From a virus (lineage: Duplodnaviria > Caudoviricetes): a stretch of 64,000 nt of DNA. Under the pieces are notes generated by a model. It made no database searches. It had not been told where the DNA came from and was given only the letters and a program-made list of their open reading frames with translations. How positions within the stretch are numbered: the first letter of the stretch is position 1; every line of letters begins with the position of its first letter. Both the position numbers and the translations under genes were made by a program. Location: IMG/VR virus record IMGVR_UViG_3300042291_000844, positions 128,001 to 192,000 of that record. One strand, 5' to 3'. This document shows positions 1 to 64,000 of this stretch, one piece after another.

Positions 1-1110
1 ACCATCCTCATCTTCTTTATAGTAAAGAGATTCTACCTTACCGAACTTATCAACTGCTCCAACAAAATCCACAACTAAACAATTTTGTTTATTATCGTGA
101 ATACGAGTTCCTCTCCCCACAAACTGATACCACCACGAAATTGATGCAGTAGGTCGACCTGTGATTAAACAATCTAATTCTGGATAATCAAATCCAACGG
201 TCAATACATTCACCTGAACAATAACTCTAATTTTTTGATTACGAAATTCTTCAATGATTCGATTACGTTCTCCGGTTGGAGTTTCTCCATGTACTACTGC
301 TGCAGATGGAATCTTTCCTGCTAATTGGGTTGCTTGTTCAATGGTTGGTACTGCAATTAATATTGATTTTCTATCTTGTAGTTCTCTAACTTTCTTTACA
401 ATTTTATCTTGTAGGTTTTGATTCTCATATGCACGTGCAATGGAATCATTTGTATATTCAGCACCAGATGAATTATATACTAATGCTCCGGTATCAAAAT
501 CATACGATTGATATTCTAATGGAGTCCAAAACCCCATCTTTACAATTTCTTCAATTTGAGAAACGTGAATGATATGTTTAAAAAATGTTCCGTGTTTAGA
601 CCGATTCGTTAACATTACCAATTTAGAATATGGACCAGTCTCACCCATATTGGTTTGTAGTTTAAGTGGAGTTGCAGTTAAACCCAATACGTGAGTTGCC
701 TTCATTCCATCTATAAACTTTCTTAGTTGACCATTCTTATCTCTTGGATATCTATCACACTCATCTATAATAACTTTGGTAATTCCTAATTCTCTGAACT
801 TCCAAGCAATGTTTATGATAGAACCGATTGTTGCATAAGTAATATCACCAATCTCTTTCTCACCCATTGATGCAGAATAGATTGATGCCTTACCACCTAA
901 GTTAATAAGTTTATTGTAGTTTTGTTCTAATAATTCTTTTGAAGGTTGAATAACCAATACCTTTTCGTTAATACCCTTTGCGATATAGGCAATAACAATT
1001 GACTTACCGAATGCAGTAGGTGCAACGATAATTGATGGTGCCATTTTTGGTGTATTAAAAAACTCAATACCAATAGCAACTGGTTCTAACTGATAATCTC
1101 TTAATTTCAT
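1..1110 (-). CDS. SF2 DExD/H helicase (RadD/YejH/UvsW-like), truncated by window edge
   Basis: Manual translation MKLRDYQLEP...APTAFGKS (Walker A)...IIDECD (Walker B); frame open to position 1; absent from ORF track. Confidence 0.85.
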   Translation of the reverse strand, partial: MKLRDYQLEPVAIGIEFFNTPKMAPSIIVAPTAFGKSIVIAYIAKGINEKVLVIQPSKELLEQNYNKLINLGGKASIYSASMGEKEIGDITYATIGSIINIAWKFRELGITKVIIDECDRYPRDKNGQLRKFIDGMKATHVLGLTATPLKLQTNMGETGPYSKLVMLTNRSKHGTFFKHIIHVSQIEEIVKMGFWTPLEYQSYDFDTGALVYNSSGAEYTNDSIARAYENQNLQDKIVKKVRELQDRKSILIAVPTIEQATQLAGKIPSAAVVHGETPTGERNRIIEEFRNQKIRVIVQVNVLTVGFDYPELDCLITGRPTASISWWYQFVGRGTRIHDNKQNCLVVDFVGAVDKFGKVESLYYKEDEDG

Positions 1111-1230
1111 CTAAAAAAATAATTCAGTCAAAATTATACCCAATAGAGTAAGGATTCCTCCAACTACTGCTATTGATGTGAAATTTTCTGAATCTTCAAC
1201 CTGTTGTTTTGTTTTTCCTTGATTTTCCAT
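1111..1230 (-). CDS. 39-aa small membrane protein
   Basis: MENQGKTKQQVEDSENFTSIAVVGGILTLLGIILTELFF; fills the gap between neighbours exactly. Confidence 0.5.
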   Translation of the reverse strand: MENQGKTKQQVEDSENFTSIAVVGGILTLLGIILTELFF

Positions 1231-1231
1231 A

Positions 1232-2125
1232 TTATTTTATAAAAGGTAATATTGCTAATTCTTTTGCTTTGGCCTCAACCATAATATCTACATTGTTACC
1301 ATATGTGTTAGGTAATGAATTAATATAAAGTGAATGGGCTTGTGGTTTTTCTTTTGGGTTATTTTCGTGTAATGCTTTTGATTCTGAGTAATGTACTACC
1401 GGGGTAATATCCTTTGGCCAAGTTGTGATTGCTAACTCTAACGCTTGTTGTTCTGATAAATCACCAGTACAAAATTGGTGGTGGTGATAATCAAAAACAA
1501 TAGGAATACCGATTGCATTATGGACATACATAAGGTCTTTAACCGAATACATAGATGTCTTGTCATCATTCTCAATTGTTAACCGCTTACGAACCGATGG
1601 GGAGAGTCTTTTGAAGTTAGTGATAAATCTATCTAATGCAGATTTTTTATCTCCGTAAACACCATTACAATGGATATTAATCTTATTATAAGGAGTTTTA
1701 GATAATCCCATCATATCGAATATCTTACCATGCAATTCTAAATCAGCAAGTGTTTTTAATACAACTGATTCGTTGGGTGAAACCAATACGTTGAATGGAC
1801 CAGGATGTGATGTAATACGCATATTATGGAATTTAGCAAAAAGACCAGCTTTTTTTAATTCCCACTTAATCTCTTTGTAATCTTTTAATTGAGTGATATC
1901 AATATGGTCGCCCCACGGGATAAGAGCAGATGATAAACGAAATAATTTAATTCCGTTCATTCTATTCCATTCTAAAATCTTAATAATATCTTTGGAGTTA
2001 AGTAGAGCTAGTTCGGAAACATAATCCATACCTTTGGCTTGGAATGTCCGGTTAACCATACTTCGGTTAGTGGTTACTTTCTTACCCATACTCATATTAA
2101 TACAAGCATATCCTAAATTCATCAT
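1232..2125 (-). CDS. uvsE: UV damage endonuclease (UvsE/UvdE family)
   Basis: LGYACIN, FRLSS, HPGPFNVL, INIH, IENDD, FDYHHH motifs. Confidence 0.95.
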   Translation of the reverse strand: MMNLGYACINMSMGKKVTTNRSMVNRTFQAKGMDYVSELALLNSKDIIKILEWNRMNGIKLFRLSSALIPWGDHIDITQLKDYKEIKWELKKAGLFAKFHNMRITSHPGPFNVLVSPNESVVLKTLADLELHGKIFDMMGLSKTPYNKINIHCNGVYGDKKSALDRFITNFKRLSPSVRKRLTIENDDKTSMYSVKDLMYVHNAIGIPIVFDYHHHQFCTGDLSEQQALELAITTWPKDITPVVHYSESKALHENNPKEKPQAHSLYINSLPNTYGNNVDIMVEAKAKELAILPFIK

Positions 2126-2147
2126 TCTAATACAATTTGTTGTTATA

Positions 2148-2179
2148 CAAATATACGAAATATATCTGATAATACCAAA
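2148..2179 (-). promoter_or_regulatory. Bacteroidota-type sigma70 promoter
   Basis: TTTG-N20-TATATTTG upstream of uvsE. Confidence 0.8.
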
Positions 2180-2578
2180 TTATTTATCATATAATTTATT
2201 TATTATATGGGTTGAGCTGAAGCCTTCCATCTTAGGGAAATATACGATTTCACCTACATATTCACTTCCTACAATTCGTTTACTCCTATATTCTTCTCCA
2301 ATAACCATAATGGCCGGTCTCATTGTTTTAAGGTGGGTTTCTAATTGTTCATCGGAATCAAATATTACAACTCTATCAACATATTTAATAGCTTCTAATA
2401 AGGTGATTCTACTTACAATATTATTTATAGGTCGTTGTTCTCCTTTTAATTCAGTAACCCTCTTATCACCATCAACCCCAACAACTAGGAAATCACCTAA
2501 TTCAGCTGCCCTCTTTAATAGTTGAATATGTCCTAAATGAACAATATCAAACGTACCATTTACCCAAACTTTTATCAT
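2180..2578 (-). CDS. Cytidylyltransferase-family nucleotidyltransferase (RfaE/HldE domain II-like)
   Basis: GTFDIVHLGH (HxGH), R..LLEAIKYVD, FSST. Confidence 0.9.
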   Translation of the reverse strand: MIKVWVNGTFDIVHLGHIQLLKRAAELGDFLVVGVDGDKRVTELKGEQRPINNIVSRITLLEAIKYVDRVVIFDSDEQLETHLKTMRPAIMVIGEEYRSKRIVGSEYVGEIVYFPKMEGFSSTHIINKLYDK

Positions 2579-2976
2579 AACAAATCATTTGGTGTTTTTC
2601 TATAAATTCGATATGAATCCGAATCAAAGTGTTCCGTACTTACCTCATATACAACTCCCTTTTCTTGTAAGGAAGTAAGTTGGTGAGGTGTTCCCTTTTC
2701 AATATAAACTGAATCACCTTCATTTAGGATTTCTTTTTTTATTATACCGATTTTGGTATCAATCCATTGGAACTCAAATCTTCCGTCTTGAATATACCAC
2801 GATTCGTTTTTAAGCATATGATAGTGCATTGAAAACTTATCACCCTTTTCTGCAAACACTAAGAGTTTGCCACAATATTGTGCATCGTTATGAACCCATA
2901 GTTCGTATCCCCACGACTTTTGTACTTTTGTTGGTCTTGTTATTATCATACTGCGAAAGATTCTCCACATCCACAT
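2575..2976 (-). CDS. Cupin, mannose-6-phosphate isomerase type II-like (true start probably MIITRP)
   Basis: KSWGYE, FSMHYH..KNESW, PHQL, EVST. Confidence 0.8.
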   Translation of the reverse strand: MWMWRIFRSMIITRPTKVQKSWGYELWVHNDAQYCGKLLVFAEKGDKFSMHYHMLKNESWYIQDGRFEFQWIDTKIGIIKKEILNEGDSVYIEKGTPHQLTSLQEKGVVYEVSTEHFDSDSYRIYRKTPNDLL

Positions 2977-3269
2977 GTACGGGATGCATTTGGGTTTATA
3001 AATTCAAATCCCTTACCATTCAATCCATCTGAGAAATTTAATTCTGTTCCGAAAAGATATAATAATGATTTGTTGTCTACTAAAATTTTTACTCCTTTAT
3101 CTTCGGCCAGAGTATCACCTGTGTGTTGGTCGGTATCAAATGAAAGGTCATATGCTAATCCACTACATCCACCCCCCTTAACGGATACTCTGACGTAGGG
3201 AGTTTTAAATCCACTTTCTTCAATAAGTGAACTTAGTTTCTTAGCTGCTGTTTCTGATACTGTTACCAT
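2946..3269 (-). CDS. iscA: Fe-S cluster assembly A-type carrier (IscA/HesB)
   Basis: GGGCSG and C-terminal TCGCGESF. Confidence 0.95.
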   Translation of the reverse strand: MVTVSETAAKKLSSLIEESGFKTPYVRVSVKGGGCSGLAYDLSFDTDQHTGDTLAEDKGVKILVDNKSLLYLFGTELNFSDGLNGKGFEFINPNASRTCGCGESFAV

Positions 3270-3271
3270 TG

Positions 3272-4474
3272 TTAATAAGTTTTAGTTTCGAAATCAGTTG
3301 GATATTGAGATGGTTTTATATATTTAATCCAATAGTTAACTGCGTTTTGGTCATTTATCCATTTTGATTTATCAACCCAATCAAACCCAATTACTGCGTA
3401 GTAAGGTTTATAATCTCTAATTATTTGTGCTCTATTTGGATGGGCAACGACTTCATCTATCAACCCATCTCCATCCGTATCATATCCATCTACTTTACCA
3501 TCACCATCGTAATCAATTGGTCTCTTTGAATAATCAGGTTGTAAATTAGATAATTCATCATTAGAGTTATCTACCAATGGATTATCAAATGGTGGTTCAT
3601 ATAATCCTGTTTGTTGATTATTTTCCACCATATCACCTAAAATATCTTCCTTTGTAGAATTTTTTCCACTATCTTTGTATATTTTATAATTTTTTTCTAC
3701 TAAGGGTTCTTTCTCGCCATACATATTTTTCTTACCAATCAATCCGTTGAATGCAATGATAAGTGCAACTGCAAGTGGGTCAAACACAAATACTATAATG
3801 AATATAAAAAATTTAACAACGGAGTTAAGTGGTACGTTAAACGCTTCTGCCACAAAACGAAATCCACCAACTTCTTTTTCTAATTCAATATTATTGTTTT
3901 TAATAACATTTATAGAATCTAACGCTGCGTTATTTTTTATAGTTAATTCATCAATTCGTTTTGATATAGAAGTAATTTCTTTATCTGCAGAACGAATCAT
4001 CTGAGATACTCTAGATGTAGATGTGTTCTTATCAATTTGTTTAGATAAGTTACTTTCTTGTGAATTACGGATATTTTGTTGATTAGTTAATTGAGTGGTG
4101 TATCGTAATATCTCCCCATCATTCTTAGTGATTTGAGTTTGATAGACCGCAATATCCCTGTCTACTTTTTGTAATCCTAAATTTTGTTGTTGGAAAGCAT
4201 TAGAAAGATATCCAAAAATACCGGCAGAGGTAATCAACATAAGTATACCTACGGCACTTGTTAGATACCATTTATTAAACCCACTAATATCTTCCCACTT
4301 TTGTTTTAGATAAGTAGCAGCAACCAATTTAGCAAATTCTAATGAACCCGCCATTACCATTACTGCCGTTGATGCTCCAGCAAATAAAACACCCAATCCC
4401 GTTACTGAAAAGTACGCAGCACATCCAGCAACGATTACTGCTGATAATCCGACTAAATACTTTAACCAATTCAT
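3272..4474 (-). CDS. Membrane protein with coiled coil and DxDxDG Ca-binding-like loops
   Basis: 3 N-terminal TM segments, long coiled coil, one further TM, DYDGDGKVDGYDTDGDGLID. Confidence 0.7.
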   Translation of the reverse strand: MNWLKYLVGLSAVIVAGCAAYFSVTGLGVLFAGASTAVMVMAGSLEFAKLVAATYLKQKWEDISGFNKWYLTSAVGILMLITSAGIFGYLSNAFQQQNLGLQKVDRDIAVYQTQITKNDGEILRYTTQLTNQQNIRNSQESNLSKQIDKNTSTSRVSQMIRSADKEITSISKRIDELTIKNNAALDSINVIKNNNIELEKEVGGFRFVAEAFNVPLNSVVKFFIFIIVFVFDPLAVALIIAFNGLIGKKNMYGEKEPLVEKNYKIYKDSGKNSTKEDILGDMVENNQQTGLYEPPFDNPLVDNSNDELSNLQPDYSKRPIDYDGDGKVDGYDTDGDGLIDEVVAHPNRAQIIRDYKPYYAVIGFDWVDKSKWINDQNAVNYWIKYIKPSQYPTDFETKTY

Positions 4475-4475
4475 T

Positions 4476-4655
4476 TTACGATAAATCTACGATGTTTGTT
4501 GTTAGTTCTACTAATTTTTCAATTTCATTTGATAACTTAACGGCTTCTGCTTGATTAGCAGGGCGTTCACCCTTTAACATTTCTGCGATAACTTTAGCTC
4601 TTTTAGTAATTGCTTCTAAATTTTCTTGAGCTCTCATTTTGTATTCTGGTTTCAT
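4476..4655 (-). CDS. 59-aa hypothetical helical protein
   Basis: MKPEYKMRAQENLEAITKRAKV...VDLS; preceded by ATATTTATAG motif; not in ORF track. Confidence 0.6.
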   Translation of the reverse strand: MKPEYKMRAQENLEAITKRAKVIAEMLKGERPANQAEAVKLSNEIEKLVELTTNIVDLS

Positions 4656-4677
4656 AATTTGTATTTAAATGTACACC

Positions 4678-4686
4678 TATAAATAT
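4678..4686 (-). promoter_or_regulatory. Candidate phage late-promoter motif ATATTTATA
   Basis: Recurs in sense orientation before genes lacking the host-type promoter. Confidence 0.5.
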
Positions 4687-4737
4687 GTCGGATATAAAAA
4701 AGAGGTAATTTTATATATTTATATATTACTAAATTGG

Positions 4738-5382
4738 TTATATTAGGGATTTTGAAAATGGAATGGTATTACTTTCATTTTTAATAAATTCTGAGTAGGG
4801 TTTCCAATCTATTCCCCTTTGAATGTATTGTAACTCTGCATTACATCTACTTTCAATATCAACATTACTTATATCTATTGTTTTAGAATAGTGTCCGGTC
4901 ATCCACCAAAAATTACCAGAGTACATTATATTTGTAGGATTACTTACTGTTTCTAATAAAACACCATAGGTATTAAACGTATTGCTATTTAAAACATTAA
5001 ATACATTATCAATATACTGAATATTGTATAATTGCATCACATTTCTCCATCGGATGGATTCGGAATCCATTTGTTTGGTTACTCCCTTTGTGTGTAGGTA
5101 AAAAATATAATCATTATTATTAAATGATTGTTTATCTTTTTCTATTAAATTTAATGTTACAAATTCATTACCCATTAATTTAATATCACCAATTATAATT
5201 TTTGAATCATATTCATAAATTAATTTGATTATATCATCTACTGAATTATTATTTTCTGATATTGAGATACCAATAGTTAATGAGTATGGTTGATTAATAT
5301 ATTTTTTTATTAATGCAAGTTGTTCATGTATTATAGATTCAACCCCCTCTATTGCATAGATGTGATAATATATCCGTATCAT
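4738..5382 (-). CDS. Hypothetical, glycosyltransferase-like phage protein
   Basis: YYHIY, FYLHTKG, YSGNFWW, R..AE motifs; ends KSLI. Confidence 0.6.
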   Translation of the reverse strand: MIRIYYHIYAIEGVESIIHEQLALIKKYINQPYSLTIGISISENNNSVDDIIKLIYEYDSKIIIGDIKLMGNEFVTLNLIEKDKQSFNNNDYIFYLHTKGVTKQMDSESIRWRNVMQLYNIQYIDNVFNVLNSNTFNTYGVLLETVSNPTNIMYSGNFWWMTGHYSKTIDISNVDIESRCNAELQYIQRGIDWKPYSEFIKNESNTIPFSKSLI

Positions 5383-6425
5383 ATTAAATTCGTATGGGTA
5401 GTATCAATAAATTCGTATAGGTTATGAAATAGATTTGTATTTCTACCTATCTTATTAAATTCTTTTTTAAATAATTCATGTTCTGGGTGATTAGAATCCC
5501 AAACTTGTTTTAATTTAAATTCCGCTTCAGAAAATGTTCCCCAATTAGTTATTTTACCAAAAAAAACATTTACCTTTTTGCCAAAAATAGAATACATTAT
5601 ATTATAAAAGGTTTCCATTTCCATATAGTTACTATCTTGAACAACAAACGAAGTTTTTACCCATTGTAGTGTTTTTATTGTAGAAATAAAATTTAAATTA
5701 TTTATTAAGGTATCCCATTTACCACCCAATCTTGTTTTGTTTTCATATGTATCACGTGTTCCCGCATCTATTGATATTTCGCAACTTGTTACATACTTAT
5801 GAACATTTGGCATACTATCCCACATTTCCTTTGTCCACATTGAGGCATTAGTATGTAAATGTATTCTTGTTAGTTTTGGATATTTTTTTGGATTAAAATT
5901 TTTTAAATAATTTCTAAACCCAACCGAAACGAATGGGTCACCCGTACCTGTAATATATAAAGTTTTTACGTTTGCTGAATAATGGGTATCAATTTCATCT
6001 ATTGTTTTTTCAATTCGTTCTATGCCTTTACTACTTTCAACAATTAAATCTACCCTACACGATGGACATTTATAATTACAAGTCCTATCAAAATTCATTA
6101 AAATTCTGGTCGGTGTAGTCGGTTCAACAATTGGAGTTGTATACTTTGAATTTGATTTTAATGTAATTGGACCGGATACATCTCCATATTTTAATAATCT
6201 ACTTAAATATGGACACAATTCTTTGTTACAATATTTAAACGAACCATCTAAAATAGAATTTCTAATATCTAAAATAGGTTCACTATTAAAAGCATCTTTT
6301 AATGGAATTTCATTAAGTTTAATTTCGTTTGGTAACCACGATGGACAACAAACAAAACCAACATTATTATGTATTTCTAATGATGTAAACGGAACACTAC
6401 AACTATATTGTTTTAAATCTATCAC
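5379..6425 (-). CDS. Radical SAM protein with N-terminal SPASM/twitch-like Cys cluster
   Basis: CNYKCPSC (CxxxCxxC), TGTGDPF, ISIDAG, N-terminal C..P...CC...C...CP; ends TNLI. Confidence 0.9.
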   Translation of the reverse strand: MIDLKQYSCSVPFTSLEIHNNVGFVCCPSWLPNEIKLNEIPLKDAFNSEPILDIRNSILDGSFKYCNKELCPYLSRLLKYGDVSGPITLKSNSKYTTPIVEPTTPTRILMNFDRTCNYKCPSCRVDLIVESSKGIERIEKTIDEIDTHYSANVKTLYITGTGDPFVSVGFRNYLKNFNPKKYPKLTRIHLHTNASMWTKEMWDSMPNVHKYVTSCEISIDAGTRDTYENKTRLGGKWDTLINNLNFISTIKTLQWVKTSFVVQDSNYMEMETFYNIMYSIFGKKVNVFFGKITNWGTFSEAEFKLKQVWDSNHPEHELFKKEFNKIGRNTNLFHNLYEFIDTTHTNLI

Positions 6426-7078
6426 TATATCAATCCATTTATTTTTTTATCTAATCTTACTTTTTTGTAAGGCGAATTAATCCATTCATCAATACAAAAT
6501 TGATTATATTTTATCTTACAATATTCATTTAAACGTTTTATCGTTTCAATATCTTTATCAACAAATATATCTTCATAATAAAATAATGGGTATCCTTTAT
6601 TCGAGATAGATTTCAGAATCAGAGATTGGGATTCTAAATGACTAGTTAATCCTACTATATGATGTTCATCTAATTCATTTAAATCATAATACTTAGGTTT
6701 ATGCCAGTATGGAGAAACTGTTCTATTTTTTGATAATCTAATATGATAAACCAACGATTCGGCTTGTAATCGTTTATCCTTTCTTTCTAATACTATTATT
6801 TTATCAAAAAAAGAATAGAACCAATCCCAATATTCTTCTACATTTTTAAAAGATTCATATGGATAATTATCACTATCTATAAATGTTTTTAATAATACAT
6901 TTTTTTTATTTGTTATAGTATCATATGTTTTTAGTTTGTCGTCTCTATCCGGATTTATAAAATTAAATGGTTCAAAAAAAGTATTATATTTTTTGTGTTC
7001 TTTAGTTAAACAACAATTTAAATAATAAAATATTGAGGTGGAGCCACTCCTACCATTACACACAATTGCAATCCTCAT
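6425..7078 (-). CDS. Sulfotransferase-like P-loop protein
   Basis: GRSGSTS, FFEPFN, LERKD..QAES, YYED; ends NGLI. Confidence 0.7.
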   Translation of the reverse strand: MRIAIVCNGRSGSTSIFYYLNCCLTKEHKKYNTFFEPFNFINPDRDDKLKTYDTITNKKNVLLKTFIDSDNYPYESFKNVEEYWDWFYSFFDKIIVLERKDKRLQAESLVYHIRLSKNRTVSPYWHKPKYYDLNELDEHHIVGLTSHLESQSLILKSISNKGYPLFYYEDIFVDKDIETIKRLNEYCKIKYNQFCIDEWINSPYKKVRLDKKINGLI

Positions 7079-7593
7079 ATAATATTAAATTTTGACTGTT
7101 TTTTTGAAAACCATATAACTAAAACATCTCTCTTACCTGATGTTACTTTTTTAATTTCATGTATATCTTTTCCACCATTAAATACAACATAATCTCCTTC
7201 ATTTTTTAACGATACGCTTTCATCATTTATATACATTTCGCCACCTGTAAAATCGGATGACAATAAAATACTGACGGTCTTGTGTGTTGTAAATCTATCT
7301 TTATGTTTTTTAGCATAACCATTTTCACCATATATTAATCTATGCATTATGTATAAATTATCAATAGGTTCTTCAAATTTATTACAAATAAATTTATTTA
7401 AATTTTTATTTTCTAAAGTATAAACCCAACTATTATCTGGAAAAAGAGAGACACCATCATCTTTTTTAAGATGTGTGGCAAAATATAATTGAGGATGGGA
7501 TGCTTTTATATATGCTAAATCATCTTCATTCATTATTCGGGTAGTATCTAATTCAGATTTTAAAAAACCTAAATCATCGATTGATAGTTTCAT
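7075..7593 (-). CDS. 2OG-Fe(II) oxygenase
   Basis: HKD...FTGGE...H..KKV.SGKR; ends FNII. Confidence 0.85.
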   Translation of the reverse strand: MKLSIDDLGFLKSELDTTRIMNEDDLAYIKASHPQLYFATHLKKDDGVSLFPDNSWVYTLENKNLNKFICNKFEEPIDNLYIMHRLIYGENGYAKKHKDRFTTHKTVSILLSSDFTGGEMYINDESVSLKNEGDYVVFNGGKDIHEIKKVTSGKRDVLVIWFSKKQSKFNII

Positions 7594-8222
7594 ATGATTT
7601 TATTTATTTTATTCTTAAATTCTACAATTGGTTCATCTACATTTAAAAATTTATGTAATTTAATATAAAAATCATAACAACCTCGTGCACCAGGATGCCA
7701 ATCTATTACATCGCCACCTTCATCTGCAATAGAAGTTACTTTTATTAATTCTACAAACTTTTTTGTTTTTTCATAAAAATCATCGTTCCAGGTCACAAAA
7801 ATTGGTTCATATTTTTTATAAAAATATTTTAATTTTTTAATAAATAATATTTCAGAATCCCTATCCCCATTATACCAATGTTCAGTTTCTTTGACCCTTA
7901 GTTCTAATAGTTTTTTAGCAAACGATTTATCACTATACCATTCCCAATTTAAATATTTTAAGTTGTGATTTGTATCTCTTTCCCCAAAATATCTTCGTGG
8001 GAATCTACCGGGTGCAGTAAAGACTATAACTAATCTATCACCTTCTACATAATTTGGTATATTTCCAGTTTGATATAATATAGAATTATTATCAGACCCA
8101 AATTTTCCCAATTTAATAATATTATAATGATTAGATAAATAGTCTGTCCAGTGTGTTTCTGGTAAATCCCAATCTACAAAACTATCACCACAAATGTATA
8201 TGTTATTTTTTTTGGTTAACAT
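7590..8222 (-). CDS. SGNH/GDSL-like hydrolase or acyltransferase
   Basis: GDSF, G..N, DWHP; ends NKII. Confidence 0.75.
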   Translation of the reverse strand: MLTKKNNIYICGDSFVDWDLPETHWTDYLSNHYNIIKLGKFGSDNNSILYQTGNIPNYVEGDRLVIVFTAPGRFPRRYFGERDTNHNLKYLNWEWYSDKSFAKKLLELRVKETEHWYNGDRDSEILFIKKLKYFYKKYEPIFVTWNDDFYEKTKKFVELIKVTSIADEGGDVIDWHPGARGCYDFYIKLHKFLNVDEPIVEFKNKINKII

Positions 8223-8788
8223 TATATAATAGTTTTATTTGATTTTAATTTAGGATAATCAAAATCAGTTTCTGTCATCCAAATATTTAATGCGTACCTT
8301 ATCCCGTTGGTTACCGGTAAAACCCCATGGTATGTATCAGACCCATTAAATGAAATACTATCACCTAATTTTAAATCACACAATGTCAGACCAGTTAGTG
8401 TTTCAAAATCATAAGGAGGATTCACATCTTCAGTTAAAGCAAATTGTCCACCGATAAAATTATCAGAAAGAACAATTACTGTAGTTAATTCGCTTGATTT
8501 ATCCTTATGTAGATTAAGATATCTACCATCATAATATGAAGTTAGACTGATATTAAAATTCTTTAAATTAAATGATAGGTAATCAAACCATAATTTAAAG
8601 TTTCCGTTTTTATAATTATCGGTTAATAAATTAATTATTCTTTTTTTAAATTCTTCATCATACATTCTTCTACAATCCCAATGTTCGGTTGAACTATATG
8701 AAAAGGGTTCACCAAATTTAAGACAAAAATTAATTATATCGTTGGCGGTTTCTCTATTACAAAAATTATTATTTATGGTATAATTCAT
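8222..8788 (-). CDS. 2OG-Fe(II) oxygenase (prolyl-4-hydroxylase-like)
   Basis: LHKD, FIGGQ, YHGVLPV..GIRYALNIW; ends KTII. Confidence 0.85.
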   Translation of the reverse strand: MNYTINNNFCNRETANDIINFCLKFGEPFSYSSTEHWDCRRMYDEEFKKRIINLLTDNYKNGNFKLWFDYLSFNLKNFNISLTSYYDGRYLNLHKDKSSELTTVIVLSDNFIGGQFALTEDVNPPYDFETLTGLTLCDLKLGDSISFNGSDTYHGVLPVTNGIRYALNIWMTETDFDYPKLKSNKTII

Positions 8789-9606
8789 AATAGATGTGAT
8801 TTTTTTGGTTTATTATATACTAATAAATTGCCGTTATTTATAAATTTATATAATTCATCGGCAATTAATTTATATCCATTATTGCTTGGATGTTTACCTG
8901 CTGTAGTACTTATCCAATTATTACCATCCTCCCATACATCTTTTCTATTAGTATCAATTAATAAGTTTGCCATTGTTTTATTTTGATAACCCCAATATTT
9001 ATCACTCTCTATTAAATCGGTTTTATCAACTAACTTATGGATATTTCTATTAATCATTATATCAAACGCGTCACAAAAAAGATATCTGATTCCTAATTCT
9101 TTAAATATAAATTGAAGATGTAAAATATAGTTTTGATTCACTATATCATAGTAAGTATCATTGAATAAATTACCTATGTAATAATCTCTAAAATTTTTCT
9201 CCGCCCTATTATAGTTTATATTATCACTATTAACTCCATCAAAAATATATTTTAAAAGGTGTTCTTTACTTTTATATCGTTTGCCCCAAATAAAAAAATC
9301 ATCTTCAGTAGGGAAAAAAGGTAATGAATCCCGTAAAGATGATGACCACATAATAACAACAAAATCATCTTGAGTGATGATTTCGTTTTTTAATTGATAC
9401 GATACTGCGTTAAATATTGCATTATTTGAAAATGCCCCAACTCCATTATTTTTAACTTCACATTTTAATAGTTCTGATAAGTGTTTAGGCCAACAATATT
9501 TTTGTCTTATTAGTGTTCTTTGTTCAAAATCATCCGTACTATATTCATCTTCAACATTTCCACCAACCCCCTCAGTCCAACTATCTCCAAATGTAAACAA
9601 TTTCAT
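8785..9606 (-). CDS. SGNH/GDSL-like hydrolase or acyltransferase
   Basis: FGDSWTEG, G..N..I, KHPS..GY; ends SHLL. Confidence 0.8.
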   Translation of the reverse strand: MKLFTFGDSWTEGVGGNVEDEYSTDDFEQRTLIRQKYCWPKHLSELLKCEVKNNGVGAFSNNAIFNAVSYQLKNEIITQDDFVVIMWSSSLRDSLPFFPTEDDFFIWGKRYKSKEHLLKYIFDGVNSDNINYNRAEKNFRDYYIGNLFNDTYYDIVNQNYILHLQFIFKELGIRYLFCDAFDIMINRNIHKLVDKTDLIESDKYWGYQNKTMANLLIDTNRKDVWEDGNNWISTTAGKHPSNNGYKLIADELYKFINNGNLLVYNKPKKSHLL

Positions 9607-9617
9607 AATGCATAATA

Positions 9618-9761
9618 TTAAAGATGTGTTTCTTTAATTTTAGCTACAAGTTCTTGAAATGCAGTTGATATTTTTGTTTTTACAACGGTCGATAATGGAG
9701 CAATAACTGTCTTAATAACTGTTAATGGTCTTTCTTCTCTAATTTTTGGTGTCTTTGCCAT
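9618..9761 (-). CDS. 47-aa basic amphipathic peptide
   Basis: MAKTPKIREERPLTVIKTVIAPLSTVVKTKISTAFQELVAKIKETHL; not in ORF track. Confidence 0.6.
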   Translation of the reverse strand: MAKTPKIREERPLTVIKTVIAPLSTVVKTKISTAFQELVAKIKETHL

Positions 9762-9796
9762 AATATTTTTTTATTTTAATTTAAATTATATACTAA

Positions 9797-11287
9797 TTAT
9801 AGTTTGGGTGGTGGTATTCCCTGGTCACAGGTTGGACAAAAAGGAGCACAACCATACCCACCACAATAATAAGAACCACAACCCCAACAACTATTATGCA
9901 TTACACTAAATATTCCATCTCCAATATCCACTAAGAATAAATCGCCGGGTGCAAAATCTAATGAATATATTGTTTTGTATTCAAACACCATTTCTAAATT
10001 TGTAATTGTAATTGTTGTTAATTCATTTGTATTTATATCAGTTACAACTAATTTATCTCCAACATATAAACTATTTACTTTTTCAAATCTAGTTGCGGTT
10101 GAATCTTTTTCTTCAATATAATATGTACATCCAGGTGCATCTGTCCAAGTTTTACCATCTTCTAATGTTATTTTTATCATAATCACTTCTGCCGATTGCG
10201 ATACCATACCTATTAATTCAGATTGTAATGATGTTAATGTATCATTTGATTGTTGTAACGTACTATCCCAACCATATGTCACAATTTCATTTGTAAAAGA
10301 TTTAGCTTCATTTTCATTTGAATCTACAAAATTTATAGAACGAATATAATCGCCTAATTGTATGGTGGTAACATTTGTTAATGTACCATCGTAGTTTAAG
10401 ATATTTGAATCATCATCGGTATGATAATCACTCTCAGTTTTACCTATTTCTTTTGTAATATATTTATATCTTGTTTTTTGATTTAATTTTTTGGTGCCAG
10501 TAACAAATTCATCAGCGGTAAACGAAATCGGTATTATTGAAGATTGTGTGTATCCACCCATATTAATAATATCTAAATTTGAACCATATATAATATCAAT
10601 TCCTCTTATAATTGAGTATCTACCGTCTACCAAATTATCTTCTGAAAATATAAATTCTTGAATTAAATAATTACTTTCAGCTGAGTTTATTGTATCATTT
10701 AATTCAGTATTATTTGAAACTGTATATAATGCGGGGTATTGTGTTCCATCATATTGGGGATAACGATACTTTATTAATAGGTTTGGATTTGTAGTAGTGG
10801 TATAATCTACTTCATCTAATGTATTTAAATTTAACGTATCAGATGTATACTTTGTTTTTGGAATATACTCTGAATCTTTCATTAAATTAAAAAATTCAAA
10901 TTTATCAGCACAATACGTTTCATCTACTAATGCAGTTGTATCAAATGCTTGTCTTAAAATAAATTTAGTATCAGTATCTTCTATAAATGGTACAGTAACC
11001 GAACCCGCTGGTACAATATGGCCAGTATACGTTATATTATTTTCTGCACATTTTTCTTGTAATATTTGTAGAAATCTATGTGGTTGATTTAATGGTTTGA
11101 ACGCATCACCTTCCGTCCATATATAATGGAACTCAGTAATATTATTAGCATTTAACATATCAAATAACGTAGTGTAATCTAATAAATCAGCACCCTCATT
11201 ATAAATTGTGGTATTTGTATTTATTTCTAAAAACTTAACCGAACCATTTTTTTGTAGATAATCACTACCAATTATTGTTGCTTTCAT
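9797..11287 (-). CDS. Circularly permuted ATP-grasp + Hint domain + Cys-rich C-terminal peptide
   Basis: N-terminal GSD...LEINTNT; DKFEF...IPKT; LIQEFI; Hint-like DG...IQLGDYI, LEDG, LYVGDKL, YSL...HN followed by SCWGC... Confidence 0.7.
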   Translation of the reverse strand: MKATIIGSDYLQKNGSVKFLEINTNTTIYNEGADLLDYTTLFDMLNANNITEFHYIWTEGDAFKPLNQPHRFLQILQEKCAENNITYTGHIVPAGSVTVPFIEDTDTKFILRQAFDTTALVDETYCADKFEFFNLMKDSEYIPKTKYTSDTLNLNTLDEVDYTTTTNPNLLIKYRYPQYDGTQYPALYTVSNNTELNDTINSAESNYLIQEFIFSEDNLVDGRYSIIRGIDIIYGSNLDIINMGGYTQSSIIPISFTADEFVTGTKKLNQKTRYKYITKEIGKTESDYHTDDDSNILNYDGTLTNVTTIQLGDYIRSINFVDSNENEAKSFTNEIVTYGWDSTLQQSNDTLTSLQSELIGMVSQSAEVIMIKITLEDGKTWTDAPGCTYYIEEKDSTATRFEKVNSLYVGDKLVVTDINTNELTTITITNLEMVFEYKTIYSLDFAPGDLFLVDIGDGIFSVMHNSCWGCGSYYCGGYGCAPFCPTCDQGIPPPKL

Positions 11288-11314
11288 AAATGTTTATTTT
11301 TTTCTGGATGTACC

Positions 11315-11323
11315 TATAAATAT
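11315..11323 (-). promoter_or_regulatory. Candidate late-promoter motif ATATTTATA(G)
   Basis: Directly upstream of the ATP-grasp-Hint gene. Confidence 0.5.
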
Positions 11324-11347
11324 ATTAAAATTGAATTTAAGACCATT

Positions 11348-11650
11348 TTAAATAATACTAGGATTTTTTTTAATTTCAAGTGGTTCTAAATAATTAGAAT
11401 CAACTTCATTCCATTTTTTTAATCCACATGCATTATAAGTTGTTGAAAATACTTTTTTATTCAATGGACACCCACATTCACCACAATACGCACTCCATTT
11501 TAATCCTTTTATTACTTCTTTTCTATAATCACACCCTAAACAAACATCAAGTCTTAATTTAGCTAATTCCTCTTGTTTTGGTGTGGGGTTTAAAGAAATT
11601 TTCCAAGCATCAAATATTTCTTTATAATTAATTATAGGTTTAGGTATCAT
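11348..11650 (-). CDS. Small Cys-rich protein (DUF6171-like)
   Basis: R...CLGC...CGECGC.L.KK......C...KW; ends PSII. Confidence 0.7.
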   Translation of the reverse strand: MIPKPIINYKEIFDAWKISLNPTPKQEELAKLRLDVCLGCDYRKEVIKGLKWSAYCGECGCPLNKKVFSTTYNACGLKKWNEVDSNYLEPLEIKKNPSII

Positions 11651-11651
11651 A

Positions 11652-12389
11652 TTATATTAATGTTTTATTATTTTTTTGAATATCGTAATAATCATAAATA
11701 TCATTATATTTTTTGATGAAATCATCATTCATTTTTAAATTACAATCAAAATGTTGACTTCCATTTAAGTTTTCCATTTTAAATGGTTTATCTGTTTTAT
11801 TAGATACCCATTCCTCTAATTCTGTAAAATTTCCAAATTCAAACCATTTTATTTTTGGGTTATTATTATGCCAAAATGATATTGGCCTGAATAATATTAA
11901 TAACATATTTTCCAGATAATCGTCCAAATACTTTTGAATTCCATTTCTTTTTGCAAATTCTTTAATTACTAAAATTTGAGAAGTTAGTGATATTAAATCT
12001 AAATCTTTAAAAAATAATATATCATCCATATTTAATTTTTTTAGTATATTTACTAATTCGTTTGGATATTTTAGATGTTCCATTTCGACCATATCAATTA
12101 TATGTTTCCATAATGAAATAAATCGTTCATATCTATTTCGTTTAATTGTTATGATATCATACTCATTCCCAAATTTTAATAGTAATAAATCTAATCTTTC
12201 GTGAAGATGTACCATATTATCTGCGAGCGATTCATTACTCAAAGTTAAATTAATGGGTATATGGTAATTATCTACAAATGATTGGTCAAAATGTTCAATT
12301 TTAAATCCACTTCTTAAACATGATATATAAAATGAAGTGGATGCACATCTTGGTAATGATATAAATAAAAATTTATTCTCTACTAACAC
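11652..12389 (-). CDS. Sulfotransferase family protein
   Basis: ISLPRCASTS (5'-PSB-like), RNRYERFIS (3'-PB-like); ends KTLI. Confidence 0.75.
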   Translation of the reverse strand: MLVENKFLFISLPRCASTSFYISCLRSGFKIEHFDQSFVDNYHIPINLTLSNESLADNMVHLHERLDLLLLKFGNEYDIITIKRNRYERFISLWKHIIDMVEMEHLKYPNELVNILKKLNMDDILFFKDLDLISLTSQILVIKEFAKRNGIQKYLDDYLENMLLILFRPISFWHNNNPKIKWFEFGNFTELEEWVSNKTDKPFKMENLNGSQHFDCNLKMNDDFIKKYNDIYDYYDIQKNNKTLI

Positions 12390-13027
12390 TATATTAACGA
12401 TTTTTGGTTTTTAATAAAATCAAATCCAACATTACCTGCCATAACAATTCTATCTAAGGTTGATTCCGATGCACTATGTGGTGAATGGGGCATATCTGCC
12501 TCCATTATAATTAAATCATCTTCTTCCGGCATTATCCAATATTCCGTATTATCTTTTCCTTTAAAACATAATACCCCATCATCACCATTCATTACATCTG
12601 GCATTTGAATATAATAAACGTATGTATAATGTGGAATAAAGTCTTTATTTTTTTTATTAATTTCAGTATGTATATGATATTTTTCATCATTATAAAACTC
12701 TTCTTGTACTGGATTTTTAGAACGAACAACGTTGACCCAAGCATCTGTATTAATCTTATTATAATTTATACCGGTTTCATTATAAATTTCTTTACATTTA
12801 TTAATACCAATTTGAATTATTTCATCTAATTTTGTTTCTACCTTAATATCACCAATAAAATTTAAATGTTCATTCCATTCTTTTTTATAACCAAACCCAT
12901 CAGTTTTAACATTAGGCTGGGATTCTATAATAGAATATGCCTCTTTTAAAAACAATTGTTTATCACTTATTCGATTTAATTTTACTTTCCAAATATAAGT
13001 TGTCTCATCAAAAAATATCTTTTCCAT
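12389..13027 (-). CDS. Putative 2OG-Fe(II) oxygenase
   Basis: HIH, YTYVYY, G.L.F, PH, RIVMAGN; ends KSLI. Confidence 0.7.
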   Translation of the reverse strand: MEKIFFDETTYIWKVKLNRISDKQLFLKEAYSIIESQPNVKTDGFGYKKEWNEHLNFIGDIKVETKLDEIIQIGINKCKEIYNETGINYNKINTDAWVNVVRSKNPVQEEFYNDEKYHIHTEINKKNKDFIPHYTYVYYIQMPDVMNGDDGVLCFKGKDNTEYWIMPEEDDLIIMEADMPHSPHSASESTLDRIVMAGNVGFDFIKNQKSLI

Positions 13028-13033
13028 AATTTT

Positions 13034-13639
13034 TTATATTAAAGTAGTTTGGGTTTTAAGGTATTTTTTATTTATATCTAAAAAATAAAAATTAGAACAA
13101 AACACAATCCGTTCAGTATTTGAGTTTATATTAGTTTCTGCACGATGTAACAAATTTGCATCAAATATTAATAAATCACCTACGTTTGGTAAGATTGAAA
13201 ATTCTTCGCCATTTTCATCTTTAAATATTAAATGTCCTTCTTTGTCATTTAAATTATTTGGCATTTTACTATAATAAGTTAATGTATAATCTGGTGTTTG
13301 TTTTATAAAACTTGTTGATATTTTTGAATTATGTCTATGAAAACCGGAATAACTATTATTATTTTTACTAATAAAAATCCATTCATTTGTATTATAAAAA
13401 AATGGTTTGTTAACTAAGTAAAACATAGAGTCTATGATATTCTGTCTAACAATATTTATATTTTTAGAATTTACTTGCACATACGATTGTATACCAGGTG
13501 TTTCTGGGGTTGGGTGACTTACATTCTGACTAATTTCAATAGAATACCATAATTCTTTTGATAATTGTTCATTATCTATTCCTTCTATGCGTTTTCTATA
13601 TATAATTATATTTTCACCTAATTTTATTTCCTCTAACAT
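13034..13639 (-). CDS. Putative 2OG-Fe(II) oxygenase
   Basis: FHRH, GHLIF, P..GDLLIF...LLH, RIVFCSN; ends TTLI. Confidence 0.75.
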   Translation of the reverse strand: MLEEIKLGENIIIYRKRIEGIDNEQLSKELWYSIEISQNVSHPTPETPGIQSYVQVNSKNINIVRQNIIDSMFYLVNKPFFYNTNEWIFISKNNNSYSGFHRHNSKISTSFIKQTPDYTLTYYSKMPNNLNDKEGHLIFKDENGEEFSILPNVGDLLIFDANLLHRAETNINSNTERIVFCSNFYFLDINKKYLKTQTTLI

Positions 13640-13645
13640 ATTATA

Positions 13646-14281
13646 TTAATTTAGTTTTTTATAAAATATATCAGCTAATTCTTTATGACCTACTTCAGAA
13701 AAATGGGCATCGTTAATTACGCCATTAGTTTCATCTTGTAATCTATTTAATAAAGTTCCCACATACCAATCTGTTGGTAGTAATTGTTTTTTAAGATGAA
13801 CATCAGTACATAAAGCAAAGGGTGACCAAAAAATAACTTTAATGCCTTTTAATTTAAATATAGTACTAAGTAATTTAGACCAATTAACTATTTCATCCCA
13901 ATATAACCTACTCATTCTATTAATCCGAATTTGCTCTAATGTATTGATATCGATAAATTTATACGATTCTAACTCTGAAACTGAATTTCTGATAGTACTC
14001 CATTTATTATTTTTTTCTAACCTAAAACGAGATGGTTCTGTCCAACCTATAATAACAATATCTCTAGTATTGATAGAATCTATGTTAGTAATGATAGACT
14101 CAAAGATAGTATTATTATCAACACCCCCATTACCACATTGGTTAACTTCCATATCTAGCATTGTAGATAGGTAGTGAGAAAATATTTTTGGTTGATATCC
14201 TTTGTATTCTTTATATTTAATACCCAATCCATACATCTTTTCCCATGTTGTAGAAAACGAATCACCAAATACCCAAATCAT
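13646..14281 (-). CDS. SGNH/GDSL-like hydrolase
   Basis: FGDSFS, G..N..I, IIGWT...R, DAHFS..GH. Confidence 0.75.
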   Translation of the reverse strand: MIWVFGDSFSTTWEKMYGLGIKYKEYKGYQPKIFSHYLSTMLDMEVNQCGNGGVDNNTIFESIITNIDSINTRDIVIIGWTEPSRFRLEKNNKWSTIRNSVSELESYKFIDINTLEQIRINRMSRLYWDEIVNWSKLLSTIFKLKGIKVIFWSPFALCTDVHLKKQLLPTDWYVGTLLNRLQDETNGVINDAHFSEVGHKELADIFYKKLN

Positions 14282-14877
14282 AAAAGATTTTGTTTTGTTG
14301 AATTTGTTTTAACTAATGACACCCAATTTACTAATGAATACCTAATCCCATTCACTACTGGCGTTACTCTATGCAGTAATCTTGAATTAAAAATATATAA
14401 TGTCCCAATTTTATTTTCTATTGGTACAATCTCACCTTTAATGTTTTTTATTTCTAATAGACCGCCTTCGTATGCATTGTTTAACTGAATTACTATTGAT
14501 GTAAATCTATTTCTATATATGGTACCAGTACTATCGGTATGCCAATCAAAGTACTCACCTTCTTTATACTCAGTAAATTGAAATGGTCCAAGTCCCGTAA
14601 CTTCCATACCATTTATATTAAAGGTTTTTCTTAATTTATTTGTTAATCTGTCATTTAAAAATTCTAAATTAGATATCCAGCCAATCGATGATTTTCTATT
14701 TGTTTTATTATGTGGAGTATTAGAATCATCACCATATACTTTAGCATCTGATAATGATAATTCATTTTTACATTTGTTTAAAAGCAACTCACACTCTTCG
14801 GGTGATAGGAAATTTTCAAATATGTCTATATTGTCAATCATATATATAAATATATAAATAATAAAAAAAAGGGTCAC
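14278..14877 (-). CDS. PKHD-type 2OG-Fe(II) hydroxylase
   Basis: FDWHTD, YEGG.LE, LHRVTPV..GIRYSLVNW; ends QNLL; true start probably MIDNID. Confidence 0.9.
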   Translation of the reverse strand: MTLFFIIYIFIYMIDNIDIFENFLSPEECELLLNKCKNELSLSDAKVYGDDSNTPHNKTNRKSSIGWISNLEFLNDRLTNKLRKTFNINGMEVTGLGPFQFTEYKEGEYFDWHTDSTGTIYRNRFTSIVIQLNNAYEGGLLEIKNIKGEIVPIENKIGTLYIFNSRLLHRVTPVVNGIRYSLVNWVSLVKTNSTKQNLL

Positions 14878-14897
14878 CGAAATTGATGACCCTTATC
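14862..14897 (-). terminator. Intrinsic terminator after hsp20
   Basis: AAGGGTCA...TGACCCTT hairpin followed by a T tract on the minus strand. Confidence 0.7.
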
Positions 14898-14913
14898 ATT
14901 TTTTTAAATTAGA

Positions 14914-15294
14914 TTATCCAATTTTGATTTGAACTTTCTTTGGTTTTGCTTCATCGTATTTGTCAGTTGTAATGATTAATAAACCATTATCAAATTTAGC
15001 TTCCGATTTAGTTCCATCATAATCCTTACCAAGTGTAAAAGTTAAATCAATATCCGTAACTAATGAAGAACTGGTTTCTTCTTTTTTTGATTTAATTAGC
15101 ATCTGAGTTTCAGTAACTTCCAATTTAATGTTCTTTGGATTGTGGCCCAATACATTTAGAGTTAATTGATACTTCCCATCTTCCAATACCTTACCCTCAT
15201 ATCTATTGAAAGATGAATAGGTTGATGTAGAATTCCAAGTTGGTAATTCGGATTCAAATAAATCCAATAAGTTTGTAATGTTTGCTGTGTACAT
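14914..15294 (-). CDS. Small heat shock protein (Hsp20/alpha-crystallin)
   Basis: Y.L...V.G......I.LEV...L.IK; A.FDNGLL.I. Confidence 0.85.
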   Translation of the reverse strand: MYTANITNLLDLFESELPTWNSTSTYSSFNRYEGKVLEDGKYQLTLNVLGHNPKNIKLEVTETQMLIKSKKEETSSSLVTDIDLTFTLGKDYDGTKSEAKFDNGLLIITTDKYDEAKPKKVQIKIG

Positions 15295-15358
15295 AATTTT
15301 TTTATTTTAGTTAAACAATACCTTTAATATTACAATTGTTATACCAAAGGGTACTTTA

Positions 15359-15402
15359 TGACATATTGTCAGTATTTTAAAATCTTATTTGACAACTTGT
15401 CA
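15359..15402. promoter_or_regulatory. Two TGACA-N3-TGTCA palindromes upstream of hsp20
   Basis: 15359-15371 and 15390-15402, 31 bp apart. Confidence 0.6.
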
Positions 15403-15403
15403 G

Positions 15404-16063
15404 TTAGAAAGGTTTAGTATCTTCCCATTGTTTGTTCTCCTGTCTACAACTCATATGGTCAGCCCAATGTAGAATGTATGGTAGGTCGGTTTTTAACCTC
15501 ATCTCGGGACGGAAACTGATAAAGTAAGGTTTAGTACCTTCGTTGTATAATCCGTCTGCTAACATAATCCCAATCATCTCCTTTTCGGAATAGGTAATAC
15601 CATATTGGTTAAGTAACCACAACGCCCTATGTGTTACATCCATATAATGATTCTCTCCATTAATCTTAAACAATGCACCTTGGTTCTTTTTATGCCAATC
15701 AGACCCCTCCTCTACATAATGAGGTTGACCCTTCACTCCTAACTTACCCAAATCATGATGGAAGGCTGCGAAGAATAATTCCTCATCGGTAAAATCTACT
15801 TTGATTCCACCCTCCTCATAAATCTTTTTCATCTTATACGCGTTTCGGGCAACGTTCATCACGTGGTCTAAATATCCACCAACATAAGCAGAGTGATAAT
15901 GTTCTTTACTACTTGCAGGGGCCAGAACTAATTCAGTTCCTAATTCCTCTTGTGAATACATGAACTTTAATTTCTCTAAACGTTCACCACTAAATACTTT
16001 ACTCAATGCCTCAATGAATTTATCATAATTCTTTTGTAGGTCTTCTGCTGAATAGTTTTTCAT
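15404..16063 (-). CDS. HD-domain phosphohydrolase
   Basis: APAS...HYH, H, HHDLGK, HWADH. Confidence 0.85.
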   Translation of the reverse strand: MKNYSAEDLQKNYDKFIEALSKVFSGERLEKLKFMYSQEELGTELVLAPASSKEHYHSAYVGGYLDHVMNVARNAYKMKKIYEEGGIKVDFTDEELFFAAFHHDLGKLGVKGQPHYVEEGSDWHKKNQGALFKINGENHYMDVTHRALWLLNQYGITYSEKEMIGIMLADGLYNEGTKPYFISFRPEMRLKTDLPYILHWADHMSCRQENKQWEDTKPF

Positions 16064-16073
16064 AATTTATATT

Positions 16074-16421
16074 TTAATCTTCAATTTCTTGTCCTGTTAA
16101 TGCCCTATATAGAATTTCTAATTGTTCTTCACTCTCACAATATCCCAACCCAACCGCATCTCCAATTTCAACTATATAACTTCCCTTTGGTAATTCCATA
16201 TGTTTCCATTCATCGTTTATAGATGATATTAAACAAGGTGCATCTTCGGATGGATTATCCTTCGGTAGTGGTAATACATAATAGTACATTCCACTTGGAG
16301 CAGATTCTTCATCATCACCCTCTTCTGCCATTTCATCTACCTTTTCCCATCCCTGTCTTTCAAATGTATCTTCAGTTATAGGTGTTTCTGGAAATTCTAT
16401 TGGGGTTTCTTCTATACTCAT
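16074..16421 (-). CDS. Acidic hypothetical protein
   Basis: ORF track; coupled to neighbours. Confidence 0.6.
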   Translation of the reverse strand: MSIEETPIEFPETPITEDTFERQGWEKVDEMAEEGDDEESAPSGMYYYVLPLPKDNPSEDAPCLISSINDEWKHMELPKGSYIVEIGDAVGLGYCESEEQLEILYRALTGQEIED

Positions 16422-17050
16422 TCTAAAACTATTTTAGTATATAAAATTATTTTTGATTCATAATGATATGTTTTTAATACTAATGTATCACCAATCATAT
16501 TACCGGTTGGTGATATTATTGTATTTATTTCACCTGTCCTATCATCACTATAAGATGCTGGATTTGTGGTTGGAACTAATGCAGTTACATTTGATATTAA
16601 TGCTGGTAAATTTACAATAGTATATTGACCTGTAAAATAGTTTATATATGATTTTGTTATTGTTGCAATTGTATCACCTTTATTAAGATGCCAATACAAA
16701 TTACTTTCCCATTCTATTTTTTCTACTGGTTTATTTGGTATTTTACCATTTAATAAAATTCTACCGGTAACTCTATATGATTGTTGCTGAGGATTTGGTA
16801 TTAATTTTATATGATAGTAACCTTTTGTATCCTTTGCAACTGAACGTAATCCATCTCTTGTTAATACAGAATCTATTGATATTGTGTATTTATTAACTAT
16901 TATTGGTGTGGTATTTGTTTTTGTTTGAACCTCTGGCCCCCATTGTGAAATAGGAGTGGGTATATCATCTTTACTGCAAGCAGTAAATAGTAAAGAACTT
17001 AATACTAACCATTTGATTCTCATAACAATTTGTTTAAGATTGATTCCCAA
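16418..17050 (-). CDS. Lipoprotein (true start probably MRIKWL)
   Basis: Signal peptide with lipobox FTAC then SKDD. Confidence 0.7.
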   Translation of the reverse strand: MGINLKQIVMRIKWLVLSSLLFTACSKDDIPTPISQWGPEVQTKTNTTPIIVNKYTISIDSVLTRDGLRSVAKDTKGYYHIKLIPNPQQQSYRVTGRILLNGKIPNKPVEKIEWESNLYWHLNKGDTIATITKSYINYFTGQYTIVNLPALISNVTALVPTTNPASYSDDRTGEINTIISPTGNMIGDTLVLKTYHYESKIILYTKIVLE

Positions 17051-17505
17051 GTCGGATATTCATTCCATTCCTTTGTTTCATATGCCCAACCAAATTTAAG
17101 TAACTCACCTTTGAACTCTCCGGCCCCATTCTTAATTCGGTCATCAATTAGGTAATCACCTGTCAATAAGTCTTTTCGGTGGGTAACCATCATTTTTTTA
17201 TGAAAGAGATTTCCAAAGTGGTACTCAATCCAATATCGTTTGTCAGTTGAAGCATCAGGGTTTCCCCACGGTGCTGCGGTTGCGATGAACATTTCATACT
17301 TTCCACTCTCGGCCAATTTCTTAACAGCCTCAATTGCTCCTTCGTATGGAGGTGGGTTTCTGAATATACCAGGAATATGGTCAGGACATTTTTTGTATTT
17401 ATCAACTAAGTGTGGGTGGAGTTCAAACCACTTATCAAACTCGGCTTTTAAATCTACTAAAACGCCATCCATGTCTATGTAAAGAATCTTTTTGTTGTTG
17501 TTCAT
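17020..17505 (-). CDS. 5'(3')-deoxyribonucleotidase (HAD, NT5C family)
   Basis: YIDMDGVL, TAAPW, K..WI..HF, LIDD. Confidence 0.9.
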   Translation of the reverse strand: MNNNKKILYIDMDGVLVDLKAEFDKWFELHPHLVDKYKKCPDHIPGIFRNPPPYEGAIEAVKKLAESGKYEMFIATAAPWGNPDASTDKRYWIEYHFGNLFHKKMMVTHRKDLLTGDYLIDDRIKNGAGEFKGELLKFGWAYETKEWNEYPTWESILNKLL

Positions 17506-17543
17506 AATGTTAATTGTTGTTATTATCTCTCTTTCTTATACAA

Positions 17544-17575
17544 TAAAGATACGAAGAATAATTGAATTTTCCAAA
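17544..17575 (-). promoter_or_regulatory. Bacteroidota-type promoter
   Basis: TTTG-N20-TATCTTTA. Confidence 0.7.
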
Positions 17576-17631
17576 TTTTAGGTAAGTTATTTCCAAACTA
17601 ATTTTAAGTATAATGTATAACTCATTGATTA

Positions 17632-18858
17632 TCAATTGAAAGAGTATTTAACCCAGCTCCCACCTATTTTCTTATATCCATTTATTTGAGAGTCGTGGAA
17701 ATTCTCAGCCACTATATCTAATACCCCGTCCTTATCTACATCATCTACTTTAAAGGTACTCCAACCATATTTGTCCGATTGACCATACACACCCCCACCA
17801 TCTAATGAATCGTTGAAATATGAGGGGTCTAATGAGTAACCATTCGTGGTCTTTATATAAGTAACTAACTTAGTTTGTATTTGGTCTTTATCCGCCCTAA
17901 GTTCTACTATATCCAAATCGCCATCTGAATCTAAATCTATAAACTCAACATCAACACAAAATGGAAATTCGGTATGTTTTTTGAATTGTATAGTTTTAGA
18001 ATTTACAAACGTATTATTATTAAAAATAAGTGTAGTATTTCCATACACATCATTCCCACCTATTAATATATCATCTTTACCATCTTTGTCTATATCTAAT
18101 ATTTCATAGACCAAAATTGCCGATGTATAATTATTTAATTCAATATTTGATTTTATAAAATTTCCTTTACCATCCCCATACCAAACAAATGTTGCAGTAA
18201 CAACATCTACATTTCCATCCCCATTTAAATCACCTGTGGCACCATTATGAAACCAATATTTATTTGGGTTTGGTATAGTGAGGTATTCAAATTTGTTTGT
18301 GGGGGTTGATAATAGTACATTAAAGTTTCCAGTATAATCACCAATAACTCGTTCATCCACTCCTAATATTACAAAATCAGGTTTACCATCTTTATTAATA
18401 TCAGTTTTTAAAACTTTATGTGCAGTACTTCCAAATGTATTACCATTAATATAAGTTGTATCTGAATAGAAGTTTTTATTATCTCCTTTATTTACATACC
18501 ATCGTATTCCTTTATAACCAGATAACCCATTACTATATGAGGTAAGAATATCTATAAACCCATCACCATTAATATCAGAATAGGATTGTCCTGCACCATA
18601 ATCACCCTTCTCATCGTTGTTTAATATTTTTTTAGCAGAATTTAATTCAATGTTATAATACCACATAAAAAATATCCCAGATTTTTGATTAAGATATGAT
18701 TGTGAATATAGGGTATCTACTTTTTTGACAACAATAGGGGGTTCTATTGGTTTTGGTTGTGGTATATCCTCTTTGCTACAACTAGCTAAAATTAGGAGGG
18801 GTAGTAGTAAAATAGGTAAGTAGTGCTTCAGATTTTTCTTTTTCAAATTGTTTTTCAT
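17632..18858 (-). CDS. FG-GAP/VCBS repeat lipoprotein
   Basis: Lipobox LASC-SKED; repeated DINGDG..DI, DINKDG..DF, DLNGDG..DV, DIDKDG.DDI, DLDSDGDLDI. Confidence 0.85.
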   Translation of the reverse strand: MKNNLKKKNLKHYLPILLLPLLILASCSKEDIPQPKPIEPPIVVKKVDTLYSQSYLNQKSGIFFMWYYNIELNSAKKILNNDEKGDYGAGQSYSDINGDGFIDILTSYSNGLSGYKGIRWYVNKGDNKNFYSDTTYINGNTFGSTAHKVLKTDINKDGKPDFVILGVDERVIGDYTGNFNVLLSTPTNKFEYLTIPNPNKYWFHNGATGDLNGDGNVDVVTATFVWYGDGKGNFIKSNIELNNYTSAILVYEILDIDKDGKDDILIGGNDVYGNTTLIFNNNTFVNSKTIQFKKHTEFPFCVDVEFIDLDSDGDLDIVELRADKDQIQTKLVTYIKTTNGYSLDPSYFNDSLDGGGVYGQSDKYGWSTFKVDDVDKDGVLDIVAENFHDSQINGYKKIGGSWVKYSFN

Positions 18859-19216
18859 TTATTTTAAGGTTTAATTTTTTTGCAATTTCCATTCCGCGAT
18901 TCCACGCATCTAATTCATTTAAGAACTGACCCATCATAAATTCTTTTGGGTGGTCGGTATCATCAATGTTTTTATATGCATTACATCCAATATTAGTTGC
19001 CGGTTGTAGGACGTGACCACATTCATGCAATAGGGCATATAAACCATTATTATTTAAATCATAATTATGGTGTATTGTTATACGACGTGTAAAGTGTCCC
19101 ATAAACAAAGTAGAATCACTCAATATAACATCAACTCCCTTTGTATCAGAAATCCAATCAACTACTTTTTGAAATTGTATTGGAAACTTACGATTTTTAA
19201 ATTTATATTTACCCAT
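18782..19216 (-). CDS. HExxH zincin-like metallopeptidase (ImmA/IrrE-like)
   Basis: LLHECGH...E.DAW. Confidence 0.7.
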   Translation of the reverse strand: MGKYKFKNRKFPIQFQKVVDWISDTKGVDVILSDSTLFMGHFTRRITIHHNYDLNNNGLYALLHECGHVLQPATNIGCNAYKNIDDTDHPKEFMMGQFLNELDAWNRGMEIAKKLNLKINEKQFEKEKSEALLTYFTTTPPNFS

Positions 19217-19224
19217 AGTGTATT

Positions 19225-19668
19225 TTAATATTTTATTCCGTGTCTTTCTTCAAACTTATCTTTAACCATTTGTGCAGATTTTATATAACCTTTATCATCT
19301 AACATTTGGTATGCTAATCTATCTGCCTCAACCTCTTCTTCTGCAGAATTATTCTTTGTTAATCCATGCCCCAATATGAAGTGGGCAACTTCGTGTGCTT
19401 CAATCCATTTTAGAATATGTTTATTTAATTTTTGTTCACCATCAATTAACATCAATTTTTCAGATATATTAGCGGGTATCATAAACCCAAATCCATATGA
19501 TTCAAATAATGGTTTAACAACTGAATAACGAAAATCATCAGAGCCAATTATATTGACAATGATATCATTACCAAATTCACTTCTAAATTGTTTCGTTTTC
19601 ATAAAATAAGTTATATTCGTTTTCCTTTGCATAAGCAATAACTTCATATGGGTGAGTGTGATAATCAC
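19225..19668 (-). CDS. HExxH zincin-like protein
   Basis: AHEVAH...EEVEAD; start probably MKTKQF. Confidence 0.7.
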   Translation of the reverse strand: MIITLTHMKLLLMQRKTNITYFMKTKQFRSEFGNDIIVNIIGSDDFRYSVVKPLFESYGFGFMIPANISEKLMLIDGEQKLNKHILKWIEAHEVAHFILGHGLTKNNSAEEEVEADRLAYQMLDDKGYIKSAQMVKDKFEERHGIKY

Positions 19669-19960
19669 ATCCCATATTATAGTATCGTGTCATCCAAGCC
19701 GGAGATTGTAAATAATGTTGATATTCGTGAATAAGAGTACGAACTAAATCCTCGATAGATTTGATATTTTTCCAATATACAATCAATTCATTTTCATCAG
19801 AACAATACTCACCGATTAAATCAGGTTCGTCTGCATCTGAGTAAGGGGAATCCTCAATTGATAAGTACGGAAATGATTCTTGATATTTAGAATACCCATA
19901 GTGTTTACATATCTTATCATAGTAAACATTAACTATATTTGTAATATCTTTCTTAGTCAT
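19583..19960 (-). CDS. HExxH zincin-like protein, paralog of 45124-45528
   Basis: IHEYQHYLQSP.WMTRYY...HPYE. Confidence 0.75.
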   Translation of the reverse strand: MTKKDITNIVNVYYDKICKHYGYSKYQESFPYLSIEDSPYSDADEPDLIGEYCSDENELIVYWKNIKSIEDLVRTLIHEYQHYLQSPAWMTRYYNMGCDYHTHPYEVIAYAKENEYNLFYENETI

Positions 19961-19966
19961 ATAAAG

Positions 19967-19998
19967 CTAATATACGAACAATTATTGGTATTACCAAA
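19967..19998 (-). promoter_or_regulatory. Bacteroidota-type promoter (TTAG variant)
   Basis: TTTG-N20-TATATTAG. Confidence 0.7.
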
Positions 19999-20039
19999 TA
20001 TTTTTTGATGTTTTTTCGAACCAATTGATAATCAATTAG

Positions 20040-20762
20040 TTAGCGAGTAGGGTTACTTTTTTCCTTAAATTCTTCGTATGCATCTAATAGGGCATCTACA
20101 ACTGGGTGACGGTGGTTTGTAAGTAGAGTCTGAGAATCCATATCCTTAATTTTCTTTGCTGCGGTTACTAAGAATTTGAATCCACTATCTCCTCTATATT
20201 TTAAATCTACTTGTTGTGAATCGCCACATACTACCATCTTGCTCCTCAATCCCAAGCGAGATGTAATCATTTCCATTTGGTCATTAGTGCAGTTTTGTGC
20301 TTCATCTACAATAATGAATGCATCTAAGAAAGTTCTACCTCTCATAAATGCAAGGGGTACAATTTCAACTTCACCACTTTCTAATATTTTATCAATCTTT
20401 TCTTTATTGTATAATTGATAAAAATTGGAATAGATTGGTTGCATCCACGGCTCCATCTTTTCTCTAAGGTCACCGGGTAAGAAACCGATTTCCTCCTTAC
20501 TAACTGTCGGACGAGTAATGATAATTTTGTTTATGGATTTTTTAAAAAGTAAATCTAAAGCTACCTGGCATGCCAAAAGTGTCTTACCACTTCCAGCCTT
20601 ACCACTTAAAATGGTAATTGCATTATTTAGGATTTTATCTTTAGCTTCTTTTTGTTCTTCGTTAAGAGTTAATTGAAATTTTATTGGACTCTTAGGTCTT
20701 TGTTTTAGGTCTTTGATATTTTCTGTAATCTCTTTATGCTTTGATGATGAATTATCCGCCAT
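20040..20762 (-). CDS. phoH: PhoH-like ATPase
   Basis: GKAGSGKT, IGFLPGDL.EKM.PW, MRGRTF, DEAQN, GDSQQVDL. Confidence 0.95.
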   Translation of the reverse strand: MADNSSSKHKEITENIKDLKQRPKSPIKFQLTLNEEQKEAKDKILNNAITILSGKAGSGKTLLACQVALDLLFKKSINKIIITRPTVSKEEIGFLPGDLREKMEPWMQPIYSNFYQLYNKEKIDKILESGEVEIVPLAFMRGRTFLDAFIIVDEAQNCTNDQMEMITSRLGLRSKMVVCGDSQQVDLKYRGDSGFKFLVTAAKKIKDMDSQTLLTNHRHPVVDALLDAYEEFKEKSNPTR

Positions 20763-20781
20763 AAGTTTTTTGTTATAAAAG

Positions 20782-21141
20782 TTAAATTAATTTTCTTACC
20801 TCTTTTTTTTTCTGAATAGGTTTTCTTGTATTTTGGATGTCTTCTTTATATTTGACTATCTTTGCACATATTTCATATTCTTCCTTTTCTTGAAACCAAT
20901 TTTTACAATGGTCTAATGCTTCAATAAAATCACTCTTAGGTACGATTGAAATTGCACTAGCATTTGGATGAACTAATATAGCAACTTCACTCAATCCTTT
21001 TTTTGCTGCCCTATAAATATTTGTTGAAACTTGATTCATCACTTCGAACCCACGTTTTTCTAAAAAACGAGCAACCCTTATATTGTTATTAGGGTCTAAA
21101 TATTTTTTCCAATCAAGTGTAGTAAAAGTTCTGCTTTTCAT
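20782..21141 (-). CDS. Hypothetical with UvrB/C-like helical hairpin motif
   Basis: EKEEYEICAKI; ends RKLI. Confidence 0.55.
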   Translation of the reverse strand: MKSRTFTTLDWKKYLDPNNNIRVARFLEKRGFEVMNQVSTNIYRAAKKGLSEVAILVHPNASAISIVPKSDFIEALDHCKNWFQEKEEYEICAKIVKYKEDIQNTRKPIQKKKEVRKLI

Positions 21142-21190
21142 GATGAAATTATTAGATTACTATTAAATATCAGTTACTAAAAGTTTTAGA

Positions 21191-22117
21191 TTATCGTATG
21201 TTATAATAATCATTTCGAAATTGTATTTGTGAATTATGTCCATCGTTATAATATCCTGGCCCATAGTAATCAGTTGGGTAATATACTCCACCATTTCTAT
21301 ATCCGCCATATGAATAATCGGGTGTATAGTTAGAAGGGGTGTATGGTGGTGATGGTGGTTCTGGTGGCGATGGTTCTGATTGAGGTGGTGGTATGATATT
21401 CAAACTCTTATCTGATGGTCTTGTTATAATTATTTCTTTAGGTTTAAGAGTATCAGATGTTATTGCAATTGCAAATTCTTTATCATTAAGTGTTTGTTTT
21501 AGGTAATCACTCCACCCCATACCAAAAGTTCCTTGTGGGTCATGAGTAGTTATATAAGTACCAATCCCGTCAATTGGATATATAGGGTCACTAATTATTT
21601 TACCTGATTCAGTATTTCTAAATCCATCAGTAAAGACTACCAACCATTGAATATGTAACAACATTTCTTCAATTGTTGCAATCGTTTTTATAACTTTTGT
21701 TTCTGAATAAAGTTCTCCTATTGATAATTTATTTATCCTGTGATGGTTTTTTAATTCACCATAATCCATTGGTATTATTGGAACTGTAAATTTATTAAAA
21801 TATGGGTTACCATCTTCTTTTGCTTTTAATAATTTTTCTTTAAAAGGGTCGGATGTCCATTCTTCTACAAACCCTTCTTCCTCATCGTAAAATTGAACAA
21901 TAAAATTAAAATCAACATATGGATATAGATTAGGGTCTAATACATTTAATTTATCAAGTGGATATGTTTTAAAATCAAGATAATTAGTTGTTCTATCTTT
22001 TCCATATTTACGCACGTATCCTTCCTCCTTTGAATAAAATGTTTTTATATTATTCAAATCGGTGGTTGTTTGTGCCGGATAAGTGTTTCGTAAATTTTCT
22101 AATCGAGTATAATCCAT
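21191..22117 (-). CDS. Hypothetical with Pro-rich and Tyr/Gly-rich C-terminus
   Basis: PPPQSEPSPPEPPSPPYTP...YGGY; ATATTTATAG motif at 22121-22129. Confidence 0.6.
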   Translation of the reverse strand: MDYTRLENLRNTYPAQTTTDLNNIKTFYSKEEGYVRKYGKDRTTNYLDFKTYPLDKLNVLDPNLYPYVDFNFIVQFYDEEEGFVEEWTSDPFKEKLLKAKEDGNPYFNKFTVPIIPMDYGELKNHHRINKLSIGELYSETKVIKTIATIEEMLLHIQWLVVFTDGFRNTESGKIISDPIYPIDGIGTYITTHDPQGTFGMGWSDYLKQTLNDKEFAIAITSDTLKPKEIIITRPSDKSLNIIPPPQSEPSPPEPPSPPYTPSNYTPDYSYGGYRNGGVYYPTDYYGPGYYNDGHNSQIQFRNDYYNIR

Positions 22118-22145
22118 ATCTATAAATATGGATATATCAAAAATA

Positions 22146-22355
22146 TTATTGTGGAGGGTCTTCTACTATTTCTGCTTCTTCGATTGTTCTGCAGAAAATA
22201 TAGGTAGCATTTTTTGTTCTAAACGCGGAATCACAATTTAACCATTCCTTTATTGGGGCAACATCAGGTATTCGCTCGATTGGGTATTCTGCTACAACTT
22301 GATATAGATTATCATTTATTTTTTGTATGGGAAAGGGTATTCCTGAGTTACGCAT
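22146..22355 (-). CDS. Hypothetical protein
   Basis: ORF track. Confidence 0.55.
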   Translation of the reverse strand: MRNSGIPFPIQKINDNLYQVVAEYPIERIPDVAPIKEWLNCDSAFRTKNATYIFCRTIEEAEIVEDPPQ

Positions 22356-22545
22356 TATTTATTGTATTCTTTGAATCCAACGATAACAACCATTACCAAC
22401 ATCAATGCACCAAATATTTCTAATAGAGATGCTTGATTAGTTGGGTGGAGGTGTCCATCATATACATATACTGCTAGGGTTAGCAATAGTATAGTAAGGA
22501 TTCCTTTTAAGTAATTTGAAAATGATTCGTTCATAATTTATAATT

Positions 22546-23661
22546 TTAATGTGAATCTTCTACATTATGTTTTTCTGCAAAGATTAAATAATCTGGGTTA
22601 ATAACTTTTGCAATCTTTTGTCTTTCGCCGGTTTGGTGTTTGATTACAATTCCTTCCTCTGGTACTTTTGTATTTGGAATAAAATTATTGAATGTGTATT
22701 TATCTTGTACTTCTTGTGACCAACTTCCGTAGTGTAAAATTTCTACATAAGGTAATTCCAAAATATCTTTAATCAGTAACCTAGCATTAATAACACTTAA
22801 ATACTCACTATTCTCTTTTACATCGAATCCTACGAACTTAATCTCCGTTAACCCATAATCATATCCCTTTTGGATTCCCGCTCCGTAAATCTCACCATAT
22901 AAGGTAATACCATCACCAATCTCCGGCTCCATTGTATTACTCTTAACATAATCCCACAACTTATTTTTGATATCGTATTTCCTTTCAATATCATACCAAA
23001 CATTGGTATCATAGAATCCTTGAGAATCAGAGCCTTTCTCTACATTATGTGAACCAACTACAAATTCATATTCAGTCCATTTGTTACCAAACAACTTTTT
23101 AATTCTATCTAATATAGATAATTTAGTTTTCTTAACAATACCATAACGAGCATTTGTTCCGTGAATCTTACGAGTAATTTCCACAGTGTCATCTTCAGTA
23201 AACATTCCCGGTACATTTTTTAAGTTAGGAAACTTATAGTAGACATGAAAGTGTGGGTTATCTTGATAACGAATCTTTCTACCACTTGCTAATTGAACCA
23301 TTTTAACTGGTGGTTCATATTTGTAAATACCTAAATAATCCATCATATCATCACCTTCACTAACGATTGGTGTTAACGTATATGGAATAATTAAAGATTC
23401 ACTATAAACTCCTCTTAACTTAACAGTTCTAACCCTACCACCATTACGAAGATAATTGGTTACTCCTAATTTTTCGGATAAATCAAATGGAATTACCGCA
23501 TCGGTTGTTGCACATATTACTAACTCACCAACATTATGAGCATCTTTTTTTACTATACAATTCCAACCACCAACTACTGCTAATTCAATATTATCAGCTC
23601 CTTCGATTGGTTTGATTTCATTTATTGTTGCAACGTAGCAAACTGAATTATTATTTTCCAT
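22546..23661 (-). CDS. RNA ligase (DRB0094/Rnl2-like, N-terminal OB-like domain)
   Basis: I..I.PIEGADNIE; motif I KIHGTN; YGEIYG; FDV; EGIV; AKVI. Confidence 0.9.
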   Translation of the reverse strand: MENNNSVCYVATINEIKPIEGADNIELAVVGGWNCIVKKDAHNVGELVICATTDAVIPFDLSEKLGVTNYLRNGGRVRTVKLRGVYSESLIIPYTLTPIVSEGDDMMDYLGIYKYEPPVKMVQLASGRKIRYQDNPHFHVYYKFPNLKNVPGMFTEDDTVEITRKIHGTNARYGIVKKTKLSILDRIKKLFGNKWTEYEFVVGSHNVEKGSDSQGFYDTNVWYDIERKYDIKNKLWDYVKSNTMEPEIGDGITLYGEIYGAGIQKGYDYGLTEIKFVGFDVKENSEYLSVINARLLIKDILELPYVEILHYGSWSQEVQDKYTFNNFIPNTKVPEEGIVIKHQTGERQKIAKVINPDYLIFAEKHNVEDSH

Positions 23662-23665
23662 CTTC

Positions 23666-24178
23666 TTATAATTTTACTTCAAATCTATTTTTCATTTGTT
23701 CTAACTTTTCAGCAGGAACTCCATGTTGATTTACTCCACCATGTCTATTCTCTACAATAATAGTAAATACCATATAACCATACTTTTCAGCTAACTTAAA
23801 ATATTCTTCCATCTCCCATTCTTGAGTAAATGTATTTGATACTACAATCTCTGGATAGAATTGTGGATTGACTTCGTTATCTTTCATACGAATTTCGACT
23901 TGTTCTTTACACCACTTATGTGCATCTTTTATTTTAGAACCATCAAAATTATAGTTTCCTTCTTTATTATAAAAGAATTTATCTGCTTCACAAATTGCAT
24001 ATTCGTTCCAAATGAAACCTGCTAATGTTGATTTACCACTTCCCGGCAAACCCCTTACTAATGTTAATATTTTTGGTATCATATATTTTATTTCTTGTTT
24101 ATCAATAAACTCTTTTATAGCTTGTCGTTTTTCATCATTGAATACATCTTCCAATTTAATTTCTTGTTTAGTTTCCAT
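23666..24178 (-). CDS. P-loop kinase (polynucleotide kinase/AAA_33-like)
   Basis: RGLPGSGKST, EAD.FF, VSNTF, HGVP. Confidence 0.85.
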   Translation of the reverse strand: METKQEIKLEDVFNDEKRQAIKEFIDKQEIKYMIPKILTLVRGLPGSGKSTLAGFIWNEYAICEADKFFYNKEGNYNFDGSKIKDAHKWCKEQVEIRMKDNEVNPQFYPEIVVSNTFTQEWEMEEYFKLAEKYGYMVFTIIVENRHGGVNQHGVPAEKLEQMKNRFEVKL

Positions 24179-24184
24179 ACCATT

Positions 24185-24838
24185 TTATCTATAATTTTCA
24201 ACTATTTCGTGGTGGTCAAATGTAAACATACTTTTGATTGGTTGTTTATTCATCAATCTTAATATCTCACTCATTTCAATTGGATACAATTCGTTTCCAT
24301 CACATCCCACATCCATCATTTTACCCGAACCAATTCGTTTATCAGCCGGAAAGTGAACGTGTCCATGCAAATGGATAGCTCCCCTAGCCATATTATCCCA
24401 ACTTGCTATTGGAAAGTGCATTAGAGCGAATCTTTGTTCTCCCATTAAAGGAGTCCCTACATTCCACTTAACAACTAAGTTTAAGTATTTGTTTACGGAA
24501 CTAAATAACTTTTGACAACCTTCTTTATCACTTTCAATGTGATGGTCGTGGTTACCGGTAATGATGTGAACATTTTTACAAAAAATGCTATCTCTGAATT
24601 TTTGTATTTGTTCGAATCCTCCAAAACTCCAATCACCTAAATGGAAAAGGATATCATCCTGTTCAACCTTTTCGTTGATGTTAGCAATAAGGTGTGAGTT
24701 CATTTGTTCCAATGATATGAATTCTCTACACGTTACGGGGTCTGACCATTGGGTTGTAGATGAGCATATATTAGCATGGTTGTAGTGGGTATCACTTGTG
24801 AACCATAACCTTTGTCCTTTGTTTAGATTTAATTTCAT
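24185..24838 (-). CDS. Calcineurin-like metallophosphoesterase
   Basis: SDTHYNH, LGD, GNHD, HFP, HGHVH, DVG.D. Confidence 0.9.
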   Translation of the reverse strand: MKLNLNKGQRLWFTSDTHYNHANICSSTTQWSDPVTCREFISLEQMNSHLIANINEKVEQDDILFHLGDWSFGGFEQIQKFRDSIFCKNVHIITGNHDHHIESDKEGCQKLFSSVNKYLNLVVKWNVGTPLMGEQRFALMHFPIASWDNMARGAIHLHGHVHFPADKRIGSGKMMDVGCDGNELYPIEMSEILRLMNKQPIKSMFTFDHHEIVENYR

Positions 24839-24854
24839 AACCTTTTCTTATAAC

Positions 24855-24886
24855 CAAATATACAAAAAAAACCTCACATTACCAAA
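24855..24886 (-). promoter_or_regulatory. Bacteroidota-type promoter overlapping a terminator hairpin
   Basis: TTTG-N20-TATATTTG overlapping AAAAAACCTCA...TGAGGTTTTTT. Confidence 0.7.
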
Positions 24887-24908
24887 TAATTTATGAGGTT
24901 TTTTATAG

Positions 24909-24982
24909 TGGACCAGATAGGATTCGAACCTATGACCTCAACATTATGAGTGTTTTGCTCTAACCAACTGAGCTACAAGTCC
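24909..24982 (-). tRNA. tRNA-CAT (Ile2-like or Met)
   Basis: Cloverleaf, loop CTCATAA, Ile2-like 5' arm. Confidence 0.85.
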
Positions 24983-25035
24983 ATTATCGTTTAATCTAAC
25001 GATAAAATCTGATATCGTTTCTTTCAACGATAAAA

Positions 25036-25063
25036 AATAAGCAGGTGTGGAATCACCTACTTA
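25036..25063 (-). terminator. Intrinsic terminator-like hairpin
   Basis: TAAGTAGGTG...CACCTGCTTA then T tract. Confidence 0.55.
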
Positions 25064-25120
25064 TATAGTGAATGAGAAACATATGAATCTCTTGCGGCTA
25101 TATCACCAAAGCCCATAAGG

Positions 25121-25234
25121 TGCCGGAGGAAGGATTGGTTACCTACACGATTTCCTTACGGAGTAATCAACTTTTTACAAAGTCACGTCTCAAGGTTTAC
25201 TACCCAAAGGGAATGCTCTTTCCGCCACTCCGGC
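25121..25234 (-). ncRNA. Aberrant tRNA-like RNA (114 nt)
   Basis: Perfect GCCGGAG/CTCCGGC acceptor stem, expanded D region, GTA-containing hairpin, non-canonical T loop. Confidence 0.55.
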
Positions 25235-25250
25235 ATATATCTTTTTTTTG

Positions 25251-25324
25251 TGGAGGATATCGGAGTCGAACCGATGACCCTCTGCGTGCAAGGCAGATGC
25301 TCTAGCCAACTGAGCTAACCCCCC
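25251..25324 (-). tRNA. tRNA-Ala(TGC)
   Basis: Cloverleaf, G3:U70. Confidence 0.95.
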
Positions 25325-25337
25325 ATAAAATTTAACG

Positions 25338-25423
25338 TACCAGAGGTGGGAGTCGAACCCACACGAGCGATTTATGCTCAATAGATTTTAAGTCTATCGT
25401 GTCTACCATTCCACCACTCCGGC
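25338..25423 (-). tRNA. tRNA-Leu(TAA)
   Basis: Class II cloverleaf. Confidence 0.95.
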
Positions 25424-25439
25424 ATTTATTCTAATTATC

Positions 25440-25874
25440 CTAATTTAGTTTACTTAATATTACCCCATTAAGTTTAGTATGATTATCATCTGGATTTATT
25501 AATATATCGATTTTATTTTTCCATCGCGGATTCATTAAATCCCTAACGTAGTAAACTCCATTGTATTTTCCAGCATTTGACACTCTTACTTTTTCACCAA
25601 ATTTAAATTTCTTTTTTATATCTCTACTTACTGCAATCACTCTATGTTTTTTAGGATTATCCTCATCTAATTCAAAGCCACTAGCCGTTTCTAACGGAGT
25701 ATCATCAGTTTGTAAAGGGTCAATTGTATATGTAGTCATCGTAACAACAAATTTCTTAATTTCCTTAACAACCTCTTCCTTTACCATAGTTTCGATTTTG
25801 AATGGATTGGGTGGGGTTACATTTGATGGTAGGATTACCGCAGTAATTAATAATATCAATATTAATCTTTTCAT
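25440..25874 (-). CDS. 3D-domain (MltA-like) secreted protein
   Basis: Signal peptide; T.Y...QTDDTP..TASG; IAVSRD; V.D; IDI. Confidence 0.8.
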   Translation of the reverse strand: MKRLILILLITAVILPSNVTPPNPFKIETMVKEEVVKEIKKFVVTMTTYTIDPLQTDDTPLETASGFELDEDNPKKHRVIAVSRDIKKKFKFGEKVRVSNAGKYNGVYYVRDLMNPRWKNKIDILINPDDNHTKLNGVILSKLN

Positions 25875-25913
25875 AATTTACATTTATGGTTAATAATAAC
25901 TATTACACTTTTG

Positions 25914-25987
25914 TGATTCGGAAAGGATTCGAACCTTTGGCCTATTCATTAGAAGTGAATTGCTCTATCCAACTGAGCTACCGAACC
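25914..25987 (-). tRNA. tRNA-Arg(TCT)
   Basis: Cloverleaf. Confidence 0.95.
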
Positions 25988-25991
25988 ATTG

Positions 25992-26065
25992 CGGACTGTA
26001 CGGGACTCGAACCCGTGAACTCCACCGTGACAGGGTGGCATGATAACCAACTTCACCAACAATCC
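25992..26065 (-). tRNA. tRNA-Asp(GTC)
   Basis: Cloverleaf, G73. Confidence 0.95.
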
Positions 26066-26183
26066 AAATTTTCGGAACTTATGGATTTTCGCCACCAAAA
26101 TCTCTTTTCTCAATTGGCCTCATTGAGTGAGTGTTATCGCGTAATTCGTCATTCCTAATCTAAGGTAATTAATCTTAGATTTG

Positions 26184-26256
26184 AGCCTCCTATCGGAATC
26201 GAACCAATGACCTACTGATTACAAATCAGTTGCTCTACCTGCTGAGCTAAGGAGGC
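26184..26256 (-). tRNA. tRNA-Thr(TGT)
   Basis: Cloverleaf. Confidence 0.95.
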
Positions 26257-26265
26257 TTATGTTTG

Positions 26266-26337
26266 TACTCCCAACGGGATTCGAACCCGTATTACTACCG
26301 TGAAAGGGTAGTGACCTAACCATTAGTCGATAGGAGC
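26266..26337 (-). tRNA. tRNA-Glu(TTC)
   Basis: Cloverleaf. Confidence 0.95.
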
Positions 26338-26356
26338 ATATAATTTTATAACAATG

Positions 26357-26388
26357 TAAAGATACGAAGAATATTCCACATATCCAAA
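26357..26388 (-). promoter_or_regulatory. Bacteroidota-type promoter inside the tRNA array
   Basis: TTTG-N20-TATCTTTA. Confidence 0.7.
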
Positions 26389-26389
26389 T

Positions 26390-26851
26390 TTAATTGTGTA
26401 TTTTTACTAAGTGGTCAGCAGCATAAGTTGCTATTGGCCCTAATGATTTATATCTTACTGAATACCCCATACCTTCAACCATACCCACTGCTTGTCTAAA
26501 CACTTCGTTAGATTTAAAGCGTGGGTCTGGGTTCAAGTCAATATCAATCCACTTAGGTTTTGGAATACCAGCCTCGCGTAATTCTTCGGCAGTTTCAATT
26601 GCAAACCAAACTTCTTGTAATAATCTAACTGAACGGATTCTTTCTCTTTCACTATTCCATCTTCTATACAATACATGTGCACCCTTTCCTTTTCTATATA
26701 AGGCAACTACGATTGCATAAATAGTTTTGTTACCTGAATTTTGTGAATCACAACCAATTAAGATTTCTGCATCGGTATTCGTAATCATATATTCTTTGAT
26801 ATATGAAATCAATTCCACTTCTTCTGCCGTATACAATTTTTTATAAACCAT
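26390..26851 (-). CDS. RNase H-like YkuK/DUF458 family protein
   Basis: IGCDSQ, RL..EV..AI..A, IDIDLN, K......AADH. Confidence 0.85.
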   Translation of the reverse strand: MVYKKLYTAEEVELISYIKEYMITNTDAEILIGCDSQNSGNKTIYAIVVALYRKGKGAHVLYRRWNSERERIRSVRLLQEVWFAIETAEELREAGIPKPKWIDIDLNPDPRFKSNEVFRQAVGMVEGMGYSVRYKSLGPIATYAADHLVKIHN

Positions 26852-26871
26852 AATTTTACCTTTTTATTTTG

Positions 26872-26946
26872 TACCCATAGTAGGACTCGAACCTACAATT
26901 GTGTGGTGTCTAAAGCCACTGCGTATTCCAATTCCGCCATACGGGT
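26872..26946 (-). tRNA. tRNA-Leu(TAG) with short variable region
   Basis: Leu-type D arm, loop TTTAGAC, about 6 nt variable loop. Confidence 0.75.
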
Positions 26947-26955
26947 ATATTTCAG

Positions 26956-27041
26956 CAGAGAGTGAGGGGCTCGAACCCTCGCGGCTTTAACACCCTAACG
27001 ATTTAGCAAACCGTCCCCTTCACCAACTTGGGTAACTCTCT
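26956..27041 (-). tRNA. tRNA-Ser(GCT)
   Basis: Class II cloverleaf, G73. Confidence 0.95.
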
Positions 27042-27043
27042 AT

Positions 27044-27120
27044 TGGGGTGATTAATGGGATTCGAACCCATACTATCAGTACCACAAACTGACGTGCTGA
27101 CCATTAACACTATAAACACC
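27044..27120 (-). tRNA. tRNA-His(GTG)
   Basis: G-1:C73, CCA encoded. Confidence 0.95.
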
Positions 27121-27126
27121 ATATGT

Positions 27127-27195
27127 TGCGTGTTTGAGGTTTGAACTCAATTGGTCATCCTTATGAGAGATAACTCTTTTCCACTAAGCCACGCA
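27127..27195 (-). tRNA. Divergent tRNA-CAT (Met-like)
   Basis: Loop CTCATAA, good T arm, weak D arm. Confidence 0.55.
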
Positions 27196-27200
27196 ATGTG

Positions 27201-27272
27201 AGGCGGGTATTGGATTCGAACCAATGTTAAAGGTTTTGCAGACCTCCTCCTAACCACTCGAGACAACTCGCC
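27201..27272 (-). tRNA. tRNA-Cys(GCA)
   Basis: Cloverleaf, U73. Confidence 0.95.
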
Positions 27273-27337
27273 ATTATTTGTTGTTCACTTTTTTTGTTTG
27301 TTCACCGATAGTGAACACTCTAAATTTGTGAACATTG

Positions 27338-27410
27338 TAGTTCCATAAGGACTCGAACCCTAACTTTTTCATCCGTAGTGAAAGGTGCTATCCAATTACA
27401 CCATAGAACT
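27338..27410 (-). tRNA. tRNA-Arg(ACG)
   Basis: Cloverleaf. Confidence 0.9.
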
Positions 27411-27416
27411 ATTTTG

Positions 27417-27487
27417 CACCCCCTGAAAGATTCGAACTTTCATCTGCGGTTTTGGAGACCGATATGCTACCATTGCACCAAAGAGAT
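27417..27487 (-). tRNA. tRNA-Trp(CCA)
   Basis: Cloverleaf. Confidence 0.9.
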
Positions 27488-27585
27488 AATTAATCAAGAA
27501 GATAGCCAGAAATTAGTGACGTCAAATCTCTTTAAGCTATATGAACTATCTTCTTGTTAGGATTGGTTAATTACTCCAATCTTCG

Positions 27586-27659
27586 TTGGTAATGCGGGAT
27601 TCGAACCTGCCACCTTCTCGGTATCAGCGAGATGCTCTAACCAAATGAGCTAATTACCA
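27586..27659 (-). tRNA. tRNA-Ile(GAT)
   Basis: Cloverleaf. Confidence 0.95.
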
Positions 27660-27721
27660 ATTTTCCTCACTTCTCCGGCTTATTGGACCGGATGCCATAT
27701 AGGGAGTGTGAGGAAACTCCG

Positions 27722-27797
27722 TAGGGTAAGCAGGATTCGAACCTGCGTGCTCTTCGTCCCAAACGAAGCGAGATAAACCGGACTCCTCTATTACCCT
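27722..27797 (-). tRNA. tRNA-Pro(TGG)
   Basis: Cloverleaf. Confidence 0.95.
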
Positions 27798-27803
27798 ATG
27801 TTG

Positions 27804-27877
27804 TGAACCCGAATGGACTCGAACCATTGACTCCCTCATTAAAAGTGAGGTGCTCTAACCAACTGAGCTACGGATTC
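27804..27877 (-). tRNA. tRNA-Lys(TTT)
   Basis: Cloverleaf. Confidence 0.95.
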
Positions 27878-27882
27878 AATTG

Positions 27883-27955
27883 TGGGACCTAATGGAATCG
27901 AACCATTTCCTTTGGATTTTCAGTCCAACGTACGCACCAGCTATACCAAAGCCCC
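27883..27955 (-). tRNA. tRNA-Phe(GAA)
   Basis: Cloverleaf. Confidence 0.95.
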
Positions 27956-27961
27956 TAATTG

Positions 27962-28043
27962 TGAGAGTAGAAGGACTCGAACCTCCGAACTCGAATGAGA
28001 ACTGATTTACAGTCAGTTGCAATTGCCGCTATGCGATACTCCC
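27962..28043 (-). tRNA. tRNA-Tyr(GTA)
   Basis: Class II cloverleaf. Confidence 0.95.
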
Positions 28044-28048
28044 AATTG

Positions 28049-28122
28049 TAGAAGATATAGGATTCGAACCTATGACCCTTTGGATGTAAACCAAATGCTC
28101 TAACCAACTGAGCTAATCTTCT
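28049..28122 (-). tRNA. tRNA-Val(TAC)
   Basis: Cloverleaf. Confidence 0.95.
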
Positions 28123-28127
28123 ATGTG

Positions 28128-28199
28128 TTACTCGAATAGGATTCGAACCTATACTACATCAGTCAAAGTGAGGTATGCTAACCATTACACCATCGAGCA
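28128..28199 (-). tRNA. tRNA-Gln(TTG)
   Basis: Cloverleaf, U1:A72. Confidence 0.9.
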
Positions 28200-28206
28200 A
28201 TTTATG

Positions 28207-28278
28207 AGCGGATGATAGGAATCGAACCTACGTCTCCTACTTGGAAGGAAGGAGTAATAACCATTATACGACATCCGC
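28207..28278 (-). tRNA. tRNA-Gly(TCC)
   Basis: Cloverleaf. Confidence 0.95.
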
Positions 28279-28280
28279 AT

Positions 28281-28290
28281 GTCAAAGAAC
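28281..28290 (-). promoter_or_regulatory. boxA-like antitermination element GTTCTTTGAC
   Basis: Located after the first tRNA of the array; related copies at 29567, 29881 and 31278. Confidence 0.55.
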
Positions 28291-28296
28291 CAATTG

Positions 28297-28368
28297 AGGG
28301 AAGGGAGAATTTCGAAATCTCGACCTGATGATTAACAGTCATCTGCTCTGCCTCTGAGCTACCATCCC
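28297..28368 (-). tRNA. tRNA-Asn(GTT)
   Basis: Cloverleaf; first tRNA after the terminator. Confidence 0.9.
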
Positions 28369-28374
28369 ATAAAC

Positions 28375-28409
28375 GAAAAAACCCTTAACTTTTTTATCAG
28401 TTAAGGGTT
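28375..28409 (-). terminator. Intrinsic terminator (candidate attenuator) directly before the tRNA array
   Basis: AACCCTTAACT-loop-AGTTAAGGGTT followed by a T tract. Confidence 0.85.
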
Positions 28410-28439
28410 CTTAAAATATTGTTATAAAATTTTTACATT

Positions 28440-28562
28440 CTATCCACGTTTTACATCCCTTAACTTACTTCTATCCTCAATCATATTGAAGACACGATTG
28501 CCACCCCAAGCACATTTCTGTGTCGGTAGATAACTAAGCGTATGTATTGTTAAAGTTGCCAT
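28440..28562 (-). CDS. 40-aa leader peptide containing all 20 amino acids; overlaps antiterminator at 28457-28466
   Basis: MATLTIHTLSYLPTQKCAWGGNRVFNMIEDRSKLRDVKRG; below ORF-track length cutoff. Confidence 0.75.
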   Translation of the reverse strand: MATLTIHTLSYLPTQKCAWGGNRVFNMIEDRSKLRDVKRG

Positions 28563-28721
28563 TGTGTATAAGTATATTAAAAACTAATTTATGTTTGTTT
28601 TTGTGTTAATAAAATAAAAAAAAGTAACTCATCTTCAATATGCACCATCCATGTCATGCACTGGTTGACAAAAGCCTCGATAAATTACTTAATATTTTTT
28701 AAAAAAAAATCTGGATGAGAA

Positions 28722-29570
28722 TACTCCATCTTGTGAACCAGCTTTATAAGGGTTATTGGTTACCTTAATTTCCACTACCTTTTGAGTAGTACCGATTCAA
28801 TGTGGGTAAGTAATGCCTACCAATCATAAAGTTACAACCTACTCTCTTTTTACTCCGCCACTTCGAATCTGCCGACCCGATTCACACCTCGCGATGCTAG
28901 AAGTTTTTCGAAAGAATCACATTTACCTTGAGAGTATTTGTGGCAGTGAACGACTCACTACTATGTACACACCTTTCACTTGCAACTGGTAACCACTTTT
29001 TCTTTTATTTTTATTTGATTTTCACCATTGAAAGTAAAAGTTTTGGTTTGTAGAAGAATTCAAGTAGTGGATTACCACTAGCTCCGTTCCATTTTGAAGA
29101 ACGGAATACTATACTACTCGATACGATATCCCTATCGTCATATTTTAAGTCCACTTCATATCTAAACCTTTGGTAAGGTAAAGATAAGGATAATAACAAC
29201 ACCACTTGTACATCATCTTACCTTTCGATTTTAAGTAAACTTTCATATTGAATCACGCAATGATATGGAGAGATTAAGTCCGTACTTCTTGCAATAACTC
29301 TATGGATTATTCTTATTGGTGTCCCCACCTCAACTGAACTTCTACCTAGCCCAGTCATTAAACCATTTCACTACGGAGTTACCCTCACTAATCAGGTCTA
29401 ATGATATTCCACTTGCATACTCAAGCTCCATTCCTTTCGGTCTGAAACCGCAAATTAATTAACCAACTAATTCACTTTATCCTACTTTCGTAGTTTATTT
29501 AACCACCATATGCGGCGGGTATGTACTATGTACCACAAGGATACTATGTACAATATGTTTCGATAATTTA
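28722..29570 (-). ncRNA. Large ornate ncRNA, GOLLD-like (~850 nt)
   Basis: No credible ORF, many hairpins, raised GC, own promoter and boxA, adjacent to tRNAs; family assigned by size and context only. Confidence 0.55.
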
Positions 29571-29591
29571 AAGAACTTTTTTTTGTTAAGT

Positions 29592-29623
29592 CAAAGATAC
29601 GAAATCTTTTTCACTTTTCCAAA
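29592..29623 (-). promoter_or_regulatory. Bacteroidota-type promoter for the large ncRNA
   Basis: TTTG-N20-TATCTTTG. Confidence 0.8.
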
Positions 29624-29697
29624 TTTATTTTAAACTTTTTTTTGTTATGTCTAATACCGAGTATCTTTCATCGCCTTTAAGTTTAGAACTAACTTTG

Positions 29698-29729
29698 TAA
29701 AGATACGAAAACATTTTCACATTTCCAAA
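29698..29729 (-). promoter_or_regulatory. Bacteroidota-type promoter
   Basis: TTTG-N20-TATCTTTA. Confidence 0.75.
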
Positions 29730-29801
29730 TCTTTTTTTAATTATTTTTTGTGATATTATATATAAGTATATAAAAATATACCAAACGTAAAATAATCATT
29801 G

Positions 29802-29873
29802 TAGCGGGTGAAGGATTCGAACCTCCGACCTATAGGTTATGAGCCTACCGAGCTACCACTGCTCTAACCCGCA
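29802..29873 (-). tRNA. tRNA-fMet(CAT), initiator-like
   Basis: 1:72 mismatch, TAGAGCAGTGGTAGCTCG D arm, loop CTCATAA. Confidence 0.9.
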
Positions 29874-29894
29874 ATATAATTTTAAAGAACATAA

Positions 29895-30000
29895 AACAAA
29901 GTAAGATAATGATATCCGGCGTTATAGTTTACCACTTATGGTTGGACTTCACACATTCGGTTTTATTAGATGTTGGCTTCAACCACTATCTTATTTTGTT
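29895..30000 (-). ncRNA. ~106 nt rod-like RNA, 6S-like candidate
   Basis: 16 of 17 pairs in the closing stem; begins immediately after a promoter. Confidence 0.45.
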
Positions 30001-30004
30001 AAGT

Positions 30005-30036
30005 CAAAGATACGAAAACATTTTCATATTTCCAAA
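30005..30036 (-). promoter_or_regulatory. Bacteroidota-type promoter
   Basis: TTTG-N20-TATCTTTG. Confidence 0.8.
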
Positions 30037-30049
30037 TCTTTTTTAATAT

Positions 30050-30496
30050 TTATTTTACTTTGTAAGATAATCCCAATCCTAATGTAAAATCATCACCAAT
30101 TAAATTACCAATTCCCCATAAATTTATAACACTACTTGGTCTTAGTGGATTGTACATTATAAGAAAATTTGGTTTATTACCATTAAGTGTAGGTTGTAAT
30201 CCAAACCCAATAATCGCCTTATCCTCTTTTACTTGTCTAAGAACACCAAACTTCATATTATCAGATACATTTCCTGTTTTGGTATTAACTCCCGGAGGAA
30301 TTACAATTCCACCATTTTGTCCACCATATTCACCATACGGAAGTCCCGCATAAAATCCCCATCCTTTTTTCATAAATCCACCTGTAATATATCCATCAGA
30401 TGGTCCACCCTTGCGGGTAGCGGTTATAAACCACTCTTGCCCTTTTGCAGTAATACTTATTCCGAGTATTAAAGCCATCACTAATAATTTTTTCAT
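30050..30496 (-). CDS. Secreted, outer-membrane beta-barrel-like protein
   Basis: Signal peptide (AKG-QE); alternating beta strands; ends LGLSYKVK. Confidence 0.6.
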   Translation of the reverse strand: MKKLLVMALILGISITAKGQEWFITATRKGGPSDGYITGGFMKKGWGFYAGLPYGEYGGQNGGIVIPPGVNTKTGNVSDNMKFGVLRQVKEDKAIIGFGLQPTLNGNKPNFLIMYNPLRPSSVINLWGIGNLIGDDFTLGLGLSYKVK

Positions 30497-30807
30497 AGTG
30501 CCTTTACGCTCTTTGTTTTTTCAAGAGAATCCTCTCTTGCCCATTTTTGTTTTAAAATATCTATTTTTTTAATTGTTAGGATTTTACCTTTAAGTGAGGC
30601 AATCTCCTTCGAAACCTTTTCGGTCCGAACCGTGCGTGCAGCGAAATCATCTTCGGTGATTTCAATCAATTCTTTTTTTCGATTAAGAACTGATATTTCC
30701 TTTTGGATTTTTTCTACCGCTTTACCATCATTAATCAATGAAGGGTCGATAGAATTACCAATACTATTAAAAAATAATAATATGGGTAAGGTAAGTTTTT
30801 CTAACAT
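30493..30807 (-). CDS. Coiled-coil hypothetical protein
   Basis: ORF track. Confidence 0.6.
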   Translation of the reverse strand: MLEKLTLPILLFFNSIGNSIDPSLINDGKAVEKIQKEISVLNRKKELIEITEDDFAARTVRTEKVSKEIASLKGKILTIKKIDILKQKWAREDSLEKTKSVKAL

Positions 30808-30890
30808 TTGTAATCAATAGTTAAAAGTGTAACACATATAAATACATTATTATATATTTTTAATTAAATATATAACAATAATTTATTAAG

Positions 30891-31266
30891 TGGTGGAGGT
30901 GGAGGGAGTCGAACCCTCGTCCAAATACGGATTTAATAAACTTCATTCACAAGCTTAGTTAGTTTTTCTTAACTAACAAAATATTCGGTTGGTTCTTCAC
31001 CATCGGCAACCGATAAACAATAGGTGATTCGATTTTGGGTTCAATCACTTTTCTACCTTTGTACACATTCTTTTTAAAGTCCCACGATGTGTGCGGGAGG
31101 GATTAGGCTGCTATAGCGTAATCAGCACCAACGAAAGACATTACATCTTCGAAGGTCATTGTAGATAATTCTACGTCGTTTATTGTTCGATAGGTATTTA
31201 CGGATTTCCATCTAACCCGGCTTGCAACTTACCAACTCATCGTACCTGTCAAAACCAGGCACCCCC
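30891..31266 (-). ncRNA. ssrA: tmRNA
   Basis: 5' GGGGGTGCCTGGTTTTGACAGG, G3:U70, 3' GGTTCGACTCCC...ACCA; internal tag ORF 31103-31177 ending YAIAA. Confidence 0.95.
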
Positions 31267-31268
31267 AT

Positions 31269-31955
31269 TTATTTTTTATTCAAAGAACGTTTAATTAAAT
31301 TCTGAACCTTTTCATTTCTCAAATCAATATACAACATTATAGTTGCCCGATATTCATTTGAGTAATTATACACATTATGATAATGATATGAATTAAAATA
31401 ATATGCTTTACCTACTTCTAATCTTTTTCTAAATATATTCTTAAACCAATCGGGTCTATGAAATCTCTTCCACCATTTAAACTCTGCGGAATCTACTACA
31501 CAATATTCAAACTTTTCTGGTACTATAATTGGAATTTGAATTGTCAGTTCCCACTCCTCTTGCCCGTGTTCTAATACATGCGAGTGCCAAACTAAAGATT
31601 GTTTAGGTGCGATTCGCATCACCCTAGCTCTACTATCTAATTGGTTACCACTAATGTTTGCACATATCTCATACATATAAGGTACTATCGATTTCAATTC
31701 AGTTTTCTGAAAGTCGTATTGTTCCGTACCATCTTCGTACATATCTTTATACAAACTTCCATCGGAACTAATCAATGATATCCCACTCCATGCTTTACGA
31801 TACTTTCTTCGTACTTGCCAAAAGTTAGTTCTATAATCTTTGAATTTGTATTTGTTTTTTAACAACCCATATTCATCAATTAATTTATCTAAATCAATAT
31901 CAATGTCCAATTCTAAAAATGGAATACTTTTTAGTTGTTGTATAAGTTCATTCAT
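31269..31955 (-). CDS. Asp/Asn beta-hydroxylase-like cupin oxygenase
   Basis: RARVMRI.P...WHSH...IQIPI; HNVYN...R; start moved to MNELIQ because the ORF-track extension lies in a tRNA. Confidence 0.75.
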   Translation of the reverse strand: MNELIQQLKSIPFLELDIDIDLDKLIDEYGLLKNKYKFKDYRTNFWQVRRKYRKAWSGISLISSDGSLYKDMYEDGTEQYDFQKTELKSIVPYMYEICANISGNQLDSRARVMRIAPKQSLVWHSHVLEHGQEEWELTIQIPIIVPEKFEYCVVDSAEFKWWKRFHRPDWFKNIFRKRLEVGKAYYFNSYHYHNVYNYSNEYRATIMLYIDLRNEKVQNLIKRSLNKK

Positions 31956-31967
31956 ATTAATTAATTG

Positions 31968-32116
31968 CTGTAAGAGATGGATTCGAACCACCACGATGCG
32001 ATTCAGTAAGTAACACTTTCTCCGGCCGGATGGTGGTCTACCCCATATTACTTACCTATCTCGTTCTCACCACCCCCGAGACAGGAGGGCTTGTCTGCCA
32101 ATTTCAACACCTTACA
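31968..32116 (-). tRNA. Atypical tRNA: GTC anticodon, Leu-type D arm, ~80 nt variable arm
   Basis: Acceptor TGTAAGG/TCTTACA, G73, CCCTC-CTGTCTC-GGGGG, canonical T arm. Confidence 0.7.
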
Positions 32117-32211
32117 ATTTTGAACTAACTCACTGGAAACCTTATAATTGAATTTAATCAACTTATGGGTTAAGTACTCCGTTTATGTTAGTTCCTCGTA
32201 CTCCAAGTTTG

Positions 32212-32296
32212 CAGAGAGTTAGGGATTCGAACCCCAGATACCTTTCAGTATGCCAGTTTTCAAGACTGGTGCCATCAACCACTCGGCCAACTCTCT
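32212..32296 (-). tRNA. tRNA-Ser(TGA)
   Basis: Class II cloverleaf, G73. Confidence 0.95.
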
Positions 32297-32304
32297 GTTT
32301 AATA

Positions 32305-32574
32305 TTATTGAATATGAGTTTCTTCGTTTCGAAGTGCTCTCACATCTAATGTAATATTTGATTGTCTTCTTCTTGCTTCTTCAGCTTCTTTGTACCAACG
32401 AATCCAAGTTAAGGATACATCGATTGGTGCAAGAACCCACGCCATTACCACTACCATAATAGTATCCAATTCAGGAGAACCACCAGTAGGGTCATTGCTG
32501 TATCTTTTATCTAAATTTTTAAATAATTGATAGAAACAATAAAGAACACAAATAATGTAATACGTTAAAAACAT
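32305..32574 (-). CDS. Small membrane protein
   Basis: Two TM segments; similar layout to 33505-33702. Confidence 0.6.
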   Translation of the reverse strand: MFLTYYIICVLYCFYQLFKNLDKRYSNDPTGGSPELDTIMVVVMAWVLAPIDVSLTWIRWYKEAEEARRRQSNITLDVRALRNEETHIQ

Positions 32575-32588
32575 ATATTAAATTTTAA

Positions 32589-32789
32589 TTAAACGCCTGA
32601 AGTTTTTACATCAACTAAAAAATGTTTTAATCTTTCTAATTTTTCAATTGTTGTAGTAGTCCCTGCGATTGGATTTAGTTCCAAAATAATATCATCTAAT
32701 GATGCTGCCGTTACTAAAAGGGCATCGTCTTTAGAATTTAAAAAGTTGTCTGAAATCCTGTACTTTTTGCAAATTTCCTGTAAGTTCAT
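32589..32789 (-). CDS. Hypothetical protein
   Basis: ORF track. Confidence 0.55.
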   Translation of the reverse strand: MNLQEICKKYRISDNFLNSKDDALLVTAASLDDIILELNPIAGTTTTIEKLERLKHFLVDVKTSGV

Positions 32790-32835
32790 AATGTTTGGGT
32801 TTTATATTATATATGTATATATATATTAAGTTATT

Positions 32836-33501
32836 TTATTTTGAGTATTCTTCTAATTCTTCTTCGTACCAACCATTATACATTTCTCTAATTTCTAATG
32901 GAACTCCTTTTCCAAAGTCATTACTTTCCCAACCATATTGTAAGTACGCTTGAATCTCATCTTTAATAACTGATTCGGTATATCCCATTTCTAATAAATT
33001 CTTTTCAAATATATTATAATTTTCTTTATGTATTAATGCAGTAACGGCATCTGCAGTTGCTTTATAATTAGGATTGGTATAATATAATCCATGACAAACT
33101 TCGTGTTTAAATGTATCCCCTTCGGTATTACCTGCCCCAATAATATATCCATCGGCATCTTCACCATTTAAATCGTATAACTTATGAATGATAGATTCCA
33201 TCACATCATCGTAATCAGTATACCTATCAGTTAGAGTATCATAACAAGTATATGCAATTTCTAATGGTACATTAAATCCACTCCAATCACTTCCATATGT
33301 AAACCCTTTACCATATTCGTTGGTATACCATTTCATATATTCAGAAAAACTAAAATCCTTATTACCTCTAAATGCTGGGTTTGGTGATTCGTAGAATTCT
33401 TGTATTCTTAAAAAGGTCATTGCCCTATCATATGAATCTTCAATGATAACTGCAAAGATTTTTGGTTTAACCTTTTCTATTTTATAGTTTATATCTATCA
33501 T
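32836..33501 (-). CDS. Hypothetical with HExxH motif
   Basis: FLRIQEFYESP; KHEVCH; DEIQAY. Confidence 0.65.
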   Translation of the reverse strand: MIDINYKIEKVKPKIFAVIIEDSYDRAMTFLRIQEFYESPNPAFRGNKDFSFSEYMKWYTNEYGKGFTYGSDWSGFNVPLEIAYTCYDTLTDRYTDYDDVMESIIHKLYDLNGEDADGYIIGAGNTEGDTFKHEVCHGLYYTNPNYKATADAVTALIHKENYNIFEKNLLEMGYTESVIKDEIQAYLQYGWESNDFGKGVPLEIREMYNGWYEEELEEYSK

Positions 33502-33504
33502 TTA

Positions 33505-33702
33505 TTATCTTTTAAATTTTATTTGATGTAGCAATCCCATTGGAACGATTGCCCATGCTAATAACATTGATGGGAAAATCTTAGCAATAACTTCCATTAA
33601 AGTAAAATCTTCTTTATCTTCAAATCTTGATGGATGGGCTATTAACCAATACACTCCATATATTGTTGTTAGCATCCAATACGCAATTAATATGTTTATC
33701 AT
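33505..33702 (-). CDS. Small membrane protein
   Basis: Two TM segments; downstream of promoter. Confidence 0.6.
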   Translation of the reverse strand: MINILIAYWMLTTIYGVYWLIAHPSRFEDKEDFTLMEVIAKIFPSMLLAWAIVPMGLLHQIKFKR

Positions 33703-33720
33703 AGTTTAAATTTTGTAAAG

Positions 33721-33752
33721 CTAAATTACGATAAATTAGTGAGATTTCCAAA
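33721..33752 (-). promoter_or_regulatory. Bacteroidota-type promoter (TTAG variant)
   Basis: TTTG-N20-TAATTTAG. Confidence 0.7.
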
Positions 33753-33930
33753 TTTATTTTATTGTATTTCTGGAGGATTGATTATCAACATATTATGAAT
33801 ATTCAAAATGTTAATAACTTTTTTAAAAAAACCTTGTTAAATTTTCTGAAAAGCTTATAATTATAAAAGAGCTTTAAAACTAGAAGCTGATATAGTTAAG
33901 AAAAGAGTATAAGTAAGAGTTTATAGCTAA

Positions 33931-34179
33931 TTAGCTTTTCCACTTACCTCCATCTTTAATCCATTCATTTCTTAATTTTTTTAAGAGTTCTTGTTCATCA
34001 CTCGCTTCTCGATACCATCCCTTTTCATGTAGATGTGCTAAAAAAGTTCTAGCGGCCATTATAGTATCAACATCCATTATAGGGGTTGTTGACTCCATCA
34101 TTTCATCTCGCAACCATTCATCAATTAAATTAATTAATTTTAATTGGTCTTTATCTAAATAGATTACACTACCTTTCAT
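33931..34179 (-). CDS. Hypothetical protein
   Basis: ORF track. Confidence 0.55.
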   Translation of the reverse strand: MKGSVIYLDKDQLKLINLIDEWLRDEMMESTTPIMDVDTIMAARTFLAHLHEKGWYREASDEQELLKKLRNEWIKDGGKWKS

Positions 34180-34200
34180 ATCGATTTTGAGCGGGCAAGG

Positions 34201-34470
34201 TTAATGAGAAAATGGGTTTCCATATATTGAGGTGTAAATACCTACAATACCCACAATTAACCAAAAGAAATTCAATAGGATATATGGTTTATTATTACGT
34301 TGCCATGCAGCGTAAGTTAAGATAACGGCATCAACTGAATTCCATATCCACATCCAAAGAAATGGAGTATCTGGTCCCATTATTGAAAGAGTTCCAAACG
34401 CTATAATTCTCATTATAACACCAATACCCTCTAATAACTCAATCCTCTTTTCATTCTTTATTGATTTCAT
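34201..34470 (-). CDS. Three-TM small membrane protein (PQ-loop/SemiSWEET-like)
   Basis: Three hydrophobic helices, YILLNFFW. Confidence 0.55.
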   Translation of the reverse strand: MKSIKNEKRIELLEGIGVIMRIIAFGTLSIMGPDTPFLWMWIWNSVDAVILTYAAWQRNNKPYILLNFFWLIVGIVGIYTSIYGNPFSH

Positions 34471-35102
34471 ATTAACTCTAGTTTTTCATTAATTAATAAA
34501 TTATAAAATTTATTTGCTTTATCCATATCTTTTACTAATTCATCCCACAACTCAGGTATACTTTCTTTAATCCAATTTGATAATTTTTGTTTACTTGTAA
34601 ATGCATATTTAAACCGTCCTTTAAGTGCAGGAATTCCATAATCAAATTTATCATGTGGAATATCAACATTACACTTTTCTTTTAAGAATGATGTTAAATC
34701 AGATAAGTGAATAACTTTAATTGTATTGGTATTATCTTTCCAAAAGTTATATAAGATTTCATAATAATTAATATCCCAATGAGTAGTACCACGAGTATTT
34801 GTATCAGTAGTAATAAAGTTTTTAATTAATGGAATTGCGGTTTCAATTGATAATGATTCCTTATTAAGATAATACCACATAAAAATTTCAGTATGTAATG
34901 CCGATTGTAAATGTTCAAATGGTTCTCGTATTACAATAGTAGATATGTTTTTCATATCATATACTCCATTATTTTCCCATATTGAATAATCCTCTGAACT
35001 ATAATTAGCATCTTTAATATCATTTGGATATACTATTTCCAAATAAGTACTACCACATTTAAGTGGAGTTAATATTTGATTATTAAATATTTTAAAAGTC
35101 AT
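34467..35102 (-). CDS. Sulfotransferase-like protein
   Basis: TPLKCGSTYL, VIREPFEHL.SA; ends LELI. Confidence 0.6.
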   Translation of the reverse strand: MTFKIFNNQILTPLKCGSTYLEIVYPNDIKDANYSSEDYSIWENNGVYDMKNISTIVIREPFEHLQSALHTEIFMWYYLNKESLSIETAIPLIKNFITTDTNTRGTTHWDINYYEILYNFWKDNTNTIKVIHLSDLTSFLKEKCNVDIPHDKFDYGIPALKGRFKYAFTSKQKLSNWIKESIPELWDELVKDMDKANKFYNLLINEKLELI

Positions 35103-35120
35103 TTATATAATTGTTTTATC

Positions 35121-36917
35121 TTATTTACTTAATTCCAACTGTCTTTGTAATAATTCTGCTGCTTCCTTTTCTTTCATTTGTTCTTCGTGTAATTCTTGAT
35201 ATAAGCCTCTATTGTAAATAGAATATGGAATACCTATTTTTTTAAATGATGCTTCAATCTTTTCTAATCTATCTAATCTATCTTTTGGTGTATTATATTT
35301 AGTTGAAAAATTTACACCATTTATATATTCAATCCATTCTTTCTCAGTATCTCTCCATCTAATTAATAAAGGTTGATGTATTAAAAATGCAGAACACGTT
35401 AAAATTTCAGACATAACATCATGATATTCCTCTACAAAATCTACGGTCTGCTGGAAATCTTCTTCAGTCTCATTTAGGTATCCAATAATTAATTGCATTG
35501 CAAACATTAGAGGATATTCGTTTTCTTTATTAATTTGTCTAACATTTTCAAAAATTTGTCTTACCCCATCCATATCGGTATACTTCTTCATATGTTCTAA
35601 TACCGGCTCAGAAGCAGATTCAAATCCTGTAATCATTTTCATTAATCCGGCTTGACGATATAATCGCATCGTATCGATATCTCGCATAATAGATTGTAAT
35701 CTCATATTACCACCCCAAGTGATTCCACCTAATCCACCCCAACCTTTTTCAATAATTCTTTCACAAAAAGTTCTTAACCATTTTGCATTACCATTAATAA
35801 TACTATCATGACAAAAGAAATTTGTTCTGCCTTTATTAATCCAATATTCAATTTCATCAATTACGTTTTCAATATTACGATAACGGAATTCTGGTATGAA
35901 ATCTGGTACTGAACAAAATGAACATCTATAAGGACAACCCCTACTCATTACTAATGGCACATTATGTTGATATACCGATTTATAATAATAGTTATCTTCT
36001 AAGGATGAGTAATCAGGGAATGGTAGTAAATTCATATCCACATTTGCACGAGTAGAGTTATGGATAAGAACTCCATTTAATCTCCAAACAATTCCTTTTA
36101 TTTTTAAAAGTGATTCCTCACTCATATCAGATTTTAGAATTTCAACAAACGTTACTTCACCATCACCTCTAGATATTATATCTATGAAATGATAATCATG
36201 TGTTTTATAATTTGAATTTGGTAATTTACCAAAATCTAATACTTCTACCCCATTACCACCTAAAAGAATTTTAACGTGTGGATATTTTTCTTTAACCAAT
36301 CTTGCTATAGCTAATGAGGCATCTATATTACCATCAATGATACTAAATCCGATAAACGCCGGATTTGCTTTTTCAATATACCTACCCACATATCCATACG
36401 CCATATCATAAATTTCTTTATGATTATATAGGAGTTCATATTGCCCTTGTTTTGAATAAGTGTTAAATAGATTAAAAAACTCACTTCCTTTATCAGGGGG
36501 ATTCAAAAAGAAATAATCTATAATAGGGTCTATGATTGCGACTCTTAAATCTGGATGAAATTTATCTATATATGATTTCAATCCAACAATACCGGAGTAA
36601 TAACCTGATTCATTTATATTTGGTACTTGCAATAATAAACAATCTTGTTCCTCAATATCTTCAAATAAAAATTTATGTTGAACTTCGATATGACTATTAA
36701 CTGCAATGTTTTGTTGACGGATGTATTGTAAAAGGTCAACCTTTACATCCATAACAGCCTTACCACTTTCTATTTGTTCTTTTAACCGCTTTTCGGTTTT
36801 TTTTATCTCCTCTTCAGACATATATATTTTATAATTACCATTTACCAATTGGACATTGAGAACCGCGAGATAGTGTTTTTGCTGATATGTTACAACCACA
36901 ACCAAACTTTCGTTCAC
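35121..36917 (-). CDS. B12-binding-domain radical SAM protein (true start probably MSEEEI)
   Basis: IGFS, ILLGG, GDGE, P.PDY, SRGCPYRCSFC, FCHDS, GFESAS, IIGY. Confidence 0.9.
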   Translation of the reverse strand: MNESLVVVVTYQQKHYLAVLNVQLVNGNYKIYMSEEEIKKTEKRLKEQIESGKAVMDVKVDLLQYIRQQNIAVNSHIEVQHKFLFEDIEEQDCLLLQVPNINESGYYSGIVGLKSYIDKFHPDLRVAIIDPIIDYFFLNPPDKGSEFFNLFNTYSKQGQYELLYNHKEIYDMAYGYVGRYIEKANPAFIGFSIIDGNIDASLAIARLVKEKYPHVKILLGGNGVEVLDFGKLPNSNYKTHDYHFIDIISRGDGEVTFVEILKSDMSEESLLKIKGIVWRLNGVLIHNSTRANVDMNLLPFPDYSSLEDNYYYKSVYQHNVPLVMSRGCPYRCSFCSVPDFIPEFRYRNIENVIDEIEYWINKGRTNFFCHDSIINGNAKWLRTFCERIIEKGWGGLGGITWGGNMRLQSIMRDIDTMRLYRQAGLMKMITGFESASEPVLEHMKKYTDMDGVRQIFENVRQINKENEYPLMFAMQLIIGYLNETEEDFQQTVDFVEEYHDVMSEILTCSAFLIHQPLLIRWRDTEKEWIEYINGVNFSTKYNTPKDRLDRLEKIEASFKKIGIPYSIYNRGLYQELHEEQMKEKEAAELLQRQLELSK

Positions 36918-37095
36918 CGGTTGTTATATGGATTCCCCATTTGTTTGGGTCACACGAATTACCTGTTCTAATTAAACATTTATCACAATGTAATAAACGA
37001 TTAGATGCTAAGTCCTGAGTATCAGAATCTAAGATATCAAATTGCTGTCTAACATAATTACCCCAACCCTCTAAGATATGTATAATGTTAGCCAT
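36835..37095 (-). CDS. Small Cys-rich protein (DUF6171-like), paralog-like to 11348-11650
   Basis: R..HCDKC...C...GCGC.I.AK......CP.GKW. Confidence 0.7.
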   Translation of the reverse strand: MANIIHILEGWGNYVRQQFDILDSDTQDLASNRLLHCDKCLIRTGNSCDPNKWGIHITTGERKFGCGCNISAKTLSRGSQCPIGKW

Positions 37096-37541
37096 TTACT
37101 TTTTTATTTTTTTAGTTAAATCTTTTTTTGCTATTCTAGCTAACCAAACAAAAAATGCACCTGCTATGAATGCACCTCCTGCGTTTACTATTTGATTTAT
37201 ATCCATATAATTTTATTTTATCCAATCATCGTATGCGTATTGATATGAATCAACCGCTGAGTGACCTTCTGATAAATATCCTTCTGCAGAAATTTCCACT
37301 TCCGCTCTAAGACCCCATGCAGATGCTTCTAATAAAATCATTTCGATTTCTTGTAAATCACCAATTGTAAGGTTTTCTTTTTCAGTTTTCATTTATGTTT
37401 ATTTTTTGTAATCAAATCGTTTATAATCCTTATAGACCAATAAAGCCATAATTCCTATTATACCAAATAATACTATTAATTCAATAGTTGCTAAGGTGTA
37501 ATCCACCCATGTATATATATGTTCCATAAATATTTATATGT

Positions 37542-37796
37542 TTAAATAAAACAATTCTTACTACACATTGCCAATAAGAAAATGTTATTTTTACAATCGG
37601 TATCTGCTCTACTAAGTGATAGATATAAATTGTTGGCAACTACTGCTTCTACAAACCCACCACCTGCATAAGATGATTTATCACGGGTACACATAATCGA
37701 TACCATAATATCTAAGATGTGTTCACTTACGTTATCACAATTCCACTCTTTAGCGAATTGAATCGCACGTTCTTTACATTGTTCTCTGATGTCCAT
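37542..37796 (-). CDS. Hypothetical protein
   Basis: GGGFVEAV..NNLY.....AD. Confidence 0.6.
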   Translation of the reverse strand: MDIREQCKERAIQFAKEWNCDNVSEHILDIMVSIMCTRDKSSYAGGGFVEAVVANNLYLSLSRADTDCKNNIFLLAMCSKNCFI

Positions 37797-37824
37797 ATTT
37801 TATATTTTAAAGTTTACTAATTAA

Positions 37825-38112
37825 TTATCTAACTACCTCACCACGATTTAACCAGAATATATCATTCCTTCTGGCATTCAATTCCCATTTAGCAAGGTCA
37901 AACATTTCATCACTAATCAATCCCCTCTCAAAAAAATAATCCATATTCAAATCAAATGGAGAAACACGCAAATGCATTGCACGATTCACTACAAAATCAC
38001 AATACTCATTAACACTCATACCACGTATATCTAACAATTCCATAATATTATTGTTTAGGTTTGAAACAAATTTCGGTTTTAGGAAGGTGGTCAACCTCAA
38101 TAGCGGTAACAC
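37825..38112 (-). CDS. Hypothetical protein (start probably MELLDI)
   Basis: ORF track. Confidence 0.5.
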   Translation of the reverse strand: MLPLLRLTTFLKPKFVSNLNNNIMELLDIRGMSVNEYCDFVVNRAMHLRVSPFDLNMDYFFERGLISDEMFDLAKWELNARRNDIFWLNRGEVVR

Positions 38113-38183
38113 GTAATCGACAAGGATGGTCGGTTACCATTAAGAACACAATCAAAGCAATCAATCTCTCTCTCATTACAAAG

Positions 38184-38215
38184 CTAAACTACAAAATAAA
38201 GCTGATATTTCCAAA
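38184..38215 (-). promoter_or_regulatory. Bacteroidota-type promoter, near-duplicate of 38504-38535
   Basis: TTTG-N20-TAGTTTAG. Confidence 0.75.
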
Positions 38216-38226
38216 TTTTTTATCAT

Positions 38227-38481
38227 TTATTTTTGGATAAAGTTAATAGTATATTGAATTCGGTTAATGATATTAGTAGGTAATCCTAATTGTTTAGCGG
38301 ATTCTAACATCTCGGTATAAAGGTAACCATCCCATACACCACATAACATATTGTAAACTTCGTTGAACCACGACTCATTTTGGTTCATATGGAAATCCTC
38401 AACCATTCGTAGGGTGGTACTATGATAGTTCATCATTTCTTTGGTGAACAATTGGTGGCGGTTAAATCTTAGAGTATTCAT
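38227..38481 (-). CDS. Hypothetical protein
   Basis: Flanked by duplicated promoters. Confidence 0.6.
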   Translation of the reverse strand: MNTLRFNRHQLFTKEMMNYHSTTLRMVEDFHMNQNESWFNEVYNMLCGVWDGYLYTEMLESAKQLGLPTNIINRIQYTINFIQK

Positions 38482-38503
38482 ATCTTATCGTTTTATTACA
38501 TAG

Positions 38504-38535
38504 CTAAACTACAAAATAAAGCTCACATTTCCAAA
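38504..38535 (-). promoter_or_regulatory. Bacteroidota-type promoter
   Basis: TTTG-N20-TAGTTTAG. Confidence 0.75.
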
Positions 38536-38560
38536 TTTTTCATCATTTATTTTTAATTAA

Positions 38561-38569
38561 ATATTTATA
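38561..38569 (+). promoter_or_regulatory. Candidate late-promoter motif ATATTTATA(G)
   Basis: Sense orientation, 3 nt before the plus-strand operon. Confidence 0.55.
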
Positions 38570-38572
38570 GGT

Positions 38573-39115
38573 ATGATACGATTACGAGATTTGCTAACTG
38601 AACGACCAATAGATATCCCAAAGAATACGTGGACTCCCATTATGCGTTCTGAACTACCAGATTTCAAGCAACAAATATACGATTTAATTGCCACTGCCTA
38701 TGCTCCAATTGGTGGTCATTCTAATGTGAAGGATAAAGAAGACCTACCTGGTGAGGGTGATTTCTTTGATGTAATAGATGTGGACGGTGATGATGAAATT
38801 GATGCAGCAACTGTAGCTAAATATAAATCGGCTGGTAAAAAGTTTATTGCATTAGGGCACGATGGTTCTTCATCAGGTAAATCAGCAGCGGTGAATCATC
38901 AAGTGGATAAACTAAAGAAGGGTGGATATTATGTAGAGGTATCCGGTAAGATGCGAGATATATTTATAGGTAAAGGATTAGAACCTGTTACCGATGAAGA
39001 GTCAGTTCGTAGGGCGTTAAAAGGAAAAGATATTAAATGGAATGGAGATGGTTCATACGATAGAAAAATTGGTGGTGCTATTCACACTAAAATGATGTTT
39101 GGAAAAGTAAGATAA
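38573..39115 (+). CDS. Hypothetical with MIRLRDLLTE N-terminus; paralog-like to 39433-39981
   Basis: Shared D.D.D...D, G.K..A.G..G, G...E.S.K, V.DE, G.G.Y.R. Confidence 0.75.
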   Translation: MIRLRDLLTERPIDIPKNTWTPIMRSELPDFKQQIYDLIATAYAPIGGHSNVKDKEDLPGEGDFFDVIDVDGDDEIDAATVAKYKSAGKKFIALGHDGSSSGKSAAVNHQVDKLKKGGYYVEVSGKMRDIFIGKGLEPVTDEESVRRALKGKDIKWNGDGSYDRKIGGAIHTKMMFGKVR

Positions 39116-39432
39116 TGATAAAGTTAAAAGATATATTAAAAGAGGAAGTAGTCGAAGATATTGATTTTGTAAATAACAGAATGAATGGAGCTGCAAAAAT
39201 AACTCAAACTGCAAAAGAGAAAGGTGGAGATGCACTATTAACATACCATCACTTTGTTGTAAAGTTACCATACTATGAGAAGGCAAAAAATGGTGAATTA
39301 GATATTGATGTTGCTAAAAAAGAATTCATAGAAACATTAGGTAAAATATCCTTAGATATGGACCAGACTACTTTTCAAACCGAAGTAGGTAGATTAGAAG
39401 TGTTAGGTGAATTATTTATAAATAATAAATAA
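39115..39432 (+). CDS. Hypothetical with MIKLKDILKE N-terminus
   Basis: Coupled plus-strand operon. Confidence 0.75.
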   Translation: MIKLKDILKEEVVEDIDFVNNRMNGAAKITQTAKEKGGDALLTYHHFVVKLPYYEKAKNGELDIDVAKKEFIETLGKISLDMDQTTFQTEVGRLEVLGELFINNK

Positions 39433-39981
39433 ATGATTAAGTTACTAGAGATATTACAAGAATTTGAAATACCATCAGGTCAATGGGTTAACTACGATTT
39501 ACAAAAAGTAGATAAAGATGGTATGGATATCATTTGGGATATGTATAAATCATCTTACCTTAAACAAGGAATGGATTTATCTGCTAACTCAGCAGGGGAG
39601 ATGCAATCCAAATATAAAGCAGTTCGTTTAAAGGATATCGATAATGATAATGTACCCGATGAGTTTATCATATATAAGGTAACTAAGTTTGGTAATAAGA
39701 TTGCACTACTTGCAACTAATGGTAAACCCGAAGCAAAAAGAGATTTAGTTAAGCAAACTATTAAGTTAACTAAAACTGCAGGATGGTTTATTGAGGCTAG
39801 TTTAAAGATGGAGGAAATTCTATCTTCAGCTGGTGCACCATTTGTTACTGATGAGAATAAAATAATTGATATCATAGGTAAGGATAAAGAACCACAGTTT
39901 ATTGGTAATGGATATTATACTCGCTCACTATCTAAGGTGAGTAAAAGAATTACAAAAAGAATATACGGCAAACCTCGCTAA
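39433..39981 (+). CDS. Hypothetical with MIKLLEILQE N-terminus
   Basis: Coupled plus-strand operon. Confidence 0.75.
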   Translation: MIKLLEILQEFEIPSGQWVNYDLQKVDKDGMDIIWDMYKSSYLKQGMDLSANSAGEMQSKYKAVRLKDIDNDNVPDEFIIYKVTKFGNKIALLATNGKPEAKRDLVKQTIKLTKTAGWFIEASLKMEEILSSAGAPFVTDENKIIDIIGKDKEPQFIGNGYYTRSLSKVSKRITKRIYGKPR

Positions 39982-39984
39982 ATA

Positions 39985-40008
39985 CAAAAAACCCCAATTG
40001 GGGTTCTT
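39985..40008. terminator. Hairpin between convergent genes
   Basis: AACCCCAATTGGGGTT preceded by an A tract. Confidence 0.65.
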
Positions 40009-40028
40009 CGGCACGGCATGCAAGATTT

Positions 40029-40277
40029 TTAAATAGCTCCTTCGGTATGAGCCTTATTATCATCCCAATCATCCCAACCATCACGGCCAGTTAGATTATT
40101 GATGACAGATTCATTAAGTGATTTGTTAACCGGTCTTGTGTAACGATTCTCTCTATCGTGTAACCAAGTCTCTAATTCAAAATCGATATCACATAATGTG
40201 ATATCATTTCTTTTTTTGGAAAACAAACCAGATTTACCTTTGGATGCTAAACTTGTCTTTAGAAGTTTGAACAACAT
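40029..40277 (-). CDS. Hypothetical protein
   Basis: ORF track. Confidence 0.5.
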   Translation of the reverse strand: MLFKLLKTSLASKGKSGLFSKKRNDITLCDIDFELETWLHDRENRYTRPVNKSLNESVINNLTGRDGWDDWDDNKAHTEGAI

Positions 40278-40331
40278 GGTAGGTGGAATTGGGTTTAGGT
40301 AAAAGTATATATTCGTATATAAATATAAATA

Positions 40332-40676
40332 TTATTTCCAAAAAAGCTGTATTGATAATATACTAAGTGCCAACATTAAACAAACCAAAGTTTTCAATGA
40401 AACTGGCTCTTTAAATAATATGACACTAAGTGCTATAAATACTACTATACCAATCCCAAACCCAATCAATCTACTCGGCCATAACTGACCATTAAATAGT
40501 AATACTAATGCTTCTACCGATTTTAAATAAAACCACGATGCCGGAATTGATGCTAATAGGGTTAGCATTGGGTAATCTTTATACCATCCATATTTTACAC
40601 TCCCTTGCAATTGCATGAAAGATAATATCTGTCCCATAATTCCATATAGGATTCCGTAGAATAGATTAGGATTCAT
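40332..40676 (-). CDS. Four-TM small membrane protein (DMT/EamA-like)
   Basis: Four TM helices, LFKEPVS.K...L. Confidence 0.65.
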   Translation of the reverse strand: MNPNLFYGILYGIMGQILSFMQLQGSVKYGWYKDYPMLTLLASIPASWFYLKSVEALVLLFNGQLWPSRLIGFGIGIVVFIALSVILFKEPVSLKTLVCLMLALSILSIQLFWK

Positions 40677-40969
40677 TATTCCGTTTCGTGATTTAAATAA
40701 TCATCAAACTCTTTTGCAGCTGATGGGTTTACTTCATATAGATGTTCTAACGCTAGTTCATATCTACCATTAGTAGATTGTAAATTAAATAATTCACTAT
40801 TCAATGAATCAATGATATTTGCTTTTTGTATATCACCACCTTGTATAAATTGTTGATTCTTCAATTCCTTAATCTGAGAGCGTTGTTGTGCTGTTAATAA
40901 TAGTAATATACATGCTCCACCGATTGTAAAATACTTTTGATTGTTTTTAATAAAGTTAATCATTTTCAT
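40676..40969 (-). CDS. Single-TM coiled-coil protein
   Basis: ORF track. Confidence 0.55.
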   Translation of the reverse strand: MKMINFIKNNQKYFTIGGACILLLLTAQQRSQIKELKNQQFIQGGDIQKANIIDSLNSELFNLQSTNGRYELALEHLYEVNPSAAKEFDDYLNHETE

Positions 40970-41110
40970 TTTCTTTTTTTATTTCGTTATCAAATATTCC
41001 AAATAAATCATCACCCGTATAATCTGGGTGATTCTCTTTCATATAGTCTATACCAACTACCCATCTCCAAGAGATAAATCCGATAATCACTATCATTATA
41101 CCAACCACAC

Positions 41111-41659
41111 CTAAGTACCCCATATTATGTTTGTTTTCTTTTTATAATTTTCAATTACTATATCTTCTTGAGTTTTTAATCTTCCGTATCCACGAATCAT
41201 TTGTTTGTAACGAGGTTCATCTATACTACTAATCTTTACACCTTCGTATTTATTTGCAGCATGTATAAAATAACTATTACCAATATATGTACCAGTATGC
41301 CAACCCGATGGAGATGCTTTACTTCTAAAAAATATCAAATCTCCTATAACCAAACTATCTTTTTTTATTCTTTGAGTTTGTGCCCATTGTTTATACGCTA
41401 CTTCTGCTAATGTTTTATTATAAACATCTTTATATAAACGTTTGTTGAATTGTGAGCAATCGATTCCTCTTTCACTATTCCCTCCCAACTTATATGGTTT
41501 ACCTATCCAATATAACATAAACTTATTTAATAAGGAATCTGATGTTAGAATTTCATCACTAATAGCAGGTTTAGTAAAATCAGTATATTTGTTTTTTACT
41601 TGTGACATTGAGGTCATACCCAGCACGACCAAAATGGATGTAATTATAAGTTGTTTCAT
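41111..41659 (-). CDS. NlpC/P60 peptidoglycan peptidase with signal peptide
   Basis: GKPY..GG....GIDCS, GDLIFF, HTG.Y.G...FIHA. Confidence 0.9.
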   Translation of the reverse strand: MKQLIITSILVVLGMTSMSQVKNKYTDFTKPAISDEILTSDSLLNKFMLYWIGKPYKLGGNSERGIDCSQFNKRLYKDVYNKTLAEVAYKQWAQTQRIKKDSLVIGDLIFFRSKASPSGWHTGTYIGNSYFIHAANKYEGVKISSIDEPRYKQMIRGYGRLKTQEDIVIENYKKKTNIIWGT

Positions 41660-41663
41660 TTTA

Positions 41664-42308
41664 TCAATCCCACCATGTTCTCATATCTGAACCATCAGAC
41701 CATTTCCATTGTGCCTCAAATTTTCCTTCAGTATTTAATTTAGTATAATCTTCAGTTTTAATATAATCTTTCCAATGTTCATCCGTCTGAAGTCCACTAA
41801 TGATTGCCCATATTTCTACCCATTCGGTTTTCTCTAATTTTCGAGCATGGGCAAAAACCTTTTTCATATGTTTTTTTTCTGCTGGGGTATCGTTATCTAC
41901 TAATCGATGCGAATCAGTTCCTTCTATATCCTCCCACTCAAATGGTTTCCATGCGATTTCGCCTAATACCTTTTGTGCCCTTTCTATATAATCATCATCT
42001 AATTTATGCTTAAGTAATTCTAATACCCTACGAAGATTTTTTAATTTCTTATCTCTACTTTCAGGTACTTCCATTCCATCTTTAGACAATCCCTTTTCTA
42101 AAATAGTTAGGGAACGATATAATATTTCTAAGGTATATCGATAATCCCACCATTGGTGTGAATATAATTCTTTACGGAAACGCCATATATTCTTAAAGAA
42201 CAATGGAATATCAATAGTAATAGTTTCCCATACTTTCCAAAGTTTAGTATCATACCAAACCATTTTTTCTACACTCTCAAAGAATGAGTCTTTAAATTCT
42301 ACTTTCAT
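41664..42308 (-). CDS. Hypothetical protein
   Basis: ORF track; ends WWD. Confidence 0.65.
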   Translation of the reverse strand: MKVEFKDSFFESVEKMVWYDTKLWKVWETITIDIPLFFKNIWRFRKELYSHQWWDYRYTLEILYRSLTILEKGLSKDGMEVPESRDKKLKNLRRVLELLKHKLDDDYIERAQKVLGEIAWKPFEWEDIEGTDSHRLVDNDTPAEKKHMKKVFAHARKLEKTEWVEIWAIISGLQTDEHWKDYIKTEDYTKLNTEGKFEAQWKWSDGSDMRTWWD

Positions 42309-42522
42309 AATATTAATAGGTGGTTATCTTCCATACCCCATAGATTCGGCGTATTTTGCTAATTGGATGCGTTCAATTAAATTCCGTTTTTCCGGTGTAT
42401 CTGCAAACCACATACTTGAAACTCTATATTTCTTAGCCCAATGATTAAATTCTAACTTAGATACGTTAATTGTTGATTGTGTTTTTGCGTGTGTTTTCAT
42501 TTTTTATCTTATTGTTTATACT

Positions 42523-42554
42523 CAAATATACGAATAAAAATCGGTATTTCCAAA
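42523..42554 (-). promoter_or_regulatory. Bacteroidota-type promoter
   Basis: TTTG-N20-TATATTTG. Confidence 0.8.
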
Positions 42555-42580
42555 TTTAAAATTAACTGATTGATTATCAA

Positions 42581-42967
42581 TTACTTAATGAATCCATGAG
42601 GAGTAGGTTTACCATCCTTATCCACTACTACGAATACTATCTTGTCTACCTTAACAATTGTTTGTTGTGTGTTCTTATTACGAACCTCACATGCAAAGGT
42701 GATTGAGGTTGTACCAAAACCTATTAACCCACACCCGATTTCGATTATATCACCCTGTTTAGCAGTATTAACAAAATCAATTTCTGATATAATTTTTGTT
42801 ACTATACTATTAGTATGTGGTGTATTTGCTGAGGTTGTTAATTGACATATAGCAAAGATTGCTGCTTCCTCATCTATCCACTTTAATAACTGACCACCGA
42901 ATAAAGTACCCCTTGCGTTTAGGTCTACTGGTTTAATTAATTTTCTAGTTTTATATTTTATTTCCAT
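42581..42967 (-). CDS. Acyl-CoA thioesterase (HotDog fold, YciA-like)
   Basis: P.DLN..GTLFGGQLLKWIDE, IDF, FV.VD..GKP. Confidence 0.9.
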   Translation of the reverse strand: MEIKYKTRKLIKPVDLNARGTLFGGQLLKWIDEEAAIFAICQLTTSANTPHTNSIVTKIISEIDFVNTAKQGDIIEIGCGLIGFGTTSITFACEVRNKNTQQTIVKVDKIVFVVVDKDGKPTPHGFIK

Positions 42968-42968
42968 A

Positions 42969-43583
42969 TTATTCAGAACCGCCTAATTCAAATTCGGCTT
43001 CGTTTTGTTTTACACTTTTTGGTTTTCTTTTTTTAGAAATGACTGGGGTGTGTTCCCTTGCATAATCAGTTTGTGTTTTTGGTTTAGTACCAATTGAACC
43101 CATAATCTCATTAGAGATAGTTTCAGTATTAATTCGGATATCCTCTCTTGCAATATCTGCCATCTTTTGTTTACCCTCATTGGATACTCTACTTAATGGA
43201 ATTTGTGCTAGTGGGTCATTATCGTTGCCAAAGTTTGTATTGATTGTAGTTATCTTTGTGGTCTTCACTGGTATTGATTGGTCTGGTTCAGGAAACCCAT
43301 CCTTACTCCACTTATCTGCCAACTCTTTTAATAAATCAGTATTAGTAGTATCTGCAGATTTTGGTATTCCAATTCCTGCTAATTTTTTAAATGCATCCTT
43401 ATCAACAAACACATCTTCGTTTTTTGTTGGTGTTTGTTTTTTAAACAAATCACTAAACTTCTTTTCTGGTCGTAGAGTTGTCCAACTACCATCTTCATTT
43501 TCCCTCATAAGAGGTGAGGCCCAACCTGAGTATCCCATCCATAATACAAATACGATACCTGCGATAATACATAATGTTATCAT
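42969..43583 (-). CDS. Membrane-anchored, largely disordered protein
   Basis: N-terminal TM. Confidence 0.6.
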   Translation of the reverse strand: MITLCIIAGIVFVLWMGYSGWASPLMRENEDGSWTTLRPEKKFSDLFKKQTPTKNEDVFVDKDAFKKLAGIGIPKSADTTNTDLLKELADKWSKDGFPEPDQSIPVKTTKITTINTNFGNDNDPLAQIPLSRVSNEGKQKMADIAREDIRINTETISNEIMGSIGTKPKTQTDYAREHTPVISKKRKPKSVKQNEAEFELGGSE

Positions 43584-43598
43584 AACTTTCTTTTTTTT

Positions 43599-44021
43599 TT
43601 AAATTATATGTTCAATTTTAACTCTGATACAAGTTTGTGGTAATCTACAATTTTTTAAATAGTTGTTTACATACCCCATAATATTTGCAGAACCAATTGG
43701 ATTGGCTGAATGGGTGTATATTTGTGGTAATGGTATTTTACTATTCATACTTTCAGCCACCAACCATTTAGCACAATCTAATCCAGTTTTTTCCAATATG
43801 TTATTGTAATCCAATTGGTAATTAGGTGATACATTATTAAAATATTCCTTTTGTGCTGTATCTCCTAAATCGTGGTCTAAACTGATTACTTCATATTTAT
43901 CTAATCCATTTAATCTGATGTGTGATACCAACTCATCATAATTTCTTACTACATGCCAATCATCACTATTTGGTGTTCTTATATCATCCAAATATAATTG
44001 TATTTTATTAGTTATCATCAT
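43599..44021 (-). CDS. Cyclic-phosphate-processing receiver-like domain protein
   Basis: LYLDDIR.P, ISLDHDLG, TGLDCAKWL, HSANP.G. Confidence 0.8.
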   Translation of the reverse strand: MMITNKIQLYLDDIRTPNSDDWHVVRNYDELVSHIRLNGLDKYEVISLDHDLGDTAQKEYFNNVSPNYQLDYNNILEKTGLDCAKWLVAESMNSKIPLPQIYTHSANPIGSANIMGYVNNYLKNCRLPQTCIRVKIEHII

Positions 44022-44778
44022 CTATAAAATCTATTTCTCTTGTTGTAAAATTGTAATCAAATGTTATTGGATTGTTAATGGGGTCATATGTTAAATCACA
44101 AGTAGACCCATTAAACGTATACCCCCAATTGGTTTCTTTATATCCATACCCTTCGTGGATATGACCTGCAAAGTGTAAGTGAGGGGATACTTCATTTAAT
44201 CTATAATACAATTCATTACAACCTACACTTTCATTGGTTCTATATGTTCTATCACAATATCCATAAATTGGACTATGTGTAATAACAATATCAATATCAT
44301 TGGGTATACCATCCCATACTTTATTTATTTCATGTCCTCTGTCTTTATTGAACCCCCAACCATAACCAAATGTAGGACTGATGGGTGAACCCCATATCTT
44401 AATATCATCTAACATTACAAAGCTATTCTCTAAATAGAATACGTTTGGATTTAATCCAGATATAAGTAAATTATCTAACCACTCTGGCTTACCTTCAGCA
44501 CATTCGGTATCATATTCAGTTCTACCTTCAAAGTGTGCCAATTTATCTCTCAATAATTGTTCTCTATCAAATGTCATATCGTGGTTACCGGCAATAAAGA
44601 TTTTATTAGTATAGTTGTCTATACCATTAAACCATTTAACAAATCTTACAACCTCATCTTTTCTACCTAATGACGTAATGTCTCCACTATGAATTAATAA
44701 GTCACCACCGGGTAATTTACCATTCAGTTGATTGTGTTTGTTGTGTGTGTCACTAATGTGTGTTATTCTCATCTTCAT
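44008..44778 (-). CDS. Calcineurin-like metallophosphoesterase (MPPED-like)
   Basis: ISDTH, IHSGD, IAGNHD, ITHSP, FAGHIHE. Confidence 0.9.
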   Translation of the reverse strand: MKMRITHISDTHNKHNQLNGKLPGGDLLIHSGDITSLGRKDEVVRFVKWFNGIDNYTNKIFIAGNHDMTFDREQLLRDKLAHFEGRTEYDTECAEGKPEWLDNLLISGLNPNVFYLENSFVMLDDIKIWGSPISPTFGYGWGFNKDRGHEINKVWDGIPNDIDIVITHSPIYGYCDRTYRTNESVGCNELYYRLNEVSPHLHFAGHIHEGYGYKETNWGYTFNGSTCDLTYDPINNPITFDYNFTTREIDFIDDDN

Positions 44779-45031
44779 AACTATCTTCTTTATTTCCTAC
44801 TAATTGATACGCATCCCATAATTGTCCTACTGCATATTCTATTTGAAACTTTATATCTTTATCTGATTGTGTTAATGGGTGGTCTATACAATGGTCATTA
44901 AGTGTACACATTACAATATGTAATCTATCCATTAATTCAAGGTAATGACCTTTATTTATCGAATTCTTTTTTTGTTTCTTTGATGACATCTGATACTGAT
45001 TTAGTCGGGTTGGCCTGTGCGTTTCTAGCAA
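44753..45031 (-). CDS. Hypothetical protein (start probably MSSKKQ)
   Basis: ORF track. Confidence 0.55.
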   Translation of the reverse strand: MLETHRPTRLNQYQMSSKKQKKNSINKGHYLELMDRLHIVMCTLNDHCIDHPLTQSDKDIKFQIEYAVGQLWDAYQLVGNKEDSYEDENNTH

Positions 45032-45123
45032 CTCTAATAATGAATTCTGCCAGTAGATGTTTCTTATCTATTTTTTTAATTAGGTCGATAAGGGTTTCTA
45101 AGTCTTCGTAAAACTTTCCCATA

Positions 45124-45528
45124 TTATTTTATTATAAATCTCTTATATTGTTTCTCAGCCCTCTTAGATGCTAATTCATATGGATGAGTTTTATAAGTAT
45201 GACCCATCTTATAATATCGTGTCATCCATTTAGGTGATTGTAGGTAATGTTGATATTCATGTAATAAAGTTTTTATAAAATCGATTTTTGAATCTATATT
45301 ATCAACAACTAATACAATGATATTAGGTTCGGGGTCAAACCACCCTTCCATATTTTTAATATCCTTTTTTTTCAAAGGACCATCTGCAAACTCTTGTTTA
45401 ATTATATTTTTTGATTTAATAAATTGAAGTTTAGGAGTACGGGTATAATGACTACTTTTACCATATCGTTTTTTAATCAACTCAAAACTGCTCTTTACCT
45501 CTTTTATTAATTTTTTAGTTTTACCCAT
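45124..45528 (-). CDS. HExxH zincin-like protein, paralog of 19583-19960
   Basis: LHEYQHYLQSP.WMTRYY...HPYE. Confidence 0.75.
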   Translation of the reverse strand: MGKTKKLIKEVKSSFELIKKRYGKSSHYTRTPKLQFIKSKNIIKQEFADGPLKKKDIKNMEGWFDPEPNIIVLVVDNIDSKIDFIKTLLHEYQHYLQSPKWMTRYYKMGHTYKTHPYELASKRAEKQYKRFIIK

Positions 45529-45546
45529 ATTGATTTACTTTATAAG

Positions 45547-45578
45547 TAAAGATACGAAATAACTTTGGTAATACCAAA
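45547..45578 (-). promoter_or_regulatory. Bacteroidota-type promoter
   Basis: TTTG-N20-TATCTTTA. Confidence 0.75.
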
Positions 45579-45582
45579 TTTA

Positions 45583-45807
45583 TTATAGTATATTATTTTT
45601 TTTAGTTATATGTTTAACAAACCACCATAAATGTATCAACATTATTAAACAATTTACTAATATGATTGGGGTATCCCATTGTATAATGCCGTATAGTATC
45701 CATAGTATACAGCCAAATGTATTAGTAACACGCAATCGAAACATATCCGTAATCAGAAACGAAGCCATTGTTACCAACGTTGCAAGGTATCCTAATAGAT
45801 TTACCAT
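45583..45807 (-). CDS. Three-TM small membrane protein (PQ-loop/YgjV-like)
   Basis: GYLAT.....SF......LR..N..GC.LW..YG......PII.VN. Confidence 0.7.
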   Translation of the reverse strand: MVNLLGYLATLVTMASFLITDMFRLRVTNTFGCILWILYGIIQWDTPIILVNCLIMLIHLWWFVKHITKKNNIL

Positions 45808-46031
45808 GTTATAAGTTCTTCGTTTTTAACTTCCTTATAATACTGAGTCCTTAAATCATTTAATACTTCCTGCTGTGATACATTATATTTCCCATAGGTA
45901 AGAATATACTTTAAAATATCAGTTGAATCAGTAATATTTATTTTTGGACTACTTGTAGTTGGTAACCATCCCAATAGTATTAATAATCCTTTTGTTTGTT
46001 CTGCTGTTAATTTAAACAATTTTTCTTTCAT
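45801..46031 (-). CDS. Hypothetical protein
   Basis: ORF track. Confidence 0.5.
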   Translation of the reverse strand: MKEKLFKLTAEQTKGLLILLGWLPTTSSPKINITDSTDILKYILTYGKYNVSQQEVLNDLRTQYYKEVKNEELITW

Positions 46032-46032
46032 A

Positions 46033-46533
46033 TTAATATTTTATTTGTTGCCATTCATTGTTTATAAACTTCCAATGTTGTATGTGATTAATCCCCACTT
46101 CAAATGGTATACTGATAAAGGATGCTTGAATATCGGTATAACCTTTTTTCTTTAATCCTTCCCACACTACTCTATTGTTCTTATAGTGTTCTATTATTCG
46201 ATATGGATACCACAATAACTCAGTTGTAGAGTTATCACTAAATTGAATATAATCTACTTTCCAATCTCCGTAATCGCCGGTATCATTCCAATAACGTAAC
46301 TTACGTGCAGGTAATCTAAATATACCCTCTGATTTAAATTGTTCGTAGTGGTTGTATTTATTCATCTCAACATCACATCCTCTTTTATATTGTGGAGCGA
46401 TTAAATCTAAATCCCAATATCCACCATACTCAATACCATACCAACCCCTATCTTCTAAAAACGCCTTAGCAACAATCCTATCGTATGTATCATCGTGATT
46501 TAGTGCTGCGGGTTTGGTTACTACATTATTCAT
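46033..46533 (-). CDS. Hypothetical, possible PD-(D/E)xK nuclease-like fold
   Basis: DLDL....GCDVEM pattern; weak. Confidence 0.45.
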   Translation of the reverse strand: MNNVVTKPAALNHDDTYDRIVAKAFLEDRGWYGIEYGGYWDLDLIAPQYKRGCDVEMNKYNHYEQFKSEGIFRLPARKLRYWNDTGDYGDWKVDYIQFSDNSTTELLWYPYRIIEHYKNNRVVWEGLKKKGYTDIQASFISIPFEVGINHIQHWKFINNEWQQIKY

Positions 46534-46877
46534 TAGTTAAGATTTATACTTGATTCGAATTTACTCCTTTCAATTGGTTCATATGAATAGGGGGATTCCT
46601 TAATTTGTTTAATCATTTTATACAATACCGCACATTCCTCATACCACTCCACCTCCGTTGCCCATTCTAACATTTCAGTTATATCTGATATCTTTTCATC
46701 CATTGATATTGAGGTATCAGACATCAACTCAGTTCGGAATCTCACATCCATTAACATATGGATAGAATGTTCAAATAATTTATCGCGTAGGGAATTAAGA
46801 GCTTCAAAGTTTTTATCTCCGGTTACCCATTCATTACTTTCGTGTTCATCTGAATTAAACATATCATCCCAAGCCAT
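46533..46877 (-). CDS. Hypothetical with UvrB/C-like motif
   Basis: EVEWYEECAVL. Confidence 0.55.
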   Translation of the reverse strand: MAWDDMFNSDEHESNEWVTGDKNFEALNSLRDKLFEHSIHMLMDVRFRTELMSDTSISMDEKISDITEMLEWATEVEWYEECAVLYKMIKQIKESPYSYEPIERSKFESSINLN

Positions 46878-46880
46878 AAT

Positions 46881-47582
46881 CTATTGTGTTTTAAGTTTCT
46901 TTTTATATTTCTTTGCTGCCTTTATTAATTCCTTATTTAGTGGTTGTGTTTCTACCGAAACCATTACTACTGCACTGCTATCTAATGCGGATAATTTTTC
47001 CTCAAATTCATCAGCCATACCTTCGTAATCATATACCCTATTACCCACATCATCAGTATAAAAGTTTACAGGGACCGTAAAGAATACAGCACCGGTATCT
47101 TGTTTATATGGGTTACCATCAAACCCACCATCAATGGAATCTATATCAAATCCCTCTTCGTGTGCATTATGTTCTGCAATTGCAGCATCTACTGAATCCT
47201 CAGTATACTCGCGTGTCTGCCATTCATCATCATATAATCCCAACTGCTCATCATATTCCATCATTTCTGTCAGACGGGTTCTAACTGATTCCTTTACATC
47301 GCTATGAAAGACAGCGTTTGCAACCTCATCATCTTGCCATTCGGTTAACTTTTCTTTTAACTCTTCGTTATCAGTTTCCCTATACTCATCTGCTCTATCT
47401 AATACCCAATTCTTAAATGATGTTTGATGATATCCTAATCCTACAATGAGGGTTTGGAACGCATCCATCAATTCATCTAAATCAGTATCGCTATGGTCTA
47501 TCTCAACCGATACCTTTGTACCATATTGTTGAGCCGTAATGATTGTGGGCTTTATAAAGTCCGTTATACTTTTGTTATTCAT
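46881..47582 (-). CDS. Acidic hypothetical protein
   Basis: ORF track. Confidence 0.6.
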   Translation of the reverse strand: MNNKSITDFIKPTIITAQQYGTKVSVEIDHSDTDLDELMDAFQTLIVGLGYHQTSFKNWVLDRADEYRETDNEELKEKLTEWQDDEVANAVFHSDVKESVRTRLTEMMEYDEQLGLYDDEWQTREYTEDSVDAAIAEHNAHEEGFDIDSIDGGFDGNPYKQDTGAVFFTVPVNFYTDDVGNRVYDYEGMADEFEEKLSALDSSAVVMVSVETQPLNKELIKAAKKYKKKLKTQ

Positions 47583-47729
47583 ATTATTTGTTTTTAATTG
47601 TTTTCATCTAAATCCCAATCGGCCTCGTTGTTATCCCCAATGGTGTTACCCATCTTTACCATCATATAGGTAAATCCTATAACTCCACTAAACCATACTA
47701 CCATTATTATTATTTCCGTTTCCATCTTC

Positions 47730-48344
47730 TTATATTGTTGAACAGTAATTTACTCTCCATAACCCATCAGACCCCTTTACTAAATATCTCCCACATCTCC
47801 TTTTAGCATCTTGTCGCTTCAAATTATGTAGGTGATGTATAAATGAACCTCCCCTTTCTTTGTCGCTAAAACCTCTTATTTTCAATTGATAGTAGTTCTG
47901 CATATCAGTAAATCGAACCCCATTCCCCAATACACCACCAGAGTTGCATTCCACAAAGTCCAGTAGCTCTTGTGCCACCCATCCCCATTCGCCCTTCACT
48001 AGTTTCTCACCACCAGTTATCCGATAGTAATCCGACCTTACCCTATTAAGGAAGTCCGAATAAGTGTTCCAATACTTACCGGCAGTGATTATCATATCTA
48101 ATTCACGCCAGATAACGAAACGGTCTTCAGTCGTGTATCGGGTATTCATCATAACCCAATCACGAAGCCTTAATAGACCCGTAGTATATTCCGGTGTCAG
48201 TTCAGCATATGATATGTAGTAGGGTTCTATACTCGCTAACTCCTCTCTCGTACTCCGTGCTGGGGTATAGGTAGGTGTAGGGTATTGTAGTGTACTACTT
48301 AGTATACTATGTAGTGTAGGAGTATTAAGGCTTGTAGGGTTCAT
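47730..48344 (-). CDS. Hypothetical protein
   Basis: ORF track. Confidence 0.55.
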   Translation of the reverse strand: MNPTSLNTPTLHSILSSTLQYPTPTYTPARSTREELASIEPYYISYAELTPEYTTGLLRLRDWVMMNTRYTTEDRFVIWRELDMIITAGKYWNTYSDFLNRVRSDYYRITGGEKLVKGEWGWVAQELLDFVECNSGGVLGNGVRFTDMQNYYQLKIRGFSDKERGGSFIHHLHNLKRQDAKRRCGRYLVKGSDGLWRVNYCSTI

Positions 48345-48534
48345 ATACGCAACGTCGTTTAAGGTTTAAATGTTTTTCTTCTTTGTTCTTCGAACCACTT
48401 ATGTAGTTCTTCGTTTCTCTTACGCGGGAATCTTTTATCCTCTTCGGGAAAGTACTTCTCCCATAGAACCAATGCCCACATAATAATGCCAAAGGATACT
48501 AAGGTTATACCTGTTAGTAAATCTGCACGTTCCA

Positions 48535-49380
48535 TTATTCTAAAATGTTTATATTGGTTAACAATGGTTTTAGGTGGAGGTTTTCTTTAAGGTAATCCAT
48601 ATGAATATAGTAGTGTTCAAATTGAACGGCCTTTATATCACTTGAAAAGGGTGAACCTTCATATACCCATTCTTTATATGGACTCTTATATAATTGTCCT
48701 GCATAAGGATTAAACTTTAATAACCCACTATTAGATATCTTTAAATAATCTAAATAAGGATTTTTTATTTTTAAATAAGGTTGGTCATTAAATAACATCG
48801 GTGCGTGATAAATCTCATTTGATTCAAAGTTTATCAAGTTAATTTTATATTTTTTGTTTTCCTTAAAGTATTGTTTGATTATATCTAACTCACATCCTTC
48901 AGTATCTATTGATACCCAATCAATTACCTCCGGTGTTTTGTACTTATCGAATAGAGAACATAGTGTAAGTGTATTAACATCAAACTCACCTACTACCTCC
49001 GACATCCTTGCATCGTTTATCGAACTCTTTAATCCTGAATATGATGGTATCTCCCTACATTCAAATACTGCAGTTCCGTTTGAATCTGATATTGCTTCGG
49101 TACTGATATTACAATTTCTATGTAACTTCAATTCTTCTTTCCAAGTAGGATTTGGTTCTACTACAATACCATTCCACCCCAATGTTCTTTCAAATAAAAA
49201 TGATTGAGACATTCTAATTCCATCCAAAGCACCTACCTCTACAAAATAACCATTTCGTTTATTTCCAAATACCACATCTTTATAAAAGATATCGTTATAC
49301 AAATCATGATAAAATGGTTCGTATATATACTCACCTAATTCGGTATGAGTTTGTCGGTTACTATCTATATCTGATGCGTG
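48535..49380 (-). CDS. FkbM-family methyltransferase (start probably MEHASD)
   Basis: FVEVGALDG...S.S..FE...W.G..VEPNP; SIDTEG.E. Confidence 0.9.
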   Translation of the reverse strand, partial: HASDIDSNRQTHTELGEYIYEPFYHDLYNDIFYKDVVFGNKRNGYFVEVGALDGIRMSQSFLFERTLGWNGIVVEPNPTWKEELKLHRNCNISTEAISDSNGTAVFECREIPSYSGLKSSINDARMSEVVGEFDVNTLTLCSLFDKYKTPEVIDWVSIDTEGCELDIIKQYFKENKKYKINLINFESNEIYHAPMLFNDQPYLKIKNPYLDYLKISNSGLLKFNPYAGQLYKSPYKEWVYEGSPFSSDIKAVQFEHYYIHMDYLKENLHLKPLLTNINILE

Positions 49381-49385
49381 TTCCA

Positions 49386-49580
49386 TTATTTCTTTTTTGG
49401 GTTTGGTTTGGTCACATCCCTTAACATCTCCCAATCTTCTTTGGATATGGGTTTAGCAAGGAATATAGATTGTCGTATAAATGGGGATTGTGCTATGTGC
49501 ATGAAATCTGACCTCTTCCTTTCAAATACTTCAACGAACTCATCATACGTCTTTGTTCCTGTTATAATATCTATTGACAT
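49386..49580 (-). CDS. Hypothetical protein
   Basis: Follows promoter. Confidence 0.55.
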   Translation of the reverse strand: MSIDIITGTKTYDEFVEVFERKRSDFMHIAQSPFIRQSIFLAKPISKEDWEMLRDVTKPNPKKK

Positions 49581-49598
49581 GGTGGTTATTATTTAAAG

Positions 49599-49630
49599 CT
49601 AAGATACGAATAAAAATCCGTATTTCCAAA
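49599..49630 (-). promoter_or_regulatory. Bacteroidota-type promoter, identical to 55676-55707
   Basis: TTTG-N20-TATCTTAG. Confidence 0.8.
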
Positions 49631-49636
49631 TTTATT

Positions 49637-49993
49637 TTAAGTTTTTAAGTAGTTCTCCTCTATCAGATGCTTAAAGTAATCCTCTATGGACTTCATAAAC
49701 TCATTAGGGGTTTTCATATTTTTAGGACTAAACCCAAATGTTGGATAGGTGAATGGTGGAAATACTGCATTAGGGCCGGAGGTATCATCCATCAATTGTA
49801 AGGTATAGAATTCACCAACGAAATTATGTTCTAATACCCTATTTAATACCAACCTCATATAATGGTTATAGGTATCCGATTTAATGGCCATATGATAGGA
49901 TTCCGGTATGGGGGTAGTAACCCTAGTGATATGATAATCAGTCCCTATTATATGGGTGTTATTAATTTTTTCTATGTTTCGTATTGTTAACAT
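49637..49993 (-). CDS. Hypothetical protein
   Basis: LT..NIEK N-terminus. Confidence 0.55.
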   Translation of the reverse strand: MLTIRNIEKINNTHIIGTDYHITRVTTPIPESYHMAIKSDTYNHYMRLVLNRVLEHNFVGEFYTLQLMDDTSGPNAVFPPFTYPTFGFSPKNMKTPNEFMKSIEDYFKHLIEENYLKT

Positions 49994-50231
49994 ATTGTTT
50001 TATTTTATATACAACCATTACACTCAGTATTAGGATATTGAATGCGTAGTTAAAAAGGAGTGGCATATCTCTTAATGGTATAATGTATATAAACATAAAC
50101 ACTTCACCCAAATACCACATCATAAGGAATGGCCAACCTAAGTGGCATCTCCCATCTTTAATTGTTCTTATCATTTCAGGGAACGCACATACTCCTAAGA
50201 ATATTGCCCCTAAGTAACCCAGTATTTCCAT
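49962..50231 (-). CDS. SemiSWEET/PQ-loop-like three-TM protein
   Basis: GYLGA......FPE...TIK.G....L...F. Confidence 0.75.
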   Translation of the reverse strand: MEILGYLGAIFLGVCAFPEMIRTIKDGRCHLGWPFLMMWYLGEVFMFIYIIPLRDMPLLFNYAFNILILSVMVVYKIKQYVNNTKHRKN

Positions 50232-50252
50232 ATTATCGTTTTTGTAGTTTTT

Positions 50253-50666
50253 CTATTTCCTCATCCAGTGAGGTAGGCTGTTTATCATATTATATAGTTG
50301 TGCTGATATAGAGAATGCTGATGATATCGGCGATATCGGCATTGATAGGTTTTCTAAATCTATTAACCTCTCTACCAATAATTCCCAATTCTGTCTGAAC
50401 CCACTTATTGTCCGAATCGCATCGGTTTGGACTTGTATTTGAGTATGTAGTTTATTTTTAGGATTACCCAACCAGATGATATGCTCATGTGGATTTGGAT
50501 TATTAATATGTAAGGATAACTCCCACTTCGGTTTCTGTGGTAAGTTTAGATTCAATACATCTGCAAGGTATTCCGTTTCATACGCATTGTGTATTGGGTT
50601 AACTATACAATAACCTCTATATGTAATACCACTCAATTTCTCCCACCCTTTTATTTTTACTCCCAT
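50253..50666 (-). CDS. Hypothetical protein
   Basis: ORF track. Confidence 0.5.
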   Translation of the reverse strand: MGVKIKGWEKLSGITYRGYCIVNPIHNAYETEYLADVLNLNLPQKPKWELSLHINNPNPHEHIIWLGNPKNKLHTQIQVQTDAIRTISGFRQNWELLVERLIDLENLSMPISPISSAFSISAQLYNMINSLPHWMRK

Positions 50667-51832
50667 TAGATTAAACTTTTAGGTTTAGTTACATTACCAA
50701 TCTCATAAAGCCTATCTATGAAAAGGTCTTTACATATTTGTTTACGATACTCTGAATTAAAGTATAACTCCTGATTGTATCTGCAGATGGTTCTCACCTC
50801 AGGCGAATCCCATACTCTTGCCAATTCTACGGCACTATCTATAATTTTAGTTATCTTCTCTCCACCACCCATATCGTCATAATCCTCATTGATTACGGAA
50901 TTGAATGTTTTGAATCCCATATCCCTTAGGGCTTTGAGATGTCCTTTCGATGCTGATATAACAAATGGTCTTCCTAAGTATATTGCCTTAAATGTTTTTT
51001 CCGTTAGGTGTATTGCATCATCATCTAATATCGTTTCGGTTATAATATCTACTTTACTTCGATAATACCATTCTGGGTTTATGGTGAATAGGAATTCATC
51101 GTGGTACGATAATCTACTACCATACATCACATCCCCTTCCAATTGGATACCATCAAACTCATCTATGTTTATATTCAGTTCGGATATTAGTTTCTTACTT
51201 ATCTTATTAGCGGGTACAAAGTTATCTACCCACGTGAAACGAGTATCTCCTAGCAATCCCCTATTAAACAACTCTTCTATGATTCGGTATTTGTGATGAT
51301 ACATCCTTCGGTTTAAACATAAGAACTCCTTATCCGGTTGGATAGTGGGGTTCATACCTAACTCACCAATATCACCCTTCATATGATTATAGGTTGATAA
51401 GAAAAAATGTGGGAAATAGAAAGTATTCAAGGTGTGGTTATTATATCGTATTTTATGTATCCCAATTCTTGATGAATCATTCTTCACCACAATCAAGCGA
51501 TTGATATCAATTCCCTTTAATTTTAACGCATTCAAAAAGGATACACTCAATTTATCTACCCTCTGATGTGCCTCTCTAGAGAAATCCCCCATAAAGTAAA
51601 AGTTCTGATGTTGTATCCTATCCAATAGGTTTAGGAACTCATCTGATATAGTATTGGTTGTATATGGAAGCTTGGGACTGGTTTCCCATACAAAGACTAA
51701 GAAGTTTAGTTTGCTCGGGTCTATGATATCGGTATTCACATTCTTAAAACGAATACCTATATCCATTCTTTCAAGCATTTCCCTAACACCAGAACCTTCC
51801 ATTATATCGGTATACCAAAAATCTATTTCCAT
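50666..51832 (-). CDS. Glycosyltransferase-like phage protein
   Basis: FLCLNRR, DIITET, LTEKTFKAI...PF, GFKTF...I.E.YD; ends KSLI. Confidence 0.6.
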   Translation of the reverse strand: MEIDFWYTDIMEGSGVREMLERMDIGIRFKNVNTDIIDPSKLNFLVFVWETSPKLPYTTNTISDEFLNLLDRIQHQNFYFMGDFSREAHQRVDKLSVSFLNALKLKGIDINRLIVVKNDSSRIGIHKIRYNNHTLNTFYFPHFFLSTYNHMKGDIGELGMNPTIQPDKEFLCLNRRMYHHKYRIIEELFNRGLLGDTRFTWVDNFVPANKISKKLISELNINIDEFDGIQLEGDVMYGSRLSYHDEFLFTINPEWYYRSKVDIITETILDDDAIHLTEKTFKAIYLGRPFVISASKGHLKALRDMGFKTFNSVINEDYDDMGGGEKITKIIDSAVELARVWDSPEVRTICRYNQELYFNSEYRKQICKDLFIDRLYEIGNVTKPKSLI

Positions 51833-52146
51833 TATACTGCTGATTTCTGAAATGATATCATCTTACTTAATAATTTATCCCTATCCTTTAAATTCGGAAT
51901 CGTAATGATTTGATTCGTATTTGATTTCTTCTTTCTATCCTCAAACGAAATTAGGACACCCCTTCTATTGGTGTAATCCTTATATATCATTATCTCATTG
52001 TAATCAGTACTATGTGACCACGCTATATGGTATAGGTAGTATTCAGTATTCTCACCCCTATACGCAATTTGTACACTACTACCATCAAGTAGTATATGTC
52101 TAGCTGTTAGCTTATTGGGGTCGTCTAACCGGATTTTTCTACTCAT
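51832..52146 (-). CDS. Hypothetical protein
   Basis: ORF track. Confidence 0.5.
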   Translation of the reverse strand: MSRKIRLDDPNKLTARHILLDGSSVQIAYRGENTEYYLYHIAWSHSTDYNEIMIYKDYTNRRGVLISFEDRKKKSNTNQIITIPNLKDRDKLLSKMISFQKSAV

Positions 52147-52415
52147 TATTCAATCGTTACATTTAATCCCCTCAATACTAAGGCATCTTTGTATTTAACC
52201 AAATCCTCATATGAACCCCTTTTGACAGAACACTTACCGGTATTGTGAATAATCATTGCACATTGTTCCGCTTGTGTCGCCTCATGCCCTAATAAAGTAA
52301 TAAGACAAAGGATGACCCATTCAAAGGTATTGTAATCATCGTTCCAAATAATGAGGTTAGATTCTAATCCTGTCCCAATTACCTCATCCAATTCTATTTC
52401 ATCTAATTCAATCAT
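52146..52415 (-). CDS. clpS: ATP-dependent Clp protease adaptor ClpS-like
   Basis: IIWNDDYNTFEWVI..L....A.Q.A..IH..GKC.V. Confidence 0.85.
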   Translation of the reverse strand: MIELDEIELDEVIGTGLESNLIIWNDDYNTFEWVILCLITLLGHEATQAEQCAMIIHNTGKCSVKRGSYEDLVKYKDALVLRGLNVTIE

Positions 52416-52669
52416 ATTACATTTGCTTTATCCCATTCCTTTTTAAGATACCATCGGTACTTAACTTGTGAATCCTCATTAAACTCTTCTAAGATATAAG
52501 TAAGAAGCCCTTTGGTGGATGCATCATATACCCCCGACGTATAAGTCCAAGCTAATTGTTGGCGATGGTTATGCGCCTGAACCTTAGTTCGAATCATCCA
52601 ATCCCATTCATCTTTTATCAACCAACCCAACCATTCCTTTTGTATTGGTTTTAATACTTCATGTTTCAT
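52412..52669 (-). CDS. Hypothetical protein
   Basis: ORF track. Confidence 0.5.
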   Translation of the reverse strand: MKHEVLKPIQKEWLGWLIKDEWDWMIRTKVQAHNHRQQLAWTYTSGVYDASTKGLLTYILEEFNEDSQVKYRWYLKKEWDKANVI

Positions 52670-53004
52670 ATCAATTCGTTTTGCGTAACACTAATACTAC
52701 AAATGACTCATCCTCCCATAGTAGTAAGGATAAGAACTAAGTAATTACTCAATCCCCATAAGAGAAAGAGTATACCTAAGCCAACCCCTATAAGGAAACC
52801 TATACTACCAATAACTCTCTCTACCCACTTACTCACCTACCAACTCCAACATATCCCTCCAAGCAAGAGAACACTCATTACTCTCCGAACCACCCTCCTC
52901 AATCTCAGATACAGCAAGGTGATATAAATCCCTTAACTCATCTGCCTGTTTGGGATACATATCTATTAATCTCAGTACCTCCAATCTCAACTCTCTTAAA
53001 CCTA

Positions 53005-53220
53005 TCATATCGTATTCCTATTTATTGTTTCGTTTGTCGGTAATACATAATGGATATCTAATTCACTTAGGACACTTTGTATCATTGAATCACCTATTCC
53101 ACTATTGGTTTTTGTATGTTCTAAGTAGTGGTCTATATACATTTGTGCCGTTACTACCTTACCATCCTTTGTGACTTCTATCTTAATGATACCACTTTCA
53201 TTTGTTATTTCGTTACTCAT
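53005..53220 (-). CDS. Hypothetical protein
   Basis: Follows promoter. Confidence 0.55.
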   Translation of the reverse strand: MSNEITNESGIIKIEVTKDGKVVTAQMYIDHYLEHTKTNSGIGDSMIQSVLSELDIHYVLPTNETINRNTI

Positions 53221-53238
53221 ATTATTAATTATTTATAC

Positions 53239-53270
53239 CAAAGATACGAAAAGTATTCCATATTTCCAAA
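53239..53270 (-). promoter_or_regulatory. Bacteroidota-type promoter
   Basis: TTTG-N20-TATCTTTG. Confidence 0.8.
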
Positions 53271-53292
53271 TCTAAAAAAGAAGTACCCACCC

Positions 53293-53679
53293 TTAACTTC
53301 CCATTTGAAGCCTATCATTGGAATAACACTCCCGAATCCCATTAAGGATATCCCTACCATCTTCCCCATAGACCTCGAAATCTAAGACTCCCCCTAAATG
53401 TTTGACAATCGCTGAACCATTTAGGGTAATCAAATGGGGTGTATGACCATCTTCTAGAAACCCTATATGGACTTCGAATCCCTTGCCAAAGTTATGTAAG
53501 GAATCAAAATGCCAAATCATCTTTTCAATACCTGCCTTATGGCGTTCGGTTAATCGGTAGTTTCCGTTTGGAGTACGTGTTCCTGTTGGACCACTAGTAA
53601 CTGTTACTATTGGTATTGTATTTCCACTACTCATTACCTTTTTAATAATTCCTAATGTATTTGCTGTATTCATACTCAT
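53293..53679 (-). CDS. Hypothetical protein
   Basis: ORF track. Confidence 0.55.
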   Translation of the reverse strand: MSMNTANTLGIIKKVMSSGNTIPIVTVTSGPTGTRTPNGNYRLTERHKAGIEKMIWHFDSLHNFGKGFEVHIGFLEDGHTPHLITLNGSAIVKHLGGVLDFEVYGEDGRDILNGIRECYSNDRLQMGS

Positions 53680-53882
53680 ATTGACTCATTTATTCTTTGA
53701 TATACTATATCACCCCATAGGGGTAACCAACCTATTTTTTCCTAGAGTGAAAAAGCTCGCCTCGATAAAAAAACGTATCCGAGCCCCTTCGGGCCTCTTC
53801 GCCTTTTCTTGAGTTACAAGAAACCTCAAGGGGGCGGGGTCAGCGTGAGCTCCCCTCCCTCGTGATACATATTGTTACATAC

Positions 53883-54221
53883 TTAGCCTAAGAGGTCTAC
53901 TTGTGGGTTTGCCGCAATTTCCTCCGGAGTCATAGAACTTGAGAGACCTAACTCTTGAAGTTCGCGAATCGCTTCCCTCTTTCCTCCCCTAATAAGATTC
54001 TCTGCTCCCTGTACATCTACCGCGATAATTGCTTTATCTAAAGTGATGTATCTTCTATCTATGATAGATTTCATTTTTGCTGGTCCCTTCTCTATCCATA
54101 CCATATCGGGATACTTCTCTGATGGGGTATATAGAATCTTTACGTTCTTATACTTCCATACTCCCTCTTCCATTTCTTTTAATCCGTTCATACTATTGTG
54201 TGTTTTATTTATTTGAGTCAT
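53883..54221 (-). CDS. Hypothetical early protein
   Basis: ORF track. Confidence 0.6.
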   Translation of the reverse strand: MTQINKTHNSMNGLKEMEEGVWKYKNVKILYTPSEKYPDMVWIEKGPAKMKSIIDRRYITLDKAIIAVDVQGAENLIRGGKREAIRELQELGLSSSMTPEEIAANPQVDLLG

Positions 54222-54235
54222 TTTAATTATTAGTG

Positions 54236-54814
54236 TTACGCAACCTTTAAGTAAGGTAAGGCTTTCTCGATAGTGGCATCGGTTACTTTGTAACTCTTAA
54301 CCTTCTCAATCGCCTTCTCTAAGGATATCGGTCCCCAAACGTACTTACCGGCAATCATATCGGTCAACATACGAATCACATCAGGATATGTTCCGAAAGG
54401 CGCCTTATTACCAACATGAACATATTTCACACCTGCCTCTATATCCATACCCTTCTCAGTCTTCATACCACTTACTTCGTATGAATCGTAACAATCTGTC
54501 CAACCATTAAACTTACCATACTCAAATGAGTTGGCGATAGTTCTAATATCAGCGTATATCGCTGGTGATACTTCCGAACCATCTGGCATACACATATCCA
54601 CATCTAAGGAGTTACCATTAGCGAAGGATGATGATTTACACCATATCAGGATATTAGGGTATTTGGACTTGGTATATGATTTAACTATCTTACCCGCGAT
54701 TACTGGACTACCATATACATAGGGGGTAACACCATCATTTCTCATTCTGATGACCTCTGCAGGTAACTCAACTTTAACTCCATTTACTACGATTGCGATT
54801 TTCTTACTTTTCAT
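54236..54814 (-). CDS. LPD29-like (large polyvalent protein-associated) domain protein
   Basis: KYP....W.KSSSFANGNSLDV...FEYGKFNGWTDCY. Confidence 0.6.
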   Translation of the reverse strand: MKSKKIAIVVNGVKVELPAEVIRMRNDGVTPYVYGSPVIAGKIVKSYTKSKYPNILIWCKSSSFANGNSLDVDMCMPDGSEVSPAIYADIRTIANSFEYGKFNGWTDCYDSYEVSGMKTEKGMDIEAGVKYVHVGNKAPFGTYPDVIRMLTDMIAGKYVWGPISLEKAIEKVKSYKVTDATIEKALPYLKVA

Positions 54815-54850
54815 GTTTTATATTTTAATTGTTTATCTCTTATTACAAAG

Positions 54851-54882
54851 CTAACATACGAAGAATAATCGGTATTACCAAA
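54851..54882 (-). promoter_or_regulatory. Bacteroidota-type promoter (TTAG variant)
   Basis: TTTG-N20-TATGTTAG. Confidence 0.75.
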
Positions 54883-54919
54883 TGTTTTACCAATTATTTT
54901 TCAGAAAGTTATCAACATT

Positions 54920-55378
54920 TTATGCCGCCTTAGGGGTATTGTAAACGAAGGACTTACAACTATGGAACTTCGTGTTCATTCTCTTCCATATGTTCCAGTC
55001 AACCATCTTAGGGAACGCACCATGCATATCACCTACTGTCAGTGCCTCTAAGAGGTTCATATCTATACTACACCATTTACCACCCTTAGTAGTCAGAACG
55101 TGAAACCAATTGGATTTACCATTGGTAACCCTCTCTACCTCCACCACTGTGGTGTTCTTAGATAGGTAATAGGGTAATGACTCCACCTTACACTCTACAT
55201 CACATATCATAGGGAATCCGGCTCTTGCCTTCGCAGTGTATCTGAATCGGTGTTCCTTACCGGGTTCAGTTAACTTACTAACGATAACATTCGCTCCATT
55301 AATACGGATGTTACCATAGAACACATCCCCACCCATTGTACCTTTGTTTACTTCGATTAAATTTGTCATATCTCTCAT
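54920..55378 (-). CDS. Hypothetical early protein
   Basis: Starts ATGAGAGATATG just after promoter. Confidence 0.65.
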   Translation of the reverse strand: MRDMTNLIEVNKGTMGGDVFYGNIRINGANVIVSKLTEPGKEHRFRYTAKARAGFPMICDVECKVESLPYYLSKNTTVVEVERVTNGKSNWFHVLTTKGGKWCSIDMNLLEALTVGDMHGAFPKMVDWNIWKRMNTKFHSCKSFVYNTPKAA

Positions 55379-55389
55379 TGTTTATAAAG

Positions 55390-55421
55390 CTAATCTACAA
55401 CTAATAATCCACATTTCCAAA
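55390..55421 (-). promoter_or_regulatory. Bacteroidota-type promoter (TTAG variant)
   Basis: TTTG-N20-TAGATTAG. Confidence 0.75.
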
Positions 55422-55454
55422 TATTTAACCATTTATTTTTGAACTATTTTAGGC

Positions 55455-55670
55455 AAAAAATAACCCATCCCGCGGAGGCTAATCTCGAGATGGGTAGTTC
55501 AGAATGAACATTTCAGGATAGGAGAGAATGAGAGGCCTCCCTTTAACTACTTCATAACTAACCCCTTAGCTATGAGTAGGGTAATAGACACCCGTGTGGT
55601 AATACCCGCGGGATTTACAACTATATCTTCCGGCATCCTAGAGTACACTCAATCGGATGACCTATTCTTA
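55455..55670 (-). ncRNA. Candidate ~215 nt early small RNA
   Basis: Bounded by a promoter and an ACCCATC...GATGGGT hairpin with T tract; no ORF. Confidence 0.4.
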
Positions 55671-55675
55671 TAAAG

Positions 55676-55707
55676 CTAAGATACGAATAAAAATCCGTAT
55701 TTCCAAA
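55676..55707 (-). promoter_or_regulatory. Bacteroidota-type promoter
   Basis: TTTG-N20-TATCTTAG. Confidence 0.8.
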
Positions 55708-55722
55708 TTTAATGTGTAAAAA

Positions 55723-55747
55723 AATGGGACCTATTACAGTCCCATTT
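55723..55747 (-). terminator. Intrinsic terminator
   Basis: AATGGGAC...GTCCCATT followed by a T tract. Confidence 0.7.
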
Positions 55748-55773
55748 GTTATTACCTAACCATTAGATGCTAA

Positions 55774-55995
55774 TTAAGCAGCCAATAATTCTTTTCTAGC
55801 GATACGTGCCTTATTCAAAGACTTCGTAGATACTGAAAATTTCTCACCCTCAACAGCTACACGTACTCTGTAACTTACGTTACCAGTAGGGCTAGTGATT
55901 TTTTGGATGTTTGATTGAACTGACTCATACTGAGTTTTTCTCTTTGCAGATGCCTTCTTTGAAGTTGTCCCTGCTTTCTTTGAGATTTTTGTCAT
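55774..55995 (-). CDS. Small basic protein, AP2/Arm-like DNA-binding fold candidate
   Basis: Lys-rich tail; SYRVRV...G..FS..TK....AR.AR. Confidence 0.6.
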   Translation of the reverse strand: MTKISKKAGTTSKKASAKRKTQYESVQSNIQKITSPTGNVSYRVRVAVEGEKFSVSTKSLNKARIARKELLAA

Positions 55996-56071
55996 AGTGT
56001 TTATGATTTAATGGCCTGTGTTGAATAGGGGTCCCAAGCCTTTACCCCATTTATTAATGTTGTTTACTTAG

Positions 56072-56103
56072 TAAAGATACGACAATTATTTGATACTACC
56101 AAA
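56072..56103 (-). promoter_or_regulatory. Bacteroidota-type promoter
   Basis: TTTG-N20-TATCTTTA. Confidence 0.75.
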
Positions 56104-56194
56104 TATTTGGGTAACTATTTTTTGGATTACTTCCCATAGGGTAGGTTGTTCCATTGTTATTACGTCCACATAGGACTGAATACGTCTACTCATA

Positions 56195-56395
56195 TTATCG
56201 GTTTTCGTTTAAGGTGAATAGGGATTTGGGTAGTGGAGTATGTGATTCAATGACACCCAATAGATATCCAGCTCTTTCAGCTATTCTATTTATCTCACTC
56301 TCTTCACGGTCTCTAATCCATGTATCACTATTGAACATTTCGGATAATGCTATCTTAAGCACCTCCACGTGTTCGGGGGTTAAATTCAATTTCAT
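56195..56395 (-). CDS. Hypothetical protein
   Basis: ORF track. Confidence 0.55.
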   Translation of the reverse strand: MKLNLTPEHVEVLKIALSEMFNSDTWIRDREESEINRIAERAGYLLGVIESHTPLPKSLFTLNENR

Positions 56396-56396
56396 A

Positions 56397-56648
56397 TTAA
56401 TCGTTTATAAATTTACCATCTATGAAGAGGATGTTGGTATCATCTTCCAATAGGATGTTATAGTACCCATCGTTGAAATTGGTTAAACATACATCCAACC
56501 ATTCATAGTTGATATTGTTGGTATCCAACCACTTATCGAATTTAACGGCATCTATGCCTTTACTATTGGCTTTCTGAATAATCTCTTGAGTTGTCATATT
56601 ACTTGTGTTTAATGTGTTGTAAGGTGGTTTTAAAAAAGGCGTATCCAA
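56397..56648 (-). CDS. Hypothetical protein (start probably MTTQEI)
   Basis: ORF track. Confidence 0.55.
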   Translation of the reverse strand: MDTPFLKPPYNTLNTSNMTTQEIIQKANSKGIDAVKFDKWLDTNNINYEWLDVCLTNFNDGYYNILLEDDTNILFIDGKFIND

Positions 56649-56722
56649 CGATGGTTACTACTGCGATTAATACCGCTTCTAAAATTGTAATGTGTGTGTT
56701 CATATCTCTCATTGTTATAAAG

Positions 56723-56754
56723 CTAAGATACGGCAGTTTTTCCGTATTTCCAAA
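56723..56754 (-). promoter_or_regulatory. Bacteroidota-type promoter (TTAG variant)
   Basis: TTTG-N20-TATCTTAG. Confidence 0.75.
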
Positions 56755-56826
56755 TTATCCACCTGGTTTTTTAAAAGTTCTTGATTGAGTATCAATGGGT
56801 TAGCTAAGTGGTTGACTACCAATGGG

Positions 56827-57105
56827 TTAATTAGTTATTACGACCGGTTGACCATTCATTGCGTACGCACATCGGTAACCATATTCAGGTAGAGTGACGT
56901 GGTATATCCCTTTATTAAAATCAGTAGGGGATGTGACCAACGAAACTGTTTGTATTCCTGCCAGTTCGCAGTACGCTTGAAATTCATTAGGTTTCATACC
57001 CGGTCCACCTTCGGTGATATTGACTAGGTTCATTAGGGATTTCAGACGGCTCATAGTGTTAGGGGTTATGTTCATAGGATTAGGGGTTAGGGGTTTCTCT
57101 CTCAT
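56827..57105 (-). CDS. Hypothetical early protein (start MREKPL)
   Basis: ORF-track extension runs through the promoter, so the start was moved. Confidence 0.55.
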   Translation of the reverse strand: MREKPLTPNPMNITPNTMSRLKSLMNLVNITEGGPGMKPNEFQAYCELAGIQTVSLVTSPTDFNKGIYHVTLPEYGYRCAYAMNGQPVVITN

Positions 57106-57112
57106 TACAAAG

Positions 57113-57144
57113 CTAATATACAAATAATATCTGATACTACCAAA
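57113..57144 (-). promoter_or_regulatory. Bacteroidota-type promoter (TTAG variant)
   Basis: TTTG-N20-TATATTAG. Confidence 0.75.
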
Positions 57145-57175
57145 TTTATTTGAAATCAATCTCTCTGACTATCAG

Positions 57176-57607
57176 TTAGTTAGAGTTTCGGTAATTAGAA
57201 CGATATTTCTTATTGACTCTATGTCCCACCTTATTATAGATTTCATAAGATATCATACCAGATGATGTATTCATATAGAACCAATCCCACGTCTCATCAG
57301 AATAGAACCTATCCCAATTAGGACCTTTCTCTAACATCTTTTCAGTAGGGTTATATACAATCACCCCAATCTCTTTCAGACTCTTATATACACAAGAGTA
57401 GTATCCGGGAGAACTCTCACCCATCTCGTGGATAACATTCGTCCACTTCGGTTTAGATAGAAACTCTACTACGTTCACTAGGGGATGGTACACTCTGAGT
57501 AAGTATCTTTTATTTACTTCGCTCCAGTAGGTACTATATAACTTATCTTCAAATAGGTCATTACTAATTTTATCAAAAATTAATGTACTTCGGTTTAAAC
57601 TATTCAT
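57176..57607 (-). CDS. Hypothetical early protein
   Basis: ORF track. Confidence 0.6.
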   Translation of the reverse strand: MNSLNRSTLIFDKISNDLFEDKLYSTYWSEVNKRYLLRVYHPLVNVVEFLSKPKWTNVIHEMGESSPGYYSCVYKSLKEIGVIVYNPTEKMLEKGPNWDRFYSDETWDWFYMNTSSGMISYEIYNKVGHRVNKKYRSNYRNSN

Positions 57608-57618
57608 TGTATAGGGGT

Positions 57619-57858
57619 TTATTTGTTTGTAAAAAGTTTATCAATAGTAGAAGGAGAGTAATCAGATAGTGAAAGGAAGTTCACTAGGTTACATACACTA
57701 TCGTAACTCAACCTCGTCCAATTGACTTCGGTTCTTAACTCATCCAGTACCATACTGATGGTATAAGGAAAAGAAGGTTCAGTACTTAATAGATACTCCA
57801 GATGATTTGGATTCAATCGGTAGTAAAGGGAATTAGGGTTGTATTTCATATCTCTCAT
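57619..57858 (-). CDS. Hypothetical early protein
   Basis: Starts ATGAGAGATATG after promoter. Confidence 0.6.
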   Translation of the reverse strand: MRDMKYNPNSLYYRLNPNHLEYLLSTEPSFPYTISMVLDELRTEVNWTRLSYDSVCNLVNFLSLSDYSPSTIDKLFTNK

Positions 57859-57868
57859 TGTTATAAAG

Positions 57869-57900
57869 CTAATCTACACATAATATTCCACATTTCCAAA
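57869..57900 (-). promoter_or_regulatory. Bacteroidota-type promoter (TTAG variant)
   Basis: TTTG-N20-TAGATTAG. Confidence 0.75.
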
Positions 57901-58132
57901 TATTTTGCCATTTATTTTACTGACAATTTGTCTTCCAGTGCTAAGCGATTGAGAATCAACCGCTTTATTTTCCCAAAATAATCCAACCTGGTTAACATAA
58001 TGCAAATTATATAACAAATAAATCCCCCTAAAATACAAATGATATAACGCACTGACGATCAAGGAGTTATGCAGTCACGAAGGAAAGTGAACTGGGTCGT
58101 TACAGTCAAACGCACTCCGCCCACCCACCCTA

Positions 58133-58164
58133 TAAAGGTACGGAAAAAAATCCACATTTCCAAA
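58133..58164 (-). promoter_or_regulatory. Bacteroidota-type promoter
   Basis: TTTG-N20-TACCTTTA. Confidence 0.65.
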
Positions 58165-58944
58165 TAAAAGAGATGACAATGTGTCCGATTTGAGCGATTT
58201 GCAATATCATCAAGGAATCCCCCAATGCGTTGACTCGATTGCAATCCGGAGTGAAATGGCACTATGACATAATGTCCGAATCACAAATGTGGATAACTCG
58301 TATACAAATGTGAATAACGTGTGTAAAAATAAGCGATAGAAAATTTTTTTATGTGCAAACAAAGGTGTAGTGGCCTCTCCCTTAATACAATATAGTGTCA
58401 TAGGGTGGGAGGTTGTGGGAAAATGTGTCATAAATTATTATGATTGGCGGTGCATTGTGCAACTACTTAACTAATGGAGAAGCCGTAGGATAGTGATAAG
58501 ACCCGCTTAACTCCTTATAGAGAGGTTAATTCCAATGGGGTGGTATAATTTCACCGCATGGGCATGGAATCCCCTTAAAACCCCTCGATATCCTCACCTC
58601 TCAGCACTCTCGAGTACCCCCAGCAGTGTGAGCTAAATACCATGAGTGAATCCCTCGTGAGTGACGGGTTGGTACTCTTTTCTTTGTACTATCTCGACTA
58701 TATAGACTATGGTGTGTATCCGTACTGGGTGTGTTATCGTATGGACATAAAAAAAGGATATCCTCATTTCATCTGAGTGTATCCTTTGTACTGTCTTATT
58801 GATTACTCTCCCCTATACTATGGTATGAGTCATTATCCTCTTTAGTGTTACGCAATTCCTTATTTATTTGACCTCTCCCAACACGTCGGACATTCCCCTT
58901 CCACTTTTATGAGTGTCCCACATATCGTACATAGTTCGTTTTGT

Positions 58945-59139
58945 TTACCCATGTGTATTCCTATTCCTTTTACGTGTCGTTAATTCCTTTGCATCCCTTC
59001 CCATTGCGGAGTACATAAATCTTACCCATGCAAGGGGATATCGAAGGAGGTATTGGATTCGAGGCGTTCCTCTCATAAATTGATTACTCCTCTCTACGAA
59101 CCATAAGTGATTCTCTACAAATTTTACTAGCCATTTCAT
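58945..59139 (-). CDS. Small basic hypothetical protein
   Basis: ORF track. Confidence 0.5.
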   Translation of the reverse strand: MKWLVKFVENHLWFVERSNQFMRGTPRIQYLLRYPLAWVRFMYSAMGRDAKELTTRKRNRNTHG

Positions 59140-59543
59140 AACCTTATTATTTATTTTGTTCTTTTAGATTTATGATTAGGTGGTTTATTAACTCATCCCA
59201 ACTTTCCGCTTTATCCATTACTATTCTATTGTATTCACTTAGTACCTTATGGAGTTGCTCCTCACTTAATAGGATACCATGTTGTACTCCTATTTCTTTA
59301 ATATCGTTTATACTTACATTCATATTACTATCAAAAAAATCCTAGTTGACGACTCCGGCCGAACCATACGACCAAAGTCGATGTTACGGATTGAGTGGGG
59401 TTAATATCATTATAAGGAGTGATATTAGTATTACTGCTACCACCACCTCCGTCATATATTCTATATTCCCTTTGGATTCGTTTTTATTCTTTATCATAAC
59501 GGTCTTTGGTTACGGCCTTCGTATTAGTTTGGCCAATTGGGGT

Positions 59544-59735
59544 TTAATCTAAATACTCAATTGATTCCGTTACGATGGTTGCAAGACAATAAAATATGAT
59601 TGCCGGAAATGGGGTGAATACACTTGCTAGAAATAATACCCTCCAAATTGCAACATCACTATTAGTGTATCTTGCTAATCCACTACATACTCCCCATATC
59701 TTTTTATCCAATTCACTTCTATAATATTTTTTCAT
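59544..59735 (-). CDS. pspC: PspC-domain protein
   Basis: YRS..DKKIWGVCSGLA.Y...DV...RV.F. Confidence 0.9.
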   Translation of the reverse strand: MKKYYRSELDKKIWGVCSGLARYTNSDVAIWRVLFLASVFTPFPAIIFYCLATIVTESIEYLD

Positions 59736-59891
59736 ATTACCATCGTTGTTTTTTGTTAACTCCTATCCATGTATCTCGTTTCTTATCGTTTACCTCTTTG
59801 ATTTTTGGACGGGGTTTTAATTTTATTTTTACGGGAGTTTCAATATTCTCCCACTTCTCTATATTGTTGGGGTCGATTCGTGCCATATCGG

Positions 59892-60203
59892 TTACAATAA
59901 AAATTCAGTATCGTCACCGGTTGAATAAGGTATATATTGAGAAACAAATTCTTGATGGTTTCTCCACCTTTCTGCATCTTCTCTTAGTTGACGAATCTCA
60001 TCTCTCAATTCTACTGCTTCTGCATGTAATTGTTGAATCTCTGCTTTTAATCTTTCATTATCTCCTTGTATATTAAGGATTTGCAATTGGTAAACTCTAT
60101 TGTTACCATCTTCATATACTCCCATGTGTTTGTCTATGTTTTGTGTGTAGGTTGTTCCATCACTCAATGGAAAGGTTTTCGTTAAATAATCCTCACGATT
60201 CAT
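59892..60203 (-). CDS. Coiled-coil hypothetical protein
   Basis: Heptad pattern. Confidence 0.6.
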   Translation of the reverse strand: MNREDYLTKTFPLSDGTTYTQNIDKHMGVYEDGNNRVYQLQILNIQGDNERLKAEIQQLHAEAVELRDEIRQLREDAERWRNHQEFVSQYIPYSTGDDTEFLL

Positions 60204-60349
60204 TTACTTCGTTTCTAATTTATTTATCCAAAGATTTAGTTGTTCACATATTTTTGGATAGTTACCAGTCGATGCAAAGTAAGCCCAAATCTTATATAGT
60301 ATTGCTATTGTTAATTTTTTCATAGTATTGTGTGTTATATTATTAAATA

Positions 60350-61072
60350 TCACCCTAATTCATTTATTAAAAAATTTCCCCATTCTACGTGTGCTTCTGC
60401 AGTTGGGTGGTTACGTGGTAATAATTCTACATGTCCTTGTTTGAAATTATAATCATACATTGTATGTTTTTTAAAATCAGTAGGTAATCCATCCCATAAT
60501 ACTTCCAAATCCAGTTGATAATTAAATCTACTAAACTTATCAATTTTAGTTAGGGGTTCGGTTGGTAATTCATACTGATAAAAAGTATTAAAGAAATAGT
60601 AAGGGATTTTATGTTTAGATAAAAATGCAGATAAGGCAGTAATCTGATTAAAGGTTTTTATATATGATGGTATAATATGGGTTTGATTTAGGACAAACTC
60701 ATCTTCAGTTGTCTTATCCCTATCATTCTCACCCCATTTATCATATCCTACCCATAATCGCTCTTGTTGATATTCCGTACCATTCCACCATTCAAATCGG
60801 GTTGGTGCAGTCCATCCTATTACTATTATCAATTCATCAGATTTTACCCAACCAGTTTCTTCACTCCATATAGTTTTATCGGATAACCAACGGGATACAT
60901 CTCTAATTGTTTGACGATAGATATAATCATTTGAAACTCCGGCAGTTGCATTGTTGCAATCTATCCATCCATAATGTTTTGCAATATGATGTGAAAATCG
61001 TTGGGTTTCTTTATCCTCTAACTCTGCACCCCATACTACGGAATCACCATGTGTGTATAGTACTTTACTCAT
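60350..61072 (-). CDS. SGNH-like hydrolase/acyltransferase
   Basis: HGDSVVWG, G.SN, IGWT.P.RFE, HPT..AH. Confidence 0.75.
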   Translation of the reverse strand: MSKVLYTHGDSVVWGAELEDKETQRFSHHIAKHYGWIDCNNATAGVSNDYIYRQTIRDVSRWLSDKTIWSEETGWVKSDELIIVIGWTAPTRFEWWNGTEYQQERLWVGYDKWGENDRDKTTEDEFVLNQTHIIPSYIKTFNQITALSAFLSKHKIPYYFFNTFYQYELPTEPLTKIDKFSRFNYQLDLEVLWDGLPTDFKKHTMYDYNFKQGHVELLPRNHPTAEAHVEWGNFLINELG

Positions 61073-61701
61073 TACTGATATATTTTTTGTGTGCTCAAAT
61101 CATTATACAACCAACTACCACCACAATGTGGATTATTTGAATGTATCTTTGATGAATGAAATATTTCTAATCCTCTCTGTGCTTGTTCTGGTGACATGTA
61201 CATATGCCAACCTATACAATCAAACTCATCCTCTTTATATAATTTGTATTTATGTCTGCCATCGTATATCATCGGTCTTGCCCACTCATTGAATTTTTCA
61301 TCATCAGTAAGTATCATACCACCTTGTCCAATATTTAGGATTTTCTTAATGTGAAACGATAATATCATATAATTTTCACCATCGTACATTCCTTGATGAA
61401 ATGCAGTTGCTGCATCTACTATTGGTGCACCATCGAATTTATATAAACCATCCCATTCGTAATCTTCGAATACCGGTTTGTTACCAGATAGGATAATTTG
61501 GTTTGGTACGGATACATAAGTTCGTGCAGGTATTCCAATTTCTTGACCGGTTATACCCAAATAGTGTAATACCAAGCGAATTGCATTAGAATTTGAATCA
61601 CATGCGATACCATACTTTGAACCACAATAATCTGCTATTTCATTTTCAAAGTGGGTAACCCAATCCCAACTATCATTTATTGTATAATCTCTCATATTCA
61701 T
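61072..61701 (-). CDS. DegT/DnrJ/EryC1/StrS-family PLP aminotransferase, compact form
   Basis: FE.EIA.Y.G..Y..A..S.S.A; VDAA; SFH..K....G.GG..LT. Confidence 0.85.
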   Translation of the reverse strand: MNMRDYTINDSWDWVTHFENEIADYCGSKYGIACDSNSNAIRLVLHYLGITGQEIGIPARTYVSVPNQIILSGNKPVFEDYEWDGLYKFDGAPIVDAATAFHQGMYDGENYMILSFHIKKILNIGQGGMILTDDEKFNEWARPMIYDGRHKYKLYKEDEFDCIGWHMYMSPEQAQRGLEIFHSSKIHSNNPHCGGSWLYNDLSTQKIYQ

Positions 61702-62485
61702 TTAATATTAATTTTGCAAAATAATTTGATGCGTATTCATTCGGATGACCACCATTACCTTGTGTATATTTGTTATATTTTAAAGGGTCTAATAACATAT
61801 GTACAGCCATTGTGTTTCCATAAAACGATATCCATCGTTCATCGTTAAATATCTTATCAATTACTTCTTGATTTAAAATACACGACATATGACTTGACCG
61901 GATTATTGGTTCATTTAAATGTATATCGACGTGAGTATTTTTTAATATAATTTTATCATTATTAATAACTACTTTACTATCAGCAATTGCATCAAAAAAT
62001 AAATAAGGAATTTTATGTAATTCTAAAAAGTTTTTTAAATTTAACATTGCTACATATGTTTCATATACAGCATAATTCCAAGTTGAAAATAAGGGTGATA
62101 AGATATCTCGATGTTCCATAACATAACCATGATATGAATCAATTCCACGAGATTTCCAATCACCTTTCTGGCCATCATGGATAAAATCTTGAGGACGGAT
62201 TGTTATTATTTCATGATAATCATTTTTATGCAAAAACGTACCCAACATTCTAGTAATTTCTGACCATGCAACTACTACTATTGAATTTGATATTAGTTCT
62301 GGATTAGTGGTTAGATATCCAATTATGCTAGTTGATATATAAGAATTACCCGCACCACCCTGTGCACGATTATGTAATTTCAACCCCATCATTTCACTTA
62401 AATAAGTTGCCCAACTACCTTTTGCTTCTAAGGTATGACCTTTTGTGAATGAACACCCGGATACTATTAAGTTTGTTTTATCCAT
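61673..62485 (-). CDS. SGNH-like protein (GCSF variant)
   Basis: SGCSFT, GGAGN..I, WSE..R, GGHPN. Confidence 0.75.
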   Translation of the reverse strand: MDKTNLIVSGCSFTKGHTLEAKGSWATYLSEMMGLKLHNRAQGGAGNSYISTSIIGYLTTNPELISNSIVVVAWSEITRMLGTFLHKNDYHEIITIRPQDFIHDGQKGDWKSRGIDSYHGYVMEHRDILSPLFSTWNYAVYETYVAMLNLKNFLELHKIPYLFFDAIADSKVVINNDKIILKNTHVDIHLNEPIIRSSHMSCILNQEVIDKIFNDERWISFYGNTMAVHMLLDPLKYNKYTQGNGGHPNEYASNYFAKLILNEYERLYNK

Positions 62486-63395
62486 ATATTAATGGCATTA
62501 ATTCTTCTTTAACAAATTTTTCCATCATTTGAGGTGATGGATGACCCCAACCATTAGGTTGCTCTTTTAAATATTCCTCAAATGAAATATCCTTTGTTTC
62601 TTGAAATGGATTTATATCTTCGTAATTATCAAGTGTCCATTCTAATAATCCACAATAATTTTTATAGTGCCAGTGGTTTGGGGTATTTATTGGTAATGAA
62701 TCGATATAAGGTTTCAGAACTTCATACTCATTAAACCATAATGATTTAGTTGTTGCATCGGAATCATTATCAGGTGCACCGAAATGACATTGATATGCTT
62801 CCTTTGAATATGGATTTCGCATACTCATATAGTAAGTTTGAATTCCCAACTCTTTACATTCCTTTTCTAATAATGTCCATAATTCTAACCAATGCATTGT
62901 TTGGTTTATGATATTATTCCAATTGATATCCAATTCCCAATATTTTATTGCATTGGGTATATTAAAATATTCAATAGCAGAATCAGGTCCATCAGGTGGA
63001 CAATATCCACCAGTTAAAAAAAAGACACCATTTTCAGTTTCCCATTTTGGAGTGTATACCAATGTATGGCCTAAATGATGTTGTTCTTTTGTAAATTTTT
63101 TAGTTAAATAGATTGATTGTCTTGTAGGGTCAGACCATTGAGTTATTAGAGTTATATCTGTTGGATTAACTCCATCTGATATCAATCGTTTTAAATGATA
63201 TAATTGAATCCTACACATTGATACGTTATCATTAGTTGCACCACCATAATTTAGAACTTCATATTCTCTACCCAATTCTTTACCTAAAAAGTATGGCCAA
63301 GATAGACGATTTTCGTCAAGATTTGATTTTGGATTATTCGGGTCTAATCTTAGATTATTAGTAAATGAACAGCCAGTTGTTATAACATATTTCAT
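62478..63395 (-). CDS. SGNH-like protein (GCSF variant)
   Basis: TGCSFT, GG..N, QWS...R, WGHPS. Confidence 0.75.
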   Translation of the reverse strand: MKYVITTGCSFTNNLRLDPNNPKSNLDENRLSWPYFLGKELGREYEVLNYGGATNDNVSMCRIQLYHLKRLISDGVNPTDITLITQWSDPTRQSIYLTKKFTKEQHHLGHTLVYTPKWETENGVFFLTGGYCPPDGPDSAIEYFNIPNAIKYWELDINWNNIINQTMHWLELWTLLEKECKELGIQTYYMSMRNPYSKEAYQCHFGAPDNDSDATTKSLWFNEYEVLKPYIDSLPINTPNHWHYKNYCGLLEWTLDNYEDINPFQETKDISFEEYLKEQPNGWGHPSPQMMEKFVKEELMPLIYG

Positions 63396-63408
63396 ATAAT
63401 ATTTTTAA

Positions 63409-64000
63409 TTATCCAAGTACACTAATTATCTTATCACTAATACCATAAGTATCTGAAAAGCTGGTATATACAATCTCATTTGGATGTAATCCATACCACA
63501 AATTACCACGTTCTATTGGATTTTCATTATATAAAAATTCATTTCCTTTGAATTTATCTATTGAATATTCATCAATTCCTCCGTAATTATTACCAGGTGT
63601 TTTATGAAAAACAAAATTATCTAAATCAATAATATTCCATAAATAGTTACAATAATCGGACATATCTTTAATATTCAATGTATCAGTTAAATCGGGAGTA
63701 TTTGGGCCGATGGTTGATGAGTAAAGATGTTTAAAATCAGCATACCAACCTTCAAATACATTATTCATCATAAATAAAGTATGACCTATTTTATGCGTTT
63801 TTAAAAATGATTGAAGAATTACAACATTTTCTAAATAAATTTCAAAATTTTGAATTGGTAATCTACTATTATTTATATTAGATATTTGATTTTTTTCCCA
63901 ATCCATAATAGTTTTTTCCATATGGATTAATGAAGTTACCACATGATTTCCTATTTTATAACGAGTCTTATATTCATCGGATAAATCAGATAAAAGATAA
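63409..64000 (-). CDS. SGNH-like protein, 5' end beyond window
   Basis: Frame open to the window edge; GGIDE, GLHPN. Confidence 0.65.
   Translation of the reverse strand, partial: YLLSDLSDEYKTRYKIGNHVVTSLIHMEKTIMDWEKNQISNINNSRLPIQNFEIYLENVVILQSFLKTHKIGHTLFMMNNVFEGWYADFKHLYSSTIGPNTPDLTDTLNIKDMSDYCNYLWNIIDLDNFVFHKTPGNNYGGIDEYSIDKFKGNEFLYNENPIERGNLWYGLHPNEIVYTSFSDTYGISDKIISVLG

Follow-up and report, generated by a model that had tools for sequence, protein, structure and literature searches.

A four-residue Leu-Ile tail at the C-terminus of phage tailoring enzymes, with a possible role as a docking label

The DNA analyzed here, which we call the window, is a stretch of 64,000 nucleotides from a virus of the Caudoviricetes. 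The gene cluster at positions 4738-14877 of the window raises a simple question, namely why proteins of apparently different function should end in almost the same few residues. Judging from the window sequence and the translated ORFs, 12 of the 14 genes of the cluster, all twelve on the minus strand, encode proteins that end in two residues each of which is Leu or Ile ([LI][LI]). An earlier note on this DNA had listed the same twelve tails and assigned them to 15 ORFs; the tails were as listed, but 14 genes were obtained when we recounted them from the window sequence. The genes are as follows.

4738..5382, minus strand: 214-aa protein, family not assigned (BLAST family F27); ends SKSLI
5379..6425, minus strand: radical SAM enzyme, 348 aa (F1), Pfam PF04055; ends HTNLI, tail codons 5382-5393
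6425..7078, minus strand: 217-aa protein with a P-loop-like N-terminus, sulfotransferase-like by motif only (F11); ends INGLI
7075..7593, minus strand: 2OG-Fe(II) oxygenase, 172 aa (F0), PF13640; ends KFNII
7590..8222, minus strand: 210-aa protein with a weak SGNH-like link (F196; hhalign, 76% probability to F18); ends INKII
8222..8788, minus strand: 2OG-Fe(II) oxygenase, 188 aa (F0), PF13640; ends NKTII
8785..9606, minus strand: GDSL/SGNH-like protein, 273 aa (F24), weak PF00657 and DUF6071 matches; ends KSHLL
9797..11287, minus strand: untagged central protein, 496 aa, ATP-grasp-like N-half and Hint/BIL domain; ends PPPKL
11348..11650, minus strand: small Cys-rich protein, 100 aa (F4), 60-nt gap after the gene; ends NPSII
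11652..12389, minus strand: sulfotransferase-like protein (by motif only), 245 aa (F2); ends NKTLI
12389..13027, minus strand: 2OG-Fe(II) oxygenase, 212 aa (F7), PF13640 below cut-off; ends QKSLI
13034..13639, minus strand: 2OG-Fe(II) oxygenase, 201 aa (F7), PF13759; ends QTTLI
13646..14281, minus strand: SGNH-like protein, 211 aa (F18); ends YKKLN
14278..14877, minus strand: 2OG-Fe(II) oxygenase, 199 aa (F0), PF13640 (E = 7.6e-14); ends KQNLL

Frequency of the tail in the cluster

By chance, [LI][LI] C-termini are expected in 3-8% of genes, and P for the cluster was approximately 1e-11 to 1e-17. That is, in a control at the protein level the frequency of the internal [LI][LI] dipeptide was 2.7% in the cluster proteins, giving P = 1.2e-17 for at least 12 of 14. 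The control at the nucleotide level consisted of the stops in any frame that are preceded by two Leu or Ile codons; they amounted to 8.2% within the cluster and to 5.4-5.6% for the window and for a 335-kb relative, giving P = 7e-12 for the 12 of 14 tails. In the rest of the window 8/90 ORFs end in [LI][LI] (Fisher P = 6e-9 against the cluster). The tail rate of the cluster is thus well above what chance would give.

A thirteenth gene, at 13646..14281, carries the tag one frame off behind a run of six A, and one extra A would restore an end of ...KKTKLI-stop. In its family, 10 of 13 members end in [LI][LI] (KNLI, KTLI, PELI, PTLI and LTLI are found among them), the exceptions being SIM, KMI and the window copy. 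The window copy has lost its tag through a deletion of one nucleotide. An indel at the A6 run was absent from the contigs of runs X1, X3 and X5, so that three runs agree on the tag-less allele, and at least one enzyme can therefore do without the tag.

Spread of the tail and selection at the peptide level

Among 60 related IMG/VR contigs, 472 of 1103 ORFs end in [LI][LI], and these are concentrated in 26 BLAST families. Two complete relatives, of 335 and 202 kb, keep the tail on orthologs, and it is also present in a second deep lineage. The tail comprises four residues, approximately Lys-Thr-Leu-Ile, and stands on nearly every enzyme of the 10-kb tailoring island of this giant phage, uncultured and from a lake, and on hundreds of relatives.

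The families of the cluster agree in this respect. The radical SAM enzyme ends in [LI][LI] in 52 of 56 locus orthologs, mostly as KTLI, and in all 119 representatives of the close cluster, the tail being kept down to about 37-55% identity. It was found in 49 of 50 members of F2 and 20 of 20 members of F11, a family which hhalign connects with F9 and whose window member, 6425..7078, had no match in a Pfam search (nor had 7590..8222). Six of seven F27 members have it (KTLI, NKLI, KSLI), the remaining one ending in NKLV, and a linker of variable length precedes it; likewise, the 42 orthologs of the small Cys-rich protein end in KTII, KTLM, NTII or KTIL behind linkers of variable length.

The 26 carrier families correspond to approximately 15-19 unrelated superfamilies, and after removal of the tails an hhalign comparison still separated the carriers into 19 profile-unrelated groups. 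The twelve proteins of the cluster had been described as having unrelated folds; this description suits the carriers as a whole, but the 2OG-Fe(II) oxygenases account for five of the twelve.

Throughout the genomes of relatives the tags gather in tailoring islands (33/402 ORFs in relative G001 and 11/206 in relative G005), and in one distant phage, L083, a solitary tagged radical SAM gene is flanked by gp32 and a RecA-family gene (weak RecA_N match, possibly UvsX-like). Two genes of the window outside the cluster are also tagged.

34467..35102, minus strand: distal tagged gene, 211 aa (F53); ends LELI
50666..51832, minus strand: distal tagged gene, 388 aa (F33); ends KSLI

The tag is present in 6 of 6 orthologs of the gene at 50666..51832, which lies within the cluster in three relatives (L039, L036 and L015), and in 3 of 3 orthologs of the gene at 34467..35102. 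The latter adjoins a gene for a 598-aa protein that matches the PHROG 'radical SAM domain protein' weakly and shares 23% identity with a CDS of a Streptomyces phage, there annotated as a B12-binding radical SAM protein. Of the three distal recurrences named in the earlier note, these two hold, but the third (RKLI, at 20782) does not, four of its orthologs ending in KLQS; the absence of the tail from the genes at 60-64 kb, which the note took for SGNH paralogs, was borne out in the window sequence.

Bacterial homologs of the radical SAM enzyme carried the tag in 0 of 25 cases, among them genomes of 29-33% GC, and the analogous dioxygenase array of Syn9 has no tail in common. The tag is specific to the phage copies.

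The consensus of the tail is K-x-x-[KN]-[TSK]-L-I-COOH. Position -2 is Thr in 24%, Ser in 23% and Lys in 22% of the family-weighted tails (Ser or Thr in about 47%), position -1 is Leu in 74%, and the last position is Ile in 68% and Leu in 23%; Val, Phe and Met are rare. Among the radical SAM representatives the last Ile is conserved in 96% and the Leu in 87%, against 33-76% in the preceding columns. Positions -4 to -7 are rich in Lys, as would suit a weak peripheral membrane anchor in which Lys and two terminal aliphatic residues would hold the enzymes at the inner membrane, where a lipid-linked glycan would be assembled. The islands do hold glycosyltransferases and a conserved DUF2061 protein with two transmembrane segments, which could belong to that site. 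We consider such an anchor, and with it this place for the DUF2061 protein, quite improbable: two aliphatic residues form a very weak anchor, insertion would accept Phe, Trp, Val and Met in any order instead of the strict preference observed, and amphipathic periodicity is not seen upstream of the tail.

It might also be supposed that the tail reflects a signal or by-product at the level of nucleic acid, that is, ATGA/TAATG overlaps, an AU-rich initiation context, the promoter-like TTAATATAA or a scar of cassette recombination. ATA serves as the last Ile codon in 9 of 10 cluster cases, which yields ATAT[AG]A, and overlaps between neighbouring genes are frequent. However, every codon of the tail is synonymously diverse (Ser as TCN and AGY, Leu as CTN and TTR, Ile as ATT, ATC and ATA, with all three stops in use); in F7, for example, the Ser at -2 of the orthologs of 12389..13027 is written with both TCN and AGY. 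The residues, then, are kept while the codons vary, which is the result of the ortholog comparison that the earlier note had suggested. Moreover, the tail rate is unchanged where the gap exceeds 60 nt or no gene lies downstream. In the tail families 78-94% of the genes of each junction class have the tail, compared with 4-10% in other families; overlapping genes of other families are tailed in only 4-9% (4% for ATGA overlaps), and the any-frame background is 5-8%. Downstream sequences are unrelated, and the gene at 4738..5382, whose tail codons (4741-4752) run into a TAA stop at 4738-4740, closes the cluster with no overlapping gene after it. The earlier view that the tail is not a by-product of ATGA overlaps is thus upheld, and an explanation at the nucleic-acid level, to which we give hardly any weight, is largely refuted.

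In an AF2 model of the radical SAM enzyme (pLDDT 91.5) only residues 345-348 fall below 50, and the tail is predicted from this model to be exposed and disordered. Since the codons differ synonymously, the occurrence is independent of the junction, the linker is variable, disorder is predicted, and the tail is missing in the bacterial homologs and the Syn9 array, we regard the tail as a tag at the peptide level. It is selected in the protein, and is not a product of gene overlaps or AT-richness.

Tagged and untagged genes and the possible reader

The tagged carriers comprise radical SAM enzymes, several families of 2OG-Fe(II) oxygenases, sulfotransferase-like, SGNH-like, small Cys-rich and SDR-like proteins and a sugar dehydrogenase. 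The untagged members of the clusters are a carbamoyltransferase, an APS kinase, the DUF2061 protein, a GT4-FkbM protein, a small nucleotidyltransferase (CTP_transf_like in relatives) and the ATP-grasp/Hint protein. The tag thus marks phage-specific tailoring enzymes and not supply enzymes, with one exception, a tagged nucleotide-sugar dehydrogenase of the 'supply' type.

The tail is a short linear motif at the free carboxy-terminus, and we think that it probably serves the enzymes as a shared label for docking or addressing, bound by one reader. That is, the tail, placed on a flexible linker, would have been gained convergently by many unrelated tailoring enzymes of the phages, and a single reader protein, by binding the end with its Leu-Ile carboxylate, would collect, localise or pass on all of the tagged enzymes in a pathway of sulfation, hydroxylation, and glycan and peptide tailoring. 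A docking or addressing role had been proposed in the earlier note. The selection, the exposure, the variable linker and the tailoring-not-supply pattern are as this proposal would lead one to expect, but a reader was not found.

A protease might read the tail instead. In this explanation the tail is a common degron, and an AAA+ protease of host or phage (ClpXP/ClpAP, Lon or FtsH) reads the non-polar C-terminus, so that the tailoring enzymes are kept short-lived or limited to one phase of infection. Bacterial proteases do read exposed non-polar C-termini, such as LAA of ssrA and RRKKAI of MuA. The tail is exposed, C-terminal and non-polar with basic residues before it, relative G001 has genes for ClpP and for an ATPase of the Clp type, and a tmRNA is encoded in the window. 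However, the tag of this phage's own tmRNA ends in ...GADYAIAA and not in LI, and the complete relative G005 is tagged although it has no ClpP or AAA_2 ATPase. The strict order of Leu and then Ile is narrower than the known rules for non-polar tails, and a degron leaves unexplained why the central protein and the supply enzymes, which share these operons, are exempt. We therefore regard a degron as unlikely.

If the tail is a docking label, the untagged ATP-grasp/Hint protein at 9797-11287 is one possible reader, though a doubtful one; a phage Hsp20, the DUF2061 protein and a host factor are further candidates. The tail is found in 0 of 46 orthologs of this central protein. In its AF2 model (pLDDT 79) the Hint fold matches 1at0 (TMt 0.78); the Hint/BIL domain closes with an invariant His464-Asn465, and the protein includes a hypervariable Cys-rich peptide of 30-45 aa. 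The N-half gave weak fold matches to YgiC/YjfC (TM about 0.3) and feature matches, no more than leads with scores of 0.85-0.92, to ATP-grasp clusters of TTL, GSP_synth and YheCD.

TTL/GspS-type ligases activate the C-terminal carboxylates of peptides. The tail could accordingly be a recognition element for the ATP-grasp domain of the central protein, which would modify or ligate the carboxylate of the terminal Ile; we hold this to be improbable. In slightly broader terms, with a small chance of being right, the tag may be the handle by which a TTL/GspS-like ATP-grasp domain recognises the free C-terminal carboxylate, the enzymes being tethered non-covalently round the self-released Cys-rich peptide or their C-termini being ligated. 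The central protein is the sole untagged gene inside the window cluster once the frameshifted tag of 13646..14281 is considered, it accompanies the tag clusters of two deep lineages, and it has invariant polar residues, an E-x-N motif among them. On the other hand, the matches mentioned above are weak, and the Cys-rich peptide that the protein itself releases could just as well be the substrate of a ligase. Furthermore, in several distant phages of other lineages (L083-L086 and L099-L101) no ATP-grasp/Hint homolog was found within 10 kb of the tagged radical SAM gene. Unless these genomes encode it at another locus, the central protein therefore cannot serve as the reader in all of the phages.

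A C-terminal label of this kind was not described in the literature searched. If the docking label is real, a four-residue mark on about 15-19 unrelated superfamilies would be a simple viral means to organise a whole set of biosynthetic enzymes, and it has been kept throughout deep lineages of uncultured giant phages that abound in freshwater and marine habitats. The tag also gives an inexpensive way to recognise, from sequence, those members of the tailoring system that lie tens of kb from the island, such as 50666-51832, and the tail peptide used as bait would offer an experimental handle on the hub, and hence on the substrate of the islands. If the hub were the ATP-grasp/Hint protein, this would be a new way to recruit enzymes to a ribosomal precursor; with the ATP-grasp domain reading the tag as a handle, the logic of RiPPs would be reversed, the reader being on the precursor protein and the leader-like tag on the enzymes.

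Comparison with known systems

The degrons of ssrA/tmRNA and of the MuA type, read by ClpX, resemble the tail in having an exposed non-polar C-terminus after polar or basic residues. In contrast, the phage tag is limited to one functional class, and one complete tagged phage has no Clp genes; the tails, ending in L-I, do not match the end of the window tmRNA tag, as an ssrA-like ClpX degron would.

Class I ligands of PDZ domains ([S/T]-x-hydrophobic-COOH) share with the tail a free carboxylate, an aliphatic last residue and Ser or Thr at -2, the last in about 47%. In the phage tag, however, conservation at -1 equals that at 0, Lys is frequent at -2, and Val seldom stands at 0. The earlier note had thought of a PDZ- or TPR-ligand-like signal. 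Of the PDZ profiles (PDZ_2 and PDZ_6), PF13180 gave nothing in relatives G001-G003 and PF17820 nothing in five records, with matches in the controls; the TPR profile PF13432 (TPR_16) gave nothing in the records of five relatives. Since only about half of the tails have Ser or Thr at -2, the tail no more than resembles a PDZ class I ligand. Most of the PDZ proteins known from bacteria are periplasmic.

The tails that bind sliding clamps (gp43, gp33 and gp55 of the T4 family; QL[SD]LF for the beta-clamp) are likewise short hydrophobic C-termini that lead unrelated clients to one hub, and [ST]-L-[IL]-COOH of the phage tag partly resembles [SD]-L-F. The carriers of the phage tag, however, look like glycan and peptide tailoring enzymes and not like DNA enzymes. 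With a clamp-binding tail of the T4 type the replicative polymerase would share the terminal motif, but the family-B DNA polymerase of relative G001 (PolB, 965 aa) ends in ...DYAFHAIEI, without the tag. The gp45-slide_C profile had no match.

Encapsulin cargo peptides and the capsid-targeting sequence of T4 are short terminal tags that send unrelated proteins to one shell. Encapsulin peptides are longer, of about 10 residues and of the Gly/Ser-Leu-x-Ile-Gly-Ser-Leu type, and the tag of T4 is N-terminal and cleaved. The phage tag differs from both in its carriers, which look like biosynthetic enzymes, and, on inspection, in its consensus.

Lastly, the peroxisomal signal PTS1 (-[SAC]-[KRH]-[LM]-COOH, read by the TPRs of Pex5) and the retrieval signals KDEL/HDEL may be compared with the tail. 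A PTS1-type signal read by TPRs does not fit, as the phage consensus, K-[TS]-L-I, lacks [SAC]-[KRH]-[LM] and PF13432 gave no TPR receptor in the five records. The setting of the phage tag, moreover, is the cytoplasm of a bacterium, where no compartment is known. The likeness to PTS1 and KDEL lies in the design, that is, a free C-terminal signal of three or four residues, on an exposed end, gained convergently by many unrelated enzymes of one compartment or pathway and served by a single receptor, which for the phage tag we infer.

The tailed cluster and its two untagged genes

The cluster at 4738-14877 comprises 14 tightly packed genes on the minus strand and is richer in AT than any other part of the window (GC 27-28%, as compared with 30-38% elsewhere). 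Twelve of these genes encode proteins that end in two aliphatic residues after polar or basic residues, and their tails are exactly those listed in an earlier note, which had proposed that the shared tail is a docking or addressing signal or else a common degron. Among the carriers, Pfam assigned a radical SAM enzyme (rSAM), five 2OG-Fe(II) oxygenases and a GDSL-like protein. Of the remaining carriers, one is small and Cys-rich, two have a P-loop motif like that of sulfotransferases, and the others are unassigned; six carrier families received no Pfam assignment in single-sequence searches. The two genes without the tail are as follows.

9797-11287, minus strand: the central protein, 496 aa, with an ATP-grasp-like N-half, a Hint/BIL domain ending in an invariant His-Asn, and then a hypervariable Cys-rich peptide
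13646-14281, minus strand: an untagged exception that ends YKKLN and would end KKTKLI before the stop if an A6 run had one more A

The latter is the only untagged enzyme of the cluster. Its tag lies one frame away behind the A6 run (window 13646-13665), and the tail is present in its orthologs. Because contigs from three lake-water runs share the identical A6 allele, an assembly error is unlikely; the comparison covered contigs, and slippage or a rare A7 variant may still occur at this run. The gene at 50666-51832, which the earlier note had named as a distal carrier, does end in the tag. In the window, 36 kb separate it from the island; in other phages it is an island gene, and its orthologs keep the tag.

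The internal [LI][LI] dipeptide occupies 2.7% of positions in the cluster proteins, and the probability of at least 12 such ends among 14 is about 1e-17. As a nucleotide-only control, we determined the share of stops, in any frame, that follow two Leu/Ile codons. This share was 8.2% for the cluster and about 5.5% for both the window and a complete 335-kb relative (G001), and even under this control the P value of the cluster enrichment was 7e-12. Outside the cluster, [LI][LI] ends were found in 8 of the 90 ORFs in the window (Fisher P = 6e-9). The enrichment of the tail in the cluster is more than chance.

Conservation of the tail as a peptide

With the rSAM gene as the query, 60 IMG/VR loci were obtained on contigs of up to 335 kb, and 472 of the 1103 ORFs called on them have [LI][LI] ends. 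Twenty-six BLAST families were tagged, that is, at least 60% of their members carry the tail, and 44 families of at least three members each were without it. In the family-weighted logo, counted from the last residue as -1, K occupies -7 to -5, K or N -4, T, S or K -3, L -2 (74%), and I (68%) or L (23%) -1, with few occurrences of Val, Phe or Met. That an end of this composition serves as a weak membrane anchor is highly improbable. By profile-profile comparison with the last six residues stripped, the carriers fall into 19 unrelated groups at a probability of at least 90%, a number that weak profile links lower to about 15.

The [LI][LI] end is present in all 119 full-length representatives of close rSAM clusters (KTLI in 100), and among 50%-identity representatives the tail is kept down to about 37-55% identity, with background below. 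Tagged genes also form separate clusters in a second lineage (rSAM identity 56%). In a marine lineage, a lone tagged rSAM has gp32 on one side and, on the other, a RecA-family gene that is possibly UvsX-like; the contexts of distant tagged rSAMs come mainly from short contigs. The genome-wide tabulation of C-terminal ends suggested by the earlier note showed 33 tagged ORFs among 402 in G001 and 11 among 206 in a complete 202-kb relative, G005; in both genomes they are concentrated in tailoring islands, with background levels elsewhere. On a marine phage contig (L085:7-12258), the gene for the tail sheath has about 10 consecutive genes immediately upstream; at least seven of these are radical SAM or SPASM, and about half end in the tag.

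The tail might instead be a signal at the nucleic-acid level. Within families, however, Ser of the tail is encoded by TCG, TCA, TCC, AGT and AGC, Thr by all four codons, Leu by TTA, TTG, CTA, CTT, CTC and CTG, and Ile by ATA, ATT and ATC, and all three stops are used. That is, the residues are kept in orthologs while the codons vary. In agreement with the earlier note, the tail is also not a by-product of ATGA overlaps: whatever the junction class (4-nt overlap, 1-nt overlap, any gap, no downstream gene), 78-94% of the genes in tail families carry it, as compared with 4-9% of overlapping genes from other families. The linkers upstream of the tail vary in length and sequence. The last two columns of the rSAM alignment are conserved at 87% and 96%, the preceding ones at 33-76%, and the single low-confidence segment of the rSAM AF2 model (pLDDT 91.5), residues 345-348, is the tail. 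The tail is selected as a peptide, not as nucleic acid, and the nucleic-acid explanation is essentially excluded.

Island architecture and candidate readers

The island of relatives starts with a carbamoyltransferase, an APS kinase, a small nucleotidyltransferase and a DUF2061 membrane protein, then the ATP-grasp/Hint protein, all five untagged; the tagged enzymes come after it, and large glycosyltransferases end the island. Between G001 and G005, the untagged supply genes are 76-81% identical and among the best-conserved genes (median 48%), whereas the tagged enzymes show merely about 37-43% identity. The split is imperfect, since a UDP-glucose/GDP-mannose dehydrogenase in G001 is tagged (TKSLL). 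Between these lineages, identity in the pair of genes at G005 188733-189279 and G001 279653-280252 is 81% (DUF2061 protein) and 76% (small nucleotidyltransferase), as compared with 42% for rSAM and 24% for the central protein. Distant phages (L084, L086) likewise have the DUF2061 protein, small nucleotidyltransferase and APS kinase together with tagged rSAM. The untagged APS kinases (family F12; L013:4614-5051 and orthologs) have their own conserved end, K-L-x-[LI]-COOH (KLSL, KLTL, KLKI), a spaced variant distinct from the L-I tag. In the L086 phage contig, rSAM and a 2OG oxygenase are both tagged; the TonB-dependent receptor with a CarboxypepD_reg domain (L086:16636-19353) and the QueC and PTPS genes of this contig are hints of a Bacteroidota-type host.

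The central protein is a candidate reader and, apart from the frameshifted 13646-14281, the sole untagged gene of the window cluster. Tag clusters of the second lineage contain homologs of its N-half; there, one to three canonical BIL domains (Cys ... His-Asn) follow in tandem, and the Cys-rich peptide is absent (L092:4935, L094:2500, L102:5549). The N-half resembles ATP-grasp ligases acting on peptide C-terminal carboxylates, with weak matches to YgiC/YjfC by fold and to TTL, GSP_synth and YheCD by features. We consider it quite unlikely that the tail is the substrate motif of a ligase: the central protein was not found in the 20 kb around tagged rSAMs of other lineages. A complex prediction of its residues 1-465 with the last 45 rSAM residues scored 0.00, with no controls run, and counts neither way as regards binding. 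The peptide after the Hint His-Asn is 30-45 aa long, mostly with six Cys, and could be released by Asn cyclisation.

A clamp-binding tail was rejected on account of the relatives' polymerase, which lacks the tag, and a tag for delivery of Fe or a cofactor on account of the carrier families, over half of which need no iron (sulfotransferase-like, SGNH-like, SDR-like, dehydrogenase). A common degron is unlikely; ClpP and a Clp ATPase are present in G001, but both are absent from the complete G005, which rules out phage-encoded Clp as a universal reader, and the window's tmRNA-encoded tag ends YAIAA. The Clp-type AAA+ ATPase of G001 adjoins an Hsp20, and true ClpP lies elsewhere (L066/L067, L071; 110005-110526, 111949-112218, 212668-213195); G005 has Hsp20 and neither Clp gene. 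The window tmRNA (30891-31266) encodes an unusually long tag of 24 residues, and 24 tRNA genes form an array at 24908-32296. Hsp20, found by Pfam search in G001, G004 and G005, is a candidate reader. In G004, G005 and the window its gene is part of the tag cluster or adjoins it, and in G001 the distance is 170 kb. The Hsp20 tail is itself an I-x-I motif, which differs from L-I-COOH.

The shared tail seen in the earlier note is confirmed, and its occurrence is extended to relatives. Its likeness to PDZ or TPR ligands found no counterpart on the reader side, domain searches having detected no PDZ_2 in three relatives' records and no PDZ_6 or TPR_16 in five. We think that the tail probably acts at the protein level, as a docking or addressing tag for a single shared, hypothetical reader.

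Comparison with bacterial homologs and known phages

The tail occurs in none of 25 bacterial rSAM homologs (26-43% identical to the phage enzyme), although their source genomes include some at 29-33% GC, and in 6 of the 392 neighbouring ORFs. A search for cultured relatives gave no DNA or protein match to rSAM among 50,697 phage records, and the nearest PolB, of Salinibacter phages, is 24% identical; thus, no isolate or host is to hand. Literature searches yielded no relevant account of a C-terminal tag common to biosynthetic enzymes or to enzymes of phages. A tandem dioxygenase array is known from the cyanophage Syn9 (Iyer et al. 2010, PMC2938197), and the common tail is absent from the array proteins, which we checked.

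Follow-up and report, generated by a model that had tools for sequence, protein, structure and literature searches.

Enzyme and short C-terminal peptide lie on one chain in the borosin (OphMA-type) precursors, to our knowledge the sole established precedent for a RiPP system fused in cis. The borosin enzyme is a methyltransferase, and an external protease is required. The ATP-grasp enzymes GspS and glutathione synthetase activate the C-terminal carboxylates of peptides. Together with E. coli YgiC/YjfC and Cp1B of E-64 biosynthesis (9cjn), GspS (2io7) and the eukaryotic glutathione synthetase are circularly permuted, so that the D...E-x-N strand comes first in the chain. Enzymes of the YgiC/GspS/Cp1B family carry out acid–amine ligation by way of an acyl-phosphate (Cp1B: PMC12568646).

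Asparagine cyclization can bring about C-terminal cleavage without any N-terminal steps, and type-A BIL domains that have His-Asn mainly cleave (PMC4031507). In these domains and in the pretoxin-Hint (PT-HINT) modules, a C-terminal His-Asn is followed by a non-nucleophilic residue, and the modules autoprocess rather than splice, releasing a variable C-terminal cargo (PMC4031507). An engineered route to peptide release is afforded by C-terminal-cleaving intein tags, in which an intein lacking Cys1 performs only the cyclization of asparagine.

The protein described here, encoded on the minus strand at 9797–11287 of the window (the whole stretch of 64,000 nucleotides that was analyzed), has 496 residues in three parts: a ligase, a Hint domain, and a tail with six cysteines. 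Like the borosin precursors it carries enzyme and peptide on one chain, but its release module is built in, and action of its ligase on the tail is conjectural. The ligase shares the permuted order of YgiC, GspS, glutathione synthetase, and Cp1B, with 9–16% identity to them; it has only about 283 residues, compared with 370–600, and its covering helix appears to come from a separate protein of 47 residues. Type-A BIL and PT-HINT domains keep an N-terminal Cys and the block-B His, whereas the phage Hint domain has neither, and in place of a toxin domain its cargo is a Cys-rich peptide of 5–99 residues, borne on a phage enzyme. The layout looks built for the release of a disulfide-rich peptide.

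The Gene and Its Family

The reading frame is a real gene, as its homologs and dN/dS ratios of about 0.2 across both the ligase and the Hint domains demonstrate. At E ≤ 0.01 and with clustering at 90% identity, 579 homologs were found, which sets a lower bound of 579 clusters for the family; at 50% there are 275 representative clusters. It is known from uncultured phages only, with hundreds of clusters in marine and freshwater phage contigs of jumbo size, and the phage origin presumed in the initial annotation is supported.

In GenBank phages, tblastn found no match to the 496-residue protein or to the cores of two distant homologs, and tRNA genes were the only matches to the DNA of the window. 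With the single protein as query, Pfam gave zero families at E ≤ 1, PHROGs gave zero matches, and a PDB sequence search gave none; the close-family profile A1 by itself also had no match. The ligase–Hint–tail layout was not found in curated family libraries, and the literature on Hint/ATP-grasp, permuted ATP-grasp/peptide, and phage RiPP/ATP-grasp topics held no account of an architecture combining Hint, ATP-grasp, and Cys tail. Structure prediction of the whole protein (pLDDT 90.6, pTM 0.85) gave a permuted ATP-grasp at residues 1–283 and a Hint domain at about 287–465, the two domains that had been proposed from the sequence.

The Ligase Domain

Residues 1–283 (10439–11287, minus strand) are predicted to form a minimal, circularly permuted ATP-grasp acid–amine ligase with intact catalytic residues, of the structural type represented by glutathionylspermidine synthetase, YgiC, and eukaryotic glutathione synthetase. 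The N-terminal motif, D9...E21-I-N23-T-N, supplies the Mg triad D9/E21/N23 and is followed by DKFEF, IPKT, and LIQEFI; residues 9–33 align with the D..E-x-N strand of biotin carboxylase and Ddl (E276..E288-x-N290 in biotin carboxylase-type chains). E21, N23, R112, D122, and R228 are invariant among 137 sequences, at least 90% of which also keep D9, D104, and K173; Q210-E211-F212 is conserved as well. R112 and R228 are candidates for the catalytic Arg, and K173 for the Lys that contacts ATP.

With VIA-align, the AF2 model of the domain (pLDDT 95.4) superimposes on YgiC 7uka with Z 9.9 (rmsd 4.2, 202 aligned residues), on GspS 2io7 with Z 9.1, and on 3n6x with Z 8.1, and Foldseek matches it to ATP-grasp structures at E 1e-5 and probability 1.0. 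Permuted enzymes align over model residues 1–280, and non-permuted RimK, LysX, and TTL over 50–283 only. The Mg strand comes first, as the circular permutation that had been read from the N-terminal motif demands. The RiPP ATP-grasp 7mgv likewise covers only 50–283, with a Z of only 4.6. Pfam models for such enzymes (GSP_synth, CP_ATPgrasp_1/2, and similar) do not match the ligase at E ≤ 1, and the family profile reaches PDB ATP-grasp chains only at E 0.5–3.

A predicted small subunit, s47, is encoded by a gene (9618–9761, minus strand) that lies 35 nt downstream of the ligase–Hint gene and adjoins it in 82 of 83 loci. This protein of 47 residues is conserved over its entire length. Prediction of its complex with the ligase gave a median ipSAE of 0.86 in three runs, compared with 0.00 for the best control; of 78 solved complexes 51 attained this mark, and of 108 mismatched pairs only 2 did. 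The runs had at least 50% of their contacts in common, and the pLDDT of the partner was at least 62. Synteny and the modeled complex together suggest that s47 probably binds the ligase and completes it, placing a helix over the back of the central sheet. A permuted ATP-grasp of 283 residues with a separate 47-residue subunit would be of interest alone, as a new small amide ligase.

In one homolog (P0141, at locus L089) the ligase occurs together with s47 but has neither Hint domain nor tail, and this homolog and the tail-less homologs keep every ligase catalytic residue. The existence of P0141 argues clearly for a role of the ligase that would be independent of the tail, and the fusion therefore need not mean that enzyme and substrate have been joined.

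The Hint Domain

The fold predicted for residues 287 (approximately) to 465 (9893–10429, minus strand) terminates exactly at N465. In a Foldseek search of the PDB it matches hedgehog 1at0 (E 2.8e-8, TMt 0.77), the Mtu RecA intein 2in0 (TMt 0.80, rmsd 3.1), and the BIL domains 2lwy (TMt 0.79) and 6y75; the Hint-only profile A7 matches inteins and BIL domains, among them the KlbA intein 2jmz at E 2.7e-10. Pfam Hint models did not match the phage domain. Position 1 is occupied by His289, which is not conserved across the family, so that a Cys, Ser, or Thr nucleophile is absent; the block-B Thr-x-x-His is missing too, with Pro385 at the histidine position. Block F (Y441..D449-x-F451) and block G are kept. 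The domain appears to be a one-sided Hint, in which the N-terminal thioester could not form and the block F/G machinery and terminal His-Asn are preserved. The initial annotation had described just such a Hint fold, lacking its N-terminal nucleophile and ending in HN, and was right on both counts.

The codons of His464 and Asn465, CAT AAT (9893–9898, minus strand), close the motif VMHN at residue 465, and conservation marks N465/S466 as the predicted site of Asn cyclization. All of 120 close homologs carry H464-N465, and family-wide 131 of 138 homologs have HN, whereas the domain otherwise diverges to 14–30% identity, leaving HN nearly the only conserved pair. The histidine has been lost in four of eight tail-less homologs and in three of 130 that bear tails (Fisher p 1.6e-4); the other four tail-less homologs retain HN. 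At the +1 position the commonest residues in the 120 close homologs are Ser (56), Gly (31), Ala (13), and Thr (12). Among distant homologs it is frequently Pro, which is unfavorable for Asn cyclization in the inteins studied. The first Cys of the tail is mostly at +2 or +3.

These features place the domain outside the described classes. A splicing intein is ruled out since no Cys, Ser, or Thr is fixed at +1, and the Hint-less P0141 has no tail either; the class 2 and class 3 intein mechanisms are ruled out because there is neither a conserved +1 Cys nor a block-F Cys. The domain has the His-Asn and non-nucleophilic +1 residue of a type-A BIL, but it is excluded from that class by the absence of the N-terminal Cys.

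The Cysteine-Rich Tail

The 31 residues that follow VMHN, SCWGCGSYYCGGYGCAPFCPTCDQGIPPPKL (residues 466–496 with the stop codon, 9797–9892, minus strand), include six Cys, with CxxC pairs at both ends, and are rich in Tyr, Gly, and Pro; a single Lys adjoins the C-terminus. AF2 shows neither a fold nor docking for the tail, its pLDDT being below 50. Across the family, tails vary from 5 to 99 residues, and the long tails of ten proteins matched none of the known Cys-rich families in a Pfam scan. Of the 69 tails that contain Cys, 68 have them in even number (binomial p 2e-19), with counts of six (25 tails), eight (33), ten (7), and twelve (2). Among close homologs the Cys skeleton is conserved and other residues vary, although even close relatives differ in spacing, CWC in one corresponding to CWGC in another.

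Even counts that include six and ten are more readily accounted for by disulfide pairing than by a zinc finger. A structural zinc finger or ribbon is rejected, on sequence and predicted structure, in view of the variable spacing, the counts of 6, 8, 10, and 12, the low pLDDT, and the lack of a Pfam match; the differing lengths and spacings are those of a variable tail, as the initial annotation had held, and not of an invariant zinc finger. Within the close family dN/dS for the tail is 0.29–0.43, with synonymous sites near saturation. Diversifying selection is thus rejected, no positive selection being seen at that resolution, and from codon comparison the close-family tail is apparently under relaxed purifying selection. 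In subsets of homologs the tail is followed by a further self-cleaving module, either a canonical Hint/BIL (Cys1 and terminal HN) or Peptidase_S74.

Possible Release of the Tail

We incline, by a modest measure, to the view that the three-part protein frees a disulfide-rich peptide of about 3.2 kDa through cyclization of Asn465. The asparagine would cyclize to a succinimide in a single turnover, cutting the N465–S466 bond, and the freed peptide of some 3.2 kDa would form three disulfides in oxidizing conditions, for example after lysis. That cleavage occurs after Asn465 is plausible: it is supported by the retention of HN in a domain that has otherwise drifted so far, and by the decay of HN where the tail is lost. 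The even Cys counts, variable spacing, and lack of a fold or Pfam family support the notion of the tail as cargo, as do the additional self-cleaving modules that come after it in some homologs; the disulfides of the released peptide may be supposed from the same pairing of Cys. Cleavage is disfavored by the frequent +1 Pro of distant homologs and by the four tail-less homologs with HN, and release by the fair conservation of the tail in the close family, as would be expected of a structural appendage. Nor could disulfides form in the host cytoplasm, which counts against the main reading.

If cleavage at Asn465 does occur, the domain would be a natural Hint pared down to C-terminal release alone, the same design that engineers arrived at by mutating inteins. 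The family would then represent an extensive source, confined to phages, of small disulfide-rich peptides, with hundreds of sequence clusters.

Release might also serve a purpose that has nothing to do with the ligase. It is conceivable, though we are doubtful, that the Hint domain solely frees a fast-changing C-terminal effector (an antimicrobial, anti-competitor, or glycan-binding mini-protein), as in the pretoxin-Hint proteins, with the effector riding on a well-expressed enzyme gene whose chemistry is unrelated. The extreme diversity of tails beside a constant HN is what such a cassette would display across the family, secreted disulfide-rich peptides typically have an even number of Cys, C-terminal modules are swapped among homologs (Hint/BIL, S74, and other long extensions), and the ligase does not depend on the tail. 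The tails have a dN/dS below 1, however, and are accompanied by no immunity-gene pattern, no known toxin fold, and no export signal apparent when the sequence is read by eye. Usual polymorphic toxin domains are, moreover, far larger than the family's tails of 5–99 residues.

Neighboring Genes

The genes around the locus recur in its relatives. Upstream, at 11652–13027 on the minus strand, are a 245-residue P-loop protein (74 of 83 loci) and a 2OG-Fe(II) oxygenase (67 of 83) that matches Pfam 2OG-FeII_Oxy_3; downstream, at 8222–9606 on the same strand, Pfam identifies a GDSL/SGNH-like protein of 273 residues (49 of 83) and a second 2OG-Fe(II) oxygenase (63 of 83). With its P4H-type oxygenases and its GDSL-like and P-loop proteins, the conserved cluster points to undescribed phage-encoded chemistry. 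Two enzymes that the initial annotation had enlisted fare less well. The supposed sulfotransferase resembles one in motif only: the 245-residue protein has no Pfam match even at E 5 and no PDB-profile match, and a zeta-toxin P-loop at E 0.03 is the only match to its profile. Only 19 of the 83 related loci have the radical SAM gene.

Might the released tail be the substrate of this chemistry, in a RiPP system fused in cis? The enzymes concerned would be the protein's own ATP-grasp, the 2OG oxygenases, the sulfotransferase-like and radical SAM enzymes, and, in relatives, a halogenase; we entertain the idea only tentatively, and whether the fused ligase or the neighboring oxygenases act on the released peptide at all is on balance doubtful. 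The tail is rich in the residues that such enzymes modify (Pro, Tyr, Trp, Cys), cluster synteny is strong, genes for a Trp halogenase and an APS kinase lie nearby in relatives, and the closest relatives of the ligase activate peptide C-terminal carboxylates. Opposed to these points are the scarcity of the radical SAM gene, the motif-only sulfotransferase, the standalone ligase with s47, and the intact catalytic residues of tail-less homologs. The Trp count of the tail also does not follow the presence of the halogenase (3.1 Trp compared with 2.7, p 0.18). Furthermore, 28 of 55 close tails contain no Asp or Glu, which excludes lactone or lactam formation of the graspetide type for those tails; a graspetide precursor is rejected on this ground and by the low Z to 7mgv. 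The earlier proposal that the ligase modifies its own tail is weakened accordingly by P0141, by the absence of docking in AF2, and by the half of close tails that are non-acidic.

A Possibly Attached Tail

Release presupposes cleavage, and an unlikely alternative is that none takes place. The Hint would be degenerate and structural, and the tail would stay in place as an appendage that binds metal or senses redox state, or as a module for interaction with z100 or with other proteins of the cluster. That the Hint has lost its N-terminal catalytic residues accords with this, as do its persistence in tail-less homologs, the pTM of 0.85, which suggests fixed packing on the ligase, the purifying selection on the tail in close relatives, and the CxxC pair at each tail end. 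It is difficult to reconcile with HN that is kept in 131 of 138 homologs as the remaining Hint diverges and that decays upon tail loss. Cys4 zinc sites would not account for Cys counts of six and ten or for the variable spacing, and a length of 5–99 residues and the lack of an AF2 fold or docking also speak against a fixed appendage.

The gene for z100 is immediately upstream (11348–11650, minus strand; 78 of 83 loci). Its product, of 100 residues, has the zinc-ribbon-like pattern CxxC...CxxCxC and matches phrog_13558 at 1.5e-6; among its atlas neighbors, DUF6171 is found on 15% of one cluster's members. A tie between z100 and the Cys-rich tail is ruled out, since z100 homologs are present in two tail-less loci as well.

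It is very improbable that the family makes backbone-cyclized cystine-rich peptides, phage "cyclotides," for which Asn465 cyclization would expose the alpha-amine of the peptide. The C-terminus, as the only carboxylate of the peptide, would next be activated: in short forms the fused ATP-grasp, which is of the peptide-carboxylate type, would make it an acyl-phosphate, and in long forms the appended Cys1-Hint would make it a thioester. Attack by the amine would complete the ring. The order of elements in long homologs, HN, peptide, and Cys1-Hint, is similar to that of the artificial SICLOPPS and intein-thioester cyclotide constructs, but these natural forms have their first Cys at +2 rather than +1, and the protein of the window has no second Hint.

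The single Lys of the tail was considered as a ligation site and rejected, for tail-less homologs and a Hint-less homolog end alike. From this shared ending, the Lys may belong to a C-terminal signature, K..[LI], that is common to proteins of the cluster.

The Ligase-Hint Family

The open reading frame at 9797–11287 (−) encodes a 496-residue protein, P0001, and contains every sequence feature that the initial annotation had listed. The fused architecture proposed there, an ATP-grasp ligase followed by a Hint domain and a Cys-rich tail, is confirmed as real and widespread, and is undescribed in the libraries and papers searched. Read from the frame, the His464-Asn465 codons (HN, the end of the Hint domain) lie at 9893–9898 (−) and the 31-residue tail with its stop at 9797–9892 (−). 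As a single query, P0001 matched no Pfam family, PHROG family or PDB sequence; neither it nor distant relatives used as queries found a match among 50,697 GenBank phage records. The family comprises 579 clusters at 90% identity (E ≤ 0.01) and 275 representative clusters at 50% identity, with 152 confirmed loci in IMG/VR. Members with known taxonomy are viral (Uroviricota), and many are carried on contigs of 150–325 kb. Since dN/dS is about 0.2 across the body of the protein, the gene is under purifying selection.

Hint Domain and Predicted Cleavage Site

The best-supported mechanism, which we place slightly on the probable side, is one-sided Hint autoprocessing at Asn465, which would free a small peptide carrying three disulfides; cleavage at Asn465, taken by itself, is rather likely. 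AlphaFold2 models were built from a 137–138-sequence alignment (whole protein: pLDDT 90.6, pTM 0.85). Structural neighbors of residues ~287–465 are the hedgehog Hint domain (1at0; E 2.8e-8, TMt 0.77), BIL domains and the Mtu RecA mini-intein (TMt 0.80, rmsd 3.1), and the alignments to them end at residue 465. A clean control profile, restricted to Hint regions from homologs of at most 530 aa that lack a second Hint, matches the Mja KlbA intein (E 2.7e-10) and, less strongly, BIL domains (3e-4). The Hint fold suspected from the sequence is thus predicted, with its end at Asn465. Its N-terminal nucleophile is missing, as had also been noted: position 1 is occupied by His289 and is variable in the family. 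Pro385 stands where the block-B histidine would be, and block F is recognizable (Y441...D449-x-F451).

The His464-Asn465 pair shows no variation among 120 close homologs, and HN is present in 131 of 138 sequences family-wide; hardly any other pair is conserved in the domain, where identity elsewhere falls to 14–30%. Protein splicing is ruled out for the family, since position +1 after HN holds S, G, A, T or P, the first Cys falls mostly at +2 or +3, and the Hint domain has no block-F Cys. In inteins, cyclization of the terminal Asn can cleave the C-terminal junction with no need of the N-terminal steps, the remaining aminosuccinimide being hydrolysed later, and type-A BILs with His-Asn mostly cleave (PMC4031507). 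Eight homologs have tails of only 3–7 aa without a Cys array, and the histidine of HN is lost in four of these versus 3 of 130 tail-bearing proteins (Fisher p 1.6e-4). Because histidine loss accompanies tail loss, HN and its cargo evolve together, as a processing site predicts.

The Cys-Rich Tail

AlphaFold assigns no structure to residues 469–496 (pLDDT below 50). Close homologs share six Cys and one Gly in their tails without exception; the remaining positions vary, mostly among aromatics, Asn, Ser and His. Nonsynonymous change in the tail runs at two to three times the body rate, with dN/dS below 1 (0.29 overall, 0.43 for non-invariant columns). Across representative clusters the short tails span 5 to 99 aa and are unrelated in sequence. 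Of the two tail properties that the initial annotation proposed to check, variability is extreme across the family, and Cys spacing is not fixed even among close homologs, most having CWC and the window's protein CWGC.

Of 69 Cys-bearing tails, 68 have an even number of cysteines (binomial p 2e-19), the counts being 6 (25 tails), 8 (33), 10 (7), 12 (2), 4 (1) and 1 (1). Because even counts outside the multiples of four occur and the spacing varies, pairwise disulfides explain the pattern far better than Cys4 zinc sites do; the same features speak against an invariant structural zinc finger, which the initial annotation had named as grounds for refutation.

Further self-cleaving modules are found in some homologs. 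Beyond the Cys-rich segment, 18 of 116 representative clusters have one or two canonical Hint domains. These exceed the Pfam cut-offs for Intein_splicing, PT-HINT and Hint, start at Cys1 (C-F-V-A-G-T...) and end in ...A-N-G-I-L-V-H-N, with one to a few residues beyond, usually including Lys. Eight other clusters instead have a Peptidase_S74 intramolecular-chaperone domain with an S-D-x-x-x-K site (P0167 scores 25.3 bits against a cut-off of 22). Carriers of extra modules include P0122–P0133, P0230, P0244, P0250, P0167 and P0172. Autoproteolytic elements thus recur on both sides of the Cys-rich segment. Since their +1 residue is non-nucleophilic, the appended Hints resemble type-A BILs placed immediately ahead of the Lys-containing C-terminal end usual in the family, and they may simply splice or cleave themselves out. 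Peptides between Hints lack Lys, which returns after the last HN.

The Ligase and s47

Residues 1–283 are modeled as an ATP-grasp fold (pLDDT 95.4 for this domain alone), and every one of its top structural matches is a circularly permuted enzyme: E. coli YgiC (7uka; Z 9.9, rmsd 4.2, 202 residues aligned), glutathionylspermidine synthetase (2io7; Z 9.1), eukaryotic glutathione synthetases, 3n6x and Cp1B (9cjn), the amide ligase of E-64 biosynthesis (PMC12568646). The alignments of permuted enzymes begin at residue 1 of the model, those of conventional ATP-grasps (RimK, LysX/ArgX, TTL, Ddl) only near residue 50. In the family profile, residues 9–33 pair with the D/E...E-x-N Mg-binding strand of biotin carboxylase and Ddl, where it sits near the C-terminus; these matches are weak alone (E 0.5–3) and consistent. 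Structure prediction thus bears out the permutation first read from the sequence. E21, N23, R112, D122 and R228 are invariant in 137 sequences with identity down to 21%, and D9, D104 and K173 nearly so. We conclude that residues 1–283 form a permuted, probably active acid-amine ligase.

The 47-aa protein s47, encoded at 9618–9761 (−), is conserved over its whole length (RP..IK....P.S..LKTK..AF..VV..IK.KHL), which rules it out as a variable substrate. Complex prediction with the ligase gave an ipSAE of 0.86 (median of three runs; at least 50% of contacts common, partner pLDDT at least 62) against 0.00 for the best control. Of 78 solved complexes, 51 attain that mark, as do 2 of 108 mismatched pairs. 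The prediction favors binding without demonstrating it. The s47 helix (residues 18–47) is placed on ATP-grasp residues 6–35, 120–141 and 220–250. Because the strand residues touched (8, 10, 22, 227 and 229) alternate with active-site D9, E21, N23 and R228, s47 would lie on the sheet face opposite the active site. Rather than a substrate, s47 is likely a small structural subunit of a very short ligase. The ligase is read as an independent, conserved activity that would work with s47.

Relation of the Ligase to the Peptide

Modification of the tail by the protein's own ligase, as first proposed, is weakened by several findings, and a link between ligase and peptide seems doubtful. P0141 (291 aa, 47% identity to residues 1–284) is a complete permuted ligase with neither Hint nor tail; at its locus (L089, 1036–2850) an s47-like 40-aa gene and then a GDSL-like gene lie downstream. 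Tail-less homologs retain every catalytic ligase residue. Moreover, of 55 distinct close tails, 28 lack both Asp and Glu, and for these graspetide chemistry is excluded because the C-terminus is the only carboxylate available to the ligase.

Each close tail has exactly one Lys, 0–3 residues from its end. Since tail-less homologs and Hint-less P0141 end similarly, this Lys may be a cluster-wide C-terminal signature rather than a ligation site. A link between the ligase and that signature is conceivable, because structural relatives of the ligase use C-terminal carboxylates as substrates. Within 4738–14877 (−), most cluster proteins end in a Lys/Asn-rich stretch plus [LI][LI]. Similar ends are seen in the ligase-Hint protein (..PKL), s47 (..KHL) and the standalone ligase of L089 (..SSKLI). 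This pattern arises partly, not wholly, from ATGA overlaps.

Gene Neighborhood

The order in 83 related loci is 2OG oxygenase, 245-aa P-loop protein, z100, ligase-Hint, s47, (GDSL-like), 2OG oxygenase. The z100 gene (11348–11650, −) lies immediately upstream of the ligase-Hint gene and encodes a zinc-ribbon-like 100-aa CxxC...CxxCxC protein that matches phrog_13558 and has DUF6171-like atlas neighbors. It occurs in 78 of the 83 loci and s47 in 82, absences being mostly truncated contigs; a 47%-identical homolog is flanked by the same trio. z100 is also present in L086 and L093, whose ligase-Hint proteins lack a Cys-rich tail.

A variable enzyme island forms the flanks of this conserved core. 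The radical SAM gene (5379–6425), put forward as a tail modifier, occurs in only 19 of the 83 loci. Sulfotransferases were also proposed; the 245-aa protein finds no Pfam or PDB-profile match, and its PRCASTS and RNRxxRFxS motifs resemble PAPS-binding loops. Trp halogenase, found in 46 related loci and none in the window, does not track tail Trp content (p 0.18). Other additions include APS kinase, carbamoyltransferase and SET domain proteins. Two loci (L001, 770–7608; L084, 1–9030) add carbamoyltransferase, glycosyltransferase 25, APS kinase, Trp halogenase, PhyH, SET and biotin/lipoyl domains and two radical SAM proteins.

Elsewhere in the window, most ORFs have no PHROG match, and 26000–34000, outside tRNA genes, has no near match among GenBank phages. 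Recognizable genes encode UvdE (1232–2125), Hsp20 (14914–15294), an FG-GAP repeat protein (17632–18858), PhoH (20040–20762) and RNA ligase (22546–23661).

Follow-up and report, generated by a model that had tools for sequence, protein, structure and literature searches.

A 40-codon open reading frame (ORF) that precedes the tRNA array of this phage and encodes every one of the 20 amino acids is probably the leader of a trp-type, ribosome-mediated transcription attenuator that serves the array as a general sensor of decoding speed, translation of the leader and read-through of its terminator both being inferred. What the comparison of homologous loci establishes, within the limits of sequence data, is a conserved ORF, an all-20 composition that has been kept, three alternative helices that covary, and a fixed site before the array. 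The attenuator reading had been put forward in a preliminary description of this DNA and is supported by that comparison; the logic that would lead from ribosome stalling to read-through, and the physiological trigger (starvation, loss of host tRNA or nuclease defence), remain inferences.

Organization of the locus

The features under discussion are collected in Table 1. They lie on the minus strand of the window, by which we mean the whole stretch of 64,000 nt that was analysed (GC content 32%), in the order tRNA-Met, GOLLD RNA, an AT-rich spacer of 150 nt, leader ORF, a spacer of 27 nt, terminator, 7 nt, and tRNA-Asn. Both the coordinates and the peptide of the unannotated 40-codon ORF on which the preliminary description was built could be re-derived. 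Its further observations that the terminator ends a few nucleotides before tRNA-Asn (the gap is 7 nt, with the gene starting at 28368) and that the array covers 20 amino acids (22 tRNA genes, 28368..24908) are correct, as is its report that the segment AAGTTAAGGG within the ORF is identical to the terminator 3' arm. The two copies lie at 28466..28457 and 28391..28382, and about 0.24 copies per window would be expected by chance. A third copy, at 53299..53290, sits within a coding region and was set aside as a chance occurrence.

Table 1. Features of the leader locus and its surroundings, in window coordinates
Feature	Position	Strand	Remarks
tRNA-Met	29873..29801	-	upstream of GOLLD RNA
GOLLD RNA	28712..29520	-	Rfam RF02032 match 29121..28712, 264.9 bits; 5' half by homology
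Promoter-like motif	28568..28600	-	AAACAAAC-N16-TATACTTAT; TATACT is the -10-like hexamer
Leader ORF, 40 codons	28562..28440	-	ATG ORF; 20/20 amino acids by codon 30
Region 1, CTTTAAC, codons 3-5	28549..28555	-	predicted 5' strand of helix P1; partner, region 2
Region 2, AAGTTAAGGG, codons 33-36	28466..28457	-	predicted alternative partners: region 1 (P1) or region 3 (antiterminator)
Region 3, terminator 5' arm	28399..28412	-	core CCCTTAAC at 28407..28400
Region 4, terminator 3' arm	28376..28390	-	arm 28390..28377 overlaps T6 run 28381..28376
Terminator hairpin and T-run	28412..28376	-	14 pairs, T6
tRNA-Asn(GTT)	28296..28368	-	first gene of the array, 7 nt past the T-run
tRNA array, 22 genes	24908..28368	-	all 20 amino acids covered; two small ORFs embedded

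The account of the region given in the preliminary description was right in respect of the leader, the terminator and tRNA-Asn, and overlooked the GOLLD RNA just upstream. Homology to GOLLD extends from about 29516 (29582 in L017 and L018, two related loci) to about 28770, and the RNA ends with a hairpin and T9 run of its own. GOLLD is found upstream on the same strand in 15 of the 15 viral loci tested, with one or two tRNA genes in between in several of them. In four lake metatranscriptomes it far exceeds every other RNA of the region in abundance, with a word depth in the hundreds to thousands. A search of Rfam over 28300-29900 at E values up to 1 returned only GOLLD, tRNA and a single rox2 match, with no T-box; the rox2 match (E 0.02, below the gathering score) lies inside the GOLLD region. 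We also considered whether the leader is itself a part of the GOLLD RNA and rejected the idea: the match at 29121..28712 spans the model from end to end, and the ORF starts 150 nt downstream. GOLLD is known as a phage-borne RNA that often occurs near tRNA islands (10.1101/2024.12.08.627333).

Downstream of the leader, tRNA-Asn(GTT) starts 0-14 nt past the T-run in 55 of 57 loci, a gap so short that it leaves no room for a separate promoter of the tRNA array. Directly past tRNA-Asn, at 28281-28290 (minus strand), is a boxA-like motif, GTTCTTTGACA, that is conserved in L017 and L018 (alignment A1). Should it recruit antitermination factors, polymerases that have passed the attenuator would be resistant to termination over the rest of the array.

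A second leader was sought before another hairpin of the array, at 25064..25037 upstream of the last tRNA-Met, and no ORF was found there. The roughly 130 nt between tRNA-Ala and this T-run hairpin (25118-25248, minus strand) have the potential for long-range pairing (GCCGGAG...CTCCGGC) and are 76% conserved in L001, L002 and L019. The stretch contains no ORF, matches nothing in Rfam and may be a structured RNA. Elsewhere on the same strand the window carries a tmRNA (30891-31266). Phage tmRNA tags are unusually long in most relatives, L018, L100 and L101 included (24-26 residues, ending in AIAA or AVAA), and the tag of L017 is short (GEYNYAIAA).

Composition of the leader in the window

No single amino acid is enriched in the leader: all 20 are present, and most of the rare ones occur exactly once. 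The preliminary description had placed the full set within the first 30 codons, which is true and can be tightened to 24 residues (H7-D30). Our recount agrees with its figure of 28 distinct codons among the first 31, and the G/C-ending codons that it singled out as atypical of AT-rich DNA are indeed present, lying largely within RNA stems. The chance of such a composition, which it had left to be computed, comes to about 1e-4 per 30-residue window and about 1e-6 per 24-residue window for 20 of 20 amino acids, and these figures hold under gene-like or base-composition models.

There are about 28,500 stop-free windows of 30 codons in the analysed DNA, and one other locus has all 20 amino acids in 30 codons, inside a real gene at 2575-2976. 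Across 379 kb of related phage DNA we counted 1,409 ATG-initiated ORFs of 25-60 codons, 20 of which contain all 20 amino acids; 15 of these 20 are members of the leader family described below, and the other five (three unique) overlie tRNA genes. The all-20 composition of a single window could therefore be luck, the more so as the feature was chosen post hoc from a very large scan, and the decisive evidence had to come from relatives. On the most sceptical account the locus would be no more than an ORF and a 10-nt repeat that happen to lie beside an ordinary terminator. This account can draw on the post hoc choice of the all-20 feature in one window, and on the tendency of ORFs over structured RNA to be more diverse in amino acids than the average, of which the three unique all-20 ORFs over tRNA genes in the 379 kb are examples. 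We return to it once the homologous loci have been described.

A family of homologous leaders

Relatives were gathered in two rounds. The first, which started from a neighbouring protein, yielded 19 loci in IMG/VR, the phages concerned reaching about 316 kb; L017 and L018 are among these loci, are syntenic with the window and keep the ORF, the second half of which has diverged. The second round used an alignment of the three peptides then available, those of the window, L017 and L018, and yielded 17 viral and 44 metagenome loci (61 in total). At least 133 clusters of the leader family, all of them unnamed, are present in a large protein database and come from uncultured lake phages. Among GenBank phages there was no close relative, matches being limited to tRNA and GOLLD pieces, and a tblastn search of GenBank phages with a family peptide gave no matches; we know of no cultured phage that bears the leader. 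The sequencing runs that contain the window's own stretch are from lake or other fresh water, except for one RNA run labelled marine. Pfam gave no match for the leader peptide, and PHROGs gave no useful context from ten proteins of the window.

In 58 of 58 complete loci there is an ATG ORF of 39-53 codons, followed by a G-rich hairpin and a T-run. The family includes leaders of 47 codons, as in L026. Homologous loci without the ORF or without the 10-nt complementarity would, according to the preliminary description, have refuted its proposal, and none appeared: the ORF and T-run hairpin are universal in this set, and the complementarity of the in-ORF segment to the terminator 5' arm is kept, with compensatory changes, in an alignment of 29 sequences (A4). 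The same description had asked whether composition is conserved while sequence diverges; it is, with the all-20 set kept down to 30-40% identity. After clustering of the family at 90% identity, the complete set of 20 amino acids was counted in 113 of 120 listed representatives, each of 40-55 codons. The seven incomplete ones comprise four that lack only Glu, one that lacks Arg, one that lacks Cys, and one with an apparently frameshifted tail.

A Glu-less leader might be thought to go with an array that has no tRNA-Glu. This was rejected, since tRNA-Glu is encoded in such arrays, beyond an inserted gene of 2.2 kb. The inserted gene, seen in two loci with Glu-less leaders (L100:10353-12533 and L101:10354-12570), lies in mid-array after tRNA-His, encodes 726-738 residues and gives faint fibronectin-type-III matches. 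As a separate observation, the tRNA-Asn behind the terminator of L018 (8640-8725) has decayed, with mutated arms and no ARAGORN call, and the leader and terminator of this locus are intact.

Three mutually exclusive helices

The preliminary description recognised an attenuation architecture made of what we call regions 2, 3 and 4, all of which hold up by covariation, and it overlooked region 1, at codons 3-5. The predicted helices give regions 1-4 the complete four-segment layout of a trp attenuator. Pairing and covariation were counted in Python over the 29-sequence alignment. In the helix between regions 1 and 2 (P1), 93% of cells are paired and double compensatory changes are found in 4 of 8 pairs; the corresponding values are 98% and 4 of 7 pairs for the antiterminator (regions 2 and 3), and 99% and 2 of 7 pairs for the terminator (regions 3 and 4). 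For each of the three helices the covariation score is greater than that of all 500 shuffles. P1 has 7-8 pairs in each of the 29 sequences, and its substitutions include double changes from A-T to G-C. In the minimum free energy folds of every member, nt 8-14 (codons 3-5) are paired with region 2; covarying hairpins (columns 43:52 and 44:51 are examples) are enclosed and the terminator is left intact.

Two sets of substitutions bear on the role of region 2. In L074-L079, regions 1, 2 and 3 have changed jointly (TTGAC / GTCAG / CTGAC), and the terminator 3' arm has kept a T opposite the new G. Five other cases are sequences with an A in region 2 opposite a T of region 3, where the terminator 3' arm retains a G·T wobble. 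Because region 2 forms Watson-Crick pairs at positions where the 3' arm only wobbles, it is selected to pair with region 3 and is not a mere copy of the 3' arm. In addition, the in-frame stop codon lies exactly 14 nt past region 2 in 20 of 29 sequences, despite their differing tails.

We carried out the comparison of alternative folds that had been proposed as a check, using the window leader as a transcript that reaches region 3 without region 4 and masking a 30-nt ribosome footprint placed by its A-site codon. With the ribosome at codons 2-29 the antiterminator is the best fold, and with the ribosome at codons 32-38 the antiterminator is lost. The earlier inference that a stall at any codon before about 30 would free the antiterminator probably goes too far as regards the final one or two amino acids: the last of the set lies only 5-20 nt before region 2, and a ribosome stalled there may mask the switch instead of freeing region 2. 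In some relatives the 1:2 and 2:3 helices are nearly equal in energy for mid-ORF footprints (in L074, for instance, 1:2 is still the best fold with a mid-ORF footprint masked), and in such cases the outcome would depend on kinetics and on the ribosome's bulk.

Alternative helices of this kind would also be found in an RNA-only switch of the riboswitch or T-box type, in which a domain closed by P1 binds a ligand, a tRNA or a protein that stabilises P1, the terminator forms as a result, and the reading frame is a passenger. The layout is that of a classic OFF-riboswitch expression platform, with the 3' strand of P1 competing for the terminator 5' arm, and the covarying interior hairpins and the unusually elaborate and very stable fold of the window leader (z = -5.2) would suit a P1-closed aptamer as well. 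Against an aptamer stands that the 3' half of the domain ranges in length from about 25 to 70 nt, with no alignment possible from one subfamily to another, and that nothing in Rfam, T-box included, matches it at E values up to 1. The remaining evidence on this alternative concerns the reading frame and is weighed below.

Retention of the complete amino acid set

The composition of the leader is a property of its reading frame. In 40 unique DNA sequences, frame 1 is free of stops and encodes 19.9 different amino acids on average. None of the five remaining frames of the same sequences ever reaches 20: they are interrupted by 2-5 stops and encode 15.7-16.6 different amino acids. Of the 29 aligned sequences, 25 have the full set, and in each of these the 20th amino acid to appear lies ahead of region 2.

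Rare residues are kept in number and moved in position. A single Cys is present in 103 of 120 peptides, and it sits at 10 or more different positions, among them 10, 17, 19, 20, 23, 25, 29, 35 and 42. Where C10 is absent, Cys is found elsewhere in 18 of 19 peptides, against 15 of 68 where C10 is present (Fisher 8e-9, uncorrected for phylogeny). Internal Met relocates in the same manner (3e-7) and Tyr more weakly (0.011), both values again uncorrected for relatedness. An independent-pairs test offered only 3-4 usable pairs per trait, nearly all of them in the expected direction and too few for significance on their own.

We also simulated neutral evolution on the family's own tree, with its amino acid frequencies and gap pattern and with the all-20 consensus as the root. 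Over 300 runs, 37 of 120 tips stayed complete on average and never more than 87, against 112 in the real family. Starting from a random root lowered the mean to 5 complete tips. If alignment columns are instead sampled independently, all 20 amino acids are obtained in 7-25% of draws, against 12 of 13 real subfamilies. Judged by these comparisons, the all-20 composition is kept by evolution.

The account by chance can now be assessed. It is contradicted by the conservation of the relevant features in homologues that were examined only after the hypothesis had been stated, by covariation in three helices, and by the simulation and the frame controls, and we regard it as practically negligible.

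Possible promoter, transcript and translation signals

The motif AAACAAAC-N16-TATACTTAT occurs once in the window, where 0.02 occurrences are expected, and its TATACT hexamer ends 8 nt before the leader ATG. In most loci a version of it (AAACWAAC ... TATAYT) is conserved and ends 8-18 nt before the ATG, and the sequence further upstream is unrelated. The motif suggests a promoter whose putative transcript is leaderless or has a very short leader, the start site being inferred. No assignment to a promoter class was possible, the motif not being repeated elsewhere in the window. Because transcripts may start within a few nucleotides of the ATG, conservation of the ATG could partly reflect constraints on the promoter.

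Several properties point to use of the reading frame. The ORF is intact in 40 of 40 unique sequences, despite several tail types that cannot be aligned with one another. The ratio pN/pS is 0.52 in frame, which is only moderately below 1, and 0.79 and 0.92 out of frame. Within the ORF, indels come in lengths divisible by three or as +1/-1 pairs that compensate each other, and those after the ORF are of any length, although this analysis is noisy and the placement of gaps by the aligner uncertain. A Shine-Dalgarno-like motif precedes only 1 of the 60 long minus-strand ORFs of the window. As the genes of this phage are generally without one, its absence before the leader is no argument against translation. 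The upstream regions of the same 60 ORFs are A-rich, with a peak at -12/-13; such starts, A-rich and poor in Shine-Dalgarno motifs, fit a host that does not use Shine-Dalgarno pairing, presumably one like the Bacteroidota. Translation of the leader is inferred from the integrity of its frame, pN/pS, the position of its stop codon and its composition, without direct evidence.

Metatranscriptomes add little on this point. Depth over the leader is only 2-4, the tRNAs are hardly covered, and RNA contigs are too thin over the leader. One RNA contig of 151 nt, from a single run, ends at 28376, which is the end of the T-run and by itself proves nothing about termination; another extends 70 nt upstream of the ATG. 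The start and end of the transcript cannot be read from these data.

The RNA-only switch fits a promoter-like motif that leaves little or no 5' UTR. What it leaves unexplained is an intact frame in 40 of 40 unique sequences where the other frames hold 2-5 stops, a kept all-20 composition with a single Cys, Met and Tyr that relocate, an in-frame stop fixed 14 nt past region 2, and the in-frame pN/pS signal. We consider a switch of this sort unlikely.

If the frame is translated, its product might instead be a small protein that has its own function, perhaps in trans, in which case the hairpin would be a plain terminator or the switch would regulate the peptide and not the tRNAs. The N-terminal MKTLxLHT and the residues W19 and G21 are conserved at the amino acid level, and gene callers predict the ORF in many assemblies. 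These conserved residues, on the other hand, coincide with RNA stems; the peptide belongs to no Pfam family; and its AlphaFold model is poor (pLDDT 55, pTM 0.12, from a 39-sequence alignment), which fits the lack of a fold of its own and is weak evidence. A functional fold, moreover, predicts no one-of-each composition with shifting positions, and under this explanation the array is left without room for a promoter after the terminator. We give it little credence.

Proposed mechanism and its implications

For the attenuator, the following sequence of events is envisaged. Transcription from a promoter directly before the ATG would produce a leaderless or short-leader RNA. Without a ribosome, the 1:2 helix would form first, both of its strands being made before region 3; the terminator would then form, and transcription would stop 7 nt before tRNA-Asn. 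A fast ribosome would cover region 2 and then sit at the stop codon, in what would be the loop of the 2:3 helix, while 1:2 re-forms behind it, again with termination as the result. A ribosome delayed between regions 1 and 2 would block 1:2 and leave region 2 free, so that 2:3 would pair and polymerase would read through into the 22 tRNA genes. Since no amino acid is missing from the sensing stretch, slow decoding at any of the 20 would lead to more tRNA, and an ample supply of charged tRNA would turn the array off. The outcome would be a homeostat of the phage's own tRNA supply.

With rather less assurance, we also favour a broader view in which such 'pangram' leaders of giant phages are mini-genes selected to contain each amino acid at least once, and act as universal sensors of decoding speed that place the viral tRNA set under closed-loop control. 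Any loss of charged tRNA, whether through starvation, phage-induced host shut-off or host anticodon nucleases, would then switch the array on.

Why large phages carry near-complete tRNA sets is debated, with proposals that include the tuning of codon usage, a substitute for host tRNAs that have been degraded, and evasion of anticodon nucleases, and the regulation by phages of their own tRNA genes is, to our knowledge, essentially unknown. A leader that reads decoding speed for every amino acid would show that phage tRNA supply is driven by demand. Such a leader would double as a compact, naturally occurring sensor of translation capacity as a whole. At about 190 nt, the element is small, and it is self-contained. 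Neither an attenuator that precedes tRNA genes nor a leader with every amino acid turned up in full-text searches of the literature, and we are not aware that selection of a peptide for one of each amino acid, with position free, has been described. If the proposal is true, no earlier attenuator would have been shown to act on tRNA genes, and no earlier leader to be selected for amino acid completeness.

Comparison with known systems

In its design the element resembles a leader-peptide attenuator, yet it fails one of the defining features of that class, enrichment for the cognate amino acid, and it precedes tRNA genes. The attenuators of amino acid operons (trpL, hisL, pheL, thrL and the multivalent ilv leaders) combine a short leader ORF with mutually exclusive 1:2, 2:3 and 3:4 helices and a terminator, and stalling of the ribosome leads to read-through. 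General models of leader-peptide attenuation are available (PMC1183508). The phage element shares with these systems the leader ORF, the four segments with 1:2, 2:3 and 3:4 pairing, and the intrinsic terminator before the genes. It differs from leaders of the trpL type in its codon make-up, where each of the 20 amino acids appears about once and none has a run of codons; in an ORF that spans regions 1 and 2, where that of a trpL-type leader ends between them; and in the genes downstream, which encode phage tRNAs and not biosynthetic enzymes. The sequences are unrelated.

The pheM leader of pheST responds to phenylalanine alone and controls a synthetase. It is a leader-peptide attenuator placed before translation-apparatus genes, as the phage element would be, and the phage leader would act on tRNAs where pheM acts on the synthetase. 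T-box elements bind one uncharged tRNA directly, without a ribosome, by means of a Stem I specifier and the T-box motif. The likeness lies in control of translation-supply genes by tRNA status through a terminator and antiterminator, and the difference in the conserved ORF of the phage leader and its lack of a T-box match. From GOLLD, the leader is distinct as a separate unit downstream, outside the RF02032 match.

The nearest system in logic is the uORF of whiB7/wblC in Actinobacteria. It is switched on by depletion of many different amino acids, tRNAs or synthetases, and the composition of the uORF, which is enriched in alanine, sets what is sensed (PMC10274678). In both systems a uORF with a terminator and antiterminator would act as a general sensor of translation stress. 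The whiB7/wblC uORF, however, is rich in alanine and controls a cellular transcription factor, whereas the phage leader is balanced in composition and stands before viral tRNA genes, and the two are unrelated in sequence.

Follow-up and report, generated by a model that had tools for sequence, protein, structure and literature searches.

A full-length GOLLD RNA gene behind a boxA-like leader among the tRNA genes of a freshwater giant phage

A tract of about 850 nt (28722-29570) stands out in a phage-like stretch of 64 kb, in which almost every long ORF is encoded on the minus strand; this whole stretch is called the window below. What does the tract encode, and by what kind of transcription is it made? 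The initial annotation had considered either a member of the GOLLD family or a new giant RNA class. GOLLD RNAs, of ~850 bases, are among the few natural RNAs that form a large protein-free cage. As had been proposed, the tract was examined with Infernal, and the window was scanned against all families of Rfam 15. GOLLD (RF02032) was matched at 28712..29121 on the minus strand with 264.9 bits, compared with a gathering score of 150 (E 2e-74), and the match covered model positions 1-416 of 416 without truncation. It was the single large-RNA match in the 64-kb window; ROOL, OLE and group I/II introns gave no match in the whole window or in a permissive pass. Judged from its sequence, the locus is a full-length GOLLD RNA gene on the minus strand and a member of the known RF02032 family, and no evidence contradicting this membership was found. 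The first of the two options was thereby borne out. The interval had been placed correctly, with its 3' end drawn slightly short of the Rfam match, which reaches 28712. The raised GC content was also confirmed, at 0.36-0.39 across the RNA and 0.26-0.31 in the flanks.

The Rfam GOLLD model describes the conserved 3' half only, and the other ~450 nt of the interval were analysed separately. Within the universally conserved 3' domain (28712..29121, minus strand), an A-rich variable linker was located at approximately 28990..29060 (minus strand), unpaired at Rfam model positions ~62-136, in which no embedded tRNA was found. A hairpin equivalent to P21a/L21a (28884..28897, minus strand) carries the loop CGCGAG with a self-complementary GC/CG dinucleotide. 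The stem of this hairpin covaries, and the loop dinucleotide was GC in 27 and CG in 4 of 31 sequences. Among the hairpins that had been picked out by eye, UUCCGUUC/GAACGGAA corresponds to a helix in the Rfam GOLLD model, and both CUAC-GAAA-GUAG (29496..29485) and GACGAUA/UAUCGU (29141..29121) were recovered in the consensus structure, where they covary. The pairing of AGTAGTGG with CCACTA was not supported, as the CCACUACUU strand pairs with an upstream GAGUAGU strand in the family consensus.

The 5' domain was assigned to 29122..29520 (minus strand) from alignments, covariation and sequence blocks in common with the env-38 GOLLD, whose 5' domain forms the 'cap' of the cage. In a distant DNA search, two records from uncultured phages (642 kb and 635 kb), both with a GOLLD match of their own, showed similarity to the window starting ~400 nt upstream of the Rfam match. 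The three sequences could be aligned end to end, with compensatory changes visible. By means of an invariant 16-mer of this three-way alignment, 52 loci were obtained from IMG/VR, in 41 of which the element was found by nhmmer; after removal of duplicates, 31 distinct full-length sequences were left, that is, the window and 30 homologues. These homologues were 58-85% identical to the window, and many of them resided on contigs of 200-480 kb, the IMG/VR contigs reaching 483 kb and the phage records 635-642 kb. All 17 homologous loci examined exceeded the GOLLD threshold (232-300 bits). When 185,579 species genomes were searched for a 21-mer taken from the 5' domain, none matched.

The 5'-domain consensus calculated with RNAalifold contained 104 pairs, 70 of which showed changes on both sides. 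Standard pairs occupied 97.9% of the pair cells, compared with 80.9% (sd 0.4) after column shuffling and 37-41% when the 3' partner was slid by 1-3 columns. The 70 pairs with compensatory changes exceeded the shuffle mean of 47 and the shuffle maximum of 56, a comparison in which the kinship of the sequences overstates significance; the slid-partner control is free of that weakness. Covarying homologues, on which the initial annotation had made its reading depend, were therefore present. Its statement that no credible ORF exists also stood: the longest ORF is 64 aa, and its frame has stops in 22 of the 30 homologues. Taken together, the covarying fold and the broken ORF indicate that the 5' half is a conserved structured RNA and not a protein gene. 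Ahead of the core, a variable peripheral hairpin was predicted by folding at 29522..29552 (minus strand). It is replaced by a differing hairpin or a gap in homologues, and is missing from the shorter homologues and from the env-38 construct.

Next to its last conserved hairpin the RNA gene has a U9 tract (28701..28709, minus strand), which begins 2 nt after that hairpin and probably marks the 3' end of the transcript, as far as can be judged from the letters. The terminal hairpin covaries among homologues. A convincing intrinsic terminator formed by this hairpin and the U9 tract was considered and rejected, as the folding energy of -5.2 kcal/mol (z 0.65) was no better than that of shuffled sequences. 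In many homologues a tRNA begins 5-15 nt past GOLLD, implying that processing may set the 3' end there. With a transcription start predicted at ~29586, a few nt downstream of the proximal promoter described below, the primary transcript would extend from ~29586 to ~28701, and the core from 29520 to 28712 (~810 nt).

Two promoters of Bacteroidota type were recognized upstream of the gene by pattern. The distal one (29698..29729, minus strand) has the form TTTGG-N20-TATCTTTA and aligns with six other cassettes of the window; the proximal one (29592..29623, minus strand) has the form TTTGG-N20-TATCTTTG, and its cassette precedes GOLLD in most homologues. In the homologue alignment the conserved cassette was seen as ATTTGG, 20 nt and TATCTTTG upstream of GOLLD. 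The combination of TTTG (-33) and TAnnTTTG (-7) is the Bacteroidota housekeeping promoter form. The pattern TTTG-N19-21-TAnnTTTR was found at 18 sites of the window, where 6.3 were expected, and 12 of the 18 were on the coding (minus) strand and had a common extended consensus. TTTG/TAnnTTTG is therefore the general host-type promoter of the phage. The sigma-70 -35/-10 pattern was tried as well and rejected (7 sites, 7.4 expected by chance). The promoter at 29592 in the initial annotation was hence correct in place (29623..29592), and its type was revised from sigma-70 to Bacteroidota -33/-7. It was also observed that the cassette, as TTTGG-N20-T(A/C)nnTTT(G/A) with the TTCGTATCTTT core in common, precedes protein genes. 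Examples among the 12 minus-strand sites, identified by pattern, are 2179..2148, 17575..17544, 26388..26357 and 42554..42523, and further ones are 45578..45547, 53270..53239, 56103..56072 and 58164..58133 (minus strand). The recurrence of this sequence pattern suggests that the host is a member of the Bacteroidota and that the phage relies widely on the host sigma factor.

Between the proximal promoter and the RNA core, the boxA-like element reported at the 5' end was present as GTTCTTTAAA at 29576..29567 (minus strand), 15 nt downstream of the proximal -7 box and unpaired in the consensus fold. It is one of only three matches to GTTCTTTRAA in the 64 kb. All three are on the minus strand, each just 5' of the tmRNA, tRNA-Met or GOLLD: a second GTTCTTTAAA lies at 29890..29881, 7 nt before the mature 5' end of tRNA-Met(CAT) (29801..29873, minus strand), and GTTCTTTGAA lies at 31288..31279, 12 nt before the mature 5' end of the phage tmRNA further upstream (30891..31266, minus strand). 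The element was kept in 30 of the 31 homologues. Compared with the published boxA consensus GYTCTTTAANA (PMC5725501), GTTCTTTAAA(T) of GOLLD agrees at 10 of 11 positions and the tRNA-Met copy GTTCTTTAAAA at 11 of 11. The GOLLD element also resembles AUGAUCUUUGAAA, the NusB-binding boxA of B. subtilis rrn operons (PMC13753749). A pairing of boxA with a GAAG that is conserved close to where the 5' domain ends was considered and rejected, since this GAAG pairs with a covarying CUU (alignment columns 392-394).

The element was then compared with rRNA leaders of Bacteroidota, the presumed host phylum as judged from the promoter type. Bacteroidota 16S loci were fetched via a 16S signature 18-mer, and 59 of them had a leader of at least 300 nt. 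Of these 59 loci, 51 had the relaxed motif G[TCA]TC[TA]T[TA][AG]A in the 300 nt that precede 16S, at a median position of -121, whereas control sequence gave 4 matches in 159,582 nt. The resemblance is not confined to the core, with GTTC(T/A)TTGAAAATATTGAA as the host form and GTTCTTTGAAAATATTGAAAA in several of the phage copies. In rrn operons the leader consists of tandem promoters followed by boxA, on which an antitermination complex of NusB, S10, NusG, NusA and SuhB is built (PMC5725501, PMC13753749, PMC6614797). The GOLLD leader likewise has two tandem host-type promoters and a boxA-like element ahead of a long structured untranslated RNA, and the occurrence of boxA before each of the three stable RNAs of the window is like the leader and spacer boxA of rrn operons. 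The difference is that the cargo is a phage RNA instead of rRNA; the likeness is one of sequence and position. These similarities are read most economically as imitation of the host rrn leader by the phage, and GOLLD is probably made via host rRNA-style (Nus) antitermination. No literature linking GOLLD with boxA was found, and a literature search for the motif letters returned primers alone.

In two homologous loci, L002 (2880-2960; 635-kb phage LR745206) and L014 (483-kb IMG/VR contig), a tRNA was seen directly preceding GOLLD, with no promoter between the two; a small hairpin, AGAGTTACTC-AACG-GAGTAAC, is followed by boxA. This order of hairpin and boxA recalls, by analogy, the boxB-boxA order of rrn leaders.

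As a whole, the best explanation of the locus would be a minus-strand GOLLD gene with host-type promoters and a boxA leader that specifies a cage-forming RNA, to which we give a probability of about 0.95. Under this explanation, host RNA polymerase with the Bacteroidota housekeeping sigma factor would initiate at the two tandem -33/-7 promoters, and boxA in the nascent leader would load host NusB/S10. The polymerase might then turn resistant to Rho and pausing, as on rRNA operons, during synthesis of the long untranslated RNA; the boxA would repeat ahead of every RNA excised from the precursor. The RNA would fold into a 5' 'cap' and a 3' 'ring' domain, and fourteen copies may assemble into a D7 cage as in env-38. 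By analogy with rRNA operons and env-38, it seems highly probable that an RNA cage is made here through host rRNA-type transcription.

The main rival to the Nus-loading reading concerns the meaning of GTTCTTTRAA, which could instead belong to a promoter used by a phage-specific factor, or serve in stable-RNA precursors as a signal for RNase processing or recognition, in particular the latter. We consider this possible, at clearly less than even odds. The motif lies just 7 nt (tRNA-Met) and 12 nt (tmRNA) before mature 5' ends, which is where a processing signal might be sought. Leader cleavage by RNase P occurs at the mature 5' ends of tRNA and tmRNA, and we know of no binding or antitermination data for any Bacteroidota boxA. 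On the other hand, GTTCTTTRAA matches published boxA consensus sequences (PMC5725501, PMC13753749), and the relaxed form recurs upstream of 16S in the great majority of the rRNA loci mentioned above (51/59, median -121). The promoter version fits poorly in addition: the motif does not conform to the -7 box TAnnTTTG, and the real -7 box is found 15 nt before it. In L002 and L014, moreover, boxA follows the tRNA and hairpin with no promoter in between, suggesting that boxA is kept as part of the transcript. The Nus-loading reading was preferred.

Is the RNA made? To address expression, sequence libraries were searched with 28380-29900, of which GOLLD makes up ~0.56. About 0.9 of the query words were present in 14 lake-water DNA runs, and 0.45-0.57 of them in six metatranscriptome runs from six studies. 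The region 27000-31500 was then compared with the assembled contigs of three RNA runs, each from a different lake study, and of a single DNA run. In all three RNA libraries, 28777-29497 was covered by contigs that differed at 0-4 positions. In the three RNA runs, the depth of the GOLLD contig was ~100-1860, compared with 2-15 over adjacent DNA, and in the DNA run it was 15-24 throughout; contig depth is one figure per contig and a poor measure, and the runs had been chosen for containing 28380-29900. These contigs and depths support expression of GOLLD. As for the discrete transcript that the initial annotation had expected, the sequence is present in RNA libraries of three studies, as seen at the level of contigs. 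The stops of the RNA contigs at ~28777 and ~29497 were considered as RNA ends and rejected, for contigs of the DNA run break there too and the stops are assembly breaks. The poor or absent coverage of the flanks in the RNA runs was likewise discounted as evidence, depth being one figure per contig.

One joint, 29224>29473, which omits 248 nt of the 5' domain and has undetermined letters at the junction, was seen both in a contig of an RNA run (depth 772) and in a contig of the DNA run. It probably reflects a related phage with a diverged middle part, a shorter GOLLD variant being possible.

A decaying or silent GOLLD relic, or a hidden small protein gene, would be a quite different account of the tract, and several ORFs of 30-64 aa can indeed be drawn on both strands. 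We regard it as very improbable. The longest of these ORFs is broken in most homologues, the model match is full-length and untruncated, relatives preserve 97.9% of the consensus pairs, and near-identical contigs occur in RNA libraries of three studies.

The env-38 GOLLD (JCVI_SCAF_1096627009515/1239-410) has been solved by cryo-EM as a 14-mer D7 nanocage (Kretsch et al. 2025, PMC12286853). Each chain has a 5' 'cap' domain, a 3' 'ring' domain and a disordered interior linker, and the chains are held together by nine inter-chain bridges, of which B8 is a symmetric L21a kissing loop with a central dinucleotide that alternates between GC and CG (PMC12286853). The sequence of the env-38 construct was taken from the supplement of PMC12286853 and compared with the window block by block. 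Its first residues correspond to window 29520, so that the construct is without boxA and without the 29552..29522 hairpin. Three blocks of the 5' domain were colinear in the window: an exact 20-mer at 29492..29473, a block with 3 mismatches in 28 at 29429..29402, and one with 3 mismatches in 21 at 29206..29186. A fourth env-38 block had no match within 3 mismatches in the window, and two env-38-specific patterns gave no match in IMG/VR. Both RNAs belong to the same Rfam family and have the two-domain layout, an A-rich linker and a self-complementary L21a dinucleotide, the linker of the window being the counterpart of the disordered interior linker in the solved env-38 cage (PMC12286853). Both also lie downstream of tRNA-Met in tRNA-rich surroundings. 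The window differs from env-38 in its extra variable hairpin and boxA leader, and its sequence is substantially different. The GC/CG L21a loop and its covarying stem are consistent with cage formation without proving it, and a 14-copy cage for the window RNA would be carried over from env-38 by analogy.

With these blocks the second option of the initial annotation could be rejected: size and phage context, and an Rfam model that spans the 3' half only, would leave room for a new giant RNA class resembling GOLLD, or for ROOL, OLE or a group I/II intron, yet the chance of this is practically negligible given the RF02032 match, a permissive Rfam search of 28350-29810 that returned GOLLD and otherwise rox2 alone by chance (28.8 bits against a threshold of 55), and a 5' half with colinear blocks in common with env-38. 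ROOL, which is found in phages and prophages and forms an 8-mer cage of RNA alone (PMC12286853), resembles the window GOLLD in being a large phage RNA of ornate structure located near tRNA genes. It is unrelated to it in sequence and secondary structure, and no Rfam ROOL match exists in the window.

In the family description, 5' regions differ and are less conserved (PMC12286853). GOLLD of Lactobacillales prophages, the expression of which rises during phage lysis according to work cited in PMC12286853, has the same conserved 3' domain as the window and a similar phage location near tRNA genes; the window differs in belonging to a freshwater giant phage with Bacteroidota-type promoters. No relevant paper was found in the literature on GOLLD together with huge phages, and for the function of GOLLD since 2024 nothing was found beyond structural work. 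The present data indicate that giant freshwater phages whose promoters are of Bacteroidota type carry env-type GOLLD, and that the window GOLLD is present in lake RNA libraries and lies behind a leader resembling those of host rRNA operons. The window copy itself adds little to the GOLLD family; the rRNA-style leader is the sole feature that was not found in print, and it offers a concrete experimental handle through Nus-factor dependence and the timing of synthesis.

The surroundings of the gene are rich in other stable RNAs. The window contains 24 tRNA genes and a tmRNA, all on the same strand as GOLLD. All 15 homologous loci considered in this respect were located among tRNA genes, with the tmRNA upstream of GOLLD in 4 of the 15 and downstream in a fifth. 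A phage RNA ligase (22546-23661, minus strand; phrog_968, E 2e-57; Pfam RNA_ligase and OB-fold domain) abuts the tRNA array, and an RNaseH-like ORF (26390-26851, minus strand; PF04308) lies inside it. The domain matches of these two genes suggest a module for tRNA repair and maintenance. With tRNAs, tmRNA and RNA-repair genes as constant neighbours, our best guess for the role of GOLLD would be in phage takeover or protection of translation, and confidence that the cage is tied to the phage translation module is low. A more elaborate proposal is rather improbable: a phage 'stable-RNA operon' (tmRNA, tRNA-fMet, GOLLD and 22 tRNAs), with GOLLD as its central member, would be transcribed with host Nus/boxA, and the GOLLD cage would act in translation takeover, e.g. 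by storing or shielding phage tRNAs or engaging ribosomes, amid host anticodon nucleases and stress responses.

Several minor observations were made around the gene. The space separating GOLLD from the tRNA array (28377-28562, minus strand) is taken up by a 40-codon ORF (28562..28440) and, after it, a hairpin of 14 bp that ends in a U-run (28412..28377). The initial annotation had the 3' end of the RNA pointing into a leader/attenuator there, a relation of position. Upstream, between a promoter at 30036..30005 and the boxA of tRNA-Met, the 110 nt of 29891-30000 (minus strand) were predicted to fold into a long rod of -24.5 kcal/mol (z -3.1), and 3 of 200 shuffles folded equally well. The tmRNA (30891..31266) encodes a 24-residue tag ending in AIAA, and its boxA-like element falls within the 3'-terminal part of a 241-aa ORF that weakly matches Asp/Asn hydroxylase. 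One contig of an RNA run, with high depth, covered part of the tmRNA with ~9% differences. Further upstream, at 35121-36917 (minus strand), a 598-aa protein with B12-binding and radical-SAM domains was identified by domain matches.
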